Sequence record: OV032902.1
Length of the DNA: 64,000 nucleotides
Direction: 5' to 3' (one strand)
Part shown: piece by piece, positions 1 through 64,000 of the stretch
Layout of the letters: each line of letters starts with the position of its first letter
How positions within the stretch are numbered: position 1 is the first letter of the stretch
Notes under the pieces: model-generated
What the model was told of the DNA's origin: nothing
What the model saw: the letters and a program-made list of their open reading frames with translations, nothing else
Databases searched by the model: none
Made by a program: the position numbers and the translations under genes

Positions 1-2
1 AC

Positions 3-650
3 GTACTTGATTGTGTGGATAACATTGATGCGCACATTGCATCCCTAGAAGAATACCTGGACGAAACGGTAATCCGTAAACTTCGTGTTGGTATGATTCC
101 AGCTGAAACGATTTGGGACTTGTTCCGATATGTTCTAGTGAACTATCAAGACATGGTACTGAATTCTAATCCGGCTAACATTCTAGGTAAAGAGCTTCGT
201 ATCATCGAGCCAATCGTACAAGATACAATCATCATGATAAACCGATTGATGTTTGCTATTCGTGGATTGGACCCTGCGAAGTTCCGTAAAGATACCATTG
301 AAGAATTATTCAATCGTGGCTTTACGCAAAACATGGTAATTCGCTTGGCTAGCGATCATCCAGAAATTAGTCTTGTAGATTGTGCTAACGATCAGAAGAC
401 ATTTAAAATCAGTAGTCTTGTTCATCGCCCAAGTAAGAACAATGGCTCAGCATCGGCAAGCGATATGCGTAACCCGATGTATTGGTTGGACCCTAACATG
501 CTAGATGCATTTAGTCGCCGTATGGTTACTAAGTCTTCACCTACGGCTTCAAACAGAATCCGTCCAGCAATTAAGTTAGGACCAAACAATGAAGTACTTC
601 CGGACCCAGATATGGAACGTTTCCGCGAAGAGTTCGCAAGGCTAAAATAA
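3..650 (+). CDS. Non-virion RNA polymerase beta subunit, phiKZ gp123-like, 5'-truncated (C-terminal part only)
   Basis: Frame is open upstream of the track's GTG at 15 (VLDC-VDNIDAH). Motifs HIASLEEYLD, FKISSLV and KSSPTASNRIRPAIKL..NNEV..DP match my recall of the gp123-family C-terminus; synteny with RuvC and portal fits. Confidence 0.75.
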   Translation, partial: VLDCVDNIDAHIASLEEYLDETVIRKLRVGMIPAETIWDLFRYVLVNYQDMVLNSNPANILGKELRIIEPIVQDTIIMINRLMFAIRGLDPAKFRKDTIEELFNRGFTQNMVIRLASDHPEISLVDCANDQKTFKISSLVHRPSKNNGSASASDMRNPMYWLDPNMLDAFSRRMVTKSSPTASNRIRPAIKLGPNNEVLPDPDMERFREEFARLK

Positions 651-659
651 GGAGAAGTC

Positions 660-3419
660 ATGCGCCCAGCAGACTTTATCGGTTATCAAGCCCACGGCAA
701 ATACAAACCAGGCAAAGTCATTATGCAGCCCGGAGGCTGGAAGAACGGTTACAAACAACCAGACATTCCAGTCAATACCGGACATAATGTCTTAAACAAC
801 GACGAACTCAGTAAGAATCTGCTAGATGCAATTCGCTGGGGTGTCGATCAATTCTACCGCCACATGGATTCTATTCATGGTGTCTCTGTTATGACCAAGT
901 ATTACGAAGTCATGATAGATGGCCAAGGCGGTCCCTTGTACAACGACCATTATAGCGAACGCATCATTGTACCTGTTTATGAAACCGTAATTAACATGGT
1001 TGTTAAGAACGCGACTACAGGTAACTTCTCAATGATACAGCAAGCAGGCATTTATGCCAAAGAGCTGTGTTGGGATTGGATGTGTCGGTTCTGGTATGAA
1101 GACCCTGCCCGTGAAGCAGTTGACGAAGAATGGAGTGTAGACTACATTACTCGCGCAGCTCGTGTGCAGAAGGATTACATCGATCTCAAGAATGAGATTG
1201 GTTCTGGTATCCCTATCATATCGAACGAATCAAAAGTTTATGATTTCTATATTACCAATAAGAATAAGAGCCTTTCTAAGGCTACGACCATGACAGATAT
1301 TCTTAATGGTAAAGGTCCACAAGGAGTTGTACCAATGCCTGATGATGGAAAGGTACGCGACTATGAGGATTACTCTGGTCACTACCCTGATGTCGCTAGA
1401 CGCCTAGAGAACGATGCTCGCATGGAGCAACGTAAACTAGAATCACAAGCCCGTGGTAAGACTATTGCAGCTGCACTAGCCGCATCAACTAAAGTGCATT
1501 CAGACGATGCACCGATGCCTGTTAAGTTCAACATGCAAGAAGCCGAGCCAATCAAAATCACCCCAACTATAATCGATACTCAAGAAGACGAAGAGGAACC
1601 AACCATGATGTACACTCAACAAGCAGCACCTGCACAGCAACAAAACGTAATGCTAGTTAACCACCTTAACCAGCCTATTACGACTATGCAAGGTCAAACG
1701 CTTAATGTTCCTGCACACATCTACCAATACGGTGGTGCTGTAATGCAGCGCTGTAACGCACAAGGTCAGCCGTACTTTGACCAACAGGGTTTACCAATCG
1801 TAGTTCTTCGTGATCCACAAGGTAACGAACAATTCATCGAACTAGCTCCTGGTCAAACTGCTATCTATCAGCAAATCGTTCAAAGTGAACAGCAAGCACA
1901 ACCACAAGTAGGTGCAGCTAATGGAATGATTCCTCAGACAGCACAACAGACAGCAGCTCCTCAAGCACAAGTTGCTCCGGCTGCAAATACTGGCGGTGCA
2001 GTTAACCCTGATGCATTCCCTGGTGCAGAACTACTAGGTGTTGAAATCGACAACACTCCTAAGAACCCTAAGACTAATGCAGCGATTGATTCTCTAGCAT
2101 CAGTTGGTGTTCATGTAGCTAATCCAGACACTACTTATGCACCAGCGGCGGGTGAAGGTCTGATTCCTAGCACTGCTAACCAAGAGTCAACTCCTGCACA
2201 AGGTGACCAAGCTGACGAGCTAGAAGCACATCGCTTCTTTGTAGAAATCGAAGGCAAGCAATATCATGCGGCATTACTAGAAGACGAAGATTACGTATCT
2301 AAGTCTATGCAGCGTGCGTTTGTTCTAATCAATAATAAAACTCATGCGCGTGCCGTTGCTTATGTTGACGACAAAGCTATTGAGTTTATCGTGGAGCGTG
2401 AAACATTTATGAATCGCGAGAAACACCTGGGTTACGTTCTTAACTCAGACAAAGGCGAGTACACCGCAGAAGAAGTTCCATTTAAGACAGCTGAAAATAC
2501 TATGGCGGTTCTACCTGACCAAGTACCAGCTGAACTAACTGAGAACATCATCGTTGGTGGTGATCGTCGTGGCGTTATTACCGAAGCTGCTATTCTACAA
2601 CAAGCAGCAGGTAATGTTCTTCAAGTAAACCAGTTCGAACTAAACGAGCTACAGCCTATCATCAATGTTTCAGATGAAGTATGGGATATGTGGGGAAGTG
2701 ACGAGCACGAAGATAAGTTCCAGCTTCTAATGGCAACTTACAACCAAGCAGTTAGCTCTGGTGACTTTGCGTTTGCACATTACCTAGTAGCAGTTGGTAA
2801 CATGTGGATTACGGATGTTATTTACAACCGTATCGGTGTTCCTCGTAACTCTGATGAGCAAATCGAAATCTTCAAAGACTTGAATGATTACTTTGCATAT
2901 CTGAATGGCGAAGGTAAGTGGGACGAAGTTCTTCAAGAGCTTGACAACGACTGGGATGTGTTCTTTAACATTGACTACGAAAACATTAACGTAGGCAACG
3001 AAGAAGACGAGTACGTTGAAGAAGAACAAGAAGAGCCTAAAGCCCCTCTAATGTCTGACGACGAAGTTGCAGAGGCAATAGCTAAAGATGTTGCTGAAAC
3101 CAATGCGGTTGAAGAAGAAGAGGAAGAAGATCCTAAACCAGGTCTACCATCTTCTGTTGCAGTTACGCACATGATCTCTGGTAACATTGTCTTTATCCCT
3201 GAGCTAGTATTCGAAGGCGAATCGGTTCTATCTAATGGTGTAATTGATCCAACTACAAGCCTACAGCTTTGGTCGGTTCTTAAAGCAGCATTCGATAAGA
3301 TTGTCTGGGGTGCGAACAAAATGAACTACGTCTACGTAACTAATGCGAAAGGCGAGCTAATGTTGTTCGGTTCTAACGATCGTGAATTCGGTTACATCCG
3401 TCTAATCGCTAAGCTATAA
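660..3419 (+). CDS. Large hypothetical protein (919 aa) with central Q/A/P-rich low-complexity region and acidic patch
   Basis: Long ORF, GGAG RBS overlapping the upstream stop, followed by a hairpin terminator; no family recognised. Confidence 0.85.
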   Translation: MRPADFIGYQAHGKYKPGKVIMQPGGWKNGYKQPDIPVNTGHNVLNNDELSKNLLDAIRWGVDQFYRHMDSIHGVSVMTKYYEVMIDGQGGPLYNDHYSERIIVPVYETVINMVVKNATTGNFSMIQQAGIYAKELCWDWMCRFWYEDPAREAVDEEWSVDYITRAARVQKDYIDLKNEIGSGIPIISNESKVYDFYITNKNKSLSKATTMTDILNGKGPQGVVPMPDDGKVRDYEDYSGHYPDVARRLENDARMEQRKLESQARGKTIAAALAASTKVHSDDAPMPVKFNMQEAEPIKITPTIIDTQEDEEEPTMMYTQQAAPAQQQNVMLVNHLNQPITTMQGQTLNVPAHIYQYGGAVMQRCNAQGQPYFDQQGLPIVVLRDPQGNEQFIELAPGQTAIYQQIVQSEQQAQPQVGAANGMIPQTAQQTAAPQAQVAPAANTGGAVNPDAFPGAELLGVEIDNTPKNPKTNAAIDSLASVGVHVANPDTTYAPAAGEGLIPSTANQESTPAQGDQADELEAHRFFVEIEGKQYHAALLEDEDYVSKSMQRAFVLINNKTHARAVAYVDDKAIEFIVERETFMNREKHLGYVLNSDKGEYTAEEVPFKTAENTMAVLPDQVPAELTENIIVGGDRRGVITEAAILQQAAGNVLQVNQFELNELQPIINVSDEVWDMWGSDEHEDKFQLLMATYNQAVSSGDFAFAHYLVAVGNMWITDVIYNRIGVPRNSDEQIEIFKDLNDYFAYLNGEGKWDEVLQELDNDWDVFFNIDYENINVGNEEDEYVEEEQEEPKAPLMSDDEVAEAIAKDVAETNAVEEEEEEDPKPGLPSSVAVTHMISGNIVFIPELVFEGESVLSNGVIDPTTSLQLWSVLKAAFDKIVWGANKMNYVYVTNAKGELMLFGSNDREFGYIRLIAKL

Positions 3420-3425
3420 AAGCAT

Positions 3426-3451
3426 CTCCTCCTGCCCTGGGGCAGGAGGAG
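3426..3451. terminator. Terminator hairpin between convergent genes
   Basis: CTCCTCCTGCC-CTGG-GGCAGGAGGAG perfect stem between stops at 3419 (+) and 3467 (-); T-rich tract follows on +. Confidence 0.8.
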
Positions 3452-3466
3452 TATACTTATTTCCTT

Positions 3467-3817
3467 TTATTTTTTCTTTAGAGCTTCAGCTTCAATCTTT
3501 GCAATCTTGCGCTTTTGGAAGAACAAGACTGTATCACCAAGAAATCTGCTAAGTAGCACGATACCAGAGACTACACCGACGCCAATCGATACAATGTCCG
3601 AAACCATTATACCGTCAATAAAGAACTTACCGTCTAGTTGTGTCAATGTACCTGAATCTACCAGGCCTCCAAAAAGATCGTACCATAGAGAATCCTGGGG
3701 AATAGTAGCAGGGGCTAGAAGCTCCTCAGCAACCTTATCACCAGTTGTCGCCGTAGCACTGTATGCAAGACCTGCGCTACCTGCTGTGTAGCTCATTACT
3801 GCCCGTGTGGTACTCAT
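3467..3817 (-). CDS. Small hypothetical protein, probably virion-associated, with a C-terminal hydrophobic helix
   Basis: 116-aa ORF between two terminators in the core structural block; hydrophobic segment IVSIGVGVVSGIVLL. Confidence 0.65.
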   Translation of the reverse strand: MSTTRAVMSYTAGSAGLAYSATATTGDKVAEELLAPATIPQDSLWYDLFGGLVDSGTLTQLDGKFFIDGIMVSDIVSIGVGVVSGIVLLSRFLGDTVLFFQKRKIAKIEAEALKKK

Positions 3818-3889
3818 GGTTTTACCCTTATAAAAGTTCTATGGAGATGGGGTTAAAAACCCACATATGATTAAACAGTAATAAGACAA

Positions 3890-3915
3890 ATGTTTCTCCC
3901 CGGAGGGAGAAACAT
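3890..3915 (-). terminator. Rho-independent terminator of the RuvC operon
   Basis: ATGTTTCTCCC-CGGA-GGGAGAAACAT perfect stem just past the RuvC stop, followed by a T-rich tract on the minus strand. Confidence 0.75.
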
Positions 3916-3916
3916 C

Positions 3917-4483
3917 TTAATCAAGTCTTTTGATGATCTGATCTAACCAATACAATCCCACACAAGTAGCATCAATACTGTGCTCGTCTAAATCATCTAT
4001 TTTGATATCACCCATGTCTACGTCAACGCGTTTCTTAAGACCTTTAGTCATAAGAGTCTTGTCGCTTCCTTTAGCACCCATAAATTTCTTTACAGGAGTA
4101 GGTTCAATAAACATGAACGGCATGGTCCAGTCATAGATATAACCAGCTTTACGCAAAACCATACATTGCTCTTTAAGTGCCCCGAATGCCGCAGCAAAGC
4201 GTCCCATATAAGGAGCTTCAGAACCAACCATGTAAGGTTCGACTCTTTTACAAAGTTCTACGAGATGAGACTCATAGCCTTTTAGCTTGGCGTACTTGTC
4301 ACCATGGATTTGAGCAAACAATTTGTTCTGGGTTATGAACTGATTACCCTTGACTGTATACGCAGTCAATACTGATATCTTCTTAGTTTCTAAGTTTAAA
4401 GACAATACAGAGAATCCACAGGTGTTAGTACCAGGGTCTATAGCGATGATGCGTAATTCATCATCGCCATAACCTTTTCGCAT
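3917..4483 (-). CDS. ruvC: RuvC-like Holliday junction resolvase
   Basis: IIAIDPGTNTCGFS, VGSEAPY and DEHSIDATCVG supply the RNase H-fold acidic residues; its ATG overlaps the upstream TAA. Confidence 0.9.
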   Translation of the reverse strand: MRKGYGDDELRIIAIDPGTNTCGFSVLSLNLETKKISVLTAYTVKGNQFITQNKLFAQIHGDKYAKLKGYESHLVELCKRVEPYMVGSEAPYMGRFAAAFGALKEQCMVLRKAGYIYDWTMPFMFIEPTPVKKFMGAKGSDKTLMTKGLKKRVDVDMGDIKIDDLDEHSIDATCVGLYWLDQIIKRLD

Positions 4484-5310
4484 TAGCTCAATAGACCTAG
4501 TGCGTTACCGAGACGTAGTCGTTGACGAATCTCAGTTGTTTGTGATTGTAGTTCACGACGACCACCACCTAGGTAAGCTAGGATTTGTGAGCCGATAGCT
4601 TCTGTGTAAGAAGCAGAGATAGAACCAGCAACTGTGTTAATACCACGGTCGAAAGAAGAAGCAATACCCATTTCAGAGATTACCGCTTTACGACGGTCAC
4701 CATAGATGATATCAACAGCATCAAGGATAGATGCAATTTCAGCAGGAGTAATAAGAATTTCTTGTACGTCAGAAACAGACAAGAAGATATTAGTTGCTGA
4801 GTTGATTTCACCGTCAACCATAGAAACAGGTTGAGGGTTGTACTGTGCGTCACTAGGGACATACGGAGTACGAGATGGTGGGTTAACAGAAGTATCAACG
4901 ATTTCGATGTCGCTGCTTGTGTTAATAGAGTTAAGAACTTTAGCGTAGTACGCAAAGTAATCAACGCCATTGTAGTTAACTAGTTTACGAAGACGATAGT
5001 TACGACGCTCTTCGTCTGTAAGGTCATCATTCACTTCGCGTAGTACGAAAGGAAGATGCTCAAACAAACACGCATTGTTAATGCGATGCTGACGAGTGTT
5101 CGTAATATCGATGCCTTCGTTCTCATGGCCACCGCGTCCGATAACCAAAAGTTTAGGCTCTGGGAATTCATCCTGAGCAAGAGGAGTGTTTTCCTCAATT
5201 TCGAAATAACCATTTAGCGTAGAGAACGCTGCTGGTACATAAGTGTTACCTGGACGGCGTGCAGCTTCTAGCTGGTTTGCCCAGATGGTTTTAACAGTAC
5301 TGTTAGACAT
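4483..5310 (-). CDS. Virion structural protein, phiKZ gp127-like
   Basis: STLN..F.I, LVIGRGGH, LFEHLPFVLRE..DDLT..ER..YRLRK and YFAYYAKVL motifs; conserved position next to RuvC (recalled). Confidence 0.65.
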   Translation of the reverse strand: MSNSTVKTIWANQLEAARRPGNTYVPAAFSTLNGYFEIEENTPLAQDEFPEPKLLVIGRGGHENEGIDITNTRQHRINNACLFEHLPFVLREVNDDLTDEERRNYRLRKLVNYNGVDYFAYYAKVLNSINTSSDIEIVDTSVNPPSRTPYVPSDAQYNPQPVSMVDGEINSATNIFLSVSDVQEILITPAEIASILDAVDIIYGDRRKAVISEMGIASSFDRGINTVAGSISASYTEAIGSQILAYLGGGRRELQSQTTEIRQRLRLGNALGLLS

Positions 5311-5320
5311 GTTCGATTCC

Positions 5321-7396
5321 TTAGTAATCTACATCATCAAAATCGTCAAAAATAACTCCGCCTGGTCCTTGAACATCTAGGTCAATAACCTCACCGGTTG
5401 TTTCCTCTAGATATAAGTCAGACCCGACTTCAATAATCCACTCAAGTTCGGCTTCTTCAAGCCACACATGTGATTCGTTGAGTGAATCTACGGTTTCCTC
5501 GATGGTTATAACCTCTTCCATATTGTGCGTATCGTACATAAGACCAACTGGCCAGAAATGATCTTCGACCCAAGTGGTTAGTTCCACTTCGTAACGCATG
5601 GATGGTATTTCAAGTTCTCTAAATTTAGAGCCCCCTTCACCAACGATATAACGTAAGGTATAACTAGTTAATGTGTCGAAAATGTCAAGCATGTTTTGCT
5701 GCCTTAGCGGCAAACCACTTGATTCAATTTCTTCGCCAGTTATGGCCATTAGCACGTTATCAGCTATAGTACTCCAGTCAGAATCACTGAAGTCATATTT
5801 GTTTATCTGTACGGTACTCAACCAGTCATTGTAGGTAGTACCTGGGAAAGCCAACAAACAAGTCTCGCTTGTCCACAATGCATTTCCTAATTGTTCCATT
5901 TCAGCACGACGCTGCCAACCTTCTTGTGTTTCCCAATGCATCTCTTGCCAAGTATGAATGCCCATGATGTTAACAAGGAGATCATCAAACTCTGCTGGAG
6001 TACGAACGGAAAGATCAACACGATTACCTAAGAACTTATTGATGTCGTCATCTGTGATAACTGGAGAGAAGAAGTTTCTCAGAGCTAAGAAAGATGGGAA
6101 CGTTCTAGGCATAAGCCAGTCAATCGTTATGGTTGGGATTGTAACAGCTCTTTCGCCATAAACAGTATTCAGGGCAAAGAAATACAAAACAACGGCGTCA
6201 CGAAGCTTAAGGACACGCTCACGGCCATTTGGCAATGGTACAGTGATGTCCGGTTCGTATAAACCTAGATGAGCAAGATAGATTGAATAATCCCAACGCT
6301 TTTGGTAGTACTCCATATTTTGCAGTACAGAACCTTCTTGTTGTTCAGCTTCAACAATACCGACAATACGATCATTGATCATTGCGGTCTTACCACGAGT
6401 CTCCATCTCGACGATATCTTTATCGAGATCTTCTTCGTTGTTGATGCCTAGATCAGTCATTCGAGATAGAATGAATCGAACATCTTCTTCGTCATTGTTG
6501 TCAGGGTCAATCGTATCTTCTTTATAGAAGTACGTGTCTTTCTCTAACGTAGACTCGAAGCCAAGTTCATTCTGTCTTACACGCAACGTACTCAGACGCA
6601 TGCCAACTTCACGAATAAGAACATCTTCTAGTTCTTTCATGATGTCGGAACGACCAAGGTTCATCTTAATGCGACGAATGTTAAAATATAGCCACATCGC
6701 TTGGCGATGATTCAAAACGTTACGATACTTATCTAGATTATAGAACCCACCTAAGTAAGTCCAGATATGAAACTGCGATGCTTCAGTTGTGTGCGACTTT
6801 TCTTTCCTTAGGTTCATAATGACCTTAGGAAGATGCTGTGCCAATACCGCGATAAAGGTAGAAGCATAATGTTTGTCAGCAACCAATGCATTCGGGTTCC
6901 AGTTACCCATGACGAAATCATCAATCCATAGCTGTAGATTACGGATAAGGGATAATTCGTTTTCGGCAACGAGTGTTCGGTCCCAATCAAGGATTTGGAA
7001 ATCTCTTGCAGCAGCAACCTGCTGTATAGTGATGTCACGAGTAATCGACTTAATAAGAACACGCTGGTTTGGATAACGCTCTACTAGTTCTTCGTAGTAA
7101 CCTTCTCCGCCTAGTCCGTAATCGGATTTAGTACGAGGGTGATTAAGAAGAACATCCTTAGTGAAGTTGATCTCTTCCTGTGTATCGTTTGAGATAACAG
7201 TCATGATCTGATCATTAGGATGATAGAGTCCAGCCAAGTTAAGGTTGTACTTCCAGCTTGCTGGGTCTTCAGAGATGTTGTGTCCGAGTTCGCGCAGGCG
7301 GGTATTGATTGTTTCGTTGGAGAAACCAAACTTAATAACCAGTGACTTGGCAAGTGCAATGCACTCCTGATTATAAGTTTCAAAGATATCAGCCAT
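5321..7396 (-). CDS. Virion structural protein, phiKZ gp128-like
   Basis: Start moved to ATG 7396 (GGAGG RBS at 7402-7406). N-terminus ECIALAKSLVIK...EDPASWKYNLNLAGLYH...YYEELVERYP matches the recalled family; divergent from the portal as in phiKZ-like phages. Confidence 0.7.
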   Translation of the reverse strand: MADIFETYNQECIALAKSLVIKFGFSNETINTRLRELGHNISEDPASWKYNLNLAGLYHPNDQIMTVISNDTQEEINFTKDVLLNHPRTKSDYGLGGEGYYEELVERYPNQRVLIKSITRDITIQQVAAARDFQILDWDRTLVAENELSLIRNLQLWIDDFVMGNWNPNALVADKHYASTFIAVLAQHLPKVIMNLRKEKSHTTEASQFHIWTYLGGFYNLDKYRNVLNHRQAMWLYFNIRRIKMNLGRSDIMKELEDVLIREVGMRLSTLRVRQNELGFESTLEKDTYFYKEDTIDPDNNDEEDVRFILSRMTDLGINNEEDLDKDIVEMETRGKTAMINDRIVGIVEAEQQEGSVLQNMEYYQKRWDYSIYLAHLGLYEPDITVPLPNGRERVLKLRDAVVLYFFALNTVYGERAVTIPTITIDWLMPRTFPSFLALRNFFSPVITDDDINKFLGNRVDLSVRTPAEFDDLLVNIMGIHTWQEMHWETQEGWQRRAEMEQLGNALWTSETCLLAFPGTTYNDWLSTVQINKYDFSDSDWSTIADNVLMAITGEEIESSGLPLRQQNMLDIFDTLTSYTLRYIVGEGGSKFRELEIPSMRYEVELTTWVEDHFWPVGLMYDTHNMEEVITIEETVDSLNESHVWLEEAELEWIIEVGSDLYLEETTGEVIDLDVQGPGGVIFDDFDDVDY

Positions 7397-7502
7397 ACGG
7401 CCCTCCGATGTATATAAAGCTCTACACAATTTGTTTTCCGGATACTATTGTTTTTAATGGGGTTGGCTAATTTAATAGAATATTTACAAAGGAGAAACCC
7501 CC

Positions 7503-10322
7503 ATGTCTGAAAAGAAAAGACGTGACGATTGGGAGGAAGAGTCTCTTAGTATTCCTGTACCGATGAATTCCATCACTGCTGGATTAAGGCCAGTTGATGA
7601 GGAAGGCAACGTAAAGGATAAGAAAGAAACCTCTGCCAAAGCGAAAACTAATCGCATTAAATCCCTATTGTCAGAGCGAACGGAAAAACTAGCTACAGCA
7701 AAAGGCATCATGGAAGTACATCCAGACCTACGCCTAGCAAAAGAAATCCTGACCGCTCAGATTCTATCGCCAAAAGACCTATCGGACTTTAAGTTCCGCC
7801 TAGGCATTAATAAAACTGTTTTCGATAAGAAGTTTAAACCAACTGCATTGGAAACAGTAATCGCCCAAATCAACAAACATGTCAAGTTCGAAAAGAAAGC
7901 CAACGAATGGTTGGGTGATATTCTATTCGATCATGGCGCAGTTGTTCACTTAGTTCTTCCACCTGCTAAGATTGACCAGATGGTTACAGATGCAGGTTGC
8001 TTGGATTTAGAAAGCTTTGATAAGTCAGGTGCAGACATTCTGTATCCAGACCGTGGTGTACATGTATCTAAAGACCCTGCGTTAACACGCGTAGGTATCG
8101 ACGGCATCCATGATAACTACAAAGCGTTCTATCACCAAGAGATGCGCAAGCACTTAGTGAAAAGCAAAGCTTCTGCGGGTTACGACTTCGAGAGCATGTC
8201 TTTTGATTTCGACCACGCTGCTGCTAAGAACGAAGGCATGGTTTCTATTGACGCACTTAAAGACGAAGACCGCAACTCTAATGCATTGGTTATCCGTCTA
8301 AGTCCAGATATTGTTCTTCCTATCTGCGACCCAAGTGACCCGTCTTTGCATCACGGCTACTACATCCTAGCTGATGAAAACGGTCATCTTTCTAGCTCGT
8401 GTCAAGACACCGGCTTTATGAAAGAACTTCTAGGTCGTCTGAAGAAAGCTCTTCATGACGAATCTTCTCAAGAGTACACGGTTATCAAAGACCTTGGTAT
8501 GATTGAGAAAGACCAAGAAGCTAAGTCTCGTCAAGCAGTAACTGACTTAATGTCTAAATGGGTAGACGAAGTAGAAAAGCCTATTCGTGAGCAGATTGAA
8601 AAGTCTGGTATTATCTCAGGTGACCTAGACCTTAAGAATTACGAAAACTTTTATCGTATCCTTTTGAGTCGTCACTTGAAAAAGAAGAAGACGCGCATCA
8701 TCTATGTTCCTGCTAAGCTAGTAAGCTACATGGCAATGGAATACAATGAAATCGGTCAAGGTGTTTCTCTGTTAGAGCAAACCGCTTATTATTCTTCTGT
8801 TCGTGCCATCGTGCAAATCACTGGCTTGATGAACATGATGCATAACGCTATTCCGACTACTGACCTACAGGTTACGTTGGATGAAGACGACCCAGACCCA
8901 ATGGGCACAATCGAAACCATCATGCATGAGCTATCTAAGATGACAGCTCTGAACTTCCCTATTGGTACAGTTGACCCTTCTGAGATTATTACGTCTCTAC
9001 AAAAGGCAGCTTATCGTCTTAAAGTAGACGGGGGCAAATACTTCCCTAAAACTTCTACTGAGATGACTGACTCTGCCAAAGGACGTAACACTCAGATTAA
9101 TACTGACTTGGATGAAGACCTACGACGCAAACAATACGCAGGCCTAGGTGTAAGTCCAGAAGCCATTGACCAGAGTTTACAGGGTGAGTTCGCAACGCAG
9201 ATAGTTCTGAATGACTTAATGTCTGCTCGTCGCGCTATGGCTAAACAGGCTATCTTTAAAGATGACTTGATTGAGTTCATCACGAAGATTATCGAGTTCT
9301 CTCCTGCAATGCAAAAAGCACTTAAGGACGAGGGCATTAAAGATATCGCTCGTTTCGTTTACGGTATGGAACTCATCATGCCTACTGCTGATACTTCACG
9401 TATCGAACAGCAAGCAGAAGCATGGGAGAAAGTTAGCCGATTTGCCGATGAAGTATTCCCATCAGTTATCTCTGACGACATGCTACGTGGTATTGCTGGT
9501 GTTGACTCTCAATACACTCGTGACATGTTGGACGACATGCGTCAAATCTTTGCTTCGGCTTACAAACGTATGTGGCTTAAAGATAACAACATCCTTCCTG
9601 AAATCTGGGCCATCATTGACCCTGATGATGAAACAGGCATGGGTGCTGAAATCAAAGATCACTACGAGAAAGTATTCAAGTCTGTTGGTCCAATGATTAA
9701 GTCTGTTCTTAAAGGTATCTCTAAGAATGACATCATGGTTGCTAAAGAGCTTGAAGAACTTAAAGCTAATGCTGGTGAAGATGCTGATCAATCTCAATTC
9801 GGTAATCAGCCTGCTCCAGGTATTGCTGCTCCGTTCGGTGCTGATGGTTCTGCATTCGGCGAGGAAGGTGCTGACGACGGTACGGTTTCTGATGACCCAT
9901 TCGCTGGAGATGATGTGGAAGATTCACCACAGCCATTCGAAGGTGACTTAGGTGATGATGAACCAGCGGGTGATGAACCTGTCGAAGGTGAAGAGCCAGT
10001 AGAGGGAGAAGGTGAGGATGATCTTGCTGACGACCCTAATGACCCGTTAGACGATGACCCGTTCGCAGGCGATGAAGCTGCGGAAGGTGCTGAAGATGTA
10101 GACACTGTTGATGAGGACGTTCCAGGTGAAGGTGACGGTACTGACGAAACGCCAGAGGGAGAAGGCGAAGGAGAGGGTGACGAGGAAATCGAAACACCTG
10201 ATGATGTAGGCGTAACAGAAGAGGAGTTAGAAGACAATCCTAACGACCCTCTAGATGACGACCCATTCGCAGGCGATGACGATGACATCATTCCTGTTCC
10301 TGGTTCTGACCAAGGGCAATAA
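7503..10322 (+). CDS. Portal protein, phiKZ gp129-like, with long acidic C-terminal tail
   Basis: PDLRLAKEILTAQILSPKDL, YVPAKLVSYMAMEYNEIGQGVSLLE and VTLDEDDPDP..TIE motifs; AGGAG RBS; synteny. Confidence 0.75.
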   Translation: MSEKKRRDDWEEESLSIPVPMNSITAGLRPVDEEGNVKDKKETSAKAKTNRIKSLLSERTEKLATAKGIMEVHPDLRLAKEILTAQILSPKDLSDFKFRLGINKTVFDKKFKPTALETVIAQINKHVKFEKKANEWLGDILFDHGAVVHLVLPPAKIDQMVTDAGCLDLESFDKSGADILYPDRGVHVSKDPALTRVGIDGIHDNYKAFYHQEMRKHLVKSKASAGYDFESMSFDFDHAAAKNEGMVSIDALKDEDRNSNALVIRLSPDIVLPICDPSDPSLHHGYYILADENGHLSSSCQDTGFMKELLGRLKKALHDESSQEYTVIKDLGMIEKDQEAKSRQAVTDLMSKWVDEVEKPIREQIEKSGIISGDLDLKNYENFYRILLSRHLKKKKTRIIYVPAKLVSYMAMEYNEIGQGVSLLEQTAYYSSVRAIVQITGLMNMMHNAIPTTDLQVTLDEDDPDPMGTIETIMHELSKMTALNFPIGTVDPSEIITSLQKAAYRLKVDGGKYFPKTSTEMTDSAKGRNTQINTDLDEDLRRKQYAGLGVSPEAIDQSLQGEFATQIVLNDLMSARRAMAKQAIFKDDLIEFITKIIEFSPAMQKALKDEGIKDIARFVYGMELIMPTADTSRIEQQAEAWEKVSRFADEVFPSVISDDMLRGIAGVDSQYTRDMLDDMRQIFASAYKRMWLKDNNILPEIWAIIDPDDETGMGAEIKDHYEKVFKSVGPMIKSVLKGISKNDIMVAKELEELKANAGEDADQSQFGNQPAPGIAAPFGADGSAFGEEGADDGTVSDDPFAGDDVEDSPQPFEGDLGDDEPAGDEPVEGEEPVEGEGEDDLADDPNDPLDDDPFAGDEAAEGAEDVDTVDEDVPGEGDGTDETPEGEGEGEGDEEIETPDDVGVTEEELEDNPNDPLDDDPFAGDDDDIIPVPGSDQGQ

Positions 10323-10325
10323 CAA

Positions 10326-10367
10326 ATAAAAAGATTCGGACACAGCAATGTGTCTGAATCTCTTTTT
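10326..10367. terminator. Terminator hairpin after the portal, overlapping an early promoter
   Basis: AAAAAGATTCGGACAC-AGCAAT-GTGTCTGAATCTCTTTTT; A-run before and T-run after. Confidence 0.75.
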
Positions 10368-10387
10368 ATCTCTATATTACCTTATTG
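10355..10387 (+). promoter_or_regulatory. Early (virion RNAP-type) promoter, copy 1
   Basis: TGAATCTC...ATCTCTATATTACCT; TATATTAC is the published phiKZ early promoter core; motif recurs four times in the window. Confidence 0.7.
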
Positions 10388-10413
10388 AGTTTATTCACAT
10401 AAAGGAAATAATC

Positions 10414-10737
10414 ATGCGTAAATTTGCAAACGGAGAAGAGGTACAAGTATTCTCTGAAACTACTGGTAAGTGGGAAGATACTTTTGTCATGGAATACATT
10501 GGCGATTGTGATGTAACCGTCATGCCTAACATGAAAAAGATTTTCTATACTAACTGTTACAAGCTGGATTCCAGTTATCATCCGATAGCTAAGAAACACG
10601 GACAAGATTACGTTCTAGCTGAAGAGCAACATATCCGCCGTAAACCAAAGCATCCTACGGTAGTCGACTTTGACGAAATGATGCACAAACTTAAAAACCC
10701 TGATCTAATCGAAAAGCCAGAAGGAGAAATGGCATGA
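10414..10737 (+). CDS. Hypothetical protein, possible SH3/Tudor-like N-terminal barrel
   Basis: Start moved to ATG 10414 (AAGGA RBS); MRKFANGEEVQV...GKWEDTFV resembles common small phage proteins. Confidence 0.65.
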   Translation: MRKFANGEEVQVFSETTGKWEDTFVMEYIGDCDVTVMPNMKKIFYTNCYKLDSSYHPIAKKHGQDYVLAEEQHIRRKPKHPTVVDFDEMMHKLKNPDLIEKPEGEMA

Positions 10738-11606
10738 GTAACAACAAAGGTATTGGCGTACAATACAACAACATCAAAAAGACAGGCATTAGCCTAGAGA
10801 CGCACATCAATCTAGTATATGCGGTACTGGCTTTATTCATCGGTCTTTTCATGTTCGTTGTTTACGAAAACGTAAAGCTTACTCGTGAGGTTGACGAGCT
10901 GACTCAAATGCTAGATAACGCAGAAGGTAATCTAGTTGACTCAGAAGACAATGCCTTGGCGCTGACTCGTGAATTAACGATGATGACCAAGCATGTTAAG
11001 GACTTAGAAGAGAAACTAAATCCTGAACCATTCAAGCCTGAGTTGGGTCTGACTGATCTTCAGAATAAGTTGTGTCTTGCTATCACAGCTTTCACTGAAA
11101 CAAACGGTGAACCTACCTTGGCACGGGAGACCATGTCTTGGGCCATCATAAACAGAGCCATTGACCCTCGTGCGGCAGATGGCAAGAGTCGAGCTTACAA
11201 AAACAATACTTGTGCAGTAGGTGCGGCTAAGAACCAATACTCTGGTATGGGTCCATACATCGTAGATATTGAAGATGTAGTATGGGGTAACATTACATCC
11301 TTTACTCCTGCCCTGGCCAAAAAGAATGCAGAGGAAATGAAAGCATGGAAAGACATCTTGCGCATCTCTTCTGAAATCATTGATGGTAAACTAACCCGAA
11401 AGACCACAGCCACTCATTTCATCTCCTTCCGAGGAATGAAAGGCGCCAAGCGTCCATCGTGGGTAGATTACTTCATGCCTGTAGGTACGACTACTGAATC
11501 TGGCTTGCATACTCTTTACCGTGATTATGGTTATGATCGCACAACAGGTGAGATAGTTTACTTTACTAAGGCTACTCCATATAACCCTAACAAACATCGT
11601 TACTAG
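10734..11606 (+). CDS. Membrane-anchored SleB/Hydrolase_2-like cell wall hydrolase
   Basis: N-terminal TM helix (LVYAVLALFIGLFMFVVY), coiled coil, then CLAITAFTETNGE...AIINRA...NQYS...ATHF, the Hydrolase_2 pattern with a catalytic Glu. Confidence 0.7.
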   Translation: MSNNKGIGVQYNNIKKTGISLETHINLVYAVLALFIGLFMFVVYENVKLTREVDELTQMLDNAEGNLVDSEDNALALTRELTMMTKHVKDLEEKLNPEPFKPELGLTDLQNKLCLAITAFTETNGEPTLARETMSWAIINRAIDPRAADGKSRAYKNNTCAVGAAKNQYSGMGPYIVDIEDVVWGNITSFTPALAKKNAEEMKAWKDILRISSEIIDGKLTRKTTATHFISFRGMKGAKRPSWVDYFMPVGTTTESGLHTLYRDYGYDRTTGEIVYFTKATPYNPNKHRY

Positions 11607-11614
11607 GAGGTAAC

Positions 11615-12034
11615 ATGAATTTTCTAATGGGCGAATATATTCTAGAGGTTTACGTGGTAGCATATTTCTTGTGCTACTTTGCATTCCTTCTTACTAACCT
11701 TCCACCAAAAGGAACAATGGGTACAAAACAAATGAAGAGACTTTGGTTCGAAGGTCAACTAATGCTTATGCTTCTACCTATGTTTGTAGGCGGCATCGCA
11801 TATGGACTGGCTTTCGGATTCGGTGCACGGGAAGGTTCAGCTAACTATCTGTTCTTTGTGTTCTCTAGTTGGTTCTTATCTACCATGGTATATAAGACGA
11901 TACGCAAGAAGTCCACAGAAACGCCAGGTCAGAAGTTCTTCTCAACCGCTGTAGAAAAGTATCATAGCGTAATAGGTCCGGTGTTGTTTACCTTCTTCTT
12001 GTATGGTATCTGGATCTATCATCCTGCGGTTTAA
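11615..12034 (+). CDS. Multi-pass membrane protein (about 4 TM helices)
   Basis: GGAGG RBS; four hydrophobic segments in 139 aa. Confidence 0.75.
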   Translation: MNFLMGEYILEVYVVAYFLCYFAFLLTNLPPKGTMGTKQMKRLWFEGQLMLMLLPMFVGGIAYGLAFGFGAREGSANYLFFVFSSWFLSTMVYKTIRKKSTETPGQKFFSTAVEKYHSVIGPVLFTFFLYGIWIYHPAV

Positions 12035-12035
12035 A

Positions 12036-12074
12036 TGAATCTGAAAGATATTTCATCTCTATATAACCTATATG
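12036..12074 (+). promoter_or_regulatory. Early promoter, copy 2
   Basis: TGAATCTGAAAGATATTTCATCTCTATATAACCTATATG, nearly identical to the copy at 27275. Confidence 0.75.
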
Positions 12075-12110
12075 GATGTGATACAATAAACATCTATACC
12101 ACTGCTTTTA

Positions 12111-12146
12111 GCCTCCACAGCCTTCGGGTTGTGGAGGTATCTTTTT
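12111..12146 (+). terminator. Terminator-like hairpin downstream of early promoter 2
   Basis: GCCTCCACAGCC-TTCG-GGTTGTGGAGGT followed by ATCTTTTT. Confidence 0.7.
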
Positions 12147-12177
12147 CTAACACAACTTAAAATTTTGGAGTTTTGCT

Positions 12178-12306
12178 ATGCGTCTTACTAACGGTCAAGT
12201 TCTTGTTATGGGTATTCTTTCTCTTGTTCTATTCTTTACAGTAGGTCAAGATAACACTGAAGCTTACAACAATCACGTAATGGAAACAACAACTCATCAA
12301 GAGTAA
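12178..12306 (+). CDS. Small membrane peptide (42 aa), not in the ORF track
   Basis: GGAG RBS; MRLTNGQVLVMGILSLVLFFTVGQDNTEAYNNHVMETTTHQE; strongly biased codons. Confidence 0.7.
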   Translation: MRLTNGQVLVMGILSLVLFFTVGQDNTEAYNNHVMETTTHQE

Positions 12307-12373
12307 TATTATCAAAAGGCTTTTCGCAGAGCCTTTGAATAATCTTACTATCTAAAACAAAAGGAAACTTATT

Positions 12374-12637
12374 ATGTTCTATACTGCTAAACAATGGTGT
12401 GCTGCTAAACGTCTTGGTACTTTCATGGGCTTTGTTGGTTACACTGTACACATGTTCCTAACTTGGTTAGAGAACCCTGTATCTTGGATCATCCTTGGTC
12501 TTAACGTAATCGCTGGTCCTGAAGCGGTTGTAGCTTGTATCGTAACTTGGGTTGTTATCGATGTAGTTATGTCTGCTATCGTAAACCTTGTAGCGTTTTT
12601 CTGTAACGACAACCGCATGATTGCGGATGCCGCTTAA
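12374..12637 (+). CDS. Small hydrophobic membrane protein
   Basis: AAGGA RBS; 87 aa, mostly hydrophobic; contains NPVSW. Confidence 0.75.
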   Translation: MFYTAKQWCAAKRLGTFMGFVGYTVHMFLTWLENPVSWIILGLNVIAGPEAVVACIVTWVVIDVVMSAIVNLVAFFCNDNRMIADAA

Positions 12638-12678
12638 TCTTTACTATCTTAATCTAAATCTAATTCGGAGTATTTCTC

Positions 12679-13017
12679 ATGTTTAAACTATTTACTGATA
12701 TCAAACAAAAAGTAACTAACTTCTTCAACGGTGCTTACCTTGCACTTAAATCTGCATTCGCTTCAGAAAACAAAGCTGATGCTGCGATGTCTTATGCTGT
12801 TAACGCTAAAGACATGCCACTTGATGCAGCTACTCGTGCTGGTATCAAGTTCGGTGGTGTTCTTGGCTTCAACGTAACTCACCCACTACAACTATCTGTA
12901 CTTGGTATTTACTTTGTAGCTGAAGCTTTCTTCGGTGCTGGCCTTGTTGCGGCACTATGTGGCGTAGTAATTATTCCTGTAGTTACTGCTACTCTATGTG
13001 CAATCTTCCTTGACTAA
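12679..13017 (+). CDS. MFKLF-family protein with hydrophobic C-terminus
   Basis: GGAG RBS; N-terminus MFKLFTDIKQKVTNFF shared with neighbours. Confidence 0.75.
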   Translation: MFKLFTDIKQKVTNFFNGAYLALKSAFASENKADAAMSYAVNAKDMPLDAATRAGIKFGGVLGFNVTHPLQLSVLGIYFVAEAFFGAGLVAALCGVVIIPVVTATLCAIFLD

Positions 13018-13029
13018 TTCGGAGGTCAT

Positions 13030-13554
13030 ATGTTTAATTGGTTCAAAAATAAAATCATGGCTGCCGCTAAGGCAGTCAAGGAGTTTTTCACTGAAGGTAA
13101 GTTTCTAGTGAAAGCGCCTAAGGTTATTCGCAATAACGTTTCGCCACTAGGTGGTTGGAAATGGTCACCTGAGTTAGATGAATATCTGACTCGTATCGAA
13201 GACACATACCTGGGCATGAACGAAGGTACTGTTGAGCTTCTAATTCAAGAGTTGCCTGGCGTGTTCGCAATGAAGTCAATCTCTAACCACCGTGGTATGC
13301 GCGTAGTTAAGCAATTCATCATTAATCAGCTAAAGCAGCTGGTAGCTGGTGATAAAGAGAAAACGTCTTATCTTAACAAAATGGAACAGTTTATCCCTAA
13401 CAAGGAAACTGGTCCTATGCCTGAATCACAAAAAGAAATCTCATACGGCATGGCTCGTGTGATCTGTCTATATTTCAACGAAGTACCTGCTCCTATGTTT
13501 TCTAACAATAAGGGGGCTAAGGTATTTAGTCTTCTTAAAGCAATGGAGCAATAA
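13030..13554 (+). CDS. MFKLF-family hypothetical protein
   Basis: GGAGG RBS; MFNWFKNKIMAAAKAVKEFF amphipathic N-terminus. Confidence 0.75.
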   Translation: MFNWFKNKIMAAAKAVKEFFTEGKFLVKAPKVIRNNVSPLGGWKWSPELDEYLTRIEDTYLGMNEGTVELLIQELPGVFAMKSISNHRGMRVVKQFIINQLKQLVAGDKEKTSYLNKMEQFIPNKETGPMPESQKEISYGMARVICLYFNEVPAPMFSNNKGAKVFSLLKAMEQ

Positions 13555-13556
13555 TT

Positions 13557-13994
13557 ATGTTTAAACTGTTTAAGAAAATCATCAAGTCAGTTGTTGACTT
13601 TGTTAAATCTATCTTCTCTAAAGAAGAAAAGAAACAAGAAGTAATTAAAACCAAGGAAGAAAAACTTGGCGAACTATTTGACAAGAGCGTTCGCGGTAAT
13701 GCTATTACTGAAAAAGATGTAGAACTAATCACTGCTGATACTCCAGCAGAAGCTATCTATATCGTAGATCATTTCACTGGTAGCCCAATGTTTCCGCAAG
13801 AAGGTCGCGTCATCTACTATTTCTTTGGTCAGTTTTGTGAAAACGAAACAGTTGACGAAAAACTTCAGCAGGCGATTCTTGATGTCGTTTTGAAGTTTGG
13901 TCCAAAGATCATAGAAACAAAAGGTATCTGTATTGGCGCGCGCGCTTCTTTTGCCGCGATAATTAAACGTTATGAAGAAAACAAGGACAAATAA
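13557..13994 (+). CDS. MFKLF-family protein, paralog of 16205-16627
   Basis: Shares LF..SV.GN.I.E.DV.L...DT and F.EN.TVD..L...L.V.LK with 16205-16627. Confidence 0.8.
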   Translation: MFKLFKKIIKSVVDFVKSIFSKEEKKQEVIKTKEEKLGELFDKSVRGNAITEKDVELITADTPAEAIYIVDHFTGSPMFPQEGRVIYYFFGQFCENETVDEKLQQAILDVVLKFGPKIIETKGICIGARASFAAIIKRYEENKDK

Positions 13995-14860
13995 TGAATA
14001 CTAACAAAATCACAAACGAAATTAACAACATCGTAATTTTTACGAGAAAGAACGATGCTTTCATTTCACGCAATGCTATGGCCGATGCGACAGGCATTAA
14101 TGGCACTATTGCTTCCATGGCCGTTGGTGCCGGTAGTGTACTTGGTGCACTTCTTCCGGTAGCTGTCGTTGACTTTTTCATCGACATGGCAAAGGAAACT
14201 GGCGTCGATGGCGCTGCTGTAGTGACAACTGCTTTATCTGAAATATGCGAATCAATCGGTCTCGAATATAAAGATAGCTTAGTTGCCTTGGTACTAGGCG
14301 GCGCTATTGCTGGCATCGCTGGTGCTGGCTTGGGTTGGTTAGTCAAACAACTTATTGATTGGGGCGTTAAACGCATTCAATCAAAGAAGATAGAAGCCAA
14401 GTTCGAGATGTTTAAAAACGCAAATGCCGGTTTACAATCTACGGCCATTATGATTGCAGAGCGCGAAGAGTTAACCGATTACGACGTATTTTGTCTACTG
14501 GAACAATTGGAAAACTTCATGTCTATTTTTGGTGTGAGCTTTGATGACTTAAATAAACTAGTTAAGCGAGTTAACGAAATAAAGTTTGTTGAGTGTCAAG
14601 AGGAAATCATCGAAGAAAGCATTGATCTTCACGCTAACCTGCTCAACGAAGCACTAGACGTAGAACTAAAGTCGATCCCAGACGAATACGTTTCTTCTGA
14701 TCTAGATGAGACATATTTGCTGTTGTCTGAAATGGGCATCTCCTTGGATAACTGGCTTCATCTACTAGATGTAGAAAATCTATGTAAGAAACCACAAAAT
14801 GAAATGAATAATTTCATGCTTAAATATAAACAGGAAATAAAGAAAAATGCAATTGCGTAA
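13994..14860 (+). CDS. Glycine-zipper/hydrophobic-hairpin helical protein, paralog of 16695-17552
   Basis: MAVGAGSVLGALLP and LVLGGAIAGIAGAGLGWLVK segments; aligns along its length with 16695-17552. Confidence 0.8.
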   Translation: MNTNKITNEINNIVIFTRKNDAFISRNAMADATGINGTIASMAVGAGSVLGALLPVAVVDFFIDMAKETGVDGAAVVTTALSEICESIGLEYKDSLVALVLGGAIAGIAGAGLGWLVKQLIDWGVKRIQSKKIEAKFEMFKNANAGLQSTAIMIAEREELTDYDVFCLLEQLENFMSIFGVSFDDLNKLVKRVNEIKFVECQEEIIEESIDLHANLLNEALDVELKSIPDEYVSSDLDETYLLLSEMGISLDNWLHLLDVENLCKKPQNEMNNFMLKYKQEIKKNAIA

Positions 14861-15131
14861 TCCGTTTCTAAATATCATTGCAGATCTATTGGTTGGCGAT
14901 GAATTAGAAAAGCAACGACTCCATGCTAAAAGGTCGATTAAGGCCATTGTTTCTCTCTGTAAGTCAAATAGGTTCCGATTGACCGATGACCTACGAGAAG
15001 CCATCGAGGGAGTTTTTGATATAAATCCAACAGCGACACTGTCCTTTGAAGTCCACATGCGAAACCAAAATGGCGATGATATGAAAACAGCCATCGTTGA
15101 CAGTATAGCTATTTTTGTTAAAGATGAGTAA
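14847..15131 (+). CDS. Hypothetical protein
   Basis: 94-aa ORF overlapping the upstream stop and filling the operon gap. Confidence 0.6.
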   Translation: MQLRNPFLNIIADLLVGDELEKQRLHAKRSIKAIVSLCKSNRFRLTDDLREAIEGVFDINPTATLSFEVHMRNQNGDDMKTAIVDSIAIFVKDE

Positions 15132-15186
15132 ACCCCAATGGGTGTTTACTAAGCATCCATGAGAATTTATTTAAAGAGAGTAACTT

Positions 15187-15756
15187 ATGTTTAAACTATT
15201 CAAACGCATCAAAGATGCAATCGTAAACTTCGTATCTTCTATCTTCGGTAAGAAAGAAGAAGCTAAACAAGAAACTGTTCAAGAAGAAACTGTATCTCCT
15301 GAAGTACAGCAGTCTATTGAAGAGTTCGAGTCTAAAGTAGATCTTCCTGAGAAAAGCAACAACGGTCTTGATTACGTAGCTAAAGAGTTCCGTCATTACC
15401 TAGGTCGTCATGCTACTCATGATATCCGTAACATCGAAGACATCCAACGTGTATGGTTTGCACGTGGTGTTAAGATCGAACAGGTTAAGAAGCGCATGCT
15501 TGGTCTACGTAACGTGTTCAATATGAAAGTAATCGAGTCATTGACTACAGGTGCTGAAGAGTGTCTAGGTCGTGACGGTATCGATACTATCGAGAAGCAC
15601 GCAATGTCTATCGAGACTGGTTACCGCAAAGCTCTTAAGAACCTACTTAAGAACTCTGTGAAACACATGCCATCTTACTTTGCTAAGAAGCATAAGAACC
15701 AGATCGCTAAGATCATCAACGACATCACGGCTACTAGCTATGTTCCGGCTAATTAA
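15187..15756 (+). CDS. MFKLF-family hypothetical protein
   Basis: MFKLFKRIKDAIVNFVSSIFGKKEE; GAG RBS; strong codon bias. Confidence 0.8.
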   Translation: MFKLFKRIKDAIVNFVSSIFGKKEEAKQETVQEETVSPEVQQSIEEFESKVDLPEKSNNGLDYVAKEFRHYLGRHATHDIRNIEDIQRVWFARGVKIEQVKKRMLGLRNVFNMKVIESLTTGAEECLGRDGIDTIEKHAMSIETGYRKALKNLLKNSVKHMPSYFAKKHKNQIAKIINDITATSYVPAN

Positions 15757-16195
15757 GAAATGGGTGCGTAAATTCAAGTTATGGCTGTGCGGTCCATCTG
15801 TGCCAGACAAACTTGATGCACCTCAGGTGAAACATCCTGACCCAGTCGAAACAGATGTTCTCGTTGTAGACAATCAATGTGCTCTTGATATCATAATGGT
15901 CATCAAGGCAGCTGGTGCGTTTATTACTGAAGTTAAGCATGTTGGCTTTTCTAAAGTATCACGCGGCTTGCGACTAAAGCTCATAGCGCTGCATAAAATG
16001 CTACTGCAAATAGACAGTGTAGATAGCGTAACGCGTCGATCGTCGACACGTCTGCATGAACTAATCGATGAGGTCATCGCATATGCGAAAGAGGAAACTA
16101 CTCCGATTAAACGCGAAGAGTTCTTCCGCTTTGCAGAGATGATGAAACTCAATATCCAAACTATCTTACGTAATCGCAACATCCCAATGGGATAA
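15740..16195 (+). CDS. MFKLF-like hypothetical protein
   Basis: Start moved to ATG 15740 overlapping the upstream stop, giving MFRLIKKWVRKFKLWL. Confidence 0.6.
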   Translation: MFRLIKKWVRKFKLWLCGPSVPDKLDAPQVKHPDPVETDVLVVDNQCALDIIMVIKAAGAFITEVKHVGFSKVSRGLRLKLIALHKMLLQIDSVDSVTRRSSTRLHELIDEVIAYAKEETTPIKREEFFRFAEMMKLNIQTILRNRNIPMG

Positions 16196-16204
16196 GGAAA
16201 CATA

Positions 16205-16627
16205 ATGTTTAAACTATTTGGTAAAATTAAAGACGCTGTTGTTGGCTTCTTTAAATCTGTTGTTGAATTTGTCTTTGGTAAGAAAGAAGATAAATCTGAA
16301 AAAGCTGAGCGTACTCTAGAGGACGTCTTCAAAGAAAGTGTAACTGGTAATCCAATTAAAGAGTCAGACGTGGCTCTTTTCCAAGTGGATACACTAGAAA
16401 CAGCCAAGAAAATCGTTTCGATGTTCGTTTCTATTACTGCACCTAAAGACGGAGAAGGTTGTGTTTGTTTGACCGAGCCTCTATTTGCAGAAAACAAAAC
16501 AGTAGACGGCTGTCTACGTATCATCTTCCTTGCAGTAATTCTTAAGTACCACGATGAATTGATTAAGGATGAGAAAACCAAACTTATCACTACTTATGTG
16601 ATGCGTCGCTATAAAGGTGAAGAGTAA
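16205..16627 (+). CDS. MFKLF-family protein, paralog of 13557-13994
   Basis: AAGGA RBS; MFKLFGKIKDAVVGFFKSVVEFVFGKKED. Confidence 0.8.
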   Translation: MFKLFGKIKDAVVGFFKSVVEFVFGKKEDKSEKAERTLEDVFKESVTGNPIKESDVALFQVDTLETAKKIVSMFVSITAPKDGEGCVCLTEPLFAENKTVDGCLRIIFLAVILKYHDELIKDEKTKLITTYVMRRYKGEE

Positions 16628-16694
16628 CGCACAAAGGACATCTTATGGTGTCCTTGATGAGTTATTCATCACGTAAACAAAAAAGGAAAAAATC

Positions 16695-17552
16695 ATGAAC
16701 ACTGAAATCAACAAAGTTTCTCTTGCTATTCAAGAAATTGTAAAGTACACAAACGTTAACCAATCCATCGTTGACCTTGGTATGAAGGAAGACGCTAAAG
16801 GACTAGGTGAATTTGGCGACGCAGCAGCCATGGGCATCGGTGGTCTTTTGGGTGCTCTGCTGCCTAGTTTCGTTTATGACTACTTTATGGAAATGGGTCA
16901 ACAGATAGGCGCAGCAGCAATCACGGAAGCTATCTCTAACTTTTGTGAGGAATTAGGTATCGATTATCTAGATGGCCTTTTTACAATTGTTATTGGCAGT
17001 GCATTGTCAGGCGTACTTGGCATGGTCGCGGGCTTTCTAATCAAACGAGGTATTGAGTGGTTAGTTAAGCGCCGTCAGAAAAAGCGCAACGAGAAACTAT
17101 GGGCCCATTATGCGGACTCGATTGACTCCCTGCATAAACAAGCTACTAGTATCTTACTGGCTGAAGAGATTACCGATTACTCTAGTTTTAAACTTATGAC
17201 TGATCTAGAGTTCTTCTTGGAATTATTCGGAGCCAAGTTTGACGATATGCATCGCTTTGCTAAGAAAGTACACGCGGCCAAATTTGTTAAAGGTCAGGAT
17301 GAGTTATTAGAAAGCGGTCTTGAAAAACATGCCGGTCTTCGTGAAGCGTTAGTTACTACGGAACTCAAACTAGTTCCTGATCATCTCGCACCAGAGGACT
17401 TAGAGGACGCATATAGCCTGATGGCGGATATGGGTTTTGGCACACCATTAGATTATTTAAAATATGGCGACGTTGATCGTCTGGCAGAAGAGCCAGTAGA
17501 AGAATTAACTCGCATCATGAAGAGATTAAAAGAGGAAGATTTAACATGGTAG
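16695..17552 (+). CDS. Glycine-zipper/hydrophobic-hairpin helical protein, paralog of 13994-14860
   Basis: MGIGGLLGALLP and IVIGSALSGVLGMVAGFLIKRGIEWLVKR segments; AAGGA RBS. Confidence 0.8.
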   Translation: MNTEINKVSLAIQEIVKYTNVNQSIVDLGMKEDAKGLGEFGDAAAMGIGGLLGALLPSFVYDYFMEMGQQIGAAAITEAISNFCEELGIDYLDGLFTIVIGSALSGVLGMVAGFLIKRGIEWLVKRRQKKRNEKLWAHYADSIDSLHKQATSILLAEEITDYSSFKLMTDLEFFLELFGAKFDDMHRFAKKVHAAKFVKGQDELLESGLEKHAGLREALVTTELKLVPDHLAPEDLEDAYSLMADMGFGTPLDYLKYGDVDRLAEEPVEELTRIMKRLKEEDLTW

Positions 17553-17884
17553 CATTATTAGCACTTGGCAGTAACCCAGTTGGATGGGGTCTACTTGGAG
17601 CCCTAGCAGTGGTAGAAGGAGTTCGCCAGGGTAAGAATATCTATGATGACCACAAGGAAAAGCAACGTCAAGAAAAATTCAATTCTTGGCTTTCTTTCCT
17701 TGAAGAAAAACAAAAAGTCGGTGAAATGGTACTGAAATGGCCAGACCGCAAAAACCTGGAACTATTGTTTGGATTAGAACCTGATCTAAATTTCGAGTAT
17801 GAACTAAAGCTTGGTCACGAGCATACTGGAAACTGGAGCAAGGCTCTAAAGTGGGTATTTAAGAAGTACCTGAAGGACGACTAA
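17546..17884 (+). CDS. Small protein with N-terminal hydrophobic SNPVGW segment
   Basis: GAGG RBS; overlaps upstream stop; MVALLALGSNPVGWGLLGALAVVEG. Confidence 0.7.
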   Translation: MVALLALGSNPVGWGLLGALAVVEGVRQGKNIYDDHKEKQRQEKFNSWLSFLEEKQKVGEMVLKWPDRKNLELLFGLEPDLNFEYELKLGHEHTGNWSKALKWVFKKYLKDD

Positions 17885-17966
17885 ATCCTTAAAGCTCATT
17901 CTCCGAGTGGGCTTTGTGGACTATGTCCATAACCTAACTTTAATCTATATACAAGGAATATTTCAA

Positions 17967-18068
17967 ATGGAAAATTTTGACCTAGTTGACTTCTGTGAAA
18001 ACAATGCGCCACAATTAGATGTGGACCTACCTAGCGTTGAAGAGCTAATCGCTGAATTTGACAGTTAA
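17967..18068 (+). CDS. Very acidic 33-aa peptide, not in the ORF track
   Basis: AAGGA RBS; MENFDLVDFCENNAPQLDVDLPSVEELIAEFDS (10 D/E, no K/R). Confidence 0.65.
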   Translation: MENFDLVDFCENNAPQLDVDLPSVEELIAEFDS

Positions 18069-18070
18069 AT

Positions 18071-18109
18071 TGAATTTGAAAAGATTTACACTTCTATATA
18101 ACTGATATG
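18071..18109 (+). promoter_or_regulatory. Early promoter, copy 3
   Basis: TGAATTTGAAAAGATTTACACTTCTATATAACTGATATG. Confidence 0.7.
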
Positions 18110-18184
18110 CATAGGATGAATTAATCATCCATTTAAACCAAACCCCTGGCAATAATGCCCCAATCCTAAATAAGGAATACTATT

Positions 18185-18949
18185 ATGAAAACTCGTCTAA
18201 CTTTCGCTATCGCTGCTGTTCTTGCTTCTACTTCTGCTTTCGCTGTAGACTTCTCAACTACTCACACTACTGGTACTACAACTACTTCGGTTGACATCAA
18301 CCAACAAGTAACTGGTAAAGTGAATGGTCTAGAATTCAACTACTCGCAAAACCGTGGTGCAGCAGCAGGTGGCGTGAACGGCAATAACTGTGTTGGCGCT
18401 GTTTGTGATGGCACTGGTAATGATACTCTATCTGTAGGTATCTCTATCGACGCTACTCAAACAATCACTAAGCTAGACCAACTAACTACCGGCCTGTCAG
18501 TAACTACTGCTGAAAACTGTGACGTAACTGTTGCTATCGGCGGTATCTCTAACAGCCAAGGTGTTCGTACTTCACACACTATCGGTGAAACTGAAACAGT
18601 TAACAACAACAAAACTTGGATCACTTCTGGTTCAATCGAAGTTGTTACTCAAACTGACGCAGGTTACACTGGTGGTCACTGGAGCCCATCTAAGCTAGGT
18701 AACGACTTCACTGTATCTATCGGTGGTCAAACTGTAAGCTCTGAAGGTGACGCAGTAAACGTTATGGCACTATCAACTGCACTACTTGGTGATCTAACTC
18801 AAGTAACAGTTGGCGGTCAAGATCTTGCACATGCAGACACTAACGCAATGTCTGTTAAGATCGAGTCTAGCAAAATCAAAGTTATCGATACTTCTGTATC
18901 TACAACTGAAACAGAATCTTCTTCTACTACTTGGTACGAAAACAACTAA
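18185..18949 (+). CDS. Secreted Thr/Gly-rich beta-structured protein
   Basis: Sec signal peptide MKTRLTFAIAAVLASTSAFA; long T/S-rich beta-like segments; strong codon bias; first gene after the promoter. Confidence 0.8.
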   Translation: MKTRLTFAIAAVLASTSAFAVDFSTTHTTGTTTTSVDINQQVTGKVNGLEFNYSQNRGAAAGGVNGNNCVGAVCDGTGNDTLSVGISIDATQTITKLDQLTTGLSVTTAENCDVTVAIGGISNSQGVRTSHTIGETETVNNNKTWITSGSIEVVTQTDAGYTGGHWSPSKLGNDFTVSIGGQTVSSEGDAVNVMALSTALLGDLTQVTVGGQDLAHADTNAMSVKIESSKIKVIDTSVSTTETESSSTTWYENN

Positions 18950-19052
18950 GTATTAGATTAAGATAAGTAAATACGTGTAAGCTGACGGAGGTACCTTAGG
19001 GTGCCTCCTGAAGTTGCACTTAATCCAATTTTTATTTTTAAGGAATTTTGTC

Positions 19053-19724
19053 ATGAAGGAAAAGATTGTCGCAGGTCTTTTGATTGCATTGGGTTCATTC
19101 TCGTTTAACACTGAAGCTTCTACTTGTGAGACAGGCGGATGTGGCGATAGTAACTCTAACCTAAGCGGTTCACAAAACCAATCACAATACAACACGCTAC
19201 AGCAATCGCCGACAATGGCGCTCAACTCAAGTCAGTCGAATACTGTTCTAAATGCCAGTCATGCTACTTCGGGTTCTATCTCGCATTCAGCAGATGGCGG
19301 TATTAGCTTCAGTGGTTCGTGTCCTACAAACACCCTAGTCGTCAATGGCGGCTACGGAGAGAACGATTCAGAATCTTTCCCGACTAACTATCGCTCTGAG
19401 TCTAACAATGCTTACGTTAACGTAGGTGTCGTTATTCCATGGGGTCAGGCAGTCGATGATTGTAATGAAGGCGAGGCTCTCAAAATCCGTACAGCTAAGT
19501 TCGCTTACACTAAGCTACAGATTTCAACTTGTTTGGTATTCATGCAGCAAGGTATCTCATTAGATGCTGTTGCTAAGATGAGTCCTGAGTTTGCAATCTG
19601 TCCTAAGGTAGCAATGCAAGCTGAGCAAAACATGCATGGACGTATTGGTCGTCAAGCTGTAGAGCAATACAAAAAGAACATGCAGGCACAAGGAATCAAT
19701 CCTTACAAAACGTTTGCTAAGTAA
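19053..19724 (+). CDS. Secreted Cys-containing protein with beta-hairpin plus helical region
   Basis: Start moved to ATG 19053 (AAGGA RBS); signal peptide MKEKIVAGLLIALGSFSFNTEA; CPTNTLVVNGGYG...AYVNVGVVIPW...C...TC...GI...C pattern. Confidence 0.75.
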   Translation: MKEKIVAGLLIALGSFSFNTEASTCETGGCGDSNSNLSGSQNQSQYNTLQQSPTMALNSSQSNTVLNASHATSGSISHSADGGISFSGSCPTNTLVVNGGYGENDSESFPTNYRSESNNAYVNVGVVIPWGQAVDDCNEGEALKIRTAKFAYTKLQISTCLVFMQQGISLDAVAKMSPEFAICPKVAMQAEQNMHGRIGRQAVEQYKKNMQAQGINPYKTFAK

Positions 19725-19782
19725 TAAACTCGCAGTCTCTTACGAGAGGCTGCTATGATTATTATTTTGTTATGGAGGCATT

Positions 19783-19860
19783 ATGCTAAAATATGTTATT
19801 TGGTTACCGATGTCTTTCATGACGTCATTCACTATTACTTCAATCCTAATAGGAGCTTAA
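19783..19860 (+). CDS. 25-aa hydrophobic peptide, not in the ORF track
   Basis: GGAGG RBS; MLKYVIWLPMSFMTSFTITSILIGA; its 3' end carries the RBS of the next gene. Confidence 0.5.
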   Translation: MLKYVIWLPMSFMTSFTITSILIGA

Positions 19861-19862
19861 TT

Positions 19863-20777
19863 ATGTCAGTGTTCAAACAATCAGGAAAGTTGGCTGGTTT
19901 TTATGATGCTTTACCTCGCATCAACATGGCATGGACAAATGAAGAACATGCTGTTGTTATTGCGTGCTCAACAATTGTTAGGGCATTCAATAAGTTTGCC
20001 GGTATGGAGATTCCTCAATCAAGCGTACAGTTCGCGGCACCTAGTCTTCCAATCACCGAGCATGTTTTCCATGAAGCAATTGCAGCATTTAAAGAAGGCC
20101 GCTATCCTGAAACCATGTTCTTCTACTTGACCTTCATCAAGTGGCTAAACCAAGAAAACAAAATTGCCACGCATGAATTCAAAGAAGTATTCTCTGTTGA
20201 GTTCGCTGAACGCATGCTTAGTATTTTCAAGAACCACTTGCCGGTTGATTTCGGTAAGCGCCTAGATAGTTCTCTTGAATTGATCTTCATGTATCCTGAT
20301 TACTTTGACGTTATGTTCGTCGAGGATGGTTTCTGTCTCAATGTCAGAAGAGAGCTAGCGGATAAGGTAAGGGCTAGAGGCATTCCTTGTCGTCCTATAT
20401 TAGACGTAGCCGAAGAAAACATCGAAGAGCTATTCTCGGTGGATATGTTTTCTTTAGCTGCACTGGCTAAGAAAAAGTGGGAGGAAGAACTCAGAACTCT
20501 TCCAAGCGAAGAAAGAGAAAAGCGCGCATGCACGTTTAACGAATTGATGTCCCCGAAAGGAAGGATGGACATCATTACCTGGATCAAGAAAAAGATCGAG
20601 GAAAGAACTAAAGAGGTTGCCGAGTACGAAGCAGGCGTTACTGCGGCAGATAATCTTCAATACAATTCTCATGCTTACCTCAAGAAAGAACTCTTGGCGT
20701 TAATGGAGAAATACCCTGAGGTTGAAAACCTCGAATACACACGTGACGGAAAAGTCCGTATCGTGCTAGACATCTAA
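19863..20777 (+). CDS. Hypothetical protein
   Basis: Start moved to ATG 19863 (AGGAG RBS); no family recognised. Confidence 0.75.
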   Translation: MSVFKQSGKLAGFYDALPRINMAWTNEEHAVVIACSTIVRAFNKFAGMEIPQSSVQFAAPSLPITEHVFHEAIAAFKEGRYPETMFFYLTFIKWLNQENKIATHEFKEVFSVEFAERMLSIFKNHLPVDFGKRLDSSLELIFMYPDYFDVMFVEDGFCLNVRRELADKVRARGIPCRPILDVAEENIEELFSVDMFSLAALAKKKWEEELRTLPSEEREKRACTFNELMSPKGRMDIITWIKKKIEERTKEVAEYEAGVTAADNLQYNSHAYLKKELLALMEKYPEVENLEYTRDGKVRIVLDI

Positions 20778-20804
20778 TCAACATCTAACATAGAGAGATA
20801 TAAC

Positions 20805-21719
20805 ATGCAAACTATTAAAGAACCTACTACTGAAGGCATCCTGGCTTACCGTCGCGTCAATGTCAAAGGCCAAATCGGCATCATGGGTAACCTGATCGAA
20901 GCCGTTGAGTTTCTAACCAAACATGACTATACGTCATTATCTGGCAGTACTCGTCCAGTTACGTCTGTCGTTTGCCAGCGCATCGAGTACGTATTGGTCT
21001 CCCTCAGTGACGGCACCTCGGCTGTAAACTCCATCTTCCTTGACAAGGACAAAAACGTTACTCCGTTAGGTCAATACTTCTTTGGTATTTACTTTAACCC
21101 AACGATGTCGCTTGATCGAGTTAAGAATGTTTACGAGTGGTTGAAACAACATGAAGGCATGTTTGCCAGCATGGAATCTTCAGAGATTGCAGCCACGGTA
21201 GTATCTATGTTCCTAGAGACTCCTGATTCTGCACCAGAAGCCGAACTAGCAAAATCAGAAGCAGTCGATCCAGTTAAGGCATACTTCGATATGTTCATCG
21301 ACGATACGTCTTTGATTACCCCAACTCATGAAAACGTTGTTCGCTTTGATGTGGTACAGAGTCGCGGCGTTATCGCTGAGGTTTATGTTCCTGGTGACCG
21401 CAATATCAATCTCAAGAACTTCCAGGCGGACGAAGTAACTTTGTGTCATCGCGGTGGCTCGCCAAAGATTACTTTGGTTTACTGTTTCTCTAAATGCGAG
21501 AAAGAGCAGAAGCTATTGTACTTGGCACATGAAAAGTTCTTTAATGTATTGAAGAAGTCGTACGCAGAACAAGTGATGCTTTGGACACGCGCTAACGTGG
21601 CAATCAAAGTAGATGAGTTTGTGAAGCAGTTCCCTATCTTTAAGAACAACTTCCGCTTCCTTGGAGATAAGACGTCTAACGAACGCTTTATCCAAATCTG
21701 GAAGTTCTTCCAAAACTAG
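20805..21719 (+). CDS. Hypothetical protein
   Basis: 304-aa ORF in the operon. Confidence 0.8.
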   Translation: MQTIKEPTTEGILAYRRVNVKGQIGIMGNLIEAVEFLTKHDYTSLSGSTRPVTSVVCQRIEYVLVSLSDGTSAVNSIFLDKDKNVTPLGQYFFGIYFNPTMSLDRVKNVYEWLKQHEGMFASMESSEIAATVVSMFLETPDSAPEAELAKSEAVDPVKAYFDMFIDDTSLITPTHENVVRFDVVQSRGVIAEVYVPGDRNINLKNFQADEVTLCHRGGSPKITLVYCFSKCEKEQKLLYLAHEKFFNVLKKSYAEQVMLWTRANVAIKVDEFVKQFPIFKNNFRFLGDKTSNERFIQIWKFFQN

Positions 21720-21799
21720 TAAACTCGATGTCGTTCGAAAGAGCGGCATCTATGATTACTGGTGTAATCACTTAATCTATTATTTAAAAGGAATCTAAA

Positions 21800-23221
21800 A
21801 TGAAAGTATTTAACACTGATCTTGCACAGCACCTAGCTAAAGTTTCTATCGAGCGCACGTTCCGTGAAGTGGGCCAAACCTCGCGCGTTATCTTTAGCGT
21901 TGTAGAAAAAGAACCTGGCGTTGTCTTTAAGATGGACCTTGAACCTTTGGCTGGTACTCTAAAGGACTTGGACATTGTTGAATTCATGTCTGCACAAAAC
22001 CGCGCGCCTGAGTTCGGTATCGCTATCGCAATGTTCGTTCTTAATCAAGCGGGTATTGCACATCGCATAGATAGTATTGTTGAAGCAGGTAAAACATTTG
22101 CTCCTGGATACACAGGTGGGTTTTACAAGTTGAACTCAGATGGTCGCAGAATTATCGAGATCTTCTTTGATGCGACTATCTCTATCGAAGATGTTTACTC
22201 TGAAATTCGCAAGTATCTTGATGCTCCTGACTACAAGGCAATTAACTATGGACTTAGAAGGGAATCCCGAGAGGAAACCTTTAATACTCGCTATGTCCAG
22301 TTCGTGGAGTTGTTCAGTGCTATACAGACACGCGTCGACCATTCAGGTACTGATCCAATCATGCGCCTTAGTGTTCCTCCACATGTTGCCAACGACGACA
22401 TGATGAATGCGGTATTTGGTATTATCGGCAGTGACGTTTCTTTTAGTCGCGAACAGGCCATTGCGTACTCCAAGTCTGGTAATGGGACTCTTAACTTATT
22501 AGGGCTTTACTTCCTGGGTGCATATTCCTATGCGTCTGGTCTATCAGTAGAAGAGCATTACATTCATCGTGCTTATCTGGCAGGGAAGATTCGCGAACAG
22601 GATCTTGACGTATTCATCGGTTTAGCTTTTGACAATATGACTGGTACGAGTGCAACTGGCTTCAATGCTCCTCGTCACGGCAGCATGCAAGCACAAGCTG
22701 CATCAGTAGTACAACAACAGCCTCATGTACAGCAACAAGGTTTCGTTAGTCAAACCTACCAATTCGATCTTCTGGCAGAAGTACGCAAGCTTTACAAAGA
22801 CGGTTATCTCCTAGAGAAGACTGAATTCGTACAGCAAACTAATACCATCTACATGAAGTTCAAGTCTTGGACAGCTGGTGCTGTTAAACTAGAAAGCGGT
22901 GCACTGTCTATTAGTTCTGTGCACTTTGTTAATGGCGTGGTTGAAGTTACATACAGCATTCAAACTTTGATGCTTTCCCCTGGCGTTGATTACGTGCGCG
23001 AACTGGAAAACCTAAAGGTCAATCAGGAGCGTGACGAACTGGTACGCATTATTGCGGGTATCGATTCTAAAGCTCCTGGTACGATTAGCTATCAAGAACT
23101 GATGCGTGTTGATCATCCTGTGTATGAAAAATACAAGCCAATGTTCCAAGAGTTCTTTGATAGTAAACAGACTGTACCGCTAGCAGATCTAATGGTTTAC
23201 ATCATCGAATCGTTCCGCTAA
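21800..23221 (+). CDS. Hypothetical protein
   Basis: 473-aa ORF, AAGGA RBS, short Q-rich linker. Confidence 0.8.
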   Translation: MKVFNTDLAQHLAKVSIERTFREVGQTSRVIFSVVEKEPGVVFKMDLEPLAGTLKDLDIVEFMSAQNRAPEFGIAIAMFVLNQAGIAHRIDSIVEAGKTFAPGYTGGFYKLNSDGRRIIEIFFDATISIEDVYSEIRKYLDAPDYKAINYGLRRESREETFNTRYVQFVELFSAIQTRVDHSGTDPIMRLSVPPHVANDDMMNAVFGIIGSDVSFSREQAIAYSKSGNGTLNLLGLYFLGAYSYASGLSVEEHYIHRAYLAGKIREQDLDVFIGLAFDNMTGTSATGFNAPRHGSMQAQAASVVQQQPHVQQQGFVSQTYQFDLLAEVRKLYKDGYLLEKTEFVQQTNTIYMKFKSWTAGAVKLESGALSISSVHFVNGVVEVTYSIQTLMLSPGVDYVRELENLKVNQERDELVRIIAGIDSKAPGTISYQELMRVDHPVYEKYKPMFQEFFDSKQTVPLADLMVYIIESFR

Positions 23222-23228
23222 TCCAATC

Positions 23229-23254
23229 GAGGCTTCTTCGGGAGCCTCATTTCT
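23229..23254 (+). terminator. UUCG hairpin, weak terminator
   Basis: GAGGCTTC-TTCG-GGAGCCTC followed by ATTTCT. Confidence 0.5.
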
Positions 23255-23289
23255 AACCCACTGTTGCAATCCTATAAGGAGGATGCATT

Positions 23290-23622
23290 ATGAAAATACT
23301 TATGCTTGATGGACCAGTAGAAAAAGGTGGTTCATTCGCTAGCTCTCGTATGTGTGTACTGCACGACGGTCAAACTGACTGGCTAGAGGTTCGTGATCTT
23401 ATGATGCGCGTTCTAGGCATGCGCTGTTACAAACAGACCGGTGAAAAACCACGCTTCCATGAATATCGCTGTAATGCTGATAAGAAAGAAGTTAGCTTGT
23501 CTATCGGCGATTGTGTTCATAAATGCCATCTTGTTCCTGTCCCTGGGTTAACCGACCTTGCGTCTAAGTTAACTCAAATGCAAATCGACCTGGATAAGAA
23601 ATATGCACAATCTAAAGGATAA
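23290..23622 (+). CDS. Hypothetical protein
   Basis: GGAGG RBS, 110 aa. Confidence 0.75.
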   Translation: MKILMLDGPVEKGGSFASSRMCVLHDGQTDWLEVRDLMMRVLGMRCYKQTGEKPRFHEYRCNADKKEVSLSIGDCVHKCHLVPVPGLTDLASKLTQMQIDLDKKYAQSKG

Positions 23623-24514
23623 AGTGCTACTGATGATTAGCACGTCAATGCCTGCCCGCGCCCACGACATGTTCTTTATGGACGACTGGGATGTTGTCTT
23701 TCCCCGTTTAGAAAAGAAGGGTCTGACTAACACTAAACGTTGGGCAGCATTCCTTGGAACTCTTCGTCATGAAACCGGTGGCTTCCATCGATTCGAAGAG
23801 AATCTGAACTACAGTGCAAAGGCACTCATTCGCGTATGGCCTCATCGCTTTAAGAAGCCTGGTCAAGCTAAGCGTATTGCACGCAAACCGCGTGAGATTG
23901 CTAACCACGTCTATAATGGGCGTATGGGTAATCGACTTGGTTCAGATGATGGTTGGAATACTCGTGGTTCTGGTTTAATCCAGTTAACCGGTATGAACAA
24001 CTATCGCAAGTATGGTCGACGCAATGGTCTTGATCTAATCAATGACCCTGCACTGCTTCGTGAAAGCTCCCTTGCTATGTGGACAGTCGCAGCTGACTTC
24101 TTTGCAGCTACTAAAGTAAAAGGCAAAAACCTTTTCGAGTTAGCTGATGAAGGACGCTTAAAAGAAATCTGTCGTGCTGTTAATGGAGGCTATCATGGGC
24201 TTGCCGACCGTATTACTTGGACGGAGTACTACAACGCTATGTTTACTGATGCTAATGAGCTTCGTGTTCGCATCCTTTGTAAACGTGGTAAGCGCGGTAC
24301 TGTAGTCAAACAATGCCAGTACATGCTGGCGGTCATCAACGGTAACTCAGATAAGAGCTACTTGTATGATGGCATCTTTGGTAAGAAGACAGAAGAAATC
24401 GTCAAGACTTACCAGTCTAATAATGGTCTTGTAGTTGACGGGATAATCGGTACAAGAACCTATCTAAAATTGTTCTTCGAGTACGATGAAATAATCGACG
24501 TAGAAGATTTCTAA
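23603..24514 (+). CDS. GH19-family endolysin with C-terminal peptidoglycan-binding (PG_binding_1-like) domain
   Basis: AAFLGTLRHETGGF..FEENLNYS, YNGRMGN..DDGW.TRGSGLIQLTG..NY; C-terminal KRGKRG..V...Q..L...DGIFG..T...V..YQ...GL.VDGIIG..T. Confidence 0.9.
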   Translation: MHNLKDKVLLMISTSMPARAHDMFFMDDWDVVFPRLEKKGLTNTKRWAAFLGTLRHETGGFHRFEENLNYSAKALIRVWPHRFKKPGQAKRIARKPREIANHVYNGRMGNRLGSDDGWNTRGSGLIQLTGMNNYRKYGRRNGLDLINDPALLRESSLAMWTVAADFFAATKVKGKNLFELADEGRLKEICRAVNGGYHGLADRITWTEYYNAMFTDANELRVRILCKRGKRGTVVKQCQYMLAVINGNSDKSYLYDGIFGKKTEEIVKTYQSNNGLVVDGIIGTRTYLKLFFEYDEIIDVEDF

Positions 24515-24529
24515 TAAGAGGTACACACC

Positions 24530-25384
24530 ATGTCTAAGCCTGGTTATGAAACTGCCGTAGCAATCGGCACTATGTTTGGTTCTAACGCTCTACTTATCGC
24601 TAATGCTCGTCGCACTGGTGTTTTCAACGGCAAGAAAATCGAAGGTCGTTTTGTAGATACTAGCGGTGACCTAGCAGCTGCACTATTGCTGTTAGATTCA
24701 GCAGCATACCACATCTCAGCTATTTACTCTCGCCGTGCAGAGGAAGACTTCAAAGGTCAACCTGGCGGTAAGCGTAAGGTAGCGCAAACTCGCGATGCAA
24801 TCCGTAACGGCATTTGTCGTTGGACTAGCGAAATGCATGAGTTCTTCTATCCTGGTCATAAGCACTCGTTCGTGTCTACGAACAATCCATGGCTGGTTGA
24901 GAATACCAAAACTCACCGTGCATTAAAACTTCTTCTGCCTCGTGCTATCGTGGAACTCGCTTCTGTAGTTACACGTCGCAAAGGTACATGGGAAGCAATG
25001 CTAATCAATGACATGTTAAGTCAGTTGGTTGTAATCGCAAACGATCTTATTCATGGCATGCCTGGCAAGCCTGAAGAGAAAGAAGTATTCCATGCCGACA
25101 AGATTGGCGAATTCCGTGCAGCTCACCGTGGCTTCGTCGGTACAGATGTTAAAGCTCATCAAGCGCAATGGATGCCTCACAAAATGATCTCTCCAGAAGT
25201 AAGTACGTATCTTGGCTCTAAGCTAAATACACTTAAGTGGGAAATCAGTGAAAACGATGGCGAAGTCGTTAAAGCTCAAGGCGACATCGTACGTATTGGT
25301 GGTCGTGCTTACCTAGTGGTAGCAGACACGATCAAAATGCAAACCGGTTACCAGCAAGTGCCTGGTGAACTTCAACTACTGTAA
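24530..25384 (+). CDS. Hypothetical protein
   Basis: GAGG RBS, 284 aa. Confidence 0.8.
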   Translation: MSKPGYETAVAIGTMFGSNALLIANARRTGVFNGKKIEGRFVDTSGDLAAALLLLDSAAYHISAIYSRRAEEDFKGQPGGKRKVAQTRDAIRNGICRWTSEMHEFFYPGHKHSFVSTNNPWLVENTKTHRALKLLLPRAIVELASVVTRRKGTWEAMLINDMLSQLVVIANDLIHGMPGKPEEKEVFHADKIGEFRAAHRGFVGTDVKAHQAQWMPHKMISPEVSTYLGSKLNTLKWEISENDGEVVKAQGDIVRIGGRAYLVVADTIKMQTGYQQVPGELQLL

Positions 25385-25399
25385 TGGGAGATTGTCATC

Positions 25400-25957
25400 A
25401 TGGCAACTGCACAACTAACTAACAAAGACGCGCTAGAAGTAGCAGCGAAATACGATACGGGTTACAGCGCTCGTAAACTTGTGGCTTGTTACCACGAAAC
25501 AATTGCATTCCTAATGGAAAGACAACAAGACCTAACACTTAAAGGTATTGGTGTATTCCGTTTCAAGAAAGCAACTGCTAAGCGTCATGCTTACATCTCT
25601 TTCAAACCATCGCGTACTCAAGTGTCTAACGACCCTGCGAAGATGACTCAAGACACTCCGTTCGATGAAATGCTCTTCATGCTTGCAGAGCAACTCAAGC
25701 ACGATAAGTCTAAGATCCTCGAAGATTATGCGGCAGCATTCCTTGCGTTCTGTGCGTTAACTGTAGCATTTAAAGAAGATGCTCCGGTCCGCATTATTAA
25801 CGGCGGTGAATTCCGAGTTGTTGAAAAATACTATGGCGTAGTTCGCGGCAAAGAAGTGAACGGTGTACGCTACGTATTTAAGCATCACCTGACTCTGAAG
25901 AAGGACGGCGATACTAAACCTGGACCTTCTAAGCGTCACCAATTCGGTAAGAAGTAA
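25400..25957 (+). CDS. Protein with two tandem HU/IHF-like domains
   Basis: LTLKGIGVFRFK...ISFKPS and VRIINGGEFRVVEK mirror the HU V.L.GFG.F....FKP pattern, each preceded by helices; basic C-terminus. Confidence 0.55.
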   Translation: MATAQLTNKDALEVAAKYDTGYSARKLVACYHETIAFLMERQQDLTLKGIGVFRFKKATAKRHAYISFKPSRTQVSNDPAKMTQDTPFDEMLFMLAEQLKHDKSKILEDYAAAFLAFCALTVAFKEDAPVRIINGGEFRVVEKYYGVVRGKEVNGVRYVFKHHLTLKKDGDTKPGPSKRHQFGKK

Positions 25958-26649
25958 TGTTAGTAAAACACGTTGAAGTAAATCCAACGCAACTGAAGAC
26001 GATCGACTGTATCTATGACGGTCGTTTTCAAATCTCTGAAGAAGCATTTTACGATAGTCAAGAAGATATCGTATATGCGTTTCCTGCTGATCAGACCCTC
26101 GACAATATCTTCTTAGAAGACATCGAAGGTTTACCAGCGGGACGCATTAGTGCTCTTCTACTATACGCTCTAGCTTGGCGTCCTATCCCGTACATTAAAG
26201 ACGAAGACTTACTAGACCACACCAAAGGTTTACGTATTGTTGCTTCGTCTGCGGGCGCAGTCCGAGTTGGACGTTTTGTATGGAAGTTCGAAACTCCTAT
26301 CCCACATGCTTTTCATTCTACGTTTTATCACGTACCTGGTATTTCTAATATCTTGGTGAATGAAGCAGGCGGTATGAAAACCACTTCCAATGTCGACATC
26401 ACGTTGTCTGCTAACCATGGTTACAACGTTATGGTTTCTGATGATCTCGACAATTTGTTTGAGGTACATGCAAGCGTTCTAGTCGCTAGTGCATTCAATG
26501 GTATTTATATGCCGGATGCAGAATTGATTCGATACATCGATGGCGATGAAACAAACTTTGCACGCTCTAATGTAGCTTACGGTACAGCTTATCTTCCTGA
26601 GAAGGTTGATGCGCGAAACGATACCGACCCAATCTATCTAGTACAATAA
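25957..26649 (+). CDS. Degenerate NUMOD4/HNH-like protein
   Basis: FYHVPGISN..VNEAG (NUMOD4-like) and VHASVLVASAF...IRYIDGDETNFARSNVAY, an HNH_3 pattern with His and Asn ligands replaced. Confidence 0.55.
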   Translation: MLVKHVEVNPTQLKTIDCIYDGRFQISEEAFYDSQEDIVYAFPADQTLDNIFLEDIEGLPAGRISALLLYALAWRPIPYIKDEDLLDHTKGLRIVASSAGAVRVGRFVWKFETPIPHAFHSTFYHVPGISNILVNEAGGMKTTSNVDITLSANHGYNVMVSDDLDNLFEVHASVLVASAFNGIYMPDAELIRYIDGDETNFARSNVAYGTAYLPEKVDARNDTDPIYLVQ

Positions 26650-26659
26650 GGAGTCTGTC

Positions 26660-27025
26660 ATGACTACTAGCGAATTCACTACTCTTTCTGATCAAGCTAC
26701 TCTAATCGCAAACTCTGCCGATATGAGTAAACCAGTTCTTCCTATCACTACTGGTAACGCTCGCATCATTCAAGAGTTCCTTGTTCAAGAACCTAAGTCT
26801 GATGTTCGTGTCGAGTTTCGCGGTGGCGTATACGCCGTCAAACGAATCTTCGATGAAGGCATTGGCCTCATGTTCGAACTACAGGAAATGTGTCAAGCCC
26901 CGCAAGCTCAAACACAGAACTGTTCAATGACAATTCTGATGCAAGAAGATTGCGAGTTTGATGTTCGTACAGTCAATGGCTTTCGACTATTCATCGAACA
27001 GATGGGTGGCGAAGTAATCTCTTAA
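26660..27025 (+). CDS. Hypothetical protein
   Basis: AGGAG RBS, 121 aa. Confidence 0.75.
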   Translation: MTTSEFTTLSDQATLIANSADMSKPVLPITTGNARIIQEFLVQEPKSDVRVEFRGGVYAVKRIFDEGIGLMFELQEMCQAPQAQTQNCSMTILMQEDCEFDVRTVNGFRLFIEQMGGEVIS

Positions 27026-27030
27026 CTCTT

Positions 27031-27059
27031 ACCCGCCTCCTTCGGGAGTGCGGGTTTTT
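27031..27059 (+). terminator. Rho-independent terminator
   Basis: ACCCGC-CTCC-TTCG-GGAG-T-GCGGGT followed by TTTT. Confidence 0.75.
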
Positions 27060-27087
27060 CTTATTCTCTTTATAAAAGGATATCATT

Positions 27088-27228
27088 ATGCCTACAGTTC
27101 CAGGTACTCAAACTCCACGACGTCCTATGGTGGCACCGCGTTTTCAAATGCCTATCTCTAGTCACCGTCTTTTATTACTGCAATCACAAAGCCAGTGGTA
27201 CATGAAGAACAAACCAACTAGTAAGTAA
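27088..27228 (+). CDS. 46-aa basic, Pro-rich peptide, not in the ORF track
   Basis: AAGGA RBS; MPTVPGTQTPRRPMVAPRFQMPISSHRLLLLQSQSQWYMKNKPTSK (no acidic residues). Confidence 0.5.
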   Translation: MPTVPGTQTPRRPMVAPRFQMPISSHRLLLLQSQSQWYMKNKPTSK

Positions 27229-27274
27229 TATCATCGCAGTCGCTCTATGGAGCGGCTGCTATTGGTAGTATTTA

Positions 27275-27313
27275 TGAATCTGAAAAGATATTCATCTCTA
27301 TATTACCTATATG
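27275..27313 (+). promoter_or_regulatory. Early promoter, copy 4
   Basis: TGAATCTGAAAAGATATTCATCTCTATATTACCTATATG directly upstream of the adhesin gene. Confidence 0.75.
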
Positions 27314-27379
27314 AGATTGCACACGTAATCTTATAAACCACATCTAATCTTATTTAAATAACTTCAAAGGAAGACTATT

Positions 27380-29410
27380 ATGAACACTCGTAAAACTGTA
27401 ATCGCAACTCTTATCGCTCTAGCAACTACTCCAGCTCTAGCAGCAGGCCACATCGGTAACCAGTCTGGTAACGACAATGACGTTGATATTGTTGTAGGTG
27501 ACATTGAAACAGTAATGGGTAACATCTGTAACCAATCTGGTTCTAACAACGATTGTGATGTTGACATCGAAAACGTAAACGGTGATCTAGTGATCGCTGA
27601 TGGCGCTAACGTAACTATCAATCAATCTGGCGGTGGTGCTGATAACCGTACCGGTGTACTTCAAACTAAGTACGACTGGGGTACTCGCGTTTCAACTGTA
27701 GATCACCGTGAAGACGGCACCAAAGCAGTTGAGTCAGTTAACTACTACAAAGACGGTAAGGTTGTTGTTGCTACATGGTATGAAACCGCAGATGGTGAGC
27801 GCACTAACTACGAGCAAAACCTAGTTGCAAGCAATGCTACAAGTCTTGACCATGCTCTACTTAAAGGTAAGGTTGATTCTAACAAAGCTGCGTCTGAGCG
27901 CGGCGATGCTGCACTGCAAGCACAGATTGATGCATGGGTTGATACTGATACAGTTCGCTCTGATGCAGAAATCAAAGCTGTTGCTGATGTAGGTGACAAA
28001 ATCCTAGCTAATGAAATCGACGCACTACGTGACGAGCAAGTAGCTAAGAACAATGCGCAAGACACAGCAATCAAAACTCAGTGGGATCTGATCCAAGATG
28101 TTGAAGCTAAGAACGAAGAGCAAGACGTTGCCCTAGCAGGTAAAGTTGACCGTGAAGAGTTCGAAGCATCTCAGGCAGCACAAGACGCTGAACTAGATCG
28201 TCTAACTAACGATGTAGATGCAGCACAGTCTACAGCTGACCAAGCATTCGCTGACGCACAACTAGCTAACCAAAAAGCTGACGCTAACACTACAGCAATC
28301 GCAGATCAACAAGAGCAGCTAAACCAAACAGCTGATCGTGTTACTTCAGTAGAAAACAATGTTGCAGATCTAGACAATCGTGTAACAGGCGTTGAAGCTG
28401 AACTAGGTAACAAAGTTAACTACGATGAGTTCCTAGCTGACCAGCAACGTCAAGACCAAGCTATCGCTGATGTTAATAACAAAGTAGATGGCGTGCAAGA
28501 TCAAGTAAACAACCTAGACGGTCGTGTAAACGATGTTGAGCAAACTGCAAACGCAGCTATGGATCAAGCAATCTCTGCACAGCTAACTGGTGAGTACGCA
28601 CAAGAACTTGCATACGGTGCACTAGAAGGTGTTCAACAAAATGCTGAGACAATCAACCAAGTAGCGGCTGATTCTCTAGAGCGTGACAACAACCTACTAG
28701 AAGCAATCGACGAAACTCACGAGCAGTCTCTAGAGCGTGACAACATGATCGTCGAGTACGTTGTTGCTGATCAAGAGCGTCAAGATGCAGTTATCGCAGA
28801 AAACGATAAAGCATCTAAAGAGCGTGATGCTGAACTAGCTAAAGCAGTAACTACTGTAGATGCTAAAGCTGAAGCTAACAAAGCGGAAATCGCTAAAGTT
28901 GAAACTGAGTCTAAAGACCGCGATGCAGCTATCGTAGCTAACCAAGCTAAAGTAGATGCTAAGCAAGACAAAGTGTTCAACGATTACCGTGTAGTTCAAG
29001 AGCAAGTAGATGCGGGTCAATTCGCAGCTATCGATTCTCTAGAAGCTGAGCTATATGCACAAGCTGGTGTTAACGCACGTCAAGACAAGTCTATCGCTGC
29101 ACTAAGCAACCGTATGGGCAAAGTTGAAAAGCGTGTATCTGCACTAGAAGGTCGTATGGACAAAGCTGAAGCTGGTATCGCAAACGCTATCGCTATGCAA
29201 GGTCTAACTGACAACATGCTATCTGTAGCAGTTGGTGGTTACGAAGGTGCATCTGCAATCGCGTTCGGTTCTGTAATCCCTGTTGGTCAAATCATGGCTG
29301 AGAAAGGTTACGCTACATTACCTGGTCTTAAAATTAAGACATCAGGCTCTGTATCGATTCAGACAGGCGATACAGCAGCATCTATTGGTGTAGGTTTCGA
29401 TTTTAAATAA
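27380..29410 (+). CDS. YadA-like trimeric autotransporter adhesin
   Basis: Signal peptide; long D/N/Q-rich coiled-coil stalk; C-terminal anchor RMDKAEAGIANAIAM...LSVAVGGYEGASAIAFG ending ASIGVGFDFK. Confidence 0.85.
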   Translation: MNTRKTVIATLIALATTPALAAGHIGNQSGNDNDVDIVVGDIETVMGNICNQSGSNNDCDVDIENVNGDLVIADGANVTINQSGGGADNRTGVLQTKYDWGTRVSTVDHREDGTKAVESVNYYKDGKVVVATWYETADGERTNYEQNLVASNATSLDHALLKGKVDSNKAASERGDAALQAQIDAWVDTDTVRSDAEIKAVADVGDKILANEIDALRDEQVAKNNAQDTAIKTQWDLIQDVEAKNEEQDVALAGKVDREEFEASQAAQDAELDRLTNDVDAAQSTADQAFADAQLANQKADANTTAIADQQEQLNQTADRVTSVENNVADLDNRVTGVEAELGNKVNYDEFLADQQRQDQAIADVNNKVDGVQDQVNNLDGRVNDVEQTANAAMDQAISAQLTGEYAQELAYGALEGVQQNAETINQVAADSLERDNNLLEAIDETHEQSLERDNMIVEYVVADQERQDAVIAENDKASKERDAELAKAVTTVDAKAEANKAEIAKVETESKDRDAAIVANQAKVDAKQDKVFNDYRVVQEQVDAGQFAAIDSLEAELYAQAGVNARQDKSIAALSNRMGKVEKRVSALEGRMDKAEAGIANAIAMQGLTDNMLSVAVGGYEGASAIAFGSVIPVGQIMAEKGYATLPGLKIKTSGSVSIQTGDTAASIGVGFDFK

Positions 29411-29463
29411 TCTATTACAAAGGGCCCTTAATGAAGGGCCCTTGATAATAGAGGAGTAAAGAA

Positions 29464-30132
29464 ATGAAAAAAGGAGAAATTTTTAAATCTTTGTCCTATG
29501 GTGATTTTATCATTATTGATGCAAAAGATTGCATGAAAGTAAAAATACGTTTTGTCGATACTGGAACATATAGAATCGTCCAAGCAGGAGCAATCAGAAA
29601 TGGACGAGTCAGGGACCCATATCGTCCGATTTACCATAATCGTGGTTTCTTGGGAGATGGTCATTACAACAGTCATGTACATAAAGAACTTTTTAGACGA
29701 TGGGTGAAAATGATCTCCAGGTGCTACGATAGCAAGGACAAAGACTTTCCGCGATATGGACTAAAAGGCATAGTTGTTGCCTCGACATGGTTTAACTTCC
29801 AAAATTATGCCAGCTGGGTTCATAGTAACTTACTTGACATTGGAAAAGACTTAGATGACCTAAAGCTATTTCATATCGACAAAGACTTAAAGTCCGGACC
29901 AATAAAGACATATGGCCCTGACACATGTACACTGTTAACAATTAAAGAAAATTCGTCAATGACAACCCCTAGAAAGTCTAGGAAGATAACACTTGTTTCT
30001 CCGGAAGGAAAGTTAGTCTGTGACGAGATTAGTAATTTGTGCCGCGATTTTAAACTGACTAGATCCAAAGTCTATAAACTCATAAACAAAACCGCCAGTC
30101 ATCACAAAGGCTGGAAACTACACGGCGCCTAA
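29464..30132 (+). mobile_element. Free-standing HNH homing endonuclease gene
   Basis: RWVKMISRCY...RYG..GI.V...WFNFQNY..W...HIDKDL...YGPDTC...EN pattern plus NUMOD1-like C-terminus; AT-rich codons (AAA, ATA, AGA) unlike its neighbours. Confidence 0.8.
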
Positions 30133-30142
30133 GGAGGCAACT

Positions 30143-30532
30143 ATGAATAACTTCACTCATAAGTCAAAAGTACTGAACACAACAACTTCACTAAAAGCAA
30201 TCATCGCGCACATCTGTGCAACTAGCATCTCCGAAGCTAAACTGTCTAAAGCCCTGCGTATCCTTACTCGTCTTTACGAAGCACGTCAGAACGGTAACTT
30301 CCTAAAAGAAGGTGTTCACAGCACGCGCTTTGTTTTGCGTAACGGCGCAGTAGCTCTAGCGGCATTCGATGACAAAGGTGAGCGTATCTCTAACATCGTA
30401 ACTGTATGTGAATCATCGTTCCATCACTACGATGGTGCACGCGGTTCATCTCGCTCAGTAGATTCTCTACTAGCAACAGATACTGATAAGGTAGTCGATA
30501 TGGCTATCCGTTCACTTAACATGCGCTGCTAA
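30143..30532 (+). CDS. Hypothetical protein
   Basis: GGAGG RBS, 129 aa, strong codon bias. Confidence 0.8.
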   Translation: MNNFTHKSKVLNTTTSLKAIIAHICATSISEAKLSKALRILTRLYEARQNGNFLKEGVHSTRFVLRNGAVALAAFDDKGERISNIVTVCESSFHHYDGARGSSRSVDSLLATDTDKVVDMAIRSLNMRC

Positions 30533-30538
30533 TAGTGA

Positions 30539-30585
30539 CCCTCTCACCTTCGGGTGAGAGGGATTAACTTTTCTTTTTCTTTTTT
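30539..30585 (+). terminator. Rho-independent terminator
   Basis: CCCTCTCACC-TTCG-GGTGAGAGGG followed by a long T-tract. Confidence 0.85.
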
Positions 30586-30682
30586 GACGGACCGGTTGCA
30601 TTAAATGAAACTGCAACGGGACCTAAACCTTGGCAGGAGACTACGGAGTCTTATATGTCAAACCGATAACCGAGGAACAACT

Positions 30683-31402
30683 ATGGAATACCGTGATAAA
30701 CCAAACCTGGTAGAAGCTAAGCTTATTGAGACTCGCATTCAATACGCATACATCCCAAACTGGGTACTTGGACTTACCTTTATCAACGACCCTGCCGGGG
30801 CAGCTCTGGCTTACGAATTATGGTCCGGTCCTAAGTGGGCTAATGTTGACCAGATTCTAAAAGCTCAGATCTGTAAACAGGAAGACATCAGTCCTGCCGA
30901 AATCACAGTACAGGTTCAACAACACGAAGAAGACATCCGTGTTTCTTACTACGTAGGTAATCCAGAGCATAGCGTTCCTACAATAGAACTTCGTGCGGGC
31001 CGCAAGAAAAACTACTTTTCTCTCAAACGAAGCACCGGACTATTTTCTGGATTCCGCTTCATGGGTGGTGACCTGACTTATCTTAACCTCAATGGTCAGA
31101 GTCGCATGAACGATGTTTCGAATGAAGCCACAGGTTTCGGTTGTGAAGAGTACAGTATCTTAACTAATGGTACTAACTACGCTATCGTTACTAGTGACGA
31201 TGGTCGTATTCAGTTAATGATTGATACGGAAACTCGCTCAGATGGTGCAGGTACATTCGTAAGAATTATAACCACCGACAAAGACAAGTCCAATTACTGG
31301 CGTGCCGAATCATCGCCTGATGGCTTGCGTGTAGAAAACGTTGCCGACGAAGAAAATACACTCTTCTATTTACAAGCCGCTAAATTTAACGAAGTGGCAT
31401 AA
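30683..31402 (+). CDS. Hypothetical protein
   Basis: Start moved to ATG 30683 (GAGGA RBS). Confidence 0.75.
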   Translation: MEYRDKPNLVEAKLIETRIQYAYIPNWVLGLTFINDPAGAALAYELWSGPKWANVDQILKAQICKQEDISPAEITVQVQQHEEDIRVSYYVGNPEHSVPTIELRAGRKKNYFSLKRSTGLFSGFRFMGGDLTYLNLNGQSRMNDVSNEATGFGCEEYSILTNGTNYAIVTSDDGRIQLMIDTETRSDGAGTFVRIITTDKDKSNYWRAESSPDGLRVENVADEENTLFYLQAAKFNEVA

Positions 31403-31434
31403 CTAACCCCCATCCTCAAAGTCAGGAGCATATT

Positions 31435-32256
31435 ATGAACAACTCAGCAGTTAAACTTATTGAAGAAGTACAGAACGGTTACTTTGATTCAATCGATCGT
31501 TTATTTAACCGTGAATTCATGTACGACTTTCCGGAGACTATTTCGGACTGGCCTAAGAACCCATTAAAGGTTCGTAAAACAGAACGCAAAATTGAAGTAG
31601 TTTGCCTAGCGCGCAATAGCTTCTGGTATTTCTTAACTGAGATTTACCGCGTTAACTGTAAGCAAGACCCTAAGTACATGTATGTCAATAAGGACATCCT
31701 CCGTGCAGCATGGTGCATGCAATACAACATCAGCTTTGCTACGGATAGAATCCCTGATCATACAGCTGTGTTGTTACGTAATGCTTATGCAGTATGGCTT
31801 TCTTATCAACAGCATGCAACTATTGCTACAGCAACAGTGAATAAGACCATCGCTGACTTAGTTGGCAGTGCACAACGTCGTACAACCGAGATGCGTCCTA
31901 AGTGGCTAGATGGTGTCTACATCATCAAGGATGCCGTGGCCAATATGGACCAAGACAGAGCCATCGTGAATAACATCTTCAAAGGCCATTCGATCAACGT
32001 CATGTTCTATATCGGCGAAGCAATTGCCAACCAGCATATTGTGTTTTATGGTCACAGAGCATCACGTTGTGCTGTGCGTCAACATGCTGTTGAAAACGAT
32101 AACCGTTACTTCACTGCACTGATGGGCAAAAAGCAAAAAGAGTTTGCTCATGACCACTTCCCTGCCGTAGTTGAATTTAGCGATGACTGGCTAAGAACTA
32201 GTCCGTCTATGGTTGAAGTCTTCGAAAAGAATGACGTGTTATGCGTAACATGGTGA
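31435..32256 (+). CDS. Degenerate paralog of the phiKZ-type large terminase ATPase domain (tentative)
   Basis: CLARNSFWYFLTEIYRV...VNKDILRAAW..QYNI resembles the recalled terminase N-terminus (EC..NPWYFFRE..RV...ANR..IA..W), but no RQTGKS Walker A is present. Confidence 0.45.
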   Translation: MNNSAVKLIEEVQNGYFDSIDRLFNREFMYDFPETISDWPKNPLKVRKTERKIEVVCLARNSFWYFLTEIYRVNCKQDPKYMYVNKDILRAAWCMQYNISFATDRIPDHTAVLLRNAYAVWLSYQQHATIATATVNKTIADLVGSAQRRTTEMRPKWLDGVYIIKDAVANMDQDRAIVNNIFKGHSINVMFYIGEAIANQHIVFYGHRASRCAVRQHAVENDNRYFTALMGKKQKEFAHDHFPAVVEFSDDWLRTSPSMVEVFEKNDVLCVTW

Positions 32257-32351
32257 TCTAATACTGTGGACCAATCCGAATTAAATAATTAAAGACAAGT
32301 TAGAAGTCTCGTGAAAATGTTGAAGTGCGTCAACAACACGAGGAAAAGACG

Positions 32352-32750
32352 ATGTCTGAAATTACGCAATTCAACGGTATGGTATTAGAAACAATCACTA
32401 AGATTGTAGGTTTAGAAAAAGAGTCTGATTGTGTAGAGATTCACACTGCCTCTGGCGATGTGCATGTATTCTATCACGAACAAGACTGTTGTGAGTATGT
32501 AAGATTAAATGATTTCGAAGGAGATGCAGAAGACTTTGTCGGAGCATTGATAACGGATGCATTTGAGATTACTGATTACAATGATACTTGTGATGAGGAA
32601 GGCAGTGACGAAAGTTACACCTGGACCTTTTACAAGATTCAGACCAACAAGGGTGAATTGTGGATGCGATGGCTAGGCGAGTCTAATGGGTACTACTCAG
32701 AAGAAGTAACTTACAATCATCGCAAAGCAAAACACCGCAAGCTTAATTAA
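32352..32750 (+). CDS. Widely conserved acidic phage hypothetical protein
   Basis: Start ATG 32352; YHEQDCCEYV.L.D..GD, SYTWTFYKIQTNKG and RWLGESNGYYSE form a motif set common in large phages. Confidence 0.8.
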   Translation: MSEITQFNGMVLETITKIVGLEKESDCVEIHTASGDVHVFYHEQDCCEYVRLNDFEGDAEDFVGALITDAFEITDYNDTCDEEGSDESYTWTFYKIQTNKGELWMRWLGESNGYYSEEVTYNHRKAKHRKLN

Positions 32751-32756
32751 GAGATG

Positions 32757-32810
32757 CTCTCCTACCTTCGGGTAGGAGAGTAATCTTATTTATCCTTTCT
32801 TTTTTCTTTT
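32757..32810 (+). terminator. Rho-independent terminator
   Basis: CTCTCCTACC-TTCG-GGTAGGAGAG followed by a T-rich tract. Confidence 0.85.
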
Positions 32811-32923
32811 GTCAAATTAGGTAGAGTAGTTCCGTGATCACGAAATGAAAATTTCCCATTTGAACATGCTCATATTCCGGTAACGATCGACCGGACATCT
32901 AATTTCTATTAGAGGAAAAACTA

Positions 32924-33871
32924 ATGACTGATAACTATATCCGTCCGTTTTCGGTAGCATGGTATGCGAACATGCATAAGCAAGGGCAGAACATCTCAGA
33001 AGATAGTTTAACGGGTTTCCCAGAACTCGTAGCCACTGCTGGTCTAGAAGACCATGATGAAACCAAAGCCTACCCTCGCAACTCGCTTGCATACAAGTCT
33101 GGCGCGCTGTTTCGTTCAAATAGTAACATTCCTGCAAACACTCCGTTTGTTGAAGGTCACGATGACCTAGAATGGACTAACGTTTCAGAAGCTAAGACAC
33201 TTATTCCAAACCATAATACCTCGGCTACATATCAAAAAGATATGCCGGTGTATTACAACGGTATGATCTATCGTGCGAAATCAGATAACCTAACAGGTGT
33301 CTTTGCTCGCGCGCAATGGGAGCGTATCTCTCAGCCACCTATGCGTCAATTCCTTGGTGCTGGTGATGCGGATACAATCCTGACTCAGGCTTATGCCTTA
33401 CAAGAAATTATCTTTGCAGAAGACCGTACGATTAACGGCATCAAGTTCTTTAATGGTGACCGCGTTCTAATTAAGAATGACCTAAACGGTTCCTTTGCAA
33501 CTTCTGATTTCTATTACTTTCCATTTGATGTTGCTGAGCAACCTCAGACACCACAAGATAGTACGGATAGTGTTCTTACTGGTACAATTGGCCAAGACGT
33601 TGACTTCTTCTTCGTTATCGCTAATGGCGAAGAAATTACTCTTAATACCAACGTAACAGATAAGATCGCATGGGCCACAACTGGCGCTGCTTACACAGGC
33701 AGTGGCTCTATTACTAAGATTGTTTACAATAACGATCTTATGGGCTCTAGCCAAGTTCTTGAGAAAGACACTGATTACACAATCAAGTCAGGTACTAACA
33801 ATGTGATCGTTCTGACTGACATTGGTCTAGAACCAGATGACACACTTGTTGTGACCTTTAATAACTCATAA
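32924..33871 (+). CDS. Putative tail/appendage protein with one CBM5/12-like module
   Basis: TYQKDMPVYYNGMIYRAK....VFARAQWERI; heads the structural fibre operon. Confidence 0.65.
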   Translation: MTDNYIRPFSVAWYANMHKQGQNISEDSLTGFPELVATAGLEDHDETKAYPRNSLAYKSGALFRSNSNIPANTPFVEGHDDLEWTNVSEAKTLIPNHNTSATYQKDMPVYYNGMIYRAKSDNLTGVFARAQWERISQPPMRQFLGAGDADTILTQAYALQEIIFAEDRTINGIKFFNGDRVLIKNDLNGSFATSDFYYFPFDVAEQPQTPQDSTDSVLTGTIGQDVDFFFVIANGEEITLNTNVTDKIAWATTGAAYTGSGSITKIVYNNDLMGSSQVLEKDTDYTIKSGTNNVIVLTDIGLEPDDTLVVTFNNS

Positions 33872-33882
33872 GGATTTCAAAA

Positions 33883-36800
33883 ATGGCTATTATTAGAAAA
33901 GCTCTCATTAAGTTTTATTTGACTAAAGCTGAAGCAGCGACTGCAAATGAAACTCCGGGCGACATCGGTTACTTTAGTGACGGTGCCCCTGCCGGTTGGT
34001 TTGAAGCCTCAATCGATAATGGAAATCCTGCTGTCGATGGTAATACGCTACAAGGTAGTGAATCTAACCTTTACTGGAAGCGTATCGTTAATGCGGAAAC
34101 TGAAGCTCCTACTCCGGTTCTTGTTCCAGATGCTTATGCGGAAGGTACTGCTTATCAACAATACCAAATCGTTGAGTCTGGTGGCAAGCTGTACGTTTGT
34201 GATTCTGCTCACACGCCAACCGCTGCTGAAGTAACTAGCCTTGCTAAGGTTACTGAACTTGGCACGGGCGCAGCTGGTATTGCTGATGTAGTCGCTGTGG
34301 AATACAAAGCCACCGAAACATACAAAGCATTTGAGCTTGTTTACATCGGCACGGATATCTTTGTTACTTCTTCTGCGCATACTGCCGATGCAGATAACGT
34401 AACCAACAAAGACCAGCTTATCCAGCTTAATGGCGGTGGCGGTTCTTTGGATGAAGTAGTTGCAAAAGAATACGTAGCTGCTACGCTATACAAGGCATAT
34501 GAACTAGTGCGTATTGGTAGCGAAATCTTTATCTCTGGTTCAGAACACACGCCAACCGCTGGCGAAGTAGCTGACAAGTCTAAGCTTATCCCAATAAGTG
34601 AAGATAAAGATACTGGCCCTGGTGTTCATACATCAGTGGCTAACGAAACTGATTACCGTAAAGGCGATGTTTTCAAACTAGCTAACGGTATCTTCATGCT
34701 TAAGGTTGACTTCACTACTGATGCAAATGCTACTGATGCAGAAGTAATCGCACAGTGTGAAAAGCTAGCTGGTCCTGAAGCTTCTGTTCGTACTTCGTTT
34801 ACCAATAGTACTGATTACTTCAAAGGCGATTTCTTTATCTTTGATTCTGGTACTTACCGTGTTAAAGCTGACTTCCAGACCGATGCAAATGCTACTGAAG
34901 CAGAAATTATTGCAGCGTGTGATAAGCTTTCTGGCCCTACTCAGAAAACTTATGCAGGCTTCCCTGCATCAACTGCATTCAGTATCGGCGATATTGTTAC
35001 TGAAGATGACCGCAGCTATGTAGTTAAAACGGCGTTTAGTACTGGCGCGTCAGACAACACGGTCACTGATCAAGAAACTAACCTTCTACCTTTGTTCGCA
35101 GAGCATTTGGTTCCACGTGTGTATAGTAATGGCGCAGTACTTAAAGAAAACGAAATCTTTGAGTATGGCGGTAACCTTTACTTTACTCCTAACTCGGTTG
35201 ACGGTACGTCTACTAACCAAACAACTTGGGCGGAAATTGAATCAAGCTGCATCCTAGTTGCTCAGGTTCCAGTAACCGCAACTCCTGATTTCGTAGCAGC
35301 TAACACATACAACGCCAATGATGTTGTTAAATTCGACGGACTAGAATGGAAGCTTACTGGTACGCACACTGTCAATGATCCTATTGACTTGACTAACTGG
35401 TCTCGTGTTATCACAACAGGCGTTAACCGTGGTGAGCACAAAACAAACCATGTTTACTTGAAAGACGACATCGTCACAAGGAGCGGCATTGCTTATAAGG
35501 CAAACGCTAATGTGGACGACACCGTTAGTTTCGCCGAAGGATTATCAGGCGCGACCTTTATTCGCCTAGACACAGCAGTGTTCGATGGACTGTCTAATTC
35601 CAAGGTTTATATAGTAGGCGATATCGTTTCAGCCGGTACGGCATCGTATGCAGTACACACTGCTTACAAGTCTGCTGCCGCTGCTACTGAAGCAGAGCTA
35701 GCTGCTAACTCTACATTGATTGCAACCAGTATCGAAACTTACTTGCCTACATACACAAACGGTAGTGCATTGAAGAATGGTCAATTGTTCTTCTATGATG
35801 AAGCTGTTTATCGCGCAGACGCGGATAAAGATGGTACAACTGCTAGCGAAACCACATGGGCTGAAATCGAAGGCGAAATGACGTTCTTGTTTAGCTTTAA
35901 GGTTGAACCGGCTCCTGCTGCATGGGCTAAGGCTAACGCTTATGCTGTTGGCGATAAAGCCACTTATGCTGGTCAGGTTGTAGTTGCTACTGCTGCATCT
36001 GCTGCTAACGACGAGTTCTCGTATAGTGATTGGACCCGTGAATTGGATTATCCTTACAATCAGGGCGATCACGTAAACGGCCGTGCTTACATGAAGGGCG
36101 ACGTAGTCTTTATTGATAGTGTTGAGTACATTGCACGCTCTAATGTTGATTCTGATGCCGGTGCTTCCGAAATCAAACTAGGCGTGTCTTCTGACTTCTA
36201 TCGTTTGACTCCGACCACTCATAGTGATCTAGTTGCAGACACTTTATACTCTAACTTTGATATCGTTATCAAAGAAGGCATTACGTATCTTGTAACGACT
36301 CCTATTCTTACAACTAGCTCTACAACCTGGAATGACCTTGTAGCGAACATGACTGTGGTTGCAGATAACTCTGCGTATGCGGTTCGTGAATACGTTGCAG
36401 AAGAAGACCTGAAGAAGTACGAGTTTGTCGTAGAGCCCGCAACAGGTGACGTTTACGTTACAACTAGTGCTATTGCCGGCAACGCAGGTAACACATTCCA
36501 AATCGTTAAAGACAACGGCGTTCGCGTAGCTGAATCTCCAGTTACTCCTGTTCCTGACTTTGACGCTGGTGAGCTATATACAGAGAACGACGAAGTTCGT
36601 TTCGAAAGTATGGTGTACACAGCTAAAGACCAAACAGGTCGTTTAGTAAACGATGCATTTAGCCTTACTTACTTTGAGCGTAACATTCCTGCCGGATTTA
36701 AGTTCGGTGACTTCGTAGCCAACAAGTTATACCTAAACGGTGACTTTGTTACAAATGGCGGCATAGAATACAAAGTTAAAGCAACTGGTACTTTTGCCAC

Positions 36801-39800
36801 GTTAACTGAAACTAATACTACGTTTGAGCGTACAAGTACAATCTTCAAGTTTACCCTGGAAGCAGCGAAGCGTTACATCCCAGGTGACTTGCTTTACTTG
36901 ACGAGCGGTGCTTACTACGTGCGTAACGAGTTTACGACTAACAACCCTGCTGATATTGATGACCACGCAGCCGACATTTATGTCATTGCTGAGAAAGATC
37001 ATCCTCCAGTAGAAGAGTATGTTCCTACTCAAGATGGCGAAGAGTTCAAGTTGATCGTTCATAATGAAGGTCTTTACTTCATTAAGACGGCCTGGACTGC
37101 TGATGTATCTAACGCAGATAGTGCTAACTGGACCAATGATACTTTTGACAAGATCAAAGGCAACCTAGTTGAACTTGTTCCTCAGAAGAATCCTACTCCA
37201 ATTGCGTTTGTTCAGGCTGATACATACCAAGAAGACGATTATGTTTCACATGATGGTTTTAATTGGCATCGTAATGACTCTACGACTCGTAAGGGTGGTG
37301 ACGCATTCAGTCTAGATCACTTCAATCGTGAAGAAGCTGGTGGTCAAAATCGTGGTACATTTACTTCCGGTCAACACTACTTATCTGGCGATAAAGTGTT
37401 CGACAACGGAATTGAATATCGTGCTAATACATTGATCAACTACGGCGATGTAACGGTATTCGTTGAAGGTCTGGGCTTACAAGAGTTTGTTCGTATTACT
37501 CCAATCGTTCATCAAGGCTTTGCACCAGATACACTTTACATTCGTGGTGACTGGGTAATTGAAGACGGCGTTACATACTACGTGCAACCTGTGACTTTCT
37601 TTGAGTCTGGCGCAGCTGAAACACTGGCTGAATTTGAAGCACGTAATGAGGTAGAAGTGATTGCGGACCACCGCATCCTTAATCCTCGTGAGTACGTTGC
37701 CAAAGATAATGCCGAGCAAGGCGAGATCATTCAGTACCAAGGTTCCGTTTACTACGTTACTACGGCGTGGGTTTCAGATACTACGGATGCTGATGCGGCT
37801 AACCATGTTAACCATGAATGGGATGCAGTTAAGGATAAAGTCGTTGCGCTTTACCAAACACCTGCCCCAGTACTTCCGGTATTTGATGCAGCCACTGCAT
37901 ACAATGCCAATGACGAAGTTCAGGATAAATATGGTTTAGTTTGGACTCGTCGTAATGTTGCAGACGGAACAGCACAACCATTGACTGAAACTCACTGGAC
38001 GCGTAATGATGCTGACCCGCAGATCTTCGAACATATTCCTGATCGCGAGTACACATACCTGCCTAACGACAAGATTAAATACGGAACATCTTACTTCCAC
38101 TTTAATCTAGCCAATGACCTTGCTTCGGCGGATATTGATGAATGGGCTACGTGGCTAGAAGCTAACACTCGAATCGAACCTACCGGCGAGATTAAGATTG
38201 TGGCTGGCAACGGGAGTCTGACCGGACTTGAGTATGTTGCACCTGGTCAACTAGTAAGCTTCCTAACGGACGGCACGCTTAATGGCCTTCAAGGCAAGCA
38301 AGGCGAAACATACGTTATTACGTCTACGATGCGTTCTACCACTCTTAACAAGGCATACTTTGTTAAGATTGCTGAGAAAGCTAAACTGGCAACTGCATTT
38401 GATGCTACGGCGACATATGCAACTGGTGACTTAGTTACTATTGCCGAAGATAGCTTTACTTATGAGCTAACCGGTACGCACAATGTTAACGATGCGTTTA
38501 ACTTGACTAACTGGTCTCGTGTAGAACCAGCACAGCACCGTGGTGCACATAGCGATGCAGTTTACTATATCACCGGTGATAAGGTTACTAATGCTGGCAA
38601 AGAGTACGAAGCTCTTGGTCCTATTAGTAAGACAGCTTTTGCTGAAGGCATTGCAGGTAATACATTCAAGCGTGTTACTCAAAACGTTGCTGCTTCTTTA
38701 ACGGCTGACATGTTCTATGTTGAAGGCGATATCTTTAACTTGAATGGTTATGACCTAGAAGTAACTGCTGCGTTCCAAGCTGATGCTGACCCAACGTTCG
38801 CTGAGAACATTGCTAACATGCAGGCAATCAACGTAGATGAGAAATACTACTTGGCTGCTGCTGACGGCGTAGCGTTCCATGACTACAACAAGAAAGAGCA
38901 TGTGTTTATCTTCACCGAAGATCGCTCGACTGAGTTGTTTAATGGTTTCACACCTATGACTGGCGACCGCATGGTTCTTAAGCGCGACCGTACGGCTACG
39001 AACAACCCTCCAATAGCGGCTGACTTTGATATCTTCCTAGCGAAGCAAATCGAAGATGCTATTGAGCCGCATGATGATGGCACTGCTTACTTGACTGGCG
39101 ACAAAGTAACTTACCAAGGTTTTGTTTGGACTTCTACTGAAGCTCAATCGGCTCTTGTTTGGGACTTTACTAAGTGGACTCGTGACCTGCCTGGTGGTGA
39201 ACATCGCGGTACGTTCAGCAATGCTGTACACTACCGTACAGGCGACACCGTAACCCATCCTGATGATGGTGCTTTGTATGCAATCAATTCTAACGTTGAT
39301 AGCGTAGCTGCATTTAACATCGGCTCACTTGCGGCAGAATGGACGCGTGTTGGTCCTGGTATCTTCACGGATGCCTCGGTCGTGGCATGGAATACTCAGT
39401 TCTTTAAAGGCGATCGTCTATACTTCGGTAAGCAGTACCGTACTGTAACAGAAGACTTTGCGATTGGTGCTGACCCTGCCGATGGCTCTGTTCCTGAACT
39501 GGATGAAACCAAGCTTCGCATCGAAGGTCGTTGGGACCGCTCTAACGTTCGTACTGTTACGGCAGACGAGTCTGTTAGTGCAGAAGAAGTTGTTCGCTAC
39601 GGCAACAAACTTTACTTTGTGTTTGCTGACTATGTGCCAAGTGACCCTGTGGTTGCTGCCGAGCTAGAAGCGAAGATTTACGAACTCGTAAACTTTGAGT
39701 CCACTCAGCACGAAGCATACGATGCTGCCAAGATATATGCCGAAGGCGATATCGTTTCTTATCAAGACGAAATCTTCCAGCGTACTAATGATACCATTGG

Positions 39801-40938
39801 TGATGCAGGTAACTTTACTGCTGCTCGCTGGACTAAGTTGTCTGAGAAGAGTGTACGTACTGCTGGTGTTCTAGCAGACATGAATGACTGGTATGTTGGT
39901 GTTGATGACATAGTTCACTATCAAGGCATTACACTTACCGCTAAGGTAGCTCGCGGTGTTGATGAACTCAAGATTCCTTTCGATGATACTAAGTTCGATC
40001 GTGCTGGTAACTTTGTGTTTAATACGGCATTCTCTTACCTTGGCAGACGCGCTCTAATCAAAGGTGACTTTATCATTGACGGTCGTAACATGTATTTTGT
40101 TACAGCTGCTTTTGAGGTCCTTGATGGCGAGTCTTGGGATAATGCTCTTCGTACACATCAATCTAGCTTCCGCTTAGTCGGTGACTATGAGTTACTTGAT
40201 TGGCAAGCAGATACTTTCTATCGTACTGGTGACCTTGTTAAAGTACAGGGTTATGAGATGGTAGTAGTTGCTAACCATACTTCAGCTTCTGCTTGGAATA
40301 CTGGTGAGCTTCTTAAGTTTGTGTTGCGTGATCAGCCTACTTACGGCTTTACGATGGAAGCTACTGACTTCATCCCGGCTGGAACTAAGTTTGATACTAA
40401 CGGTGATGATGACTCAAGCACAGCACTGCCGTTTACTATTACTGGCACGGTTCCTTTGGCAAACATAAATCTGTTACTTCAAGTCGGTTTCCGCTTCTTT
40501 GTGAATAAGACTGATATCACAGACGCTATTGTGGTCGATGGTTCGGATGCAACGCTCTTTGATATGGGCAGTATCTTCCTTGAAGCTGGAGATGTCTTAG
40601 AGATTGCTGGTTACCAGAATGGCGAAGGTACAAGTATCGCAGAAGTAGTCCAAGGTGGTTATGCTGACCTAACAGTTACTCCTACGACAGCTAATGTTTC
40701 ATTGACGGATGCTAACAAAGGTCAAGTCATTGACATTACTGCGGCGATCACAGTAACTGCTGCTGGTGGTACTACTGGTTCTACATGGACTGTTGTTAAC
40801 CGTTCAGGCGGACAACTAGCTGTTACACTGGGTACTGGTATTACGGCGATCGGTAACGTTAACGTTCAGGATGGTACAGCGATTACTCTAGTTATGCTAG
40901 ACGCTACGACTGTGCTTATTGCTGGTGGTGTTGCTTAA
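33883..40938 (+). CDS. 2351-aa fibre/appendage protein with about 35 CBM5/12 (ChiC_BD)-like modules
   Basis: Repeated Y..GD.V...G..(Y/W)...W units counted by eye, e.g. WAKANAYAVGDKATYAG, HDDGTAYLTGDKVTYQGFVW, WQADTFYRTGDLVKVQG; tail-fibre-like C-terminal beta domain. Confidence 0.75.
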   Translation: MAIIRKALIKFYLTKAEAATANETPGDIGYFSDGAPAGWFEASIDNGNPAVDGNTLQGSESNLYWKRIVNAETEAPTPVLVPDAYAEGTAYQQYQIVESGGKLYVCDSAHTPTAAEVTSLAKVTELGTGAAGIADVVAVEYKATETYKAFELVYIGTDIFVTSSAHTADADNVTNKDQLIQLNGGGGSLDEVVAKEYVAATLYKAYELVRIGSEIFISGSEHTPTAGEVADKSKLIPISEDKDTGPGVHTSVANETDYRKGDVFKLANGIFMLKVDFTTDANATDAEVIAQCEKLAGPEASVRTSFTNSTDYFKGDFFIFDSGTYRVKADFQTDANATEAEIIAACDKLSGPTQKTYAGFPASTAFSIGDIVTEDDRSYVVKTAFSTGASDNTVTDQETNLLPLFAEHLVPRVYSNGAVLKENEIFEYGGNLYFTPNSVDGTSTNQTTWAEIESSCILVAQVPVTATPDFVAANTYNANDVVKFDGLEWKLTGTHTVNDPIDLTNWSRVITTGVNRGEHKTNHVYLKDDIVTRSGIAYKANANVDDTVSFAEGLSGATFIRLDTAVFDGLSNSKVYIVGDIVSAGTASYAVHTAYKSAAAATEAELAANSTLIATSIETYLPTYTNGSALKNGQLFFYDEAVYRADADKDGTTASETTWAEIEGEMTFLFSFKVEPAPAAWAKANAYAVGDKATYAGQVVVATAASAANDEFSYSDWTRELDYPYNQGDHVNGRAYMKGDVVFIDSVEYIARSNVDSDAGASEIKLGVSSDFYRLTPTTHSDLVADTLYSNFDIVIKEGITYLVTTPILTTSSTTWNDLVANMTVVADNSAYAVREYVAEEDLKKYEFVVEPATGDVYVTTSAIAGNAGNTFQIVKDNGVRVAESPVTPVPDFDAGELYTENDEVRFESMVYTAKDQTGRLVNDAFSLTYFERNIPAGFKFGDFVANKLYLNGDFVTNGGIEYKVKATGTFATLTETNTTFERTSTIFKFTLEAAKRYIPGDLLYLTSGAYYVRNEFTTNNPADIDDHAADIYVIAEKDHPPVEEYVPTQDGEEFKLIVHNEGLYFIKTAWTADVSNADSANWTNDTFDKIKGNLVELVPQKNPTPIAFVQADTYQEDDYVSHDGFNWHRNDSTTRKGGDAFSLDHFNREEAGGQNRGTFTSGQHYLSGDKVFDNGIEYRANTLINYGDVTVFVEGLGLQEFVRITPIVHQGFAPDTLYIRGDWVIEDGVTYYVQPVTFFESGAAETLAEFEARNEVEVIADHRILNPREYVAKDNAEQGEIIQYQGSVYYVTTAWVSDTTDADAANHVNHEWDAVKDKVVALYQTPAPVLPVFDAATAYNANDEVQDKYGLVWTRRNVADGTAQPLTETHWTRNDADPQIFEHIPDREYTYLPNDKIKYGTSYFHFNLANDLASADIDEWATWLEANTRIEPTGEIKIVAGNGSLTGLEYVAPGQLVSFLTDGTLNGLQGKQGETYVITSTMRSTTLNKAYFVKIAEKAKLATAFDATATYATGDLVTIAEDSFTYELTGTHNVNDAFNLTNWSRVEPAQHRGAHSDAVYYITGDKVTNAGKEYEALGPISKTAFAEGIAGNTFKRVTQNVAASLTADMFYVEGDIFNLNGYDLEVTAAFQADADPTFAENIANMQAINVDEKYYLAAADGVAFHDYNKKEHVFIFTEDRSTELFNGFTPMTGDRMVLKRDRTATNNPPIAADFDIFLAKQIEDAIEPHDDGTAYLTGDKVTYQGFVWTSTEAQSALVWDFTKWTRDLPGGEHRGTFSNAVHYRTGDTVTHPDDGALYAINSNVDSVAAFNIGSLAAEWTRVGPGIFTDASVVAWNTQFFKGDRLYFGKQYRTVTEDFAIGADPADGSVPELDETKLRIEGRWDRSNVRTVTADESVSAEEVVRYGNKLYFVFADYVPSDPVVAAELEAKIYELVNFESTQHEAYDAAKIYAEGDIVSYQDEIFQRTNDTIGDAGNFTAARWTKLSEKSVRTAGVLADMNDWYVGVDDIVHYQGITLTAKVARGVDELKIPFDDTKFDRAGNFVFNTAFSYLGRRALIKGDFIIDGRNMYFVTAAFEVLDGESWDNALRTHQSSFRLVGDYELLDWQADTFYRTGDLVKVQGYEMVVVANHTSASAWNTGELLKFVLRDQPTYGFTMEATDFIPAGTKFDTNGDDDSSTALPFTITGTVPLANINLLLQVGFRFFVNKTDITDAIVVDGSDATLFDMGSIFLEAGDVLEIAGYQNGEGTSIAEVVQGGYADLTVTPTTANVSLTDANKGQVIDITAAITVTAAGGTTGSTWTVVNRSGGQLAVTLGTGITAIGNVNVQDGTAITLVMLDATTVLIAGGVA

Positions 40939-40951
40939 TAAATATTAGAAA

Positions 40952-40988
40952 CCTCTTCCCCTTGTGGGAAGAGGCTTTCTTTTTCTTT
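40952..40988 (+). terminator. Rho-independent terminator
   Basis: CCTCTTCCC-CTTGT-GGGAAGAGG followed by CTTTCTTTTT. Confidence 0.85.
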
Positions 40989-40996
40989 AACTTAAT

Positions 40997-41008
40997 TAAA
41001 TCGTATAG
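40997..41008 (+). promoter_or_regulatory. Candidate late promoter, AAATNNNRTAG class
   Basis: TAAATCGTATAG directly after a terminator; similar words at 32813, 49046, 51793, 55735, 7467 (+) and 7422 (-). Confidence 0.45.
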
Positions 41009-41060
41009 GTCTCACGACCTTTCTAACGTTAGAAAACTAAAACTCAAAGAGGATTATAAC

Positions 41061-42134
41061 ATGTCTTATAATCAAAGTCTTATAAAAGATCTGCGATTCG
41101 AAACAGTCGCAAAAGCTCAGTCGCGAGACTCTCGCGGCAAGCAGGCATTTATTGTCGAAAAGGGTCTTTGGTATCATGGCGTAACTGTTGCTAACGGAAC
41201 AGCCGATGGTATAGCGGACGATGACCTTTATATTGCTACTCCGGTAACAGACGTATTCTGGAAAAAGCAAGAAGGCGGCGAAGGCGGCGGTGCTCCTTTA
41301 CCTGCTACAGGTGAAGCTGGTGCTCCTGCGGATTCCACTCCTTCTTCTATTGCGCCTACTGTAACGTTTGCGGACGTGCAAGGTAAGACAGCAGCCGAAG
41401 CTCTAATGGCGCTTCACTTCCCTGCTACGGTTCCTACTCAGACGCTACCAACAGTAACACTCGGTCTGTTACCTATTACTATCGCTAAAGGCTCGGCACT
41501 ACCTGGTAACTTGACTTCTAATTTTGTACAAAATAATGGTGGTGCTAAGAACGGCGACTATAATTTAGTTGTTAGTGATAGCGGCGGCGAGCTTTTCAAT
41601 GCTAACGCATCCGACGGTGCTTTTGACATTTCTGCGGTAGTTGAACTTCAGAGCCTGCAAGAAACTGCAACGTTTACGCTGTCAGTGGATTATGATGCTG
41701 GCCTAGTGCCAAACGATAGCTATGGCAATCCATCACCTAGTGATCAGGTAGCGGCAGGTACTGCAAGTATTGTATTGACTGTTACTCCTACACTTTCTAT
41801 TCATCACGGTCTACAGGCCAAAGGTGAAGATCTTACTGCGAAGACTTCTACAGAACTTCGTACTATCGCAAATGCTCTTACAGCTGCGGCTGATGGTACT
41901 GCGGTATTCACAAACGTAACCATTCCTAATACGAGTGATTACTACTTCCTCATTCCTGGTGTTAAGACTACTGTGACAACTGTTTCACAAGGCTTCACAA
42001 TCACAGGAATCGCTTCTGTACTCGGCCAAGTAACTATGGACGATGCAGCAGGTACAGAGAGCTCGACTTACACGCTTATTAAACTAGCGGGTCAAGCGGC
42101 TCAGTCAGTTATTGATACTGTAACTATTAGCTAA
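41061..42134 (+). CDS. Putative virion structural/fibre-associated protein
   Basis: Start ATG 41061 (GAGGA RBS); GKTAAEALMALHFPATVPTQTLPTVTL motif seen in large-phage structural proteins; beta-sandwich-like composition. Confidence 0.65.
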   Translation: MSYNQSLIKDLRFETVAKAQSRDSRGKQAFIVEKGLWYHGVTVANGTADGIADDDLYIATPVTDVFWKKQEGGEGGGAPLPATGEAGAPADSTPSSIAPTVTFADVQGKTAAEALMALHFPATVPTQTLPTVTLGLLPITIAKGSALPGNLTSNFVQNNGGAKNGDYNLVVSDSGGELFNANASDGAFDISAVVELQSLQETATFTLSVDYDAGLVPNDSYGNPSPSDQVAAGTASIVLTVTPTLSIHHGLQAKGEDLTAKTSTELRTIANALTAAADGTAVFTNVTIPNTSDYYFLIPGVKTTVTTVSQGFTITGIASVLGQVTMDDAAGTESSTYTLIKLAGQAAQSVIDTVTIS

Positions 42135-42145
42135 AGGAAATAACA

Positions 42146-45100
42146 ATGAGTTATGTAACTAATTTCCCTGGTGGCTTTCAAAGCTCTACAGATAAGCCTC
42201 TAGATTACCGTGCTGTGGTAGACGACATCTCAGCACTAGAAGCAGTTGTGCTTCAAACTGTTTATATCGGTCTAGTTATCTACGATAAAGCGACTGGCAA
42301 ACACTATGAGATCAAGGGTACGGATGGTACACAAGCTGGTCTTGTTTACTCTGTCTTTGGTCAAGGCAGTGATTCTGATTCTGCACTAGCCGATATCATT
42401 ACTACTCGTAATCCAACTAAGAGTGATGACGCTGACTCTTCTGAGTTTACAGTCAACGCCCTTACAAGCTGGTTAAACAAAGACACAGGTGAGCTGTTCC
42501 TTTGTACGGACAACACTGCGGGTGCAGCTAATTGGATTCGTTACGTTACCGAAGGTGACTTGACTGGTTTAACTCCTGGTAATACTTTTGTCATCGAAGA
42601 ATTAAACATCCCAGTTAATGCCCCAGCGGACAGTAATTACGAATTTAATATCAGTCTTCCAAATCTGACTGCGTATGTCAATTCAACTATAGATCTTTTC
42701 GTCAACGATGAATTGCTTGTGTCGACTCCATTAGTGATGAATACCGATGATTATGTCATTACGGCTCCATTGAAGAAAAACGATAAAGTCGAATTTCGAA
42801 TGGGTCTATCTGGCAATGTGCCTATTGAGGTTCTGGGCCTTGGTAATGGTTCAGAGGTTGCAGAATTTCTTCCAAATGGCGATATTATCTCGGCTTCGAG
42901 TGCGTCTTCCGATCCTGACATAAGAAGAATAAACACTAAAGACGGAACGATTAGTAGTGTTATTGAAACCGGGTTGCCGAGTGCTTTTATTTCGGAATCA
43001 GGCTCAATTAGATTAACTGTCGATTCAGAGGGAACTTTGTTCGCGTCTAGAAATTCCAGAACTTCCGATGAGATTTATTTTCTTAAATTAGGCAGTAATT
43101 CATGGGAAACATTAACAATACCAGAAGGAGCGATAACATGTAGATGGCTATCGATGTATGACGAAGATCATCTTTTAAATGTTGATTCGGACAATCAGCT
43201 CCTTCAAAAGATCAATAAGGTCACCGGTCAATCGTCGCCAGTCTCTAATGTTCCTGGTACGATTGCTACTAACTGGAGATCCAGATACGTAGGAAACGGC
43301 CAGCTTTTGTTCACACGAGGAACTAGCCTAGGACCTATTCTTTTTGATACGGTAAATGAAACAACACTCATAGATTTTTGGGCAACTGCCGGAGAAATCG
43401 TTTTTGGTTCGAATGAGCAGTTTTACGGTGGCGATAAAGTAGAAGATGATGTTTTCATCTTTAACACATTGAACATGGATAATCACTATTTATGCCGAAA
43501 AGGAAAATGGGAAATCGACGCAGGTCCTTTAAATAGTTCCCGCAATGTTGCTGTTTCTGACCTAGGTGTTTATTTTTATCCTGCTGCTTCGACTACATTG
43601 GCTTCTACACTGCGACTTTATTCGCATGCTGATAGCTTCCGTGCTTCGGCCTATGCGGAACCAACTGCTTACTTTGCACCTACTCTAGATCTTGCTTTTG
43701 GTATCTTAGAGACACGCGACCCGATTGAAACAGATGATTCTGCTTCCGTTACTTACGATATCGCAGTTAACCAGACTTGGAAGAATGAAACAACAGGTTC
43801 TGTGTTTGTTTGTGCGGATGCAACTCCTGGCGCAGCTGTTTGGAAGAAGTACGTAACAGAAGATGAGCTTCCAGGTAAGTCTACGCTTAACCTAATGCGC
43901 TTCCCTGAGTTAAGAGTTTCAGTTGATTTGGAAACCGCCGTTCCAGACGAAACTACACCGCATCAATTTTCAACTCTTGATCTTACGATCCCTAAAGACG
44001 GTAAATATCACTTAGGTGGTAGCTTCCCTATTTCAGGTCTTAACCTTCCTCCGATGAGTACAAGTCAAGCAGGTAGTGCTATTACTAACTTCTGTCTTGA
44101 TTTGATGTTGTTCCGCGATAGTACATTGAGTCCTCTAGTTCGTGGCGATATTTCGATCATGACTAACGACGTGACGCAGGATAACTATGACTTCTTTGGT
44201 AAGGCAAGCTTTGATGAGATCTTGGATCTTAAAGCAGGCGATGTTCTAACGTGGCAATTCTACACCACTTCAAACATCCCACCTACGGCAGATGCATTCC
44301 TGTTCATTAACCCTACAGATGGTAACTCTGTTGCGTCTCAGGGCCACAAGTCAGCTCCGTGGCTGCGTGAACTAGAAGTAGCTACTTATCTTCCTGCTGG
44401 TGATTACACGTACGGTATCAAGTCTACTCGTGACCCAGGTCCAACGGATGATGAGAACTCTACTGACTTCGCTATTGCGATTAACCAAGTATGGTTTAAC
44501 GAAACAAATGGTAAGACATTTGTTTGTCAAGACGCTACAGCGGACAATGCAGTATGGAATGCTTACGTAACAGCTGACCAAATCCCTGGCTTCCAGGATA
44601 CTCAGTATGTTTCATTGACAGATGTTACTCAATTCGCCACTGTAAGCGAAACAGCACTTCACCGTTTTGGTATTACACTAGCTGGTACCGATCTATCGGG
44701 CGCTACCCTGTGGATGACTGTTAATGGCAATGATGCTATTCAGTTTGATTTGAGTGGTCTAACGGGTGCCGGTACACGCATGTACTCTACGGACCAATTT
44801 ACGGCTCTTAACAAAGATGACGTGATTGCATTCCGTTGGGTTCCTAATGGCGCTGTTATTAGTTCGTTTGGTTTTGCTGGTGGTATTCAGCCAACTACTT
44901 ACTATGCTCCATTGAAAGACTTTGAACTAGGTATCAAGGAAACTCGTGACCCTACTCCAAATGATGACGAAAACTCTCCTGGTTTGTTTATTCAAGTAAA
45001 CCAAATCTGGCATAACGAAGCTACGGCTTCTATCTTTGTATGTACAGATGCTACTGTGGGAGCGGCTGTTTGGAAGCGTATGGTTACAGAGAATGACTTG

Positions 45101-48100
45101 CCTGGCTTTGACGATACTAGCACTTTTTCTTTGACTGGTCCAGATGATGTTTTTGTTGCTCCTCATGACAGAGACTATACGGCGGAAATCAGCATTTCTG
45201 GTTTGAATCTGGACAAAGTGGATTTCTGGGTAAAAGTAAATGACAGTGCGGTTTTCACTTTAAGTTCTTCTGATATTTCACCAGGCAATACATCGGCACT
45301 TGCAACAGTTCCTCTTTCTTTGAGTACTGGAGACTCTGTTAGTCTGGATTATACGAATAAAGCCGAACTAACTGATATTACTGGAAACCTCCCAACGTCT
45401 GCCACTGGTGCGATATATATTCTAGGTAATTACTATTACAATGTAGATCCAACAAACAACGAACTTAGACGTGCGTCAGTGAGTAATACTTCATCATGGA
45501 CTGATAACTGGACCACTCCTAACGGACAGGTTATCAACATGACTAGTGCTGATGTATACAACGCACAGTTTAGCGAAGGTTTTCTTTTTGTCATAGATAG
45601 AACTACTGACAAACTTTATCGCTTCGACAAAGAAGGCAATGCCAATATATGGGAAAACTCGGGACTAGAATCAAACACTAACCCTATATACTTTAGCTCC
45701 GAAGATCGCCAAACTTATCTATGGGATACTGCCAATAAAATCATTGAACGCTCTACGGGAAGTTCTGGTGCCTGGAGTACCGTTTATAATGCAAACAATG
45801 ACCCAAACAATACTACTAATACTCTTGATTTCATGGAAGCAGTTAACGGAGAAATTTATTTCCTTAGTCGCACCGATGGTGTACTGAAACGTGTCGTAAA
45901 TACTAACCTGTCAGTAGACGTAGGCACGGTGGAAAATCCAGCTGAAGTAATTGGGTCACTCACTTTCGGCTTTGCGGCCGAAGAAATGAATCAATTTATT
46001 TTTGGAGATAGAAGTGGAGATAAACTTGTCACGTATAACTACGTGACCGGAGAATGGGCTTACGAGTCATACTATACGGATGGCAATTATCGCTTAGAGG
46101 CACTTCCCGCTGGCCTGCACTCTTTCGGTCGCTTATTCTTTGATAGCGACTTAGAACGATTATTCCTGGTAGATAACTTCGGTAAACTTACATGGCTAAC
46201 TGAGGGATATAATTTTGGCGGCATGTCGCGAGCTAGAAGTTTCGATGAAGGCATTGCAGTGTTTTACGATACTTTGTCGCAACCTGGTGATACATATTAC
46301 CGTGCAGACTTTGGTGTAATCACGGGAATTACCGTTTCTTCTAAGTCAGAACTTCGTGGTACGTATATCCCTACGGACCAATTCGAATTAGGTATTGTTA
46401 CTGATCGTGACCCTACTGAAACGGATGATGCTGATTCAACTGAGTTCTTCGTTGTTCAAAACCAATACTGGCAGAACACCGCCAATGGTTACACATGGAT
46501 CTGTAAAGACGCTACGCCTGGCGCAGCTGTTTGGAAGAAGCATGTAACAGAAGATGAAATCACAGGTATTGACTTTACTGAGTCTTATGCTCTGGTGATT
46601 CCTGAAACCGTTAATCCTACGACAGCTGTAGAAAGTGACCCTGTCACGATTACGGAAGACAAGACATATCGATTTGATATTCGTTCTCGTATGCAGGTTC
46701 CTCGTGGTAAATCAGTTACTGTTGAGGTATTGAAGAATGATGCAGTTGTATGGTCTAATACTCAGACTACGTATAACTACTCTGATTCAGTAGAACTTCC
46801 AGTGGTTACAGACGACATCGTTAAACTTCGTGCTACTTTGTCTGATACAAACCGCTGGCATAACTCAATGACTAACATTACTGGTCCTGCTGTTACATTC
46901 GGCGATAGTCGTGGTGCTGCTGCAACTCGTGACTTTGTAATGATGGTTGAGTCTAGTAATAACAGTATTCTGTTAGCTGGACGTGACGACGAGTGGGTTG
47001 ATGTCTCGAACGAAGCACTTGCTCCTACATGGTCACAGGTATATGGTATCACAGCCGACGAAGAATCGTTCTATGTTATCGACCGTGGTCTAGATCAAAT
47101 CTGGCAACGTCGTAACGGTGGCCTATGGTCACAGATCGATGGTCATACATTTACTGATCTGTTTGACATTGCTTATGCACAAGGCAAGCTTTACTGTCTT
47201 GATGAGGCATCTAATAGCGGCGGTAGCTCAATTGAAGTTTACGATATTGAGAATGATAGTTGGAGTACGCTTACTTATACTGGCCTTCCTACGATAGCCA
47301 ATGCTCGTGGTATGACAGTTGACCCTGATACAGGTGATGTTTTCTTGTATGACACTGGTGCGACCAATAAAGAAATCTTCAAGTTTACAGCTGCGACGCA
47401 GACCTGGGCAGCCTGGGCAATGACTAACCGTGGTAACCCTAACCATTATCCTTTCCACATGACTATTCATGACGGTAAGCTATGGTACGGTGACATGGAT
47501 GAAACTAACGTTATTCGTACTATTCGTACGATTGACTTAGTAACAGAAGTTCATGAAGACTGGGGTGCTGCTAACGGACAGAGTGATGATCTAAGTCGTC
47601 ATATTCGTGGTATTGCTTTCCGTGATGGCAAGCTCTACGGTGGTGACTTGTTGAATGATACTATTTGGTCATTCGAGACATACAAAGTCGGTCCAGCATC
47701 GGCTGGTTTCGGTACAGCTCCTCGTGCGCATTACTTGCCTGCAAATGAAATCAATGTCGGTATTAAGGAAACTCGTGATCCTACGGAAAACGATGATTCT
47801 TCAAGTACTGATTACGATATCAAGGTTAACCAGCTATGGTTGAATGAAACCAATGGTTCTTTCTGGATCTGTAAGAAAGATACTTTGGGCGCGGCAGTTT
47901 GGGCTCGTTTCTCTACTGATACAGAAGAGATCCCGCCTATCGGTCAGCGTCTGGATGTCGAAGGTGGTCGCCTAATCTCCAATAACGGTGTTTACTGGGC
48001 AAACGATGCATCTAGTGCAGGTACAGCGGCTAACCAAGCAGTTGTTGCAGAAGACGTTACTTGGTTCATGTTCCATTCTTGGGACGATGACATGATCGAA

Positions 48101-48994
48101 GGTCGCGGTATGCGTATCAGTCTTCCGGCAGGTAACCTAGATGAAACTGATAATGTGTACATCAATTTAGATATTGAAACATATTCTCCGCTTCTAGTTT
48201 ATCGTACTGGTCCATTTAGTCCGCGCTGGAAAGTATCGGACATGATGGGTAGTATTATCGAGCTTCGTCCTGCTAACAGTGGCACGGGTTGGGTAGCCAA
48301 TGAAACACGTACAGCTAGTCGCGATGACTTTGGTCCATTGCGCAAAGTAGACGGCAATACCCGTTTACGTAGTACGGCTCGCGACCCTCGTGAGATGCAC
48401 GTTGATGAAATCTTAACCAAGCGTCATGTTGATTCATACCGTAAAGTTAAGACAGGTACATTTACTGGTGAAGCTACAACAGAGTCACTTGTAGAGTTAT
48501 TTTACGCTAAGTTTAATGACGACTTTGGTATTTCCTTTGGTGCATTTGTTGAAGGTAACCAGGGCGGATTTGTCCCTGTTGTTCAGATGCGTGACTATGT
48601 TTCTAGCGGTAACTATGGCTGTCAAAGCTTCTTCCGATGTAATAGTTCGGGCGGAGACGGTTCTTCTCAGAACAAAGTCTTTATGATTGAGTTAGAGAAA
48701 AGTAGTTCACTAACTAAGAACCGTATACGTACATTTGGTGGCGACGACATGGATGGCGTAACAGACGTTGCTGATTTAGATGGCGTCATGCACCCTTATG
48801 GTTGTACTGGACACTTCGAATTCCAGATTTTCACCATTAGTACTAGTGGCCTGGAATACCAAGCAGCTAAAGGTTCAATCCGTTTTGCTTCTTTTGATGC
48901 AGCAAGGGATCAGAACTCACAAGTTGTTCAATACATTGCGGAAATCGAGTACATTACTCGTGAGCAAGATATCCAGGATGATACTAGCTGGTAA
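42146..48994 (+). CDS. 2282-aa modular tail fibre/receptor-binding protein
   Basis: N-terminal F.....PLD.R.VV..Y.G head; six copies of TRDPT..DD...VNQ.W.NE..G..F.C.DAT.GAAVW separating variable beta-propeller and jelly-roll-like domains. Confidence 0.75.
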   Translation: MSYVTNFPGGFQSSTDKPLDYRAVVDDISALEAVVLQTVYIGLVIYDKATGKHYEIKGTDGTQAGLVYSVFGQGSDSDSALADIITTRNPTKSDDADSSEFTVNALTSWLNKDTGELFLCTDNTAGAANWIRYVTEGDLTGLTPGNTFVIEELNIPVNAPADSNYEFNISLPNLTAYVNSTIDLFVNDELLVSTPLVMNTDDYVITAPLKKNDKVEFRMGLSGNVPIEVLGLGNGSEVAEFLPNGDIISASSASSDPDIRRINTKDGTISSVIETGLPSAFISESGSIRLTVDSEGTLFASRNSRTSDEIYFLKLGSNSWETLTIPEGAITCRWLSMYDEDHLLNVDSDNQLLQKINKVTGQSSPVSNVPGTIATNWRSRYVGNGQLLFTRGTSLGPILFDTVNETTLIDFWATAGEIVFGSNEQFYGGDKVEDDVFIFNTLNMDNHYLCRKGKWEIDAGPLNSSRNVAVSDLGVYFYPAASTTLASTLRLYSHADSFRASAYAEPTAYFAPTLDLAFGILETRDPIETDDSASVTYDIAVNQTWKNETTGSVFVCADATPGAAVWKKYVTEDELPGKSTLNLMRFPELRVSVDLETAVPDETTPHQFSTLDLTIPKDGKYHLGGSFPISGLNLPPMSTSQAGSAITNFCLDLMLFRDSTLSPLVRGDISIMTNDVTQDNYDFFGKASFDEILDLKAGDVLTWQFYTTSNIPPTADAFLFINPTDGNSVASQGHKSAPWLRELEVATYLPAGDYTYGIKSTRDPGPTDDENSTDFAIAINQVWFNETNGKTFVCQDATADNAVWNAYVTADQIPGFQDTQYVSLTDVTQFATVSETALHRFGITLAGTDLSGATLWMTVNGNDAIQFDLSGLTGAGTRMYSTDQFTALNKDDVIAFRWVPNGAVISSFGFAGGIQPTTYYAPLKDFELGIKETRDPTPNDDENSPGLFIQVNQIWHNEATASIFVCTDATVGAAVWKRMVTENDLPGFDDTSTFSLTGPDDVFVAPHDRDYTAEISISGLNLDKVDFWVKVNDSAVFTLSSSDISPGNTSALATVPLSLSTGDSVSLDYTNKAELTDITGNLPTSATGAIYILGNYYYNVDPTNNELRRASVSNTSSWTDNWTTPNGQVINMTSADVYNAQFSEGFLFVIDRTTDKLYRFDKEGNANIWENSGLESNTNPIYFSSEDRQTYLWDTANKIIERSTGSSGAWSTVYNANNDPNNTTNTLDFMEAVNGEIYFLSRTDGVLKRVVNTNLSVDVGTVENPAEVIGSLTFGFAAEEMNQFIFGDRSGDKLVTYNYVTGEWAYESYYTDGNYRLEALPAGLHSFGRLFFDSDLERLFLVDNFGKLTWLTEGYNFGGMSRARSFDEGIAVFYDTLSQPGDTYYRADFGVITGITVSSKSELRGTYIPTDQFELGIVTDRDPTETDDADSTEFFVVQNQYWQNTANGYTWICKDATPGAAVWKKHVTEDEITGIDFTESYALVIPETVNPTTAVESDPVTITEDKTYRFDIRSRMQVPRGKSVTVEVLKNDAVVWSNTQTTYNYSDSVELPVVTDDIVKLRATLSDTNRWHNSMTNITGPAVTFGDSRGAAATRDFVMMVESSNNSILLAGRDDEWVDVSNEALAPTWSQVYGITADEESFYVIDRGLDQIWQRRNGGLWSQIDGHTFTDLFDIAYAQGKLYCLDEASNSGGSSIEVYDIENDSWSTLTYTGLPTIANARGMTVDPDTGDVFLYDTGATNKEIFKFTAATQTWAAWAMTNRGNPNHYPFHMTIHDGKLWYGDMDETNVIRTIRTIDLVTEVHEDWGAANGQSDDLSRHIRGIAFRDGKLYGGDLLNDTIWSFETYKVGPASAGFGTAPRAHYLPANEINVGIKETRDPTENDDSSSTDYDIKVNQLWLNETNGSFWICKKDTLGAAVWARFSTDTEEIPPIGQRLDVEGGRLISNNGVYWANDASSAGTAANQAVVAEDVTWFMFHSWDDDMIEGRGMRISLPAGNLDETDNVYINLDIETYSPLLVYRTGPFSPRWKVSDMMGSIIELRPANSGTGWVANETRTASRDDFGPLRKVDGNTRLRSTARDPREMHVDEILTKRHVDSYRKVKTGTFTGEATTESLVELFYAKFNDDFGISFGAFVEGNQGGFVPVVQMRDYVSSGNYGCQSFFRCNSSGGDGSSQNKVFMIELEKSSSLTKNRIRTFGGDDMDGVTDVADLDGVMHPYGCTGHFEFQIFTISTSGLEYQAAKGSIRFASFDAARDQNSQVVQYIAEIEYITREQDIQDDTSW

Positions 48995-49006
48995 TTAAGA
49001 TTAAGT

Positions 49007-49044
49007 CCTCTCTCCTTCGGGAGAGAGGCTTTCTTTTTCTTTTG
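49007..49044 (+). terminator. Rho-independent terminator
   Basis: CCTCTCTCC-TTCG-GGAGAGAGG followed by CTTTCTTTTT. Confidence 0.85.
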
Positions 49045-49045
49045 T

Positions 49046-49057
49046 TAAATTTTATAG
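49046..49057 (+). promoter_or_regulatory. Candidate late promoter upstream of the chitinase
   Basis: TAAATTTTATAGGTC, also sharing the GGTC...GACC downstream word with the copy at 40997. Confidence 0.45.
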
Positions 49058-49090
49058 GTCCGATGACCTCGAATTCAAAAGGAGATAAAG

Positions 49091-50764
49091 ATGTTCTTTA
49101 CTATCTTACCTGGCATAATTCACCAGGATAAAGTTATCCGAGAAAACAGTGGTGTTTTACCCACTACGCCGGATGCTGTAGATACTGCGGTACTAGCAAT
49201 TGATACTTCCGCAGATACCGGTACCCAAGGTGACTGGACTACAAGCGCAGCAGTAATTGTATTCGAAGCTACAAATGTAGATAGTCGTGCAACTGCTGTA
49301 GAACTTCACAGTGACACTGCAAAGATAGGTGACTTTACCGAAGCAAATGGTCGCTACCTATATAGTTATAATAACCCTCAGGATGATTCCAAGGTTAGCT
49401 TCAAGATTGTAGTCAAAACACCGGACGGTGATACTGAAACCGCCCTGCAAGAAGTTACTATGGAAGCTCCTGCTCCTGTGGCAAACTATAGCTATATTAA
49501 CTATTACAGTTCTTGGGCTACTAGTTGGTTTAATGCCGCTAATGCTGTTGACCCTAATCATCGTCGTATGGCAAATACTCCAGGTTACTTTAGTGATATC
49601 ATGATTGCTTTCGTTCGTCCTAATATGACCTTCGATAAAACAGCCCCAGACATCACAAGAGTCGCTACAGGCCTGGATTATCCTAATACTGGACCTACTC
49701 CTCATGAAGGTCTTAAGGATGACGTAGAGAAAGCACAGGCCAAAGGACAGAAAGTTCTTGTCTCCGTTGGTGGTGCTACTTATGGTCGTCCTGATATTTC
49801 TGATGCATGGCAAAACATGTATGATGAAGCTAAGTACATTGCTACGGCAGGTACGGGTTCTATTAACCGAGTTAACACACCAACAATGCAATCAATGATT
49901 GAGTTTATTGAGTACTTCAATCTAGATGGCATTGACTTGGACTTTGAGGATGACCCGGCATGGTGGGACGGTCATACAGTTGGTACTACACGATGGCAAA
50001 AGTATCTAGATGTTTATTATCATCTATTGATGTTTAACCATTATGTTGCCGACAGAGCTGCTGCTATCCTAGGCAAGCCTATGGAGAAAGGTACGGCTTG
50101 TTGGTCTACTGGCTGGCACGTTACTCCGGATACCAATGCCGATGTTGCAACTCCAAATGCGTCACATGGTCTTACTTCTGTGTGGGGTGGGCGTGCAGGT
50201 CGTGAGCGTGCAATGTTCGGTGGCTTTACTCATCCGGAACTAGGTGCGGTTAATGCTCGTAACTTTGTGACTAAGTACATTAACATGTCTTATGACTTTG
50301 GTCCACTTGGTAGCTACGCTGATGACACAGAAGCTTTAACTAACGACGTAACATACGACCCAATCAATGTTTATGTTGAGGCTCGTGAAATAGTGACAGA
50401 CATTGATTCAGTTATGACTGTAGGTATCTGTCCTGAGCCTTTCGGATGGCAAGCCGATGGTTCTAAGATGATGGTTAAGGACGCAGACTGTGCTCCTTCT
50501 GGTAACCATCGTACCCGATTATATCGTGACGGCTACAACCGCGTAATCGACAAGCCATTCTCTGCTGAGAACCTGGCCACTCGATTCTTGGATGTAGTTG
50601 GTAATAATGTAAACGATGGCTTTATTTTGTGGGCTGGTTACAAAGTTGCTGGTACTTATACTTATAACGGTACTCCTTCTGCTAACGCTACAACGGCGTC
50701 AAAAGAAATCGCACGAGTACTTGACCTCGCCGATAAAGACAACTCGCACGATATTCATACGTAA
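49091..50764 (+). CDS. GH18 chitinase-like glycoside hydrolase with N-terminal Ig/PKD-like domain
   Basis: YYSSW, IMIAFVRP, KVLVSVGG, catalytic LDGIDLDFE (DxxDxDxE intact), INMSYD, GFILWA; AGGAG RBS; no signal peptide. Confidence 0.9.
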   Translation: MFFTILPGIIHQDKVIRENSGVLPTTPDAVDTAVLAIDTSADTGTQGDWTTSAAVIVFEATNVDSRATAVELHSDTAKIGDFTEANGRYLYSYNNPQDDSKVSFKIVVKTPDGDTETALQEVTMEAPAPVANYSYINYYSSWATSWFNAANAVDPNHRRMANTPGYFSDIMIAFVRPNMTFDKTAPDITRVATGLDYPNTGPTPHEGLKDDVEKAQAKGQKVLVSVGGATYGRPDISDAWQNMYDEAKYIATAGTGSINRVNTPTMQSMIEFIEYFNLDGIDLDFEDDPAWWDGHTVGTTRWQKYLDVYYHLLMFNHYVADRAAAILGKPMEKGTACWSTGWHVTPDTNADVATPNASHGLTSVWGGRAGRERAMFGGFTHPELGAVNARNFVTKYINMSYDFGPLGSYADDTEALTNDVTYDPINVYVEAREIVTDIDSVMTVGICPEPFGWQADGSKMMVKDADCAPSGNHRTRLYRDGYNRVIDKPFSAENLATRFLDVVGNNVNDGFILWAGYKVAGTYTYNGTPSANATTASKEIARVLDLADKDNSHDIHT

Positions 50765-50768
50765 CGAT

Positions 50769-51242
50769 ATGATGAAGCGAGTCCGGTCTAGTTGCGGATT
50801 AGATTCCAGGGCAAAGGGCAAATATAGAGCAACGGAATATAACGCCGAACTCTTACTTGTTGCCCTGGTTCAATCCATCATTGACAAGAAGATAACTAAG
50901 ATAAGAAACATAGGTATCTTTAAGTATGATGAAAACAAAAAAGTGACAGGCTTTGTTCCGTATAACAATCTGTTAAATAGACTTAACGGAAAGAATACAA
51001 AGAACAATATGACTAAGCCCCGATTAGCTTCAAAAGAGCTTAATTATTTAAAAGCCCAAACTGGTCTAATGGATGATGATATCTATCTGACGATTGCATC
51101 TCTTAACACATACATTATGTTGGAGTTAAGGGCGCATCAGACAGTAACGATGCCCAACGTAGGTACGATATCTGTAAACATAATTGCCCCCATCAATGAA
51201 GGAGACTTAGCCCAAGTCGACTTTATGTTTGAGGCAGCTTAA
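50769..51242 (+). CDS. Tandem HU-like domain protein, paralog of 51286-51741
   Basis: Start moved to ATG 50769; KIRNIGIFKY and VTMPNVGTISV; shares G.DSRA.GK...TEYN..LL with its neighbour. Confidence 0.55.
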   Translation: MMKRVRSSCGLDSRAKGKYRATEYNAELLLVALVQSIIDKKITKIRNIGIFKYDENKKVTGFVPYNNLLNRLNGKNTKNNMTKPRLASKELNYLKAQTGLMDDDIYLTIASLNTYIMLELRAHQTVTMPNVGTISVNIIAPINEGDLAQVDFMFEAA

Positions 51243-51285
51243 CGTCAGCGGTTTCCCTCGGTACACCCCCAAAGAGGAGAAAACC

Positions 51286-51741
51286 ATGTTAAGACAAGTA
51301 TCCCGACAAATCGGCACAGATAGCCGAGCACAAGGTAAGTTTAAACCTACCGAATATAATACAGCACTGCTCGTAGAAGCTTTTTTCGATGCTGTTATAA
51401 AAGAAGAGATCACGGAGATACCAGGCGTAGGAAGATTTACGTACGATAGCTCTGGAAAGATCACTCGATTTTCTCCCGTCAGTTCATTCAGTAAACACTT
51501 TCTCAACAACACACGTGTTATGTCAACACATGCATTTGATGAAAATGAGATCGCTATACTGGCAAATAAAACCGGCTTGCTCCGCGATGACATAGAACTT
51601 GCTCTATCGTCACTCACAACATACATGCTAGAACAGCTCGCAGACCATCATGAAATAATGATACCTAATATAGGAAAAATATCCTTCAGCATTATCGTTA
51701 CTTCTAGGCCCCGTGCTACGTTCGAATTTGAAGAAGCGTAA
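51286..51741 (+). CDS. Tandem HU-like domain protein, paralog of 50769-51242
   Basis: Start ATG 51286 (GAGGAG RBS); EIPGVGRFTY and IMIPNIGKISF. Confidence 0.55.
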   Translation: MLRQVSRQIGTDSRAQGKFKPTEYNTALLVEAFFDAVIKEEITEIPGVGRFTYDSSGKITRFSPVSSFSKHFLNNTRVMSTHAFDENEIAILANKTGLLRDDIELALSSLTTYMLEQLADHHEIMIPNIGKISFSIIVTSRPRATFEFEEA

Positions 51742-51747
51742 CAGATA

Positions 51748-51781
51748 CCCTCTGCCTCAGGGCAGGGGGATTATCTTTTTT
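51748..51781 (+). terminator. Rho-independent terminator
   Basis: CCCTCTGCC-TCAG-GGCAGGGGG followed by ATTATCTTTTT. Confidence 0.75.
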
Positions 51782-51823
51782 AACCTGACCTGGAAATTGA
51801 GTAGACTAACAAGGAGAATTAAA

Positions 51824-52594
51824 ATGGGTATTGCTCAATATACAGAAATCGATCTTTTGGCTAATCAAGTAAAACAATTAGAATACGTTGCATCTAACTT
51901 AGAGAGTTGCTGTAACGTACAGATGCAATGTCGCCAAGAAGTATACGATGAAACACATCGCCAAATAAAAGTATCAAAGCTTTTGTTGATAGCTGCACAA
52001 GTTCGTGATGCATTGTTGCATGAAGACGCTGTCTTTTACTTTGACCTTGACGGCATTATCTTTAACTGGCGTAAGCGCATTCTTGAAGAGTATCCGCAAT
52101 TCAAAACGATCGACGAGTTCAATAAGTTCGAACATCGCGACGAGTACATTCAGAAAGCTTACGAAAAGCATCCGACTTGGTTCCGTGATTTGGAATACAT
52201 GAATGCTGCCGCTAAGCGCATTGAAGCTCTAGAAGAAAACGGGGCTCGTGTAGAGTTCTTGACGGCTACTGGTATTTGGGGTAATCCTGAAGAATCAGCC
52301 AAACAGAAAGTTGAAGCACTAGAAGCTTATCTTAAGTATCATGAAATTTACATCCATGGTCTGAATAAGAAAGTCCACGTTGTAACACATAGTGCAGACA
52401 AAGCTCAGTTCGCAAAGAGTAGTCGTACAGTGTTAGTTGATGACTACATCAAGAACGTTAACGAATGGCGCGCAGCGGGCGGTACAGCGGTTCTAGTGGA
52501 CACTGAAGGTAAACCAGAACAAGAGGCATGGGAAATCTATGACTTCGCAGCACACCAACAAGTCGGAGCTCTTGAACGCTACCTTAGTTGGTAG
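51824..52594 (+). CDS. HAD-superfamily 5'(3')-deoxyribonucleotidase-like phosphatase
   Basis: Start ATG 51824 (AGGAG RBS); motif I FYFDLDGII, motif II FLTATG, motif III K, motif IV LVDDYIKNVNEW..AGG. Confidence 0.8.
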   Translation: MGIAQYTEIDLLANQVKQLEYVASNLESCCNVQMQCRQEVYDETHRQIKVSKLLLIAAQVRDALLHEDAVFYFDLDGIIFNWRKRILEEYPQFKTIDEFNKFEHRDEYIQKAYEKHPTWFRDLEYMNAAAKRIEALEENGARVEFLTATGIWGNPEESAKQKVEALEAYLKYHEIYIHGLNKKVHVVTHSADKAQFAKSSRTVLVDDYIKNVNEWRAAGGTAVLVDTEGKPEQEAWEIYDFAAHQQVGALERYLSW

Positions 52595-53126
52595 TCGAGA
52601 TGCACCCCCTACTCCAGATGTACAGCTAAAGGTTTTACAGGCAGCTAACAAGATAGCTAAAGAACTTGTAAGACGAAAGGCCAAAGGATGGAGTGGGGGC
52701 GCTACAGGGATGGACCAGATATGGCGCAAACTATACATAAAGCACGGCGGGGAAGAACTTTTCTGCCAGCTTCTACCATGGCAAGGATTCGAACAGTTTT
52801 ACGAAGACGGGAAAAACAACTTCCTCTTAGATGACTTTATGAATCTATTTGCTTACAATACTCTCTGTGACTGCGGGGTAGTTTGGTTAAACAAACTCTC
52901 TCAAGGTATCCGAAAACTTTATCAGAGAAACGTTTACCAAATCCTTCTTCCTGATTATAGTAAGACTGACGTTGTCTTCTATTATGCACCGGTAAACAAA
53001 CATGGAAAACCTCGCGGAGGAACAGCAATAGCGATTAGGCTGGCTGAGTCTCTCGGAATACCCACCTTTAATCTAGGTGAGCCAGATCAACGCAAAGCTG
53101 CGTTAGAGTATTTAGAAATAGCTTAA
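52539..53126 (+). CDS. SLOG/DprA-like Rossmann-fold protein (true start uncertain, possibly TTG 52572)
   Basis: LVGSRDAP, WSGGATGMD, LPWQGF, RGGTAIAIRLA...GIPTFNL are typical of phage DprA/SLOG-like proteins. Confidence 0.75.
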   Translation: MTSQHTNKSELLNATLVGSRDAPPTPDVQLKVLQAANKIAKELVRRKAKGWSGGATGMDQIWRKLYIKHGGEELFCQLLPWQGFEQFYEDGKNNFLLDDFMNLFAYNTLCDCGVVWLNKLSQGIRKLYQRNVYQILLPDYSKTDVVFYYAPVNKHGKPRGGTAIAIRLAESLGIPTFNLGEPDQRKAALEYLEIA

Positions 53127-53161
53127 CCCTTCTGCCTTCGGGCAGAGGGCTTATTTTTTTT
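53127..53161 (+). terminator. Rho-independent terminator
   Basis: CCCTTCTGCC-TTCG-GGCAGAGGG followed by CTTATTTTTTT. Confidence 0.85.
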
Positions 53162-53246
53162 GTCGAAAAATACCACGGATAAATAATATGGTTGAAACAA
53201 CCAAATTTTAATTCGTCAGAGGGTTGACCCCTTAAGTGAGTTTAAT

Positions 53247-53576
53247 ATGGCTAAAGGTCCAACAAGTTTTTCCGACTTGAGTACTCTAGGTGAGTTACTT
53301 CATTGTCCGGATATGGGCCGTGATGTCGCAACTGCGCATCTCGGAAAATTCATCGGTAACAAAGGGTTAGTAATCGCATGCGATGAGAACCAACTGGTCA
53401 CCAAGGATTTCTGGCGGGCATACCTGTCCGTAAAACATGAGAGGCTTAAAGCTGTAACTAAACTACAACTTGTAGGACTAAACGAAGAGACAGCATTGAA
53501 TCTTGCTTTAGTAATGCATGATATGCGTATCAAACCGCGTAACATAATTTTCGACGGAGAATCATGTAACGCATAA
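53247..53576 (+). CDS. Hypothetical protein
   Basis: 109-aa ORF upstream of the helicase. Confidence 0.65.
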   Translation: MAKGPTSFSDLSTLGELLHCPDMGRDVATAHLGKFIGNKGLVIACDENQLVTKDFWRAYLSVKHERLKAVTKLQLVGLNEETALNLALVMHDMRIKPRNIIFDGESCNA

Positions 53577-53584
53577 TCACGGAG

Positions 53585-55651
53585 ATGAATATCGTGGCCA
53601 CGATAGACGCTGAACTGTTTGAAACAACATCTCCAGCTGCCCGTGCTTTTGACTGGGGCTCTATGTATCGAGAAGATCTAGAGTACGACATTGAAAGCAT
53701 GGATAGCATCTTAAATATTCTCCCGATAGTTCGAGCGGAAGAACGTGACGGCATCATCACAGTAAGTGGTTTCTGGGCTAAGCGCTTGTCCAGTGACATT
53801 CACAAAAACTGGGGCAGTGCACGTGTCACAAACAACATCTTCCTGGAGCTAAATTCACGGAGTTTCCAAATCTATAGTTTCTTCGCCATTGAGGTAGATT
53901 ATATTCTAACTTATCTCATAGACGAAGCTGTACGAGTTAATACGGACCGTATGACTCTGGAGAGTATTCGAGATGCTCTGAGAGAAAAGACGTGGCTAGC
54001 AAACATTAACAATGCTAAGCCTCGTGAACTAAACATGCGTGCATTAAAACGACTTAATGTTACGCCTCTGAAAAACCAGTATGAGTTTCTTGATGTCATA
54101 GCGGAACGTACAACCAGCTATGATCTTCGAGGTCAAGTACTTGCTTCCCCACCGGGCACAGGTAAAACCCTTTCGGGATATATGACTTCCTTAGCACTCG
54201 ACGCGGACATGACGTTATTCATAGTCCCGAAGAACTCTGTGGAAGAAGTATGGGTACAGACTATCAAAGATAACTTCAAAGATAATCCTCGTTACTGGAC
54301 GTCCTTTGATGGGACGATGCCGACAGGCAAGGAAGAATTCCTAATATGTCACTTTGACTTCCTCACTAAGTTAAGTCGTTATCTTAATATCTTTCGCAAC
54401 AAAGAAAGATTGTGTGTTTGGATTGACGAAAGCCATAACTTCAATGAGATCACTGCACAGCGCACGCAGTTTCTTATTGACCTAGTGGATGAAGTTGATC
54501 CATATAACGTAGTATGGGCTTCTGGTACACCTTTCAAAGCGATGGGTAAAGAAGTAGCTCCTATCCTACGTACAATAGATAGACGCTTTACTGAGGAGGT
54601 GATGCGTGCATTCATTGGTATCTTCGGCGCGACTAGGGCAAGAGCTATTGATGTTCTCGCTCATCGCATTGGTAAGTTTACTTATCGTATCGACAAGAAG
54701 GAAGTTGTCGACATCCCGCGTATCGACGTGGAAAACCAAGTCAAAATTCCTGACCCTTCTAGGTATCTGCTTGACAACGTACGTGTTGACTTAAGAGCTT
54801 ATATCGTTCAACGTGTAAAATTCTATACGGAGAAACGAGACGAGATTAAGTCTACGTATGAGCGCCTTCTAGCTAGATCGCAAATCCGTAACTCTGGTTC
54901 TGGACGTGGCACTATTGGCCAATACAAAGCCTACAATGAGAAGATGCATAAACGCTTCTCTATTGATGAGGACATGGATAAGCTAAGATGGTGCAAGAAG
55001 TGGGAAGAGGATAATGTTTATCCAAACCTGTCAAACGAAGACAAGAAGGAATTTAGATACGTCATCTCTCGCCACCGAACGCTTCTGTTGGTAGTACGTG
55101 GTGAAGCACTAGGTAATGTACTTGGTAAGCGACGTATTGAATGTTTTAAAGAGATGGTTAATTACGGTAACGTCGAATATTTTGTACGTACTGCTCGTAA
55201 GAAGACTATGGTCTTTACTAGCTATGTAGAAGTAGCTAAAGAAATTGCACGTCATCTAAAGTCTAAGGGTTATGATGTATCTCTAGTTATCGGGGAAACC
55301 AATAACGACTTTGAGAAGATCATCGGTGACTTCAAGCGAGACCCTCGCAAGAAAGTTGTAGTTGCGACCTACAAGTCATTGTCTACCGCTGTTCCCGTGA
55401 CCCAGGCTTCGGACGTTTATTTAAACGACCCTCCATTCCGACAATATATCTTGGAACAAACAATTTCTAGATCTTTGCGTTTGGGACAAGATGGACCTGT
55501 GCGTGTCATTACCTCTGTACTAGATACCGATGGTATTGATAACTTATCTAGCCGTAACCTGGACATTATGCAATGGTCAGCTGATACGGTGAACGCTATG
55601 CTTGGCATTCAAGATGATTCTAAAATCAATCTTGATGAGCATGCTTCCTAG
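53585..55651 (+). CDS. Superfamily 2 helicase of phiKZ-like phages
   Basis: Walker A SPPGTGKT, motif II IDESH, motif III SGTP, motif VI QTISRSLRLGQ; GGAG RBS. Confidence 0.85.
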   Translation: MNIVATIDAELFETTSPAARAFDWGSMYREDLEYDIESMDSILNILPIVRAEERDGIITVSGFWAKRLSSDIHKNWGSARVTNNIFLELNSRSFQIYSFFAIEVDYILTYLIDEAVRVNTDRMTLESIRDALREKTWLANINNAKPRELNMRALKRLNVTPLKNQYEFLDVIAERTTSYDLRGQVLASPPGTGKTLSGYMTSLALDADMTLFIVPKNSVEEVWVQTIKDNFKDNPRYWTSFDGTMPTGKEEFLICHFDFLTKLSRYLNIFRNKERLCVWIDESHNFNEITAQRTQFLIDLVDEVDPYNVVWASGTPFKAMGKEVAPILRTIDRRFTEEVMRAFIGIFGATRARAIDVLAHRIGKFTYRIDKKEVVDIPRIDVENQVKIPDPSRYLLDNVRVDLRAYIVQRVKFYTEKRDEIKSTYERLLARSQIRNSGSGRGTIGQYKAYNEKMHKRFSIDEDMDKLRWCKKWEEDNVYPNLSNEDKKEFRYVISRHRTLLLVVRGEALGNVLGKRRIECFKEMVNYGNVEYFVRTARKKTMVFTSYVEVAKEIARHLKSKGYDVSLVIGETNNDFEKIIGDFKRDPRKKVVVATYKSLSTAVPVTQASDVYLNDPPFRQYILEQTISRSLRLGQDGPVRVITSVLDTDGIDNLSSRNLDIMQWSADTVNAMLGIQDDSKINLDEHAS

Positions 55652-55686
55652 AGTCTGGCTTAGGAACTGATTCTAGAAAACTGAAA

Positions 55687-55724
55687 CCCTCCTGGCCGAA
55701 AGGCTGGGAGGGCTTTCTCTTTTT
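55687..55724 (+). terminator. Rho-independent terminator
   Basis: CCCTCCTGGCC-GAAA-GGCTGGGAGGG followed by CTTTCTCTTTTT. Confidence 0.85.
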
Positions 55725-55771
55725 ATTCGCTCGTTAAATCCTGTAGTGCAATTCCACTTTTAGGAGACGAA

Positions 55772-57433
55772 ATGTTTGATCAATACATAATCCGTTTGCA
55801 GAAAGAAGACAAAGGTTTAAAACCATTACCTTATGTCGTCTGGGCGGATGCTGCATCGATTCCTAGGCCTGAATCAATCAAGCCTTTCGATAGCAGTGTG
55901 AATTACAGTGTTAACTCTGTCATCTCAGATGGCGAGGGAAGACTACTTGTTGCCAAGCGACAACCTGAGTTAGGTTACTCTCGTGACAAAGTAGAGACAG
56001 CAGCAAATCTAAATTCTGATTATGATTCAGAATGTAAGCTAGTAGAGTATAACGGGAAAACATATCTTGTTACTGCTCAAGCTGGTCAATCACAAAAGAT
56101 ATCTGCTTTAACCGGTGCCACTGCTATAACGGGTAACAAACTCGTAATCCAAGAGTGGGACGCAACTACTGGAGCTCTATCGCCAGTAGGCGTTATTTTA
56201 AACGTACCTTTGGAAAACCTAGAGGTATTTGAAATTGAAGGCAACCTGTACATTACAGGCGGCGTATCACAGGGTAACCTTTTAGGTAAGACCCGTATTT
56301 GGAAATTTGACGGTGTAACGCTAAGTGCATTTACAACGTTTGAGAAATTTAACCACGTTCTTTATTACAAGTTAGGTACACGTCATTTCTTTGCCGGCTT
56401 TAACTATGATACTGATTCACTAAAACTGTATCAGTGGACTCCGTATGGTACAGAGCTAGTAACAGAAGTAACGGAACTAACTGGTACTCTGTTACCTAAT
56501 GAAAGATTCGTAGACGTTAACTATCAGATCTTTAATGGCGTCCTTTATATGTTCGTTGTTAAGTATGATGTAGGTGGCGATAAGTCAACCATCTCTACGT
56601 ATCGTTTTGATAACATCCGCAAGACTTTGGTATTCGTTCGATCATTCGATATCGACGACCAAATTCTTCACATCAGTCCTCAAGAGATAAACCGTGAGTT
56701 CTATCTTCACGTTGCTCTTAAGGATGACTTCCTTCATACTTACAAGTTGAATACTCAAACTATCGAGCTAACGCTTGCAAGTAAACTGCCGAAGATATTT
56801 GACTATCAAGGGATAGATACAGACATCTCGGGATTAGTTCTAAACACATCATTCTTTTATGAGGATGATGAGTATTATCTAAACGTACCTGTCTTATTGC
56901 AAGATGGTGCTTTAGATGCACTGAGTGTAACTTGTCGATGGGACGCGACGTTACAACAATACATACCATTCAAAGGCTACCCTACCTACGGTGCAACCGA
57001 CTGGCAGGTACTAGAAACAGACAAAGGTATTTTCTCGGTTATCACTAACCATAGAGATACCGTCACGACTTCTGGTGAGTCAGCTATTATTGGATGGGAT
57101 AATCTAACCAAGAAATTCACCGCTACCCTCTCTGAGGTTATTGGTGGTTCAGTATGGAATAATGAGGATTGGGAAGAGTTGCAAACAGCAACCTGCCTGG
57201 TCGCGCCTTTCAACACTGTTAACAAATATCGACCAGACATGTATGTTCTCGATACCGATGACACGTTGCTAAGATTGCGAACACTCACCCCACAGCCAAC
57301 GTTCTATGCAGATGACTGGGAAACAATTCATCCTAGACAGCGCATCTCAACGTTGTACTTCTACGCTAACTTCAATTCGATGTTAGGTAGTCCTCAAAAT
57401 TCTACGGGCGTAGTTGTCCAAATTGAAAACTAA
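55772..57433 (+). CDS. Putative virion protein with EAR/EPTP-like beta-propeller
   Basis: Repeats such as ENLEVFEIEGNLYI...RIWKFDG and PTYGATDWQVLE....FSVITN fit the EAR consensus; AGGAG RBS. Confidence 0.6.
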   Translation: MFDQYIIRLQKEDKGLKPLPYVVWADAASIPRPESIKPFDSSVNYSVNSVISDGEGRLLVAKRQPELGYSRDKVETAANLNSDYDSECKLVEYNGKTYLVTAQAGQSQKISALTGATAITGNKLVIQEWDATTGALSPVGVILNVPLENLEVFEIEGNLYITGGVSQGNLLGKTRIWKFDGVTLSAFTTFEKFNHVLYYKLGTRHFFAGFNYDTDSLKLYQWTPYGTELVTEVTELTGTLLPNERFVDVNYQIFNGVLYMFVVKYDVGGDKSTISTYRFDNIRKTLVFVRSFDIDDQILHISPQEINREFYLHVALKDDFLHTYKLNTQTIELTLASKLPKIFDYQGIDTDISGLVLNTSFFYEDDEYYLNVPVLLQDGALDALSVTCRWDATLQQYIPFKGYPTYGATDWQVLETDKGIFSVITNHRDTVTTSGESAIIGWDNLTKKFTATLSEVIGGSVWNNEDWEELQTATCLVAPFNTVNKYRPDMYVLDTDDTLLRLRTLTPQPTFYADDWETIHPRQRISTLYFYANFNSMLGSPQNSTGVVVQIEN

Positions 57434-57444
57434 CGGAGAAGAAA

Positions 57445-60400
57445 ATGAGTCTTTTACCGACTATCATTCGCTTGTACCATCACCAGGGAACACAGGATAT
57501 TACAAAGTGGGTACTATGGGCTGACCGAAATGCGGCAGACGTACCAAGTAAGATTCCAACGTTCCTTGAAACATACTACTACCGTAAAGGTACATATGTA
57601 GTTCATAACGATCGCATCTTCCGTGCAAACAAGATCATTATGAAAGGTACATTCGATGCCGACGAGTGGACCGAAATCGATCAGATGACTGGTTTCGTTG
57701 CCCGCTACCGTAGCGACATTGATTACGAACAAGACTACTACATTCTTGATTCTGACAGTAAGCTACTCCGTAACCGTTATGCTTTCTCTGCGAAAGTATA
57801 CGATGAAAATGATTGGGAAGCTGTAGTAACAGGCTCGGAAGCTGAGACTGCTACTGTTTACCTGGATCAACTAGATAGTATCGAAGAGTTCGAAGTAGAA
57901 GATGGTATCTTCATTGAACTTGGCGGTATTCCAGATGCGTACGACCCGTTCGCTGATTTGGAGCCTATCGAAAAATACTTCACAGAAGAACGTGAAGGTA
58001 ACTACTACTCTTTCTCTAAAGAGCTAAAGGTCTTTACTGACTTAGTCGCAGGTAACCCTGCAAGCCATGGTGATAAAGTAGCCCGTGTTAACCCTGTGTT
58101 TGGTAACATGGTACTTTTCCAAGAAGACGAAGATAATCGTCCGACTTACTACGAAACAGAAGACGGAATCGGTTACCTTGTCTTTACTGGCAACGAACAT
58201 CTACTAGGTGACTTAGGTACGACTACAATCGATAACCTAAACATTACTCTAGGTGTTCCTGGTACTGGTCATTTGAATCTGGTTGAGCATGAAGTGACAG
58301 ACGGCATTGTTCGTTTCGGTCCTACGTTCCCGGATTCAACTAAGACTTGGTATCTGAGTGAAGGTTTCTTACCTGAAGAAGAACTATCTACGTCTGAGCG
58401 TATTGCTGTAGATGAAGAAGTACTTCAACGTTCTATTGCGTCTTACCCTAGTGCGACAGTTCAATCTATGTCGAACTGGTTCCTGAATGATGTTAACTTC
58501 AATGAAGACATCTCAGGTTGGGACATGTCAGGTAAGTTCTTTACAGACGGCATGTTTAAGAACGCTACTCAGTTCAACCAGCACATCGGTGCATGGGACA
58601 TGGAAAACGTAGAGAATACGGCTTCTATGTTTGAGGGTGCGAGCAGCTTTAACTTCCCTCTACATGAGTGGGACTTTGCTCAGCTGAAAGTTACCCGTGC
58701 AATGTTTAAAGATGCAATTGCTTTCAACCAAGATCTTTCTCTATGGGAAATGTTCAACGTTGTTGATGCATCTGCTATGTTCCAAGGTGCCGTAGCCTTT
58801 AATGGCTTCCTAGGTCTATGGAACATGCCTAACTTGCTTGACGCGTCTTACATGCTTGACGGCGCAATTGCATTCGACCAAGACGTAAGTCAGTTCCGTT
58901 TATCGGAAGTAACTAACCTAGTCGGTATGTTCCGTAATGCGACGGTATTCAATCGTCCTATTACTCAGTGGAGCACAACTAAGGTTACTGACATCTCGTT
59001 CATGTTCGAAGGTGCAGAAGCATTCAATCAAGACCTGGATACTTTTGTTACGTCTCAAGTAACTGGCATGATTGGCGTATTCGACGGAGCGACTGCGTTT
59101 AATGGTGACATCACTGGATGGGACACTATTAACGTAAACAGCATGATGCGTATGTTCCGCAATGCAGTTGCGTTTAACCAAGACATCAATCCATGGTTGA
59201 CAGACAATGTTAACAACATGGAAGAAATGTTTAGTGGTGCTGCGGCATTTACTTACGACATTTCTGATTGGTGTGTGCGTAACATTCTAGCAGAGCCGAT
59301 TGGCTTTGATGCGGATACAAATGCTGCATGGGAAAACCAAACAGCATTGCAACCAAAGTGGGGCACACCGTGTCTTCGTTACCTAGCTCGTTCTTACTAT
59401 GACGCAAGTCGTATCGATACTCTATTCCAAGATGCTGCGGGTACAATCCCTGTACAGAATCCTGGTGATAAAGTATTGCGCTGGAATGACCTTTCGGTTA
59501 ACAACAATGCAGCTATCGGTGTTTTAGCTACAGCACCTACGTATCGTGAAGATGCTAACGGTCGCGGCTATGTTGAATTCAACACTGATGAGTTTCTGTC
59601 ATTTACTGATGCTGGTATTTCTTACGATACATGGCAAACAGTACCTGGCGTTGGTTTCTTCCAACTAAGTAACACTAATACTGTTATTGGTCCGAATGAC
59701 ACCACAGGCTCTCAGAAGCGCTACATCGGTCAGTTTGTCGCACTTGAGTCAAACTACTCAGCTATTGATGAAACAGTCGTAGTAGAGTTTGTGCGCGAAG
59801 AACAGGGACTATACGACCCTAACACTGTGACTAACCTTTCTTACTACTTCCAAAACATGTTGGACTTTAACTCTGACATCGCTGAGTGGGAAATGGGCGG
59901 AATCACAAACGTTGAAGGTATGTTCCAGAATGCGTCTATCTTTGATGCCGGCATCGGTGTTTGGGATATGGGCAATGTTGAGAACTTCTCGTATATGTTT
60001 GACGGTGCAGTTGCCTTCAATCAAGACATTGGTGCGTGGAATACTGCTAATGCTACTAACATGTCATACATGTTTGATGGCGCGTCTACGTTTAACCAAA
60101 CTCTTGCATGGGATACATCTGGTGTTACTGACTTTGATGGTATGTTCCGTGGTGCAGTTAACTATCGTTCAGTTACTAACTTCGACTTAACTTCTGCTCT
60201 AAGCATTAACGGTATGTTCGAAGGTGCTATTAACTTTAACCAACCTTTCACGGGTCCAGCTCCAGTTCTTATGGAAGCAAGCTCTGTGTTCCAAGGTGCG
60301 ACTAAGTTCAATAGTTCAGTAGATAGTCTTATTGCTGAAAACGTTTGGGATATCTCGAATATCTTTAAAGACGCAGCAGCGTTTAACCAAGACCTAAGTT

Positions 60401-63400
60401 CTTGGGTTACGTCTGACGTAACAACAATGGAAGGTTCGTTTGATGGGGCGACAGTATTCGATCAAGACTTAGTCTGGGATACAAGCTCTGTAGAAACACT
60501 ACAAAACACTTTCCGTAATGCACGTAACTTTAATAGTGACATCTCTGGATGGGTAACTACTAATGTTACAAACATGAGTCAAACCTTTGCCGGTGCATCT
60601 GCATTCAACACAGACATTCAGTCGTGGGATGTACGCAACGTAACAACATTCGAATACACATTCGTTAACGCAGGTTCATTCAACCAGCCTCTTAACTTAT
60701 GGCGCACAGAGAATGCTGTAACATTCAAAGGTATGTTCCAAGGTGCACAAACGTTCAACCAAGTTCTAAGTAACTGGGATACGGACACGGTACTTGACTT
60801 TGACTTCATGTTCTTCAATGCCTCTGCCTTCAATAACGATATCTCTACATGGTGTGTTAAGCAGATTCCTGTAGCTGGCCCAGAAGACTTCTCTTTTGGT
60901 TCTCCGCTTATTGCTGACAATACTCCTATCTGGGGTGCACGCTGTTTGAGTGATCTAGCAGACCTATGGTACGACTCGTCAGACATCACGAAAGTGTTTA
61001 CTGACTTGGCTAAGACCACACAGCCATCTCCTGGCGACAAGGTTGCTGTATTAGAAGACAAAGGTAAGTTGGGCCTAGATGCTATCCAGTCGGATGTAAC
61101 TAAGCAGCCTATCTATCGTGAAGATGCTAATGGTCTAGGTTACCTAGAATTCCCTGTTGGTTCTTCATTGACGGCTACTGGTGTTATCGGTACTGGTGTT
61201 TGGGTTAACAACATTCCATCGGTAGGTGGTTACGGTGATTACATCGTCGTTCCTGCATCTACATTTACACTGGACTTTGATTCAGTAAATGTTCCAGCAG
61301 CTTCTCGTAAACTAGGTCAAGCTATCGTATACTACGCAGCTCCTAACGAAAGTGATTTGCTGGTACTGAACAAAGCTGTACGTCGTTGGTCTGACTTATA
61401 TGCACCTGGTGCTGTAACAGATATTTCGGCGGCTATTGAAGGTCGTGCTGATTTCGACTGGGATATTTCTACTTGGACTATGGGTCTTGTTGAAAAGGCT
61501 AATTACCTATTGGCAGGCTGTGAACAGTTTGATGTGGATATTTCAGATTGGGATACTTCTTCTTTACAAGAAGCAGAGGGTATGTTCCTAGACTGTAAGA
61601 TCTTTAACCAAGACCTTACTTGGGATGTACAGAACCTAGCAAACGCTAAAGCAATGTTCCGTGGCTGTACGGAGTTTAATGGTGCTATTGGTGGTTGGGT
61701 TACTACAGCTCTTGCTGACTTGACGCAGACTTTCTACGCAGCTCGTGCATTCGACCAAGACATTTCTGGTTGGGATACACAAAACGTTTTATCTTTCCAA
61801 GAGACGTTCTCTACGACTCGTGACTTTAACCAAGACCTAAGTGCTTGGAATACAAGTGCGGCTACCACAATGAGTGGTATGTTCTTGGGTGCAGAATCGT
61901 TTAACTCTCCTGTGGCGACATGGGACACGTCAAGCGTTACAGACTTCTCTGGTATGTTCCAGGCTGCTGCTGCATTCGACCAAGTTGTAGACCACTTCGA
62001 TACATCCAGTGCAACAACTCTGGCTCGTATGTTCCGTGATGCAGTTACGTTTAACCGTAGCATGATGTCTTGGGATGTTCGTCAAGTAGTTGACTTCTCT
62101 GAGATGTTCTATGGTGCGGATGAATTCCAAGGTCAAATCTCTTCTTGGGTATTTGACGCTAGCGATATTCTGATGGACCGTATGTTCCGCGATGCATACA
62201 AGTTTAATGATGACATCGGTGTTTGGGAAACAAACAACGTAACGTCTATGCTTGAGATGTTCCGCGATGCATTCGTGTTTGGTCGTAACCTTATCACGTG
62301 GTGTGTTAAAGACGTTCTTCCTTCTGAAGCTACAAACTTCGGAACTAACAGCCAACTTCAAGCTGCACAGATTCCTCTATTTGGTGAGCCATGTATTGGT
62401 GAGCTATTGGATGGTTACTACGATGCGGCTATCAAACGTACAGTTGCTACAAACATTGACGGTACAGGTGAACCACTTGACGGCGATAAAGTAGCGTATC
62501 TAGGTGACTTGTCTCCTAATGACAATCACGCTGTACAGGCAGACCCTGCCCTACGTCCAACTTATCGTGAAGACGTTAATGGTCGTGGTTACCTTGTATT
62601 CGAAGATGATCAACATCTTTTAGTTCCTGCTATTACTGGTGCCTCTCGCAACTGGGTAGCTGTTTGTGGTCGTGGTACTCCAGAGTGGACTGGCCAAACA
62701 AACAACCCTGCGAAAATTGGTATTAAGTATGCCGGTGGTGCAAACAAGGTATGGTACTTTGGCGCAGAAGCAATTACTGCAACGGCACGTACTGCTGCTG
62801 AAGAACTATTGATTCGCAATGCAATGCAAATCCGTGCACTGAACTATCCTTCTGACTTACAGTCTGAAATGGATTGGTTCTTCCATAACGAACAATACCT
62901 AAGTGGCGGCCTAGCTGACCTTAATACGGTTGGTCTATCTACACTGGAAGGTACGTTCAAAGGATGTCAACGCTACAATGAAGATATCACTGGTTGGGAT
63001 ACATCGGCTATCGCGTCGTTTGCTCAAACCTTTGAAGGCTGTGCTACTCTTAACCAAGACTTCTCTACTTGGACCGTAGCTCAAGGCTTAAGCTTCTCTG
63101 GTATGTTTAACGGTTGTACTTCTTTATCGTTCGATGCTTCTGGCTGGGACGTAAGTCGTGCTTCTAACTTCAGTAACATGTTCCGCAGCTGTGTGGCTTT
63201 CAATGCCGATATCTCAGGCTGGACAATTCGTACTGATGTTGACATTAACTTCTTTGGTATGTTTGCTGGTGCAACTATCTTTAACCAAGATATCACTGGC
63301 TGGAATATGGACCGTGTTGTAAACACAGGTGAAATGTTCTACGGTGCTCAAGCCTTCAACCAAGACCTAAGTCAATGGGATGTTGAAAGTATCACAAATA

Positions 63401-63999
63401 TGGAATCTATGTTCCGTGGTGCAATTGCATTCAATCAAGACATTGGTGATTGGCGTGTTGGTAACGTATTGAACATGGACCAAATGTTCAACGGTGCAAC
63501 GGTATTTGATCAAGACATCTCTCGTTGGTGTGTAAGCCAAATTCCAACAACTCCAACTAACTTCGATACTGCTTCGGGTTTCTTGGGTGATCTGGCTAAG
63601 CAACCTATCTGGGGTGGCTACTGTCTTATTGAGCGTTCGGAGTTCTTCCACTCTGCACGTGATAAAGATTACATGTTCCAAGACTCAGCAGGTACTGTGC
63701 CTGTTACAGCTCCTGGACAACCTGTAGGTTACGTTACCGACTTGACTGGTAACTTCCGTCCATTGCTACAGACAAATAATGCTAAGCGTCCAGTATATCG
63801 TGAAGACGATAATGGAAACGGATACATTGAGTTTGGTCCAAACCAAACGTTAGTCCTAGACTACAATGGCCGTGCTGACCATATTCTATCTGTTGCTGAC
63901 CGTGGTAAGATTCTATTTGCTGACGAAGACTTCTTCGGTGGTAATGACATTAAGTCTTACTTGTCTGCTGAAACGAAAGGTGTTCAGCGTATGGGCGAC
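57445..63999 (+). CDS. Giant DUF285/BspA-type leucine-rich-repeat protein (>2180 aa), 3'-truncated, missing from the ORF track
   Basis: GGAG RBS, ATG 57445, frame open wherever I translated it up to the window end. Many FN.DI..W....V..M..MF..A..F repeats in four blocks, each capped by WCV..I...P..F...P.(W/F)G..C and separated by a recurring GD.V...D.....Q....P.YRED.NG.GY..F module. Confidence 0.85.
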   Translation, partial: MSLLPTIIRLYHHQGTQDITKWVLWADRNAADVPSKIPTFLETYYYRKGTYVVHNDRIFRANKIIMKGTFDADEWTEIDQMTGFVARYRSDIDYEQDYYILDSDSKLLRNRYAFSAKVYDENDWEAVVTGSEAETATVYLDQLDSIEEFEVEDGIFIELGGIPDAYDPFADLEPIEKYFTEEREGNYYSFSKELKVFTDLVAGNPASHGDKVARVNPVFGNMVLFQEDEDNRPTYYETEDGIGYLVFTGNEHLLGDLGTTTIDNLNITLGVPGTGHLNLVEHEVTDGIVRFGPTFPDSTKTWYLSEGFLPEEELSTSERIAVDEEVLQRSIASYPSATVQSMSNWFLNDVNFNEDISGWDMSGKFFTDGMFKNATQFNQHIGAWDMENVENTASMFEGASSFNFPLHEWDFAQLKVTRAMFKDAIAFNQDLSLWEMFNVVDASAMFQGAVAFNGFLGLWNMPNLLDASYMLDGAIAFDQDVSQFRLSEVTNLVGMFRNATVFNRPITQWSTTKVTDISFMFEGAEAFNQDLDTFVTSQVTGMIGVFDGATAFNGDITGWDTINVNSMMRMFRNAVAFNQDINPWLTDNVNNMEEMFSGAAAFTYDISDWCVRNILAEPIGFDADTNAAWENQTALQPKWGTPCLRYLARSYYDASRIDTLFQDAAGTIPVQNPGDKVLRWNDLSVNNNAAIGVLATAPTYREDANGRGYVEFNTDEFLSFTDAGISYDTWQTVPGVGFFQLSNTNTVIGPNDTTGSQKRYIGQFVALESNYSAIDETVVVEFVREEQGLYDPNTVTNLSYYFQNMLDFNSDIAEWEMGGITNVEGMFQNASIFDAGIGVWDMGNVENFSYMFDGAVAFNQDIGAWNTANATNMSYMFDGASTFNQTLAWDTSGVTDFDGMFRGAVNYRSVTNFDLTSALSINGMFEGAINFNQPFTGPAPVLMEASSVFQGATKFNSSVDSLIAENVWDISNIFKDAAAFNQDLSSWVTSDVTTMEGSFDGATVFDQDLVWDTSSVETLQNTFRNARNFNSDISGWVTTNVTNMSQTFAGASAFNTDIQSWDVRNVTTFEYTFVNAGSFNQPLNLWRTENAVTFKGMFQGAQTFNQVLSNWDTDTVLDFDFMFFNASAFNNDISTWCVKQIPVAGPEDFSFGSPLIADNTPIWGARCLSDLADLWYDSSDITKVFTDLAKTTQPSPGDKVAVLEDKGKLGLDAIQSDVTKQPIYREDANGLGYLEFPVGSSLTATGVIGTGVWVNNIPSVGGYGDYIVVPASTFTLDFDSVNVPAASRKLGQAIVYYAAPNESDLLVLNKAVRRWSDLYAPGAVTDISAAIEGRADFDWDISTWTMGLVEKANYLLAGCEQFDVDISDWDTSSLQEAEGMFLDCKIFNQDLTWDVQNLANAKAMFRGCTEFNGAIGGWVTTALADLTQTFYAARAFDQDISGWDTQNVLSFQETFSTTRDFNQDLSAWNTSAATTMSGMFLGAESFNSPVATWDTSSVTDFSGMFQAAAAFDQVVDHFDTSSATTLARMFRDAVTFNRSMMSWDVRQVVDFSEMFYGADEFQGQISSWVFDASDILMDRMFRDAYKFNDDIGVWETNNVTSMLEMFRDAFVFGRNLITWCVKDVLPSEATNFGTNSQLQAAQIPLFGEPCIGELLDGYYDAAIKRTVATNIDGTGEPLDGDKVAYLGDLSPNDNHAVQADPALRPTYREDVNGRGYLVFEDDQHLLVPAITGASRNWVAVCGRGTPEWTGQTNNPAKIGIKYAGGANKVWYFGAEAITATARTAAEELLIRNAMQIRALNYPSDLQSEMDWFFHNEQYLSGGLADLNTVGLSTLEGTFKGCQRYNEDITGWDTSAIASFAQTFEGCATLNQDFSTWTVAQGLSFSGMFNGCTSLSFDASGWDVSRASNFSNMFRSCVAFNADISGWTIRTDVDINFFGMFAGATIFNQDITGWNMDRVVNTGEMFYGAQAFNQDLSQWDVESITNMESMFRGAIAFNQDIGDWRVGNVLNMDQMFNGATVFDQDISRWCVSQIPTTPTNFDTASGFLGDLAKQPIWGGYCLIERSEFFHSARDKDYMFQDSAGTVPVTAPGQPVGYVTDLTGNFRPLLQTNNAKRPVYREDDNGNGYIEFGPNQTLVLDYNGRADHILSVADRGKILFADEDFFGGNDIKSYLSAETKGVQRMGD

Positions 64000-64000
64000 A

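Follow-up and report, generated by a model that had tools for sequence, protein, structure and literature searches.

To our knowledge, all full-length trimeric autotransporters (TAAs; type Vc secretion) that have been characterised are adhesins. The YadA head, neck and YadA_stalk modules are typical of these proteins, but not defining. Among phages, the Eib immunoglobulin-binding proteins from E. coli prophages belong to the same class. YadA homologues have also been recorded in virulent phages (PMC3728262; PMC5449768), and UniProt names YadA-like proteins in phiEco32, SKML-39, Yoloswag, fHe-Yen9-04, TG1 and phiR1-RT. From UniProt and these two papers, YadA-like genes are thus already known in virulent phages, jumbo phages included. 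They have been seen there for more than 10 years and are usually flagged as possible 'virulence genes'. In phage T5, early alteration of the host surface ('lytic conversion') is brought about by Llp, an early exclusion lipoprotein targeted to the outer membrane (PMC9586334; bioRxiv 10.64898/2026.03.26.714494). A meaningful link between jumbo phages and trimeric autotransporters was not found in the literature.

The gene described here, SM033_00292, lies in a 64-kb window (the whole stretch of DNA that was analysed) from the Vibrio phage vB_VpaM_sm033, a nucleus-forming, phiKZ-like jumbo phage of 320 kb of which we found no mention in the literature. Since the sm033 record annotates genes for a nuclear shell protein and for a split multisubunit RNA polymerase (beta), and annotates no integrase, there is support for regarding sm033 as an obligately lytic, nucleus-forming jumbo phage of the phiKZ type, in line with a first-pass annotation of this DNA, which had presumed a lytic jumbo phage. 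No tRNA genes were found within the window. The same annotation had called the product of SM033_00292 a YadA-like trimeric autotransporter and had given the Eib proteins of temperate phages as the only precedent. The former claim was upheld by Pfam, a family profile, an AlphaFold model and fold matches, and every sequence element named was found in place, with two of the adjectives overstated. The precedent was incomplete, and the finding is less surprising than had been assumed, because YadA homologues of virulent phages are already on record in the two papers and in UniProt.

Domain architecture of the SM033_00292 protein

From the N- to the C-terminus, the protein is laid out as a predicted Sec signal peptide, a small head with two cysteines, a coiled-coil stalk of about 440 residues and an anchor of one helix and four strands (Table 1). 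Taken together, sequence comparison and structure prediction support the assignment of SM033_00292 as a gene for a divergent YadA-type TAA.

Table 1 Features of the SM033_00292 locus, with positions in the window.
Feature	Position	Strand	Evidence or remark
Intrinsic terminator, GC-rich hairpin and U-tract, closing the upstream operon	27031..27062	+	-18.2 kcal/mol, z=-4.9, then TTTTT
Small ORF upstream of the second hairpin	27089-27229		
Second stable hairpin, just 5' of the promoter motif	27236..27259	+	RNA fold -19.5 kcal/mol, z=-4.4
Phage-specific promoter motif, putative early promoter	27275..27308	+	leave-one-out weight matrix, genome-wide copies
Motif core TATATTAC	27299-27306	+	TGAAT-type element 18 nt upstream of the core
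Shine-Dalgarno AGGAAG, 6 nt upstream of the ATG	27368..27373	+	direct sequence reading
CDS, trimeric-autotransporter-like protein, 676 aa	27380..29410	+	ATG start; SM033_00292, record label 'hypothetical protein'
Predicted Sec signal peptide, aa 1-21, cleavage after A-L-A	27380..27442	+	n/h/c regions by inspection, hydropathy profile
Head domain, aa 22-85, N/D/G-rich repeats, invariant C50 and C59	27443..27634	+	alignment of relatives
Lineage-specific beta-rich segment, aa 86-165	27635..27874	+	alignment gaps in all relatives, closest included
Coiled-coil stalk, aa 166-600	27875..29179	+	periodicity, helix prediction, weak trimeric coiled-coil matches
YadA-like membrane anchor, aa 601-676	29180..29407	+	Pfam, family profile, AlphaFold, Foldseek
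Very stable hairpin right behind the stop codon, without U-tract	29411..29452	+	RNA fold -25.4 kcal/mol, z=-6.7

The assignment depends above all on the anchor. Pfam YadA_anchor (PF03895), the profile that the first-pass annotation had proposed as a check, matched aa 613-675 with E=4.8e-4 and 20.6 bits, compared to a cut-off of 22.7 bits. Two of the homologues, P0002 (30.8 bits) and GR7B_00058 (32.3 bits), pass this cut-off, and P0007 scores 22.4 bits. When the PDB was searched with the single sequence, YadA was reached at only E=0.32 and a profile was needed; with a profile of five family members, the YadA anchor (2lme) was matched at E=1.2e-8 and Hia at E=1.3e-4. Membership among the YadA anchors is therefore indicated by family and profile evidence, the Pfam score of the sequence on its own being too low. 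For aa 540-676, AlphaFold gave a model (pLDDT 77.6) with the fold of TAA anchors, i.e. a helix (aa 541-607) and then four strands per chain, predicted at aa 614-621, 624-633, 651-661 and 664-674, and a short helix inserted at aa 635-641. The best five Foldseek matches of this model in the PDB were all TAA anchors, namely Hia (three entries, among them 3emo and 2gr7), AtaA (9vnj) and YadA (2lme). The anchor is peculiar in that a 9-residue insertion separates strands 2 and 3 and that one residue follows the terminal Phe. This Phe is invariant in the family, penultimate in most members (F-K in sm033) and terminal in P0002 and GR7B_00058. Thus, a YadA-type anchor was correctly recognised in the first-pass annotation, but 'canonical' was too strong a word for it because the Pfam score lies below the cut-off. 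Since the anchor is under the cut-off and ends in F-K instead of the aromatic residue that acts as beta-signal for BAM, recognition by BAM is treated here as an assumption.

Most of the 11 family members are annotated as 'hypothetical' or 'coil containing protein'. This poor annotation is explained by the anchor falling below the Pfam threshold, and a family-specific profile would repair it. NCBIfam gave nothing useful for SM033_00292 and two relatives.

In the stalk, each third of aa 166-600 has a hydrophobic periodicity of 3.45-3.7 residues, the observed power of which was reached by 3 of 200 shuffles. This periodicity and the continuous helix predicted by AlphaFold for aa 541-607 bear out the coiled coil that had been noticed initially. 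Weak profile matches were obtained to the trimeric coiled coils of Lpp, P22 gp26 (the tail needle) and reovirus sigma-1, and none to YadA_head, neck or YadA_stalk in Pfam (E<=1) or NCBIfam (E<=0.1). At 0.148 nm per residue, aa 166-607 would measure about 65 nm when fully extended. In four relatives, collagen triple-helix repeats over the Pfam cut-off replace part of the stalk. These repeats, together with the stalk matches to trimeric coiled coils, indirectly suggest that the protein forms trimers.

The signal peptide likewise held up on inspection by eye, with R4 and K5 in the n-region, a hydrophobic core with a Kyte-Doolittle mean of up to 2.2 across 11 residues, and the predicted cleavage site A-L-A/A. 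The head behind it contains I-x-N-Q-S-G repeats at aa 25-36 and 49-60 and a partial third at aa 80-89, all kept in relatives, and houses both of the exactly two family-invariant cysteines, which, given the signal peptide, would fit an oxidising extracytoplasmic location. In P0001, P0002 and P0005, the head is 64-74% identical despite diverged stalks and anchors, the identity of which goes down to 19-29% across the same phages; this difference suggests that a ligand is conserved across phages. Only 8 matches to the head were obtained among 1.84 billion representative proteins; they lie in Vibrio-phage DNA wherever the context is readable. The head has no Pfam relative, and a head profile gave zero matches in the PDB at E<=10. 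While the repeats reported in the first-pass annotation are real, their description as curlin-like was rejected on the basis of this PDB result and of the absence of a Curlin_rpt (Pfam) match in SM033_00292 at E<=1. What curlin (CsgA) and the head appear to share is short N/Q/G-rich repeats that probably form beta strands; in contrast to curlin, the sm033 repeats carry cysteines and acidic runs. Mimicry of the receptor-binding protein of sm033 by the head was also dismissed, since the six-frame ORFs of the genome contain no head paralogue. A word-index search with aa 22-165 gave no matches and missed the known relatives too, for which reason its result is not counted as evidence, and the AlphaFold model of aa 22-175 was unusable (pLDDT 49.7) and was kept out of the fold search. 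For aa 86-165, three strands were predicted with pLDDT 63-71, and no paralogue of this segment was found among the six-frame ORFs of the phage genome.

Transcription unit, codon usage and genomic setting

SM033_00292 is the first gene behind the promoter motif, as had been noted at the outset, is probably also the sole one, and is bracketed by stable hairpins, of which the one behind the stop codon is the probable end of the transcription unit. Genome-wide, there are 24 exact copies of the core TATATTAC, about 18 of them in extended context and 30-90 nt 5' of plus-strand genes. In the leave-one-out weight matrix, the copy before SM033_00292 scores 39.5, the best of 20 genome-wide instances. 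The bare 8-mer count within the window is uninformative (3 found vs 2.5 expected), and the motif is taken as real because of the extended 11-mer and of its position upstream of genes. A sigma-70 promoter was rejected for SM033_00292, the best scan match being 9/12 and overlapping the start codon. The core is the consensus of phiKZ early promoters (PMC7058600 Table 2; PMC7598289 section 4). In the metagenomic relative L004, the homologue is also preceded by the motif and a terminator, and in Vibrio phages of about 145 kb, which are unrelated, the homologues lie behind 2-3 tandem near-consensus sigma-70 promoters with a perfect TTGACA. By analogy, i.e. because the core does not differ from the phiKZ consensus and the homologues in the ~145 kb phages stand behind strong promoters, SM033_00292 would be transcribed early, and the motif would be a putative target of the virion RNA polymerase. 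The 'near-perfect early promoter' of the first-pass annotation has been confirmed as a motif, distinct from sigma-70 promoters, and 'early' is supported by analogy.

The strong codon bias that had been remarked upon was confirmed: with an effective number of codons (ENC) of 33.0, SM033_00292 ranks 4th of 226 ORFs, and the genome median is 46.1. The RSCU deviations correlate with those of the major head protein, the nuclear shell protein and the tail sheath (r=0.80-0.86). Codon usage, biased like that of the major head and nuclear shell genes, points to high expression of SM033_00292. A codon bias equal to that of structural proteins, combined with a position between the endolysin and the giant tail-fibre genes, would also suit a component of the virion, for instance a whisker or fibre with coiled-coil or collagen-like segments. 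Phage fibres often have segments of this kind, and the weak stalk matches include the P22 tail needle and reovirus sigma-1. We consider such a location highly improbable: a Sec signal peptide and a beta-barrel anchor would remove the protein from the cytoplasm, where these phages are assembled; the gene has an early-type promoter of its own between terminators; its absence from the closest isolates, vB_pir03 and C-ZP2022, shows that it is not a core structural gene; and PHROGs, in which there were just weak matches to families of unknown function, puts the protein in no structural family.

The gene is part of a lineage-specific variable island of about 25 kb, beside a homing endonuclease, and a public assembly contig of 1.2 kb (ERR10359840) has a copy truncated by a single 1-nt indel. 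Both observations would be compatible with a recently acquired passenger gene that has no role in the lytic cycle. This is very unlikely in view of a codon usage adapted to the highly expressed set of the phage, of the best promoter copy in the genome, of a head family that is known from phage contexts only, with at least three lineages represented, and of the closest relative, which is 64% identical over the C-terminal half and has kept the gene order. Synteny was judged at the protein level against vB_pir03, as none was detectable with relatives at the nucleotide level. Searching 50,697 phage records by tblastn with the sm033 protein returned itself and GR7B only, a word-index search limited to aa 545-676 matched P0001 only, and scans of IMG/VR with the sm033 protein and with P0006 yielded no relatives. 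The full family alignment has no stretch of sufficient conservation to serve as a query for such scans.

The GR7B relative is almost headless, and the homologues in T4-like Yersinia phages, 90-122 aa long, comprise little beyond the anchor. Because of these proteins, the function that the phage proteins have in common may do without an adhesive tip. The Yersinia proteins would also agree with the anchor barrel being the active part, with the passenger secondary and the outer membrane perturbed or permeabilised or BAM occupied, for example as an accessory to lysis. The endolysin gene about 3 kb upstream and the lack of an annotated spanin in the sm033 record would go along with this. Such an activity seems very improbable to us, as a lysis gene would not be expected to have an early-type promoter and a transcription unit of its own, a conserved head on a 440-residue stalk would be pointless, and neither a lipobox nor a transmembrane helix of the spanin kind was found in SM033_00292 by sequence and hydropathy.

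Possible roles of a putative phage-specified surface fibre

In the pathway that we propose, it is presumably the virion-borne RNA polymerase that would transcribe SM033_00292 from the phiKZ-type early promoter soon after infection, and translation would be efficient. The protein would be exported via Sec, and the host BAM would insert a 12-stranded barrel, to which each of three chains contributes four strands, into the outer membrane. The passenger would then thread outward to give a trimeric coiled-coil fibre of about 65 nm, tipped by the small N/D-rich head, which would probably be disulfide-bridged. As a consequence of this export and fibre formation, the infected Vibrio cell would be coated with a fibre specified by the phage, i.e. 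its surface would undergo 'lytic conversion'. With regard to the role of the fibre, we prefer that of an early-made adhesin or agglutinin on the infected cell, because this is what the full-length members of the family do in bacteria; this preference is tentative and falls somewhat short of calling the role probable. The fibre would stick the infected cell to neighbours or particles, and progeny would be released amid dense hosts. The label 'agglutinating adhesin' that UniProt gives to phage homologues was counted for this role, and the head having no detectable relative of known function was counted against it.

The location in a variable island beside giant tail fibres is no less compatible with a receptor-related role than with adhesion. 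Made and exported in the same way, the early ~65 nm fibres could instead form a canopy that keeps rival and sister phages off the outer-membrane receptors and that, after lysis, masks receptors on the debris, the job that Llp does for T5 (PMC9586334; bioRxiv 10.64898/2026.03.26.714494). An early-type promoter and a very strong codon bias suit fast production in coat-forming amounts, and the gene adjoins host-range genes in three lineages (giant tail fibres in sm033 and L004; a tail fibre and a Peptidase_S74 protein in K354 and L010). Moreover, the headless or near-headless homologues imply that a specific tip is not always required. A receptor-specific blocker should, however, co-vary with the receptor of the phage, yet phages whose Vibrio hosts differ have a conserved head; in sequence, the head does not resemble the fibre proteins of sm033, and no TAA is known to exclude phages. 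We see exclusion as possible but doubtful. In its widest form, it would mean that there is a phage-only TAA family with a new cysteine-bridged head, expressed from early promoters (of the virion-polymerase type in nucleus-forming jumbo phages and of a strong host type in other large Vibrio phages) and building a canopy that blocks the adsorption of competitors. As a whole, this proposition is unlikely. If it were true, it would establish a new class of superinfection exclusion at the level of the outer membrane and would assign a function for the first time to the YadA-like genes scattered among lytic phages.

Whichever role applies, the sm033 locus offers a clean case for asking why a lytic phage would equip a cell that it destroys within an hour with a fibre in the outer membrane. 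The gene stands alone between terminators, behind the best copy of an early-type promoter and with a codon bias like that of capsid and nuclear shell genes, and it is a member of a small family confined to Vibrio phages, the tip of which is conserved across unrelated phage lineages. Judging from its sequence, a nucleus-forming phage whose replication is sealed from the cytoplasm would still invest in the host envelope through Sec and BAM.

Comparison with known systems

The bacterial type Vc TAAs YadA, Hia and AtaA have the signal peptide, passenger, coiled-coil stalk and C-terminal anchor in the same order as the sm033 protein, and the same helix and four strands per chain in the anchor. Unlike them, the sm033 protein is encoded by a lytic phage and not by a bacterial chromosome, its head is a new small domain, the YadA_head, neck and YadA_stalk Pfam domains are missing, and the anchor is sub-threshold with its 9-residue insertion. 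The promoter motif resembles the early promoters of the phiKZ family in being AT-rich, in the core, in a T-rich or TTGA-type upstream element and in its presence before many operons (PMC7058600 Table 2; PMC7598289 section 4); in sm033 it is a putative promoter, assigned from sequence.

In a fold search against BFVD, 17 matches in virulent phages were found at E<=1e-3, several of which are named 'agglutinating adhesin' by UniProt. YadA-like genes of this kind, discussed in PMC3728262 and PMC5449768, occur in the lytic phages phiEco32, Salmonella FSL SP-058/-076 and SKML-39, in a Serratia T4-like phage (ORF145), in Erwinia Yoloswag and Y2, and in Yersinia fHe-Yen9-04, TG1 and phiR1-RT. As in sm033, a YadA-type anchor is encoded there by a lytic phage, whereas no sequence match between their products and the sm033 protein appeared in the searches. 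The Vibrio-phage family differs from them by its own head and by collagen repeats in several members, and the sm033 gene by being unannotated and by having a promoter that can be assigned to a class.

The Eib proteins are, as proposed for the sm033 protein, trimeric autotransporters that are encoded by a phage and that the host cell displays. In contrast to the latter, they are encoded by temperate phages, are expressed from lysogens, have a YadA-like head and neck and bind immunoglobulin, and no Eib chains were among the results of the PDB searches with the sm033 protein or the family profile. T5 Llp and the sm033 protein, if the proposal holds, would both be means by which a lytic phage alters the host surface early, and both genes adjoin receptor-binding genes (PMC9586334; bioRxiv 10.64898/2026.03.26.714494). 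The likeness would be one of function only: the two proteins are not homologous, and Llp, a small lipoprotein of the inner leaflet, binds a single receptor (FhuA), compared to a 676-aa protein that would form a surface fibre.

Architecture of the fibre protein and identity of its anchor

The fibre gene (window 27380-29410, + strand) encodes the 676-aa protein SM033_00292, which is annotated as 'hypothetical protein' and whose layout is listed below together with the surrounding features. In the head, I-x-N-Q-S-G repeats occupy aa 25-36 and aa 49-60, with a partial third one at aa 80-89. These repeats had been called curlin-like in the first-pass annotation. The likeness was dropped as unsupported, since a head profile retrieved no PDB relative at E<=10, scans of the fibre protein and its homologues assigned the head to no Pfam family, and no paralogue of it was found in the sm033 genome. 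Neither the family alignments nor a paralogue search of the sm033 genome revealed relatives of the adjoining beta-rich segment. The stalk shows a hydrophobic periodicity of 3.45-3.7 residues in all thirds, the observed power being reached by 3 of 200 shuffles, and its profile gives weak matches to the trimeric coiled coils of Lpp, the P22 tail needle and reovirus sigma-1.

Features of the fibre protein (aa) and of the surrounding DNA (window positions)
Feature	Position	Description
Signal peptide (predicted)	aa 1-21	two positive charges, hydrophobic core, A-L-A/A cleavage site
Head	aa 22-85	N-, D- and G-rich; C50 and C59 are the sole cysteines of the whole protein
Beta-rich segment	aa 86-165	between head and stalk
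Stalk	aa 166-600	A-, D-, E- and Q-rich
C-terminal anchor	aa 601-676	YadA-like
Stable hairpin with U-tract	27031-27055	-18.2 kcal/mol
Stable hairpin	27236-27259	-19.5 kcal/mol
Stable hairpin	29411-29452	-25.4 kcal/mol
Island	27026 to ~51800	fibre gene, HNH homing endonuclease, several unknowns, two giant fibre-like proteins
Giant fibre-like protein	33883-40938	2,351 aa
Giant fibre-like protein	42146-48994	2,282 aa

With the fibre protein alone, the Pfam YadA_anchor model (PF03895) matched aa 613-675 at 20.6 bits (E=4.8e-4), below the cut-off of 22.7 bits, and a single-sequence search of the PDB reached YadA at E=0.32 only. Scores above this cut-off were obtained with two homologues (P0002 from the database searches, 30.8 bits, and GR7B_00058, 32.3 bits); P0007, another database protein, scores 22.4 bits and five other members 13-19 bits. 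A profile built from five C-termini matched the YadA membrane anchor (2lme) at E=1.2e-8, and also Hia (2gr7 and 3emo) at E values of 1e-4 to 5e-4. In the AlphaFold model of aa 540-676, based on a 7-sequence alignment (mean pLDDT 77.6), a long helix leads into four strands, the second and third of which are separated by a short inserted helix. Anchors of Hia (three entries), AtaA and YadA make up the top five of its PDB fold matches, the lower matches being noise. In the alignment, a 9-residue insertion separates strands 2 and 3 in the anchors of sm033 and of the database protein P0001, and the final Phe, invariant in the family, is followed by one extra residue in most members; these peculiarities explain the low Pfam score. 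Homologue scores, family profile, modelled fold and alignment differences together indicate a genuine YadA-type but divergent anchor in sm033, so that the first-pass assignment stands for the type, 'canonical' being too strong a word.

Phage, genomic island and protein family

Window 27000-29700 matches Vibrio phage vB_VpaM_sm033 (OV032902.1, 320,253 bp) at 100% identity, the whole window covering positions 248001-312000 of this record. Genes annotated in the record code for the major head protein, a tail sheath, a terminase and a nuclear shell protein; several split genes are labelled 'RNA polymerase beta subunit', and an integrase is absent from the annotation. The major head protein is closest to those of the isolates vB_pir03 (71% identity), C-ZP2022 (70%) and BONAISHI (44%), followed by remoter relatives among Erwinia, Klebsiella, Pseudomonas and Escherichia (Goslar) jumbo phages. 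This gene set and these relatives identify sm033, as judged from sequence, as a nucleus-forming, phiKZ-like jumbo phage, a group of which, to our knowledge, only lytic members are known; the earlier presumption of a lytic jumbo phage was sound.

Protein-level synteny with vB_pir03 comprises the endolysin and the next four genes, up to window 27025, and resumes from ~51800, ahead of a helicase. The intervening island of ~25 kb in sm033 has a counterpart of 3.4 kb with unrelated genes in vB_pir03. The position of the fibre gene in a lineage-specific island with giant fibre-like genes indicates that it is an accessory gene which travels with host-range genes.

The HNH homing endonuclease directly 3' of the fibre gene (window 29464-30132; phrog_2081, E=2.5e-47) is missing from the corresponding position in L004, a metagenomic relative of sm033. 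A putative 46-aa ORF, annotated as SM033_00291 (window 27089-27229) and proline- and basic-rich, is the sole ORF in the interval from the upstream terminator to the second hairpin. From window 57445 to 64000 and on to the record end (305445-320253), one frame stays free of stops over 14.8 kb or more (4,936 codons as a minimum) and has no CDS annotation in OV032902.1; it runs past the window end and the end of the linear record, and may cross the record ends toward gene 1 (13-7539), although the phase is off by one base.

A word-index search of 5.8 billion proteins returned three relatives of the fibre protein, and an exhaustive head-profile search of 1.84 billion representatives eight proteins only, among which the repetitive protein P0009 looks spurious and P0008 is a 117-aa fragment. 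P0001 is encoded on the 24 kb contig L004 with the gene order of sm033, being followed by two small genes, a 319-aa protein and a giant fibre-like protein of >2,800 aa; the two small genes had no detectable match in the window. The contigs of P0003, P0006 and P0007 (4-83 kb) carry genes for a phage head-tail adaptor, pRha, UvrD helicase, NrdD and a Peptidase_S74 fibre, and the gene adjoining P0002 on its 3 kb contig matches Vibrio phages only (62 records). For the 2.6 kb contig of P0005, searches gave no placement. Using tblastn with P0007, more members were found in isolates K354, K406, K408, 501E54-1, 1.121.O and GR7B, all Vibrio or Enterovibrio phages of 143-208 kb, where they are annotated as 'hypothetical' or 'coil containing protein'. 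Among readable contexts, the head occurs in phages only.

Across sm033, P0001, P0002 and P0005, identity is 64-74% in the head and, P0001 excepted, 19-29% in the anchor region. In several members, collagen Gly-X-Y repeats take the place of part of the stalk; in four of them the repeats score above the Pfam cut-off, and this speaks for a trimer. The 355-aa member of GR7B essentially lacks the head. By these comparisons, the family is modular.

The public assembly contig L011 (Logan ERR10359840, 1.2 kb) equals window 27284-28484 with zero substitutions and one single-base indel, a sequencing error or natural variant that yields the truncated 313-aa product P0004. On the two P0007 contigs, the fibre gene is directly preceded, in the same orientation, by the gene of a 458-aa CapR-domain (PF21817) protein (L007 8380-9756; L008 3863-5239).

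Promoter class and codon usage

A scan for a sigma-70 promoter upstream of the fibre gene gave nothing convincing. The sequence at window 27275-27308 is found near-verbatim again at window 12036-12068 and record position 86678, and in shorter versions at window 10355-10382 and 1246-1257. Its core, TATATTAC, has 24 exact copies in the sm033 genome, ~18 of which lie in an extended context 30-90 nt upstream of + strand genes. This context comprises a TTGA/TGAA-type element ~14-18 nt upstream, TC directly adjoining the core on its 5' side and, 4-5 nt past the core, a weakly conserved TG. Among 20 motif copies scored by a leave-one-out weight matrix, the fibre-gene copy came out top at 39.5 bits. 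The core is the published phiKZ early-promoter consensus and is contained in the longer 201phi2-1 consensus (PMC7058600, Table 2). According to a review, an AT-rich motif found bioinformatically marks early operons in every RNA-polymerase-encoding jumbo phage, and it was confirmed as early promoter in all jumbo phages with profiled transcripts (PMC7598289, section 4). The three hairpins bracketing the fibre gene have z-scores of -4.4 to -6.7, and in L004 a terminator and the same motif precede the homologue by ~73 nt. By its motif, the promoter is assigned to the phiKZ-type early class. As a statement about sequence, the description of the fibre gene as first behind a near-perfect early promoter therefore holds, given motif and hairpins, and by analogy with phiKZ-type motifs its expression would be early. 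In unrelated ~145 kb phages, the homologue is first in a rightward block, beside helicase and Rha genes, and two or three promoters in tandem, with perfect TTGACA and 10-11/12 matches, lie ahead of it. Early transcription by the host polymerase typically starts from promoters of this kind.

The two further near-identical copies of the fibre-gene promoter variant span ~38 nt, the second at record ~86650-86700. In the copy at window 12036-12068 one core base is changed, and the ~600 nt that follow hold no ORF of at least 100 aa, up to the strongly biased gene 12679-13017 (effective number of codons, ENC, 31.7). At window 1246-1257, core and flanking bases fall within a 919-aa ORF (660-3419), which may indicate an internal promoter or a mis-called ORF.

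The strong codon bias noticed earlier was confirmed: the ENC of the fibre gene is 33.0 versus a genome median of 46.1 (rank 4 among 226 ORFs of at least 150 aa), close to the major head protein (30.5) and the nuclear shell protein (33.4). Its RSCU deviations from the genome average correlate with those of the major head protein (r=0.80), the nuclear shell protein (0.86) and the tail sheath (0.74). These values indicate a gene adapted to the highly expressed set of the phage, which argues against a recent, idle acquisition and makes a mere passenger very improbable. The strongest bias genome-wide, exceeding that of the major head protein, belongs to a 254-aa gene at window 18185-18949 (ENC 28.5, rank 1/226).

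Proposed role and other phage YadA-like proteins

Type Vc secretion involves Sec export, BAM-dependent assembly of a trimeric barrel and export of the passenger. By this route, the fibre protein would be exported by Sec, its trimeric barrel assembled via BAM and the passenger exported as a fibre of perhaps ~65 nm (~440 helical residues x 0.148 nm). Full-length members of the trimeric autotransporter family are adhesins or agglutinins and the tip is kept across phages, for which reasons we tentatively favour such a role. The main rival, a canopy of fibres for shielding or exclusion, is somewhat less probable; it would fit the presumed early timing, the coat-level expression predicted from codon bias, the adjoining fibre genes and the fact that some relatives are headless. 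A virion fibre and a lysis accessory are each highly unlikely.

In a fold search of predicted viral structures (BFVD), the anchor model matched 17 viral proteins at E<=1e-3. UniProt names among them are 'YadA-like C-terminal membrane anchor domain-containing protein' or 'agglutinating adhesin', from phages phiEco32, FSL SP-076, SKML-39, Proteus P59, Erwinia Yoloswag and Y2, and Yersinia fHe-Yen9-04, TG1 and phiR1-RT. The proteins of the T4-like Yersinia phages TG1 (A0A0B5A2K4, 90 aa) and phiR1-RT (I7J3Y1, 122 aa) comprise little beyond the anchor, which points to a function of the barrel by itself in some phage members of this fold. Homologues of yadA in virulent phages have been remarked on before, with their role stated as unknown (PMC3728262; PMC5449768). 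In view of these reports and the UniProt-named proteins, a trimeric autotransporter in a lytic phage is a known, unexplained observation. New in comparison are a Vibrio-phage subfamily, almost wholly unannotated, whose head is novel and whose anchor in sm033 scores below threshold, the presence of this subfamily in a nucleus-forming phage, and evidence from motif and codon bias on promoter class and expression level.

Follow-up and report, generated by a model that had tools for sequence, protein, structure and literature searches.

The 320 kb jumbo genome of the Vibrio phage vB_VpaM_sm033 encodes a very long protein made up largely of modules that resemble chitin-binding domains, and this raises the question of whether these modules serve the phage as glycan-binding sites or as the building blocks of a fibre. 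The gene was analysed in a window of 64,000 nt from record OV032902.1. The open reading frame at 33883..40938 on the + strand is a single intact gene with no internal stop, and its 2,351-aa product (256.5 kDa, pI 4.4) is identical to the annotated 'tail fiber protein' SM033_00299. The whole protein matches the Pfam family CBM_5_12 (PF02839; CAZy CBM5 and CBM12) with an E-value of 7.8e-32 and 109.5 bits against a cut-off of 26.2, and it matches the PHROG family phrog_9851, 'tail fiber protein', in five stretches with an E-value of 3.1e-17. The latter match runs through the repeat modules and therefore denotes family likeness and not location.

Gene neighbourhood and layout of the protein

The transcription unit of the fibre is preceded by a terminator-like hairpin at 32755..32782 (+), which features a T-rich tail after a 12-bp stem with 6 GC pairs and is located just past the ORF at 32325..32750. 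A second terminator-like hairpin, with a 9-bp stem, 6 GC pairs and a T-rich tail, is found at 40952..40974 (+), 14 nt past the fibre stop codon. Between the first hairpin and the fibre gene lies a 315-aa ORF (32924..33871, +) that has one module pair (aa 44-137) similar to the A and B modules of the fibre (super-repeat HMM positions 1-95, E 1.8e-7). Pfam and PHROG searches gave no match for this ORF, and the syntenic gene of the metagenomic locus L002 shares 47% identity with it. It is separated from the fibre gene by 11 nt, and the two genes are probably co-transcribed. The run of genes for proteins of 676 aa, 315 aa, the fibre, 390 aa and 2,282 aa has the same order in L002, where the fibre is the most diverged member of the run (26-29% identity vs 34-67% for the others). 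In both the window and L002 the run consists of large proteins of no assigned function. Pfam and PHROG searches of the neighbours in the window revealed only weak beta-propeller and coiled-coil signals, assigned no structural function, and found no recognisable baseplate gene adjoining the fibre gene. Two genes downstream of the fibre, the ORF at 49091..50764 matches Glyco_hydro_18 with an E-value of 1.3e-6 and 28.7 bits, just under the gathering threshold of 29.6, and includes a stretch compatible with the GH18 DxxDxDxE signature. This GH18-like gene is kept in related Vibrio jumbo phages, although in the Yong phages and BONAISHI it does not adjoin the fibre homologues. A purely structural role of the fibre leaves its presence in the fibre gene run unexplained.

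The fibre consists of a conserved N-terminus (67-84 aa), 7 single modules, 8 cycles of four modules (A-B-C-D) and a 187-aa non-repeat C-terminus, all parts being encoded on the + strand. In the N-terminal non-repeat region (aa 1-84; 33883..34134), aa 1-67 are conserved in relatives, with 35-36% identity to the first 67-69 residues of the metagenomic proteins P0002 and P0003. No significant match to this region was found in the PDB, Pfam or PHROGs, and it is presumably an attachment or adaptor region. The C-terminus features two domains. C-terminal domain 1 (aa 2165-2241; 40375..40605) is homologous to the extreme C-termini of relatives and shares 25-35% identity with the last ~50-78 residues of P0004 (Yong phages), P0021, P0016 and P0014 (BONAISHI). 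For C-terminal domain 2 (aa 2242-2351; 40606..40935), the 150 best representatives of the family include no relative, and we infer that it is the distal tip. Searches with the 187 aa gave nothing significant in the PDB, PHROGs or Pfam, the best PDB sequence match being a chain named 'Fiber' with an E-value of 0.58. Pfam, PHROGs and NCBIfam revealed no known tail-fibre anchoring, collar or chaperone domain (e.g. Mtd_N) in aa 1-84 or 2165-2351. The NCBIfam scan of the fibre added nothing beyond Pfam and PHROG, and no catalytic domain was detected by Pfam or NCBIfam in the 2,351 aa. The relatives keep the N-terminus and C-terminal domain 1 while the number of repeats varies.

The module array, its fold and its age

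The fibre has 38 modules by position, 32 of which are statistically supported by two iterated core HMMs (domain E<0.01); at the same thresholds, 50 shuffled copies of the protein gave 0 and 1 hits. With 38 modules by position and 32 above the background of the shuffled copies, the preliminary description of the locus was right in placing the number at about 35. A blastp search of the whole fibre against itself returned the identity match only, and the repeats appear when fragments are compared with each other. This self-comparison, done with 150-aa fragments, confirmed a periodic structure: the N-terminal part gives diagonals at offsets of ~55 aa, and further diagonals occur at ~212-225-aa multiples (211, 425, 639, 853, 1036 and 1260). 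The short period corresponds to the N-terminal array of seven single ~55-aa modules (aa 85-469; 34135..35289; core HMM E 2e-13 to 2e-10), which were classed in order as D, D, a tie between D and A, C, C, C and D.

The long period is that of the four-module A-B-C-D unit of 211-225 aa. With the first module type as the anchor, the super-repeats start at aa 470, 681, 893, 1109, 1334, 1506, 1730 and 1946, and the array ends at about aa 2164. A fixed four-module order from about aa 470 had been described before, and the start at aa 470 agrees with it. The number of cycles had been put at roughly six to seven, which is too low: eight were counted, six of them complete and well conserved (SR1-4, 6 and 7). 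These six are SR1 (aa 470-680; 35290..35922; super-repeat HMM E 2e-78, and alignment), SR2 (aa 681-892; 35923..36558; E 4e-73), SR3 (aa 893-1108; 36559..37206; E 1e-76), SR4 (aa 1109-1333; 37207..37881; E 4.5e-80), SR6 (aa 1506-1729; 38398..39069; E 6e-70) and SR7 (aa 1730-1945; 39070..39717; E 3e-69). SR5 (aa 1334-1505; 37882..38397; E 8e-38, alignment and class test) is short at 172 aa, with a truncated B module and a missing C module, and SR8 (aa 1946-2164; 39718..40374; E 1e-59) is divergent. A leave-one-out test with class HMMs recovered the positional class of 23 of 31 modules, where 25% is expected by chance; the recovery was 8/8 for A, 5/8 for B, 5/7 for C and 5/8 for D.

There are differences between the whole protein and its single modules in how the CBM5/12 relationship is detected. 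The scan with the CBM_5_12 HMM proposed in the preliminary description succeeded with the whole protein, as given above, but not with the modules alone, where 14 of the 38 give any match at E<=1 and the last module of SR8 (aa 2107-2164; 27.8 bits vs 26.2, E 2.5e-6) is the sole one over the gathering score. The Pfam alignments of the modules mostly end at profile position 24-31 of 44. A profile of all modules searched against the PDB matched, at E<1e-3, CBM-bearing chains only (8yfp, the Vibrio COD, at 3e-9, 4ilv, 3wx7, 1ed7 and 4tx8), and the A-B pair aligned with an E-value of 2.8e-6 to the tandem domains of COD that are named CBM12-1 and CBM12-2 (PMC12506485). The profile of the N-terminal modules likewise matched the CBM-bearing chains 4ilv (E 5e-5) and 1ed7. 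Profile-profile comparison gave 94.5% for A and B, 93.5% for C and D, 96.3% for the N-terminal modules (N) and C, and 44% for A and C; together with the PDB profile matches, it ties the C, D and N module types to CBM5/12.

The structure of one super-repeat, SR4, was predicted with AlphaFold2. The models are of moderate confidence (pTM 0.50-0.55), with a mean pLDDT of 76.3 for SR4 and 73.6 for the C-D half. In the models the A and B modules consist of a hairpin and a third strand, and the C and D modules of a hairpin, a helix and a strand, the short helix being an insertion. The modules are thereby predicted to have a small three-stranded antiparallel beta core of the CBM5/12 type. The top Foldseek matches of the SR4 model are the tandem CBM12 domains of Vibrio deacetylases with a probability of 1.0, and the C-D half alone also matches the Vibrio deacetylase CBM12 pairs with a probability of 1.0. 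The E-values are only 1e-3 to 1e-4, and the TM-scores are low because the modules differ in orientation. Further matches are the binding domains of Serratia ChiB and S. griseus ChiC, the trimeric receptor-binding proteins of phages 7-7-1 and Milano, and a cyanophage tail fibre. Among the BFVD viral structures there are 48 matches at E<=1e-3, most of them to proteins 1,000-1,500 aa long, and this library has many large phage proteins named 'CBM5/12' or 'ChiC_BD'. A beta-hairpin solenoid of the CROP or choline-binding type was rejected, with Foldseek probabilities of 0.05-0.20, E>0.02 and no Pfam match. The homology of the modules to CBM5/12 is supported by the whole-protein Pfam match, the PDB profiles and the AlphaFold2 and Foldseek results for A-B and C-D. 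The earlier identification of CBM5/12-like units holds, since Pfam, the PDB profile matches to chitinase and deacetylase CBMs, and AlphaFold2 with Foldseek agree. A predicted non-CBM fold, named beforehand as the result that would speak against this identification, was not obtained.

No tandem repeat was found in the fibre gene at the DNA level, and the periodicity is seen in the protein only. The only DNA trace of the repeat is a 58-nt stretch of SR6 that is 84% identical to SR1. The super-repeat copies are 15-31% identical to each other and are no closer mutually than to the copies in P0002; the latter protein also features younger duplications, with copies 46-59% identical, that are absent from sm033. 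The low identity of the copies, the lack of a DNA repeat, and the occurrence of the super-repeat in relatives with other copy numbers determine that the array is ancient, and the super-repeat is older than the split of sm033 from its metagenomic relatives. A recent expansion or an assembly artefact is ruled out by the 15-31% copy identity and the lack of a DNA repeat. The divergence of the array agrees with long-term selection on fold and length. The nested duplication proposed earlier is supported by the profile kinship of A with B, C with D, and N with C, the A-B-C-D unit having been amplified afterwards. A CBM5/12-type module would have given rise to two sub-types, a plain three-stranded one (A and B) and one in which a short inserted helix precedes the third strand (C and D as well as the seven modules of the N-terminal array). 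Duplication of both sub-types would then have led to the A-B-C-D unit, which would have been amplified long ago.

Structural and glycan-binding readings

The preferred reading, held at a probability of roughly 0.55, is that the protein forms, on the virion of a jumbo Vibrio myophage, a very long fibre of the tail-fibre class, with a shaft of CBM5/12-fold modules that are chiefly building blocks. The short conserved N-terminus would fasten the fibre either to the particle or to another protein as its partner, the 38 beta modules would form a shaft that provides length and reach, and the 187-aa C-terminus would be the distal tip that bears the specificity. By a rough estimate of 2-3 nm for every ~50-aa module, the fibre would measure about 80-110 nm. 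A subset of the modules, mainly A and B, may retain weak lectin-type affinity for GlcNAc-containing polymers and provide avidity as a secondary property. The very long appendage envisaged in the preliminary description is backed by the phrog_9851 match, by the syntenic run of fibre-like genes and by relatives beside Mtd_N genes, such as P0005, which sits among Mtd_N tail-fibre genes. The literature search found no paper that mentions sm033 and one paper only on the Yong phages; it found no virion proteome or image of the fibre for sm033, Yong or BONAISHI, the BONAISHI paper having no proteome for ORF141, and for this reason we infer the virion location.

The main alternative is that the active part of the protein is the array of modules, which would act as a multivalent lectin and bind chitin or other glycans rich in GlcNAc. 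It may hold the virion on chitinous particles, on which the Vibrio hosts live, or make a first reversible contact with a polysaccharide of the host surface, perhaps together with the GH18-like enzyme. The preliminary description had raised attachment to chitin or mucus, and not to the receptor, as a possibility, and it is kept here as a possibility. This is a minority reading, to which we give about half the weight of the preferred one or somewhat less. The nearest solved relatives of the modules are functional CBM12 pairs from the chitin-oligosaccharide deacetylases of the host genus, and many weak sites in tandem are the usual route to avidity in CBM tandems. The column of the A modules that aligns with a Trp of COD CBM12-1 holds an aromatic residue in 5 of the 8 A modules of the fibre, and among 23 A-type modules taken from three proteins the share is 87%, for which a shaft that is structural alone offers no obvious reason. 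The conserved aromatic is, however, mostly Phe and may be buried, and the conserved module columns could be core residues equally well as binding residues. The Pfam matches mostly stop before the part of the domain expected to hold the binding aromatics, and a single module passes the Pfam cut-off alone. The preliminary description had cautioned that many modules miss the Trp residues, and this is correct since 19 of the 38 modules have no Trp. The literature search found no paper on chitin-binding virions of Vibrio phages and none on the Trp with which the domain of Bacillus chitinase A1 binds. As judged from the sequence, multivalent binding of chitin or a GlcNAc-glycan is plausible, and the GH18-like gene, with its signature-like stretch and its retention in related Vibrio jumbo phages, is located two genes downstream; against this, the GH18 score is below the threshold and the gene is apart from the fibre homologues in Yong and BONAISHI. 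The same fold also has a structural role in phages 7-7-1 and Milano. The most specific form of the idea, a virion-borne chitin adhesin in which 38 degenerate modules provide avidity and the GH18-like enzyme acts on the same substrate, is more doubtful still. If true, it would mean that a jumbo Vibrio phage is concentrated on the chitinous particles where its hosts feed.

Two further readings concern the location of the protein. It is improbable, to a greater degree than for the lectin, that the fibre is a 'hair' or whisker attached to the capsid, neck or sheath and not a baseplate tail fibre. Long flexible filaments whose genes are unassigned have been described on the capsid and sheath of phAPEC6 (PMC7247149) and long capsid fibres on phage 7-7-1 (PMC12796354), and the N-terminus has no recognisable baseplate-attachment domain, nor does a recognisable baseplate gene adjoin the fibre gene. 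However, the nearest matches in PHROG and in structure are to tail-fibre or receptor-binding proteins, a relative is located among Mtd_N tail-fibre genes, and nothing positive links the protein to the capsid. CBM5/12 modules normally belong to secreted enzymes, and one source names the closest relative, P0002, a 'chitodextrinase', as would suit a soluble or cell-associated infection protein that binds chitin or the cell envelope and is not part of the virion. This is very unlikely, as its size, the conservation of its termini and its setting among fibre-like genes point to a structural protein, there is no catalytic domain anywhere in the 2,351 aa, and the name 'chitodextrinase' appears to be based on CBM hits alone. 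Enzyme identity as a 'chitodextrinase' was rejected on the lack of a catalytic domain in Pfam.

Relatives and known systems

Phage tail proteins with a single CBM5/12 domain have been described before (e.g. PMC12579547) and many large phage proteins are named after CBMs, so a fibre with glycan-type modules is not new in kind. The new feature is the scale and order of the array, 38 modules in a super-repeat of four types, and with it an uncharacterised family is defined. If the modules bind chitin, they would represent substrate tethering in marine Vibrio phages, parallel to mucus adherence, and connect the chitin cycle with the ecology of phages. Without such binding, the fibre would clearly exemplify the reuse of a carbohydrate-binding fold in the construction of a fibre, which would help to annotate giant phage proteins that are 'hypothetical' or mis-named 'chitodextrinase' or 'deacetylase'.

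The fibre family comprises 857 representative clusters at E<=1e-3, among which only three proteins have >=30 modules; a viral_contigs search with the single fibre protein found no relative. P0002 (JGI metagenome, 2,833 aa) and P0003 (Logan, 2,571 aa) feature a four-module period of ~200-220 aa like that of sm033, in 11-12 and 8 copies, respectively, and have the N-terminus in common with it. The proteins of Vibrio phage vB_VmeM-Yong (QAX97120.1, 1,444 aa) and Vibrio phage BONAISHI (ORF141, AXH70882.1, 1,043 aa) share the module types and C-terminal domain 1, the latter being also common to P0016 and P0021. The P0002, P0003, Yong and BONAISHI members differ from sm033 in copy number and in their other termini, with 22-29% overall identity, and have no described function.

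The closest systems in profile and fold are the CBM12 pairs of the chitin-oligosaccharide deacetylases from V. campbellii (VhCOD; 8YFP/8YH4), V. parahaemolyticus (3WX7) and V. cholerae (CDA; 4NY2/4NYU). These domains and the fibre modules have in common the three-stranded fold and the core Tyr, Gly-Asp, Val, Gly and Tyr columns. The deacetylases carry two modules on a CE4 catalytic domain, whereas the fibre lacks a catalytic domain and is built from 38 modules; half of the fibre modules are Trp-free, the C and D modules feature an inserted short helix, and the orientation of the modules in the fibre model differs (rmsd 4.5-11 Å, TM 0.2-0.33). The Ig-like decoration proteins of the T4 Hoc type are associated with adherence to mucus. 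They are a functional analogy only, in that tandem small beta domains on a virion could bind glycans weakly and at many sites, on the substrate where the hosts live; their fold is Ig-like and their location is the capsid, in contrast to the CBM5/12 fold and presumed tail location of the fibre.

The proteins gp015 of Agrobacterium phage 7-7-1 (PDB 9RKV) and gp124 of Agrobacterium phage Milano (PDB 8FQC) match the fibre model with Foldseek probabilities of 0.97-0.99, and their profile matches, within residues ~30-120, are weak and not significant (E 0.38-0.7). The matched part falls within the region that the respective papers describe as the N-terminal anchoring or tail-binding region of a trimeric receptor-binding protein, and the CBM-like fold has a structural role there and not a lectin role. 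These proteins have 587 aa, in which only a few such modules precede a beta-helix and a tip of the jelly-roll type, and differ in this from the long module array of the sm033 fibre.

Architecture and fold of the module array

The fibre gene is a single intact ORF (33883..40938, + strand; 2,351 aa) without an internal stop, and no part of it is broken. The window DNA matches the genome of Vibrio phage vB_VpaM_sm033 (OV032902.1, 320,253 bp, Caudoviricetes) at 100% identity, and there the gene has locus tag SM033_00299 and the annotation 'tail fiber protein'. Fragment-versus-fragment BLAST of the fibre reveals diagonals ~55 aa apart in the N-terminal fifth and diagonals at multiples of ~212-225 aa from aa ~400 to 1850. 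Anchored on the first module type, eight units start at aa 470, 681, 893, 1109, 1334, 1506, 1730, and 1946 and end at ~2164. Each unit features four modules in the identical order A-B-C-D, and seven additional single modules (N) occupy aa 85-469. A unit profile matches 8/8 units with E-values of 1e-59 to 4.5e-80, except for the shortened fifth unit (8e-38). The preliminary description had placed the start of the repeat at about aa 470, where the first unit indeed begins, and had counted six to seven cycles; the actual number is eight, six of which are well preserved.

The module count by position is 38. At domain E<0.01, one of two iterated core profiles detects 15 modules and the other 27, against 0 and 1 hits, respectively, when the same thresholds are applied to 50 shuffles; their union is 32. 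The original estimate of about 35 modules is thus correct. The fixed order that had been read from the sequence is upheld by leave-one-out class profiles, which return 23 of 31 modules to their positional class (A 8/8, B 5/8, C 5/7, D 5/8), with the failing modules clustered in units 5, 7, and 8. The seven N-terminal modules are called, in order, D, D, a D/A tie, C, C, C, and D.

The whole fibre matches Pfam CBM_5_12 with an E-value of 7.8e-32 and 109.5 bits, a score that sums many weak hits. Taken singly, 14/38 modules match at E≤1 (N 1/7, A 6/8, B 5/8, C 1/7, D 1/8), mostly confined to profile positions up to 22-31 of 44, and the gathering score is reached by only the last of the 38 modules scored (aa 2107-2164). 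The module classes are tied together, on profile-profile comparison, by scores of 94.5% for A and B, 93.5% for C and D, 96.3% for N and C, and 44% for A and C. At E<1e-3 the 38-module profile matches exclusively CBM-bearing chains in the PDB. The best match is to Vibrio chitin-oligosaccharide deacetylases (3e-9), and the others are 4ilv, 3wx7, 4tx8, and 1ed7, the binding domain of Bacillus chitinase A1. The deacetylase architecture features two CBM12 domains (PMC12506485), and the A-B pair of the fibre can be aligned over both.

AlphaFold2 modeling of unit 4, using the eight units as the supplied alignment, gave a mean pLDDT of 76.3 and a pTM of 0.55. In this model, A and B each form a hairpin plus a third strand, and C and D form a hairpin followed by a short helix and a strand. 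A Foldseek search of the PDB placed Vibrio deacetylases at the top (E 2.5e-4, probability 1.0), with 104 columns of 3wx7_A aligned at 4.5 Å; these models are predictions from a shallow alignment, and the E-values and TM-scores are modest. Ranked after the deacetylases are the tail fibres of Agrobacterium phage 7-7-1 (9RKV) and the receptor-binding complex of phage Milano (8FQC), and further matches include a cyanophage tail fibre and a contractile-injection-system baseplate protein. The C-D half modeled separately (pLDDT 73.6) returned the identical list with the addition of the Serratia chitinase B and Streptomyces chitinase C binding domains. The CBM-like character originally ascribed to the modules is thereby retained, as the predicted models of unit 4 and the C-D half have a CBM5/12 fold rather than a non-CBM fold.

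Age and family of the repeat

A search of the fibre gene for a DNA tandem repeat found none, and the sole DNA trace of the repeat is a 58-nt stretch that units 1 and 6 share at 84% identity. Identity among the eight units is 15-31% (mean 21.6%), and identity to the units of the nearest relative, the metagenomic protein P0002, has a mean of 23.8% and a maximum of 36%. Because the fibre units are no closer to one another than to P0002 units, the array is, judged by these identities, older than the separation of the two lineages, which fits maintenance by selection for fold and order. In P0002 (2,833 aa), 11-12 units recur every 199-222 aa, and the related P0003 (2,571 aa) features 8. In P0002 (locus L002, 4646-13147), units 9, 10, and 11 are 46-59% identical and represent younger duplications, and the pairs 1/3 (48%) and 2/4 (52%) point to copying of a two-unit block, by this comparison an additional level of nesting that sm033 lacks.

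When the unit was used as the profile in an exhaustive search, 857 representative proteins matched at E≤1e-3; of these, 257 reached ≤1e-10 and 27 reached ≤1e-30. The best 150 of the 857 have a median length of 1,032 aa (16 exceed 2,000 aa) and a median of 10 modules, and only three of them carry at least 30: P0002 (38), the fibre (32), and P0005 (31). At least one near-full unit match was found in 81/150 and at least two in 42/150, although such matches do not prove the A-B-C-D order in distant proteins because the four module types are mutually related. Named members are hypothetical proteins from Vibrio mediterranei Yong jumbo phages, Vibrio phage BONAISHI, and one Telmatospirillum genome; BONAISHI has been described as a phiKZ-related phage (PMC6207643). 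A predicted viral structure library contains 48 matching proteins at E≤1e-3. Among them are 980-1,490-aa uncultured-phage proteins that carry the labels CBM5/12, ChiC_BD, or 'chitin oligosaccharide deacetylase', and others come from the Aeromonas phages Aeh1 and phiAS5. None of the family members found by these searches has a known function. In another locus (L004, 24153-26063), a 636-aa gene product adjoining a giant fibre has Mtd_N, CBM_5_12, and F5_F8_type_C hits, and the gene after BONAISHI ORF141 (L006, 12189-13796) has 2 core-module hits. These smaller neighbor genes suggest that the modules are common to several fibre components.

Termini and gene neighborhood

Fibre residues 1-67 share 35-36% identity with the N-termini of P0002 and P0003, and residues 2165-2241 correspond to the very C-terminal ends of the Yong, BONAISHI, P0016, and P0021 proteins. 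The compared family set contains no relative of residues 2242-2351, and a search of the non-repeat N- and C-terminal pieces for known domains gave no matches.

The P0002 contig preserves the gene run around the fibre. Its members, in the order 676 aa, 315 aa, fibre, 390 aa, and 2,282 aa, show identities of 67, 47, 26-29, 34, and 26-33%, respectively, which on these values makes the fibre the fastest-evolving of them. The 676-aa ORF (27380-29410, +), 67% identical to the gene that opens the L002 run, has coiled-coil and alanine-zipper signals and a weakly YadA_anchor-like C-terminus (E 4.8e-4, below cut-off), and its product is a candidate fibre component of the trimeric coiled-coil type. An HNH endonuclease gene (29464-30132, +; phrog_2081, E 2.5e-47) lies within the run. 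In L002, the homologues of the 676-aa and 315-aa genes are separated by just two small genes (127 and 182 aa), and no tblastn match to the HNH gene was found in that run, so it may be a mobile insertion. The 315-aa protein, encoded upstream of the fibre, contains a single A-B-like pair, and terminator-like hairpins at 32755-32782 and 40952-40974 make its ORF and the fibre gene look like a single transcription unit. The mechanically assigned TTG start (40962) of the following ORF (40962-42134, +) falls within the second hairpin, and the GenBank start at 41061 (357 aa) is a better fit; the product shares 34% identity with a 356-aa L002 protein and gave no family hit in searches. The 2,282-aa ORF (42146-48994, +) has weak Kelch/beta-propeller Pfam signals and an internal repeat of its own, unlike that of the fibre, with ~55-130-aa units near aa 84, 500, 750, 920, 1400, and 1860 (36-56% identity). 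Its 1,730-aa L002 counterpart has NHL/TEN_NHL hits. Elsewhere, a relative of the fibre lies among Mtd_N tail-fibre genes.

The annotated endolysin (23603-24514, +) matches PHROG endolysin families and also the 'chitinase'-labelled phrog_14712 (E 1.5e-13). In BONAISHI, a 'glycohydrolase' gene precedes the module-bearing ORF141 by a few genes. A 553-aa ORF (55772-57433, +) gives a Pfam EPTP repeat hit that slightly exceeds the gathering score (E 5.4e-5; 23.6 versus 21 bits) and is uncommon in phage proteins.

Role of the modules

The most likely reading, with a probability of about 55%, is a virion fibre of the tail-fibre class. The main task of the CBM-fold modules would then be to form a long segmented shaft; anchoring would fall to the conserved N-terminus and specificity to the non-repeat C-terminus. 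The searches and models above show the architecture, predicted fold, family, and synteny, and from these the virion location, the length, and the roles of the termini are inferred. That the modules instead act as a lectin with putative glycan binding is considered less likely, but three observations favor it. Among proteins of solved structure, the nearest relatives are functional CBM12 pairs of the host genus, and the column aligned with a Trp of the first deacetylase CBM12 holds an aromatic residue in 87% of the 23 A-type modules compared across three proteins; however, this aromatic is chiefly Phe, which is possibly buried, and Trp is absent from half of the modules. Glycan binding would also accord with a GH18-like gene two genes 3' of the fibre (49091-50764, +), which encodes a 557-aa 'hypothetical protein' that hits Pfam Glyco_hydro_18 at slightly below the cut-off (E 1.3e-6; 28.7 versus 29.6 bits) and contains an eight-residue match to the catalytic signature DxxDxDxE. 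This ORF matched nothing among PDB sequences and NCBIfam, and its initial ~120-135 residues are sm033-specific. It is conserved at 38-39% identity in Yong phages and BONAISHI, at different genome positions, but this co-occurrence is confounded by phage kinship.

CBM5/12 domains are already known from phage tail proteins (e.g., PMC12579547), databases already contain comparable large phage proteins, and the fibre itself was already labelled a tail fibre. Within the reach of our literature and database searches, no description exists of the four-type ordered super-repeat, of how old it is, or of its extreme copy number. A precedent for the structural role is provided by phages 7-7-1 and Milano, where the matching regions lie within the N-terminal anchoring or tail-binding part of a trimeric receptor-binding protein.

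What the first reader, a model, noticed from the sequence alone, without database searches (positions are those of the whole stretch)
49091..50764. Catalytically intact GH18 chitinase inside the virion appendage block
Seen: a complete GH18 motif set including DGIDLDFE, an N-terminal Ig/PKD-like domain, no signal peptide, its own terminator/late-type promoter unit, and a position directly after the fibre genes. Established: GH18 DxxDxDxE enzymes hydrolyse chitin or related GlcNAc polymers, and vibrios colonise chitin. Inference: a virion-borne or lysis-released chitinase working with the CBM-rich appendage could let the phage dock on, move along or release from chitin surfaces, or cut GlcNAc-based biofilm matrix. 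I do not know this as a described phage system.
Basis: partly seen in the sequence, partly recalled or inferred. Interest (0 to 1): 0.8.

Follow-up and report, generated by a model that had tools for sequence, protein, structure and literature searches.

The report
Phage GH18 chitinase-like enzyme gene
A jumbo, nucleus-forming Vibrio phage carries a chitinase-family (GH18) enzyme gene with an intact active site and no export signal, next to giant fibre-like genes; it belongs to a small, previously unrecognised phage clade, and whether it rides on the virion is still unproven.

Summary
The window is Vibrio phage vB_VpaM_sm033 (OV032902.1, record 248001-312000), a phiKZ-like, nucleus-forming jumbo phage. 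ORF 49091-50764 (557 aa, annotated "hypothetical") is a GH18 glycosidase. A profile search and a Foldseek search both return only GH18 chitinases. All catalytic motifs are present and are conserved across a 66-member subfamily. pN/pS against the nearest relative is 0.115/0.70.

Cellular relatives carry signal peptides and chitin-binding modules; the phage copies carry neither.

Confirmed:
- the motif set;
- the lack of a signal peptide;
- the upstream terminator;
- the position after two giant proteins, one with at least 19 CBM5/12-like repeats.

Not confirmed:
- the Ig/PKD-like N-terminal domain, which has no match and only a low-confidence all-beta model;
- a late promoter;
- a private transcription unit, because the gene runs on into two HU-like genes.

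New findings:
- The order giant gene then GH18 recurs in two metagenomic relatives.
- A 14-residue N-terminal tag is kept while the catalytic module is swapped (84% versus 27.5% identity at equal backbone distance).
- Two phiKZ-like contigs carry catalytically dead copies.
- BONAISHI and Yong phages carry the gene away from fibre genes.

Best reading (0.35): a virion-attached chitin-type hydrolase. Release at lysis is nearly as likely. It is a new member of known kinds and of moderate interest.

The parts
49007..49028 (+). Intrinsic-terminator hairpin (9 bp stem, 6 GC pairs) followed by a T-run. It ends the giant-gene transcript just upstream of the GH18 gene.
   Evidence: The hairpin 3' arm and T-run are conserved upstream of the GH18 gene in L010 and L011 and absent in L004 and L005.
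49079..49085 (+). Ribosome-binding site AAGGAGA, 5 nt before the ATG.
   Evidence: an equivalent site is conserved in the relatives.
49091..50764 (+). GH18 glycosidase gene, 557 aa; SM033_00302 / CAH0448126.1, annotated 'hypothetical protein'.
49091..49132 (+). Conserved N-terminal tag (aa 1-14), followed by a Pro/Gly/Ser-rich linker. The tag is shared with P0002, P0003 and P0041 even where the catalytic domains are only 27.5% identical.
   Evidence: Codons differ at synonymous sites, so the conservation is at the peptide level.
49169..49465 (+). Insert of about 100 aa (aa ~27-125) found only in sm033. It is predicted all-beta at low confidence and its family is unknown.
49469..50761 (+). GH18 (beta/alpha)8 catalytic domain (aa 127-557). 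All eight barrel strands are modelled.
49925..49948 (+). Catalytic DxxDxDxE motif, DGIDLDFE (aa 279-286).
50285..50296 (+). MSYD motif (aa 399-402), the Tyr/Asp pair typical of GH18 active sites.
50769..51242 (+). Unannotated 157-aa ORF, a paralogue of the HU-like gene that follows it. It starts 5 nt after the GH18 stop and is probably co-transcribed.
   Evidence: 36% identity over 160 aa, E = 5e-33; weak HU-family hits
51286..51741 (+). HU-like DNA-binding protein gene (SM033_00303); last gene of the apparent unit.
51748..51769 (+). First + strand terminator downstream of the GH18 gene (9 bp stem, 7 GC pairs).
42146..48994 (+). Giant 2282-aa repeat protein, fibre-like and unannotated as to function, immediately upstream. 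It is homologous to the giants that abut the GH18 gene in L004 and L005. Its first ~70 aa match BONAISHI ORF145 and Yong proteins.
   Evidence: no Pfam, PHROG or PDB family
33883..40938 (+). 2351-aa protein annotated as tail fibre, with at least 19 CBM5/12-like repeats.
   Evidence: CBM_5_12 109.5 bits; phrog_9851 tail fibre, E = 3e-17

Best explanation
The gene encodes a catalytically competent GH18 (beta/alpha)8-barrel glycosidase. It belongs to a clade so far seen only in jumbo Vibrio-type phages.

The protein is made in the cytoplasm of the infected cell without any export signal. It can therefore meet a beta-1,4-GlcNAc polymer, most likely chitin or chito-oligomers, only outside the cell.

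My preferred route in the sm033 lineage is on the virion. The conserved 14-residue N-terminal tag plus linker would dock the enzyme onto the giant fibre-like protein encoded just upstream, or onto a partner of it. The CBM5/12-rich fibre would hold the particle on chitin-type surfaces where vibrios live, and the enzyme would cut the polymer. Particles could then penetrate to, or detach from, chitin-bound cells and matrix.

Shown: family, fold, intact motifs, purifying selection, absence of a signal peptide, synteny, and module swapping behind a fixed tag.
Inferred: substrate, virion attachment, and ecological role.
For: Enzyme:
- GH18 by profile (E = 4e-8) and by fold (50 of 50 top hits).
- All motif residues are present and conserved.
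- pN 0.115 against pS 0.70 versus L004.

Likely substrate class:
- Cellular subfamily members carry ChitinaseA_N, CBM2, CBM5/12 and fn3 modules and pass the Pfam GH18 cut-off.
- The fibre-repeat profile hits the CBM modules of those enzymes.
- The BONAISHI copy has a sub-threshold CBM_5_12 hit at its N-terminus.

Action outside the cell:
- Phage copies lack the signal peptides that cellular relatives have.
- A separate endolysin exists at 23603-24514.

Virion link:
- The GH18 gene abuts a homologous giant gene in L004 (13 nt gap) and L005 (6 nt gap).
- The downstream gene order is the same in L004 and L010.
- At equal backbone distance (helicase 65-66% identical), the GH18 module is 84% identical in L004 but 27.5% in L010, while the N-terminal tag is kept. 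This pattern is typical of exchangeable virion enzymes on a fixed anchor.
- A virion-packed protein annotated as chitinase is reported for jumbo phage XacN1.
Against: - No virion proteome exists for sm033, BONAISHI or the Yong phages.
- In sm033, L010 and L011 a strong terminator separates the giant gene from GH18. In sm033 the gene appears co-transcribed with two HU-like genes.
- In BONAISHI the homologue follows ribonucleotide-reductase genes. In Yong XC32 and in L008 it is a lone + strand gene among - strand genes.
- A 14-residue tag is short for an anchor. The loose N-terminal motif it shares with the giant occurs genome-wide at chance frequency: 3 of 351 ORFs against about 2 expected.
- The fold is a TIM barrel, not a trimeric beta-helix tailspike.
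- Chitin binding by the fibre repeats is not tested.
- The core tail and baseplate genes lie about 170 kb away.
Confidence: 0.35

Rival explanations
1. The protein is a soluble chitinase released at lysis. It accumulates in the cytoplasm late in infection and is freed when the cell bursts. It then digests the chitin or chito-oligomer matrix around the lysed cell, which loosens progeny from particles. This resembles the way baculovirus ChiA acts after host death. The enzyme is not attached to the virion.
For: - There is no signal peptide.
- A terminator separates the gene from the fibre gene, and the operon partners are not structural.
- The BONAISHI, Yong and L008 copies lie outside structural blocks.
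- BONAISHI-type copies carry their own N-terminal module with a weak CBM_5_12 signal, as free chitinases do.
- Baculovirus GH18 ChiA is among the fold hits.
Against: - It does not explain why a short N-terminal peptide is conserved at the protein level while the catalytic module is replaced.
- It does not explain why the gene abuts the giant gene in L004 and L005.
- Catalytically dead copies (P0009, P0013) make little sense for an enzyme released as a common good.
Confidence: 0.3
2. The enzyme acts on the host's own envelope rather than on chitin. It would be a virion-associated or lysis-associated hydrolase for a GlcNAc-containing capsule, biofilm polysaccharide or peptidoglycan, that is, a depolymerase or an accessory lysin.
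For: - The position next to receptor-binding-type giant genes and the module swapping fit a host-specificity determinant.
- GH18 includes enzymes that act on GlcNAc-containing glycans other than chitin; weak EndoS-type TIM-barrel hits occur in relatives.
- Reviews state that jumbo phages carry extra virion-borne wall hydrolases (PMC5348500).
Against: - The nearest structures and the cellular subfamily members are chitinase-type with chitin-binding modules.
- sm033 has a conventional endolysin with a peptidoglycan-binding region.
- The GH18 protein has no peptidoglycan-binding module, and no lysis genes lie beside it.
- The 84% identity to L004, when the backbone is only 65% identical, argues for a conserved substrate rather than a strain-variable one.
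Confidence: 0.15
3. The protein's main role is not catalysis. It could be a GlcNAc-polymer-binding (lectin-like) protein, structural or regulatory, or a drifting accessory gene with no important function.
For: - Two members of the phage clade (P0009 in L009, P0013 in L008) have lost the DxxDxDxE and MxYD residues yet remain full-length ORFs.
- GH18 is known to include non-catalytic lectins; mammalian chitinase-like proteins appear among the fold hits.
Against: - The sm033, L004, L005, L010, L011, BONAISHI and Yong copies keep every catalytic residue.
- pN/pS is low.
Confidence: 0.08

Closest known systems
Bacterial GH18 chitinases (top fold and profile hits: Chitiniphilus shinanonensis ChiL 6kxn/6kst, Chromobacterium violaceum 4txg, Serratia marcescens ChiA, Bacillus circulans ChiA1 1itx)
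   Same: (beta/alpha)8 barrel, the SxGG, DxxDxDxE and MxYD motifs, and the C-terminal Trp.
   Different: - Only 11-16% identity to the solved structures.
- The protein's own Pfam score is just under the cut-off.
- It has no signal peptide and no recognised CBM on the sm033 protein.
- It is encoded by a lytic jumbo phage.
Unnamed bacterial GH18 subfamily (P0010-P0070, e.g. Crenobacter cavernae WP_129213165.1, Burkholderiales and Opitutae metagenome-assembled genomes)
   Same: Full-length catalytic-domain homology (E = 1e-30 to 1e-57) and the same conserved residues.
   Different: The cellular members are secreted or lipoproteins with ChitinaseA_N, CBM2, CBM5/12 and fn3 modules. The phage copies form their own cluster in a rough neighbour-joining tree.
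Baculovirus ChiA (AcMNPV, PDB 5dez)
   Same: A virus-encoded GH18 chitinase that acts on extracellular chitin after host death to aid dissemination. It is a fold hit at E = 1e-7.
   Different: It comes from an insect virus, its target is host cuticle, it is a different GH18 subfamily, and it carries targeting signals.
Virion-packed 'chitinase' ORF272 of Xanthomonas jumbo phage XacN1 (PMC5852040)
   Same: A jumbo phage in which a protein annotated as chitinase was detected in virions by proteomics and proposed to help reach the host through its matrix.
   Different: It was not retrieved as a relative: tblastn finds the sm033 protein in only 6 phage records, all Vibrio. Its family was not checked here, and the host and lineage differ.
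Prophage-encoded chitinase of a deep-sea Pseudomonas phage (PMC11788074; described as GH19 in 10.1101/2024.12.20.629349)
   Same: A phage gene that gives chitin degradation in a marine setting.
   Different: It is GH19 rather than GH18, sits on a temperate phage, is expressed from the lysogen and benefits host growth. sm033 is a nucleus-forming lytic-type jumbo phage.
Tailspike and tail-fibre depolymerases with a conserved N-terminal anchor and exchangeable enzymatic C-terminus (general phage knowledge, recalled and not tested here)
   Same: A fixed N-terminal peptide, a swapped catalytic module, and a position next to fibre genes.
   Different: The fold is a monomer-type TIM barrel rather than a trimeric beta-helix. 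The tag is only about 14 residues long. Virion presence has not been shown.

Membership tests
Glycoside hydrolase family 18 (GH18) | (beta/alpha)8 TIM-barrel fold | tested here: met
   In the AlphaFold model, aa 131-557 are mostly pLDDT 80-97 and all eight strands are present. The top 50 Foldseek PDB hits are all GH18, probability 1.00.
Glycoside hydrolase family 18 (GH18) | DxxDxDxE catalytic motif at the end of strand 4 | tested here: met
   DGIDLDFE at aa 279-286. D282 is conserved in 62/66, D284 in 65/66 and E286 in 63/66 members.
Glycoside hydrolase family 18 (GH18) | SxGG (strand 3), the MxYD Tyr/Asp pair (strand 6) and the strand-8 Trp | tested here: met
   S225, G227 and G228; M399, Y401 and D402; W514.
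Glycoside hydrolase family 18 (GH18) | Pfam PF00704 score above the gathering cut-off (29.6 bits) | tested here: inconclusive
   The sm033 protein scores 28.7 bits and matches only the first third of the model. Relatives P0002-P0005 and P0008 score 31.6-38.4 bits. The family profile against PDB sequences gives E = 4e-8.
Glycoside hydrolase family 18 (GH18) | Retaining, substrate-assisted hydrolysis of beta-1,4-GlcNAc linkages | not testable with these tools
   Activity and substrate are inferred from motifs and from the modules of relatives.
Virion-associated depolymerase / tailspike | Physical presence in the virion | not testable with these tools
   No proteome was found for sm033, BONAISHI or the Yong phages.
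Virion-associated depolymerase / tailspike | Recognisable N-terminal anchor domain or trimeric beta-helix body | tested here: not met
   There is no PHROG family and no Pfam or PDB match for aa 1-135. The body is a TIM barrel. Only a 14-aa conserved tag is present.
Virion-associated depolymerase / tailspike | Encoded within or beside tail-fibre genes in related genomes | tested here: inconclusive
   Met in sm033, L004 and L005. Not met in BONAISHI, Yong, L008 and L009.
Phage endolysin | Known lysin family or peptidoglycan-binding module, with lysis-cassette neighbours | tested here: not met
   The GH18 protein matches no lysin family. A separate endolysin lies at 23603-24514 (phrog_181, E = 3e-51, with a peptidoglycan-binding-type C-terminus).
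CBM5/12 chitin-binding module (neighbouring 2351-aa fibre) | Pfam PF02839 above the cut-off (26.2 bits), in repeated copies | tested here: met
   109.5 bits. An iterated profile finds 19 repeats. Binding to chitin itself was not tested.

The most novel reading that the evidence does not exclude
Nucleus-forming jumbo vibriophages carry a two-part chitin-surface system. One part is a giant fibre studded with CBM5/12-like repeats that holds the particle on chitin. The other is a virion-docked GH18 enzyme, exchangeable behind a fixed N-terminal tag, that cuts the polymer. Particles could then search, move through or leave chitin particles where their hosts live. This would be a chitin counterpart of phage adherence to mucus. 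The catalytically dead copies in some lineages would serve as pure binders.
Probability: 0.15. Interest if true: 0.8.

Novelty: new member of a known kind. Interest (0 to 1): 0.45.

Why it matters
Chitin particles are the main marine habitat of vibrios, and it is not known how their phages deal with that surface.

GH18 genes are rare in viral catalogues: 14 of 1.43 million soil viral genes, against 381 GH19 (bioRxiv 10.1101/2024.12.20.629349). The sm033 protein matches no PHROG family.

This report shows a selected, catalytically intact GH18 clade shared by two lineages of jumbo vibriophages. It was published as 'hypothetical' in BONAISHI and sits beside a fibre rich in CBM5/12 repeats. That gives a concrete candidate for a phage-chitin interaction.

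It also gives a testable structural prediction, a short N-terminal docking tag carrying swappable enzyme modules. If the protein turns out to be only a lysis-released enzyme, it is an ordinary accessory gene.

Tried and rejected
- PHROGs and NCBIfam scans of the GH18 protein returned nothing.
- A phmmer search of the single sequence against PDB sequences was only marginal (E = 0.078). A family profile was needed.
- N-terminal insert (aa ~27-125):
  - Pfam, PDB-sequence and phage tblastn searches found no relative.
  - BLASTP against all window ORFs found no paralogue, so the insert is not copied from the neighbouring giants.
  - The single-sequence AlphaFold model has pLDDT 50, and its Foldseek search gave no hit below E = 0.3.
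  - Chance-level matches (E = 0.14-0.9) to an enterotoxin B-chain family were judged noise. In keeping with the rules they were not pursued, and no comparator was fetched.
- IMG/VR scan with the family alignment found no relative.
- The JGI metagenome scan found only distant cellular GH18 genes, 25-34% identical. The close relatives come only from SRA-derived assemblies.
- The fibre-repeat profile did not hit the BONAISHI/Yong-type N-terminal domains or any other fetched locus. Co-occurrence of GH18 with CBM arrays across phages could therefore not be tested.
- The N-terminal motif 'M, 1-7 residues, hydrophobic, P, G', shared by GH18 and the giant, occurs in 3 of 351 ORFs genome-wide against about 2 expected, so I rejected it as evidence.
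- The endolysin hypothesis is rejected because a separate endolysin exists.
- Recent horizontal transfer between sm033 and L004 is rejected as the reason for their 84% identity, because synonymous sites are saturated.
- The giants have no relatives among PDB sequences.
- Literature searches found no virion proteome for sm033, BONAISHI or Yong and no described phage GH18 or chitin-docking system.
Full report
SOURCE
The window is identical to Vibrio phage vB_VpaM_sm033, OV032902.1 (320,253 bp), record positions 248001-312000. The record annotates a nuclear shell protein, several split RNA-polymerase beta genes, a head maturation protease and a tail sheath. It is therefore a phiKZ-like, nucleus-forming jumbo phage. 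The target ORF is SM033_00302, annotated 'hypothetical protein'.

THE OBSERVATION
ORF 49091-50764 (+) encodes 557 aa behind an AAGGAGA ribosome-binding site.

The motifs are present as described. DGIDLDFE is at aa 279-286, SVGG at 225-228, MSYD at 399-402 and Trp at 514.

The family assignment rests on three lines of evidence:
- The protein's own Pfam GH18 score is 28.7 bits, against a cut-off of 29.6. Five of its eight closest relatives pass the cut-off.
- A profile of the eight relatives finds PDB GH18 chitinases at E = 4e-8.
- An AlphaFold model has confident catalytic-domain geometry, and its top 50 Foldseek PDB hits are all GH18 at probability 1.00.

A profile search of 1.84 billion representative proteins found 499 relatives, 62 of them at E <= 1e-30. 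In a 66-member alignment of that subfamily the catalytic Asp, Asp, Glu, Tyr and Asp are kept in 62-65 sequences. Against the nearest relative (L004) pN is 0.115 and pS is 0.70, so the protein is under strong purifying selection.

'Catalytically intact GH18' therefore stands at the sequence and fold level.

SIGNAL PEPTIDE
The phage copies have no hydrophobic N-terminal core; their maximum 12-residue hydropathy is 1.5 or less. Cellular relatives show classical Sec or lipoprotein signals with values above 2. This claim stands.

N-TERMINAL DOMAIN
Residues ~27-125 are an insert present only in sm033. The insert has no Pfam, PDB-sequence or phage relative and no paralogue in the window. Its model is all-beta but has pLDDT 50, and there is no significant fold hit. 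'Ig/PKD-like' is neither supported nor excluded.

TRANSCRIPTION UNIT
The upstream terminator at 49007-49028 is real and strong. It is conserved upstream of the gene in L010 and L011. No sigma-70-type promoter follows it, and promoters of this phage type cannot be judged with the scan available.

The gene does not stand alone downstream. An unannotated 157-aa ORF starts 5 nt after its stop. That ORF is a paralogue (E = 5e-33) of the next, HU-like gene. The first + strand terminator comes only at 51748-51769.

NEIGHBOURHOOD
Upstream lie two giant genes:
- A 2351-aa protein annotated as tail fibre, with a PHROG tail-fibre match at E = 3e-17, a CBM_5_12 score of 109.5 bits and at least 19 repeats.
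- A 2282-aa repeat protein with no known family.

Downstream lie the HU-like pair, a deoxyribonucleotidase, DprA, a helicase, and then another giant ORF. The core baseplate and tail genes are about 170 kb away in the record. The gene therefore sits at the edge of an accessory block of giant proteins, not inside the tail module.

RELATIVES
Only six of 50,697 phage records hold a homologue: sm033, BONAISHI and four Yong phages. BFVD, the viral predicted-structure library, has one close match. BONAISHI ORF238 was published as hypothetical.

SRA-derived contigs add an sm033-like lineage:
- L004: 84% identical.
- L011: 69% identical.
- L005: 49% identical.
- L010: 27.5% identical.

In L004 and L005 the gene abuts a giant gene with gaps of 13 and 6 nt. 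That giant is homologous to the sm033 2282-aa protein. L004 and L010 share the downstream gene order.

In BONAISHI the gene follows ribonucleotide-reductase genes. In Yong XC32 and L008 it is a lone + strand gene among - strand genes. A rough neighbour-joining tree groups the phage copies together.

Two phiKZ-like contigs (L008, L009) carry full-length copies that have lost the catalytic residues.

MODULARITY
sm033, L004, L011 and L010 share a 14-residue N-terminal peptide, followed by a Pro/Gly/Ser-rich linker. The codons differ at synonymous sites, so the peptide itself is what is conserved.

At the same backbone distance (helicase 65-66% identical), the catalytic module is 84% identical in L004 but 27.5% in L010. 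This pattern, a fixed tag carrying a swapped enzyme module, is what exchangeable virion enzymes show. It is suggestive, not proof.

MECHANISM
The protein is a retaining GH18 hydrolase in all recognisable respects.

Its cellular relatives are secreted enzymes decorated with chitin-type binding modules. The fibre's repeat profile recognises those same modules. A chitin-type beta-1,4-GlcNAc polymer is thus the most likely substrate.

The protein has no export signal, and the phage has its own endolysin at 23603-24514. The enzyme must therefore leave the cell either on the virion or at lysis.

I assign these probabilities:
- Virion attachment through the N-terminal tag: 0.35.
- Release at lysis: 0.30.
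- A host-envelope glycan target: 0.15.
- A mainly binding or dispensable role: 0.08.
The remainder is unassigned.

COMPARISON WITH KNOWN SYSTEMS AND NOVELTY
The closest known things are:
- bacterial GH18 chitinases, which share the fold and motifs at 11-16% identity;
- baculovirus GH18 ChiA, a viral chitinase acting after host death;
- the virion-packed protein annotated as chitinase in phage XacN1;
- a prophage GH19 chitinase;
- tailspike depolymerases, which share the architecture logic only.

It is a new member of known kinds: a phage-borne glycosidase of a family that is rare in phages, forming a small unrecognised clade. Interest is moderate. The chitin-docking reading would be notable but rests on inference.

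RULE CHECK
All sequence evidence in this report comes from tool outputs. I fetched the other parts of this bacteriophage record piecewise, only to scan N-termini and read the annotation.

Noticed in passing
window 50769-51242 (+): A 157-aa ORF not annotated in OV032902.1. It is a paralogue (36% identity, E = 5e-33) of the adjacent HU-like gene at 51286-51741, making a tandem pair of HU-like DNA-binding genes. It starts 5 nt after the GH18 stop and has no obvious ribosome-binding site.
   Followed up: partly
window 57427-64000 (+), continuing to record end (L031:2428-17254): An ORF of at least 4942 codons stays open from record 305427 to the last base of the linear record. It is not annotated in GenBank. 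It matches repeat PHROGs of unknown function, and its homologue in L004 is at least 3735 aa. The record starts with another 2508-aa gene, so the giant block spans the record ends.
   Followed up: partly
L008:10001-11734 and L009:2941-4590: Full-length GH18-like genes in phiKZ-like metagenomic contigs have lost the DxxDxDxE and MxYD residues. They are probably non-catalytic, lectin-like derivatives. The L008 copy is flanked by genes with weak phiKZ inner-body-protein hits.
   Followed up: partly
window 42146-42360 (+): The first ~70 aa of the 2282-aa giant are 46-48% identical to the N-terminus of BONAISHI ORF145 (262 aa) and to Yong proteins. These are exactly the six phage records that also hold the GH18 gene. 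The region is a candidate shared virion-attachment domain.
   Followed up: partly
window 23603-24514 (+): Endolysin: phrog_181 at E = 3e-51, plus a hit to a PHROG named 'chitinase' and a peptidoglycan-binding-type C-terminus. This is the phage's conventional lysin and is separate from the GH18 gene.
   Followed up: partly
window 48500-52000, and upstream of 30605, 51824, 53247 and 55772: GC-rich hairpins followed by T-runs recur directly upstream of gene starts. There are 11 terminator-like sites in 3.5 kb against 2.7 expected. The spacers after the hairpins upstream of 49091 and 55772 share a short TTAAAT-containing element that could be a phage promoter.
   Followed up: no
window ~18090-18130 and ~27285-27325: The upstream regions of the genes at 18185 and 27380 share an AT-rich element (GAAAAGAT ... 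TCTATATA). It may be a second promoter class.
   Followed up: no
L027:19620-22950 (record 69620-72950) and L002:8491-13573: The ribonucleotide-reductase alpha gene is split into two CDSs. In sm033 an HNH endonuclease gene lies between them. BONAISHI likewise has split alpha and beta subunit genes with an HNH gene between the beta pieces. This looks like a homing-endonuclease or intron-type insertion.
   Followed up: no
L010 and L011 (both from sample SRR24799356): Two very different GH18 alleles (P0041 and P0003, about 29% identical catalytic domains) carry nearly the same N-terminal tag and the same upstream terminator. They co-occur in one sample.
   Followed up: partly
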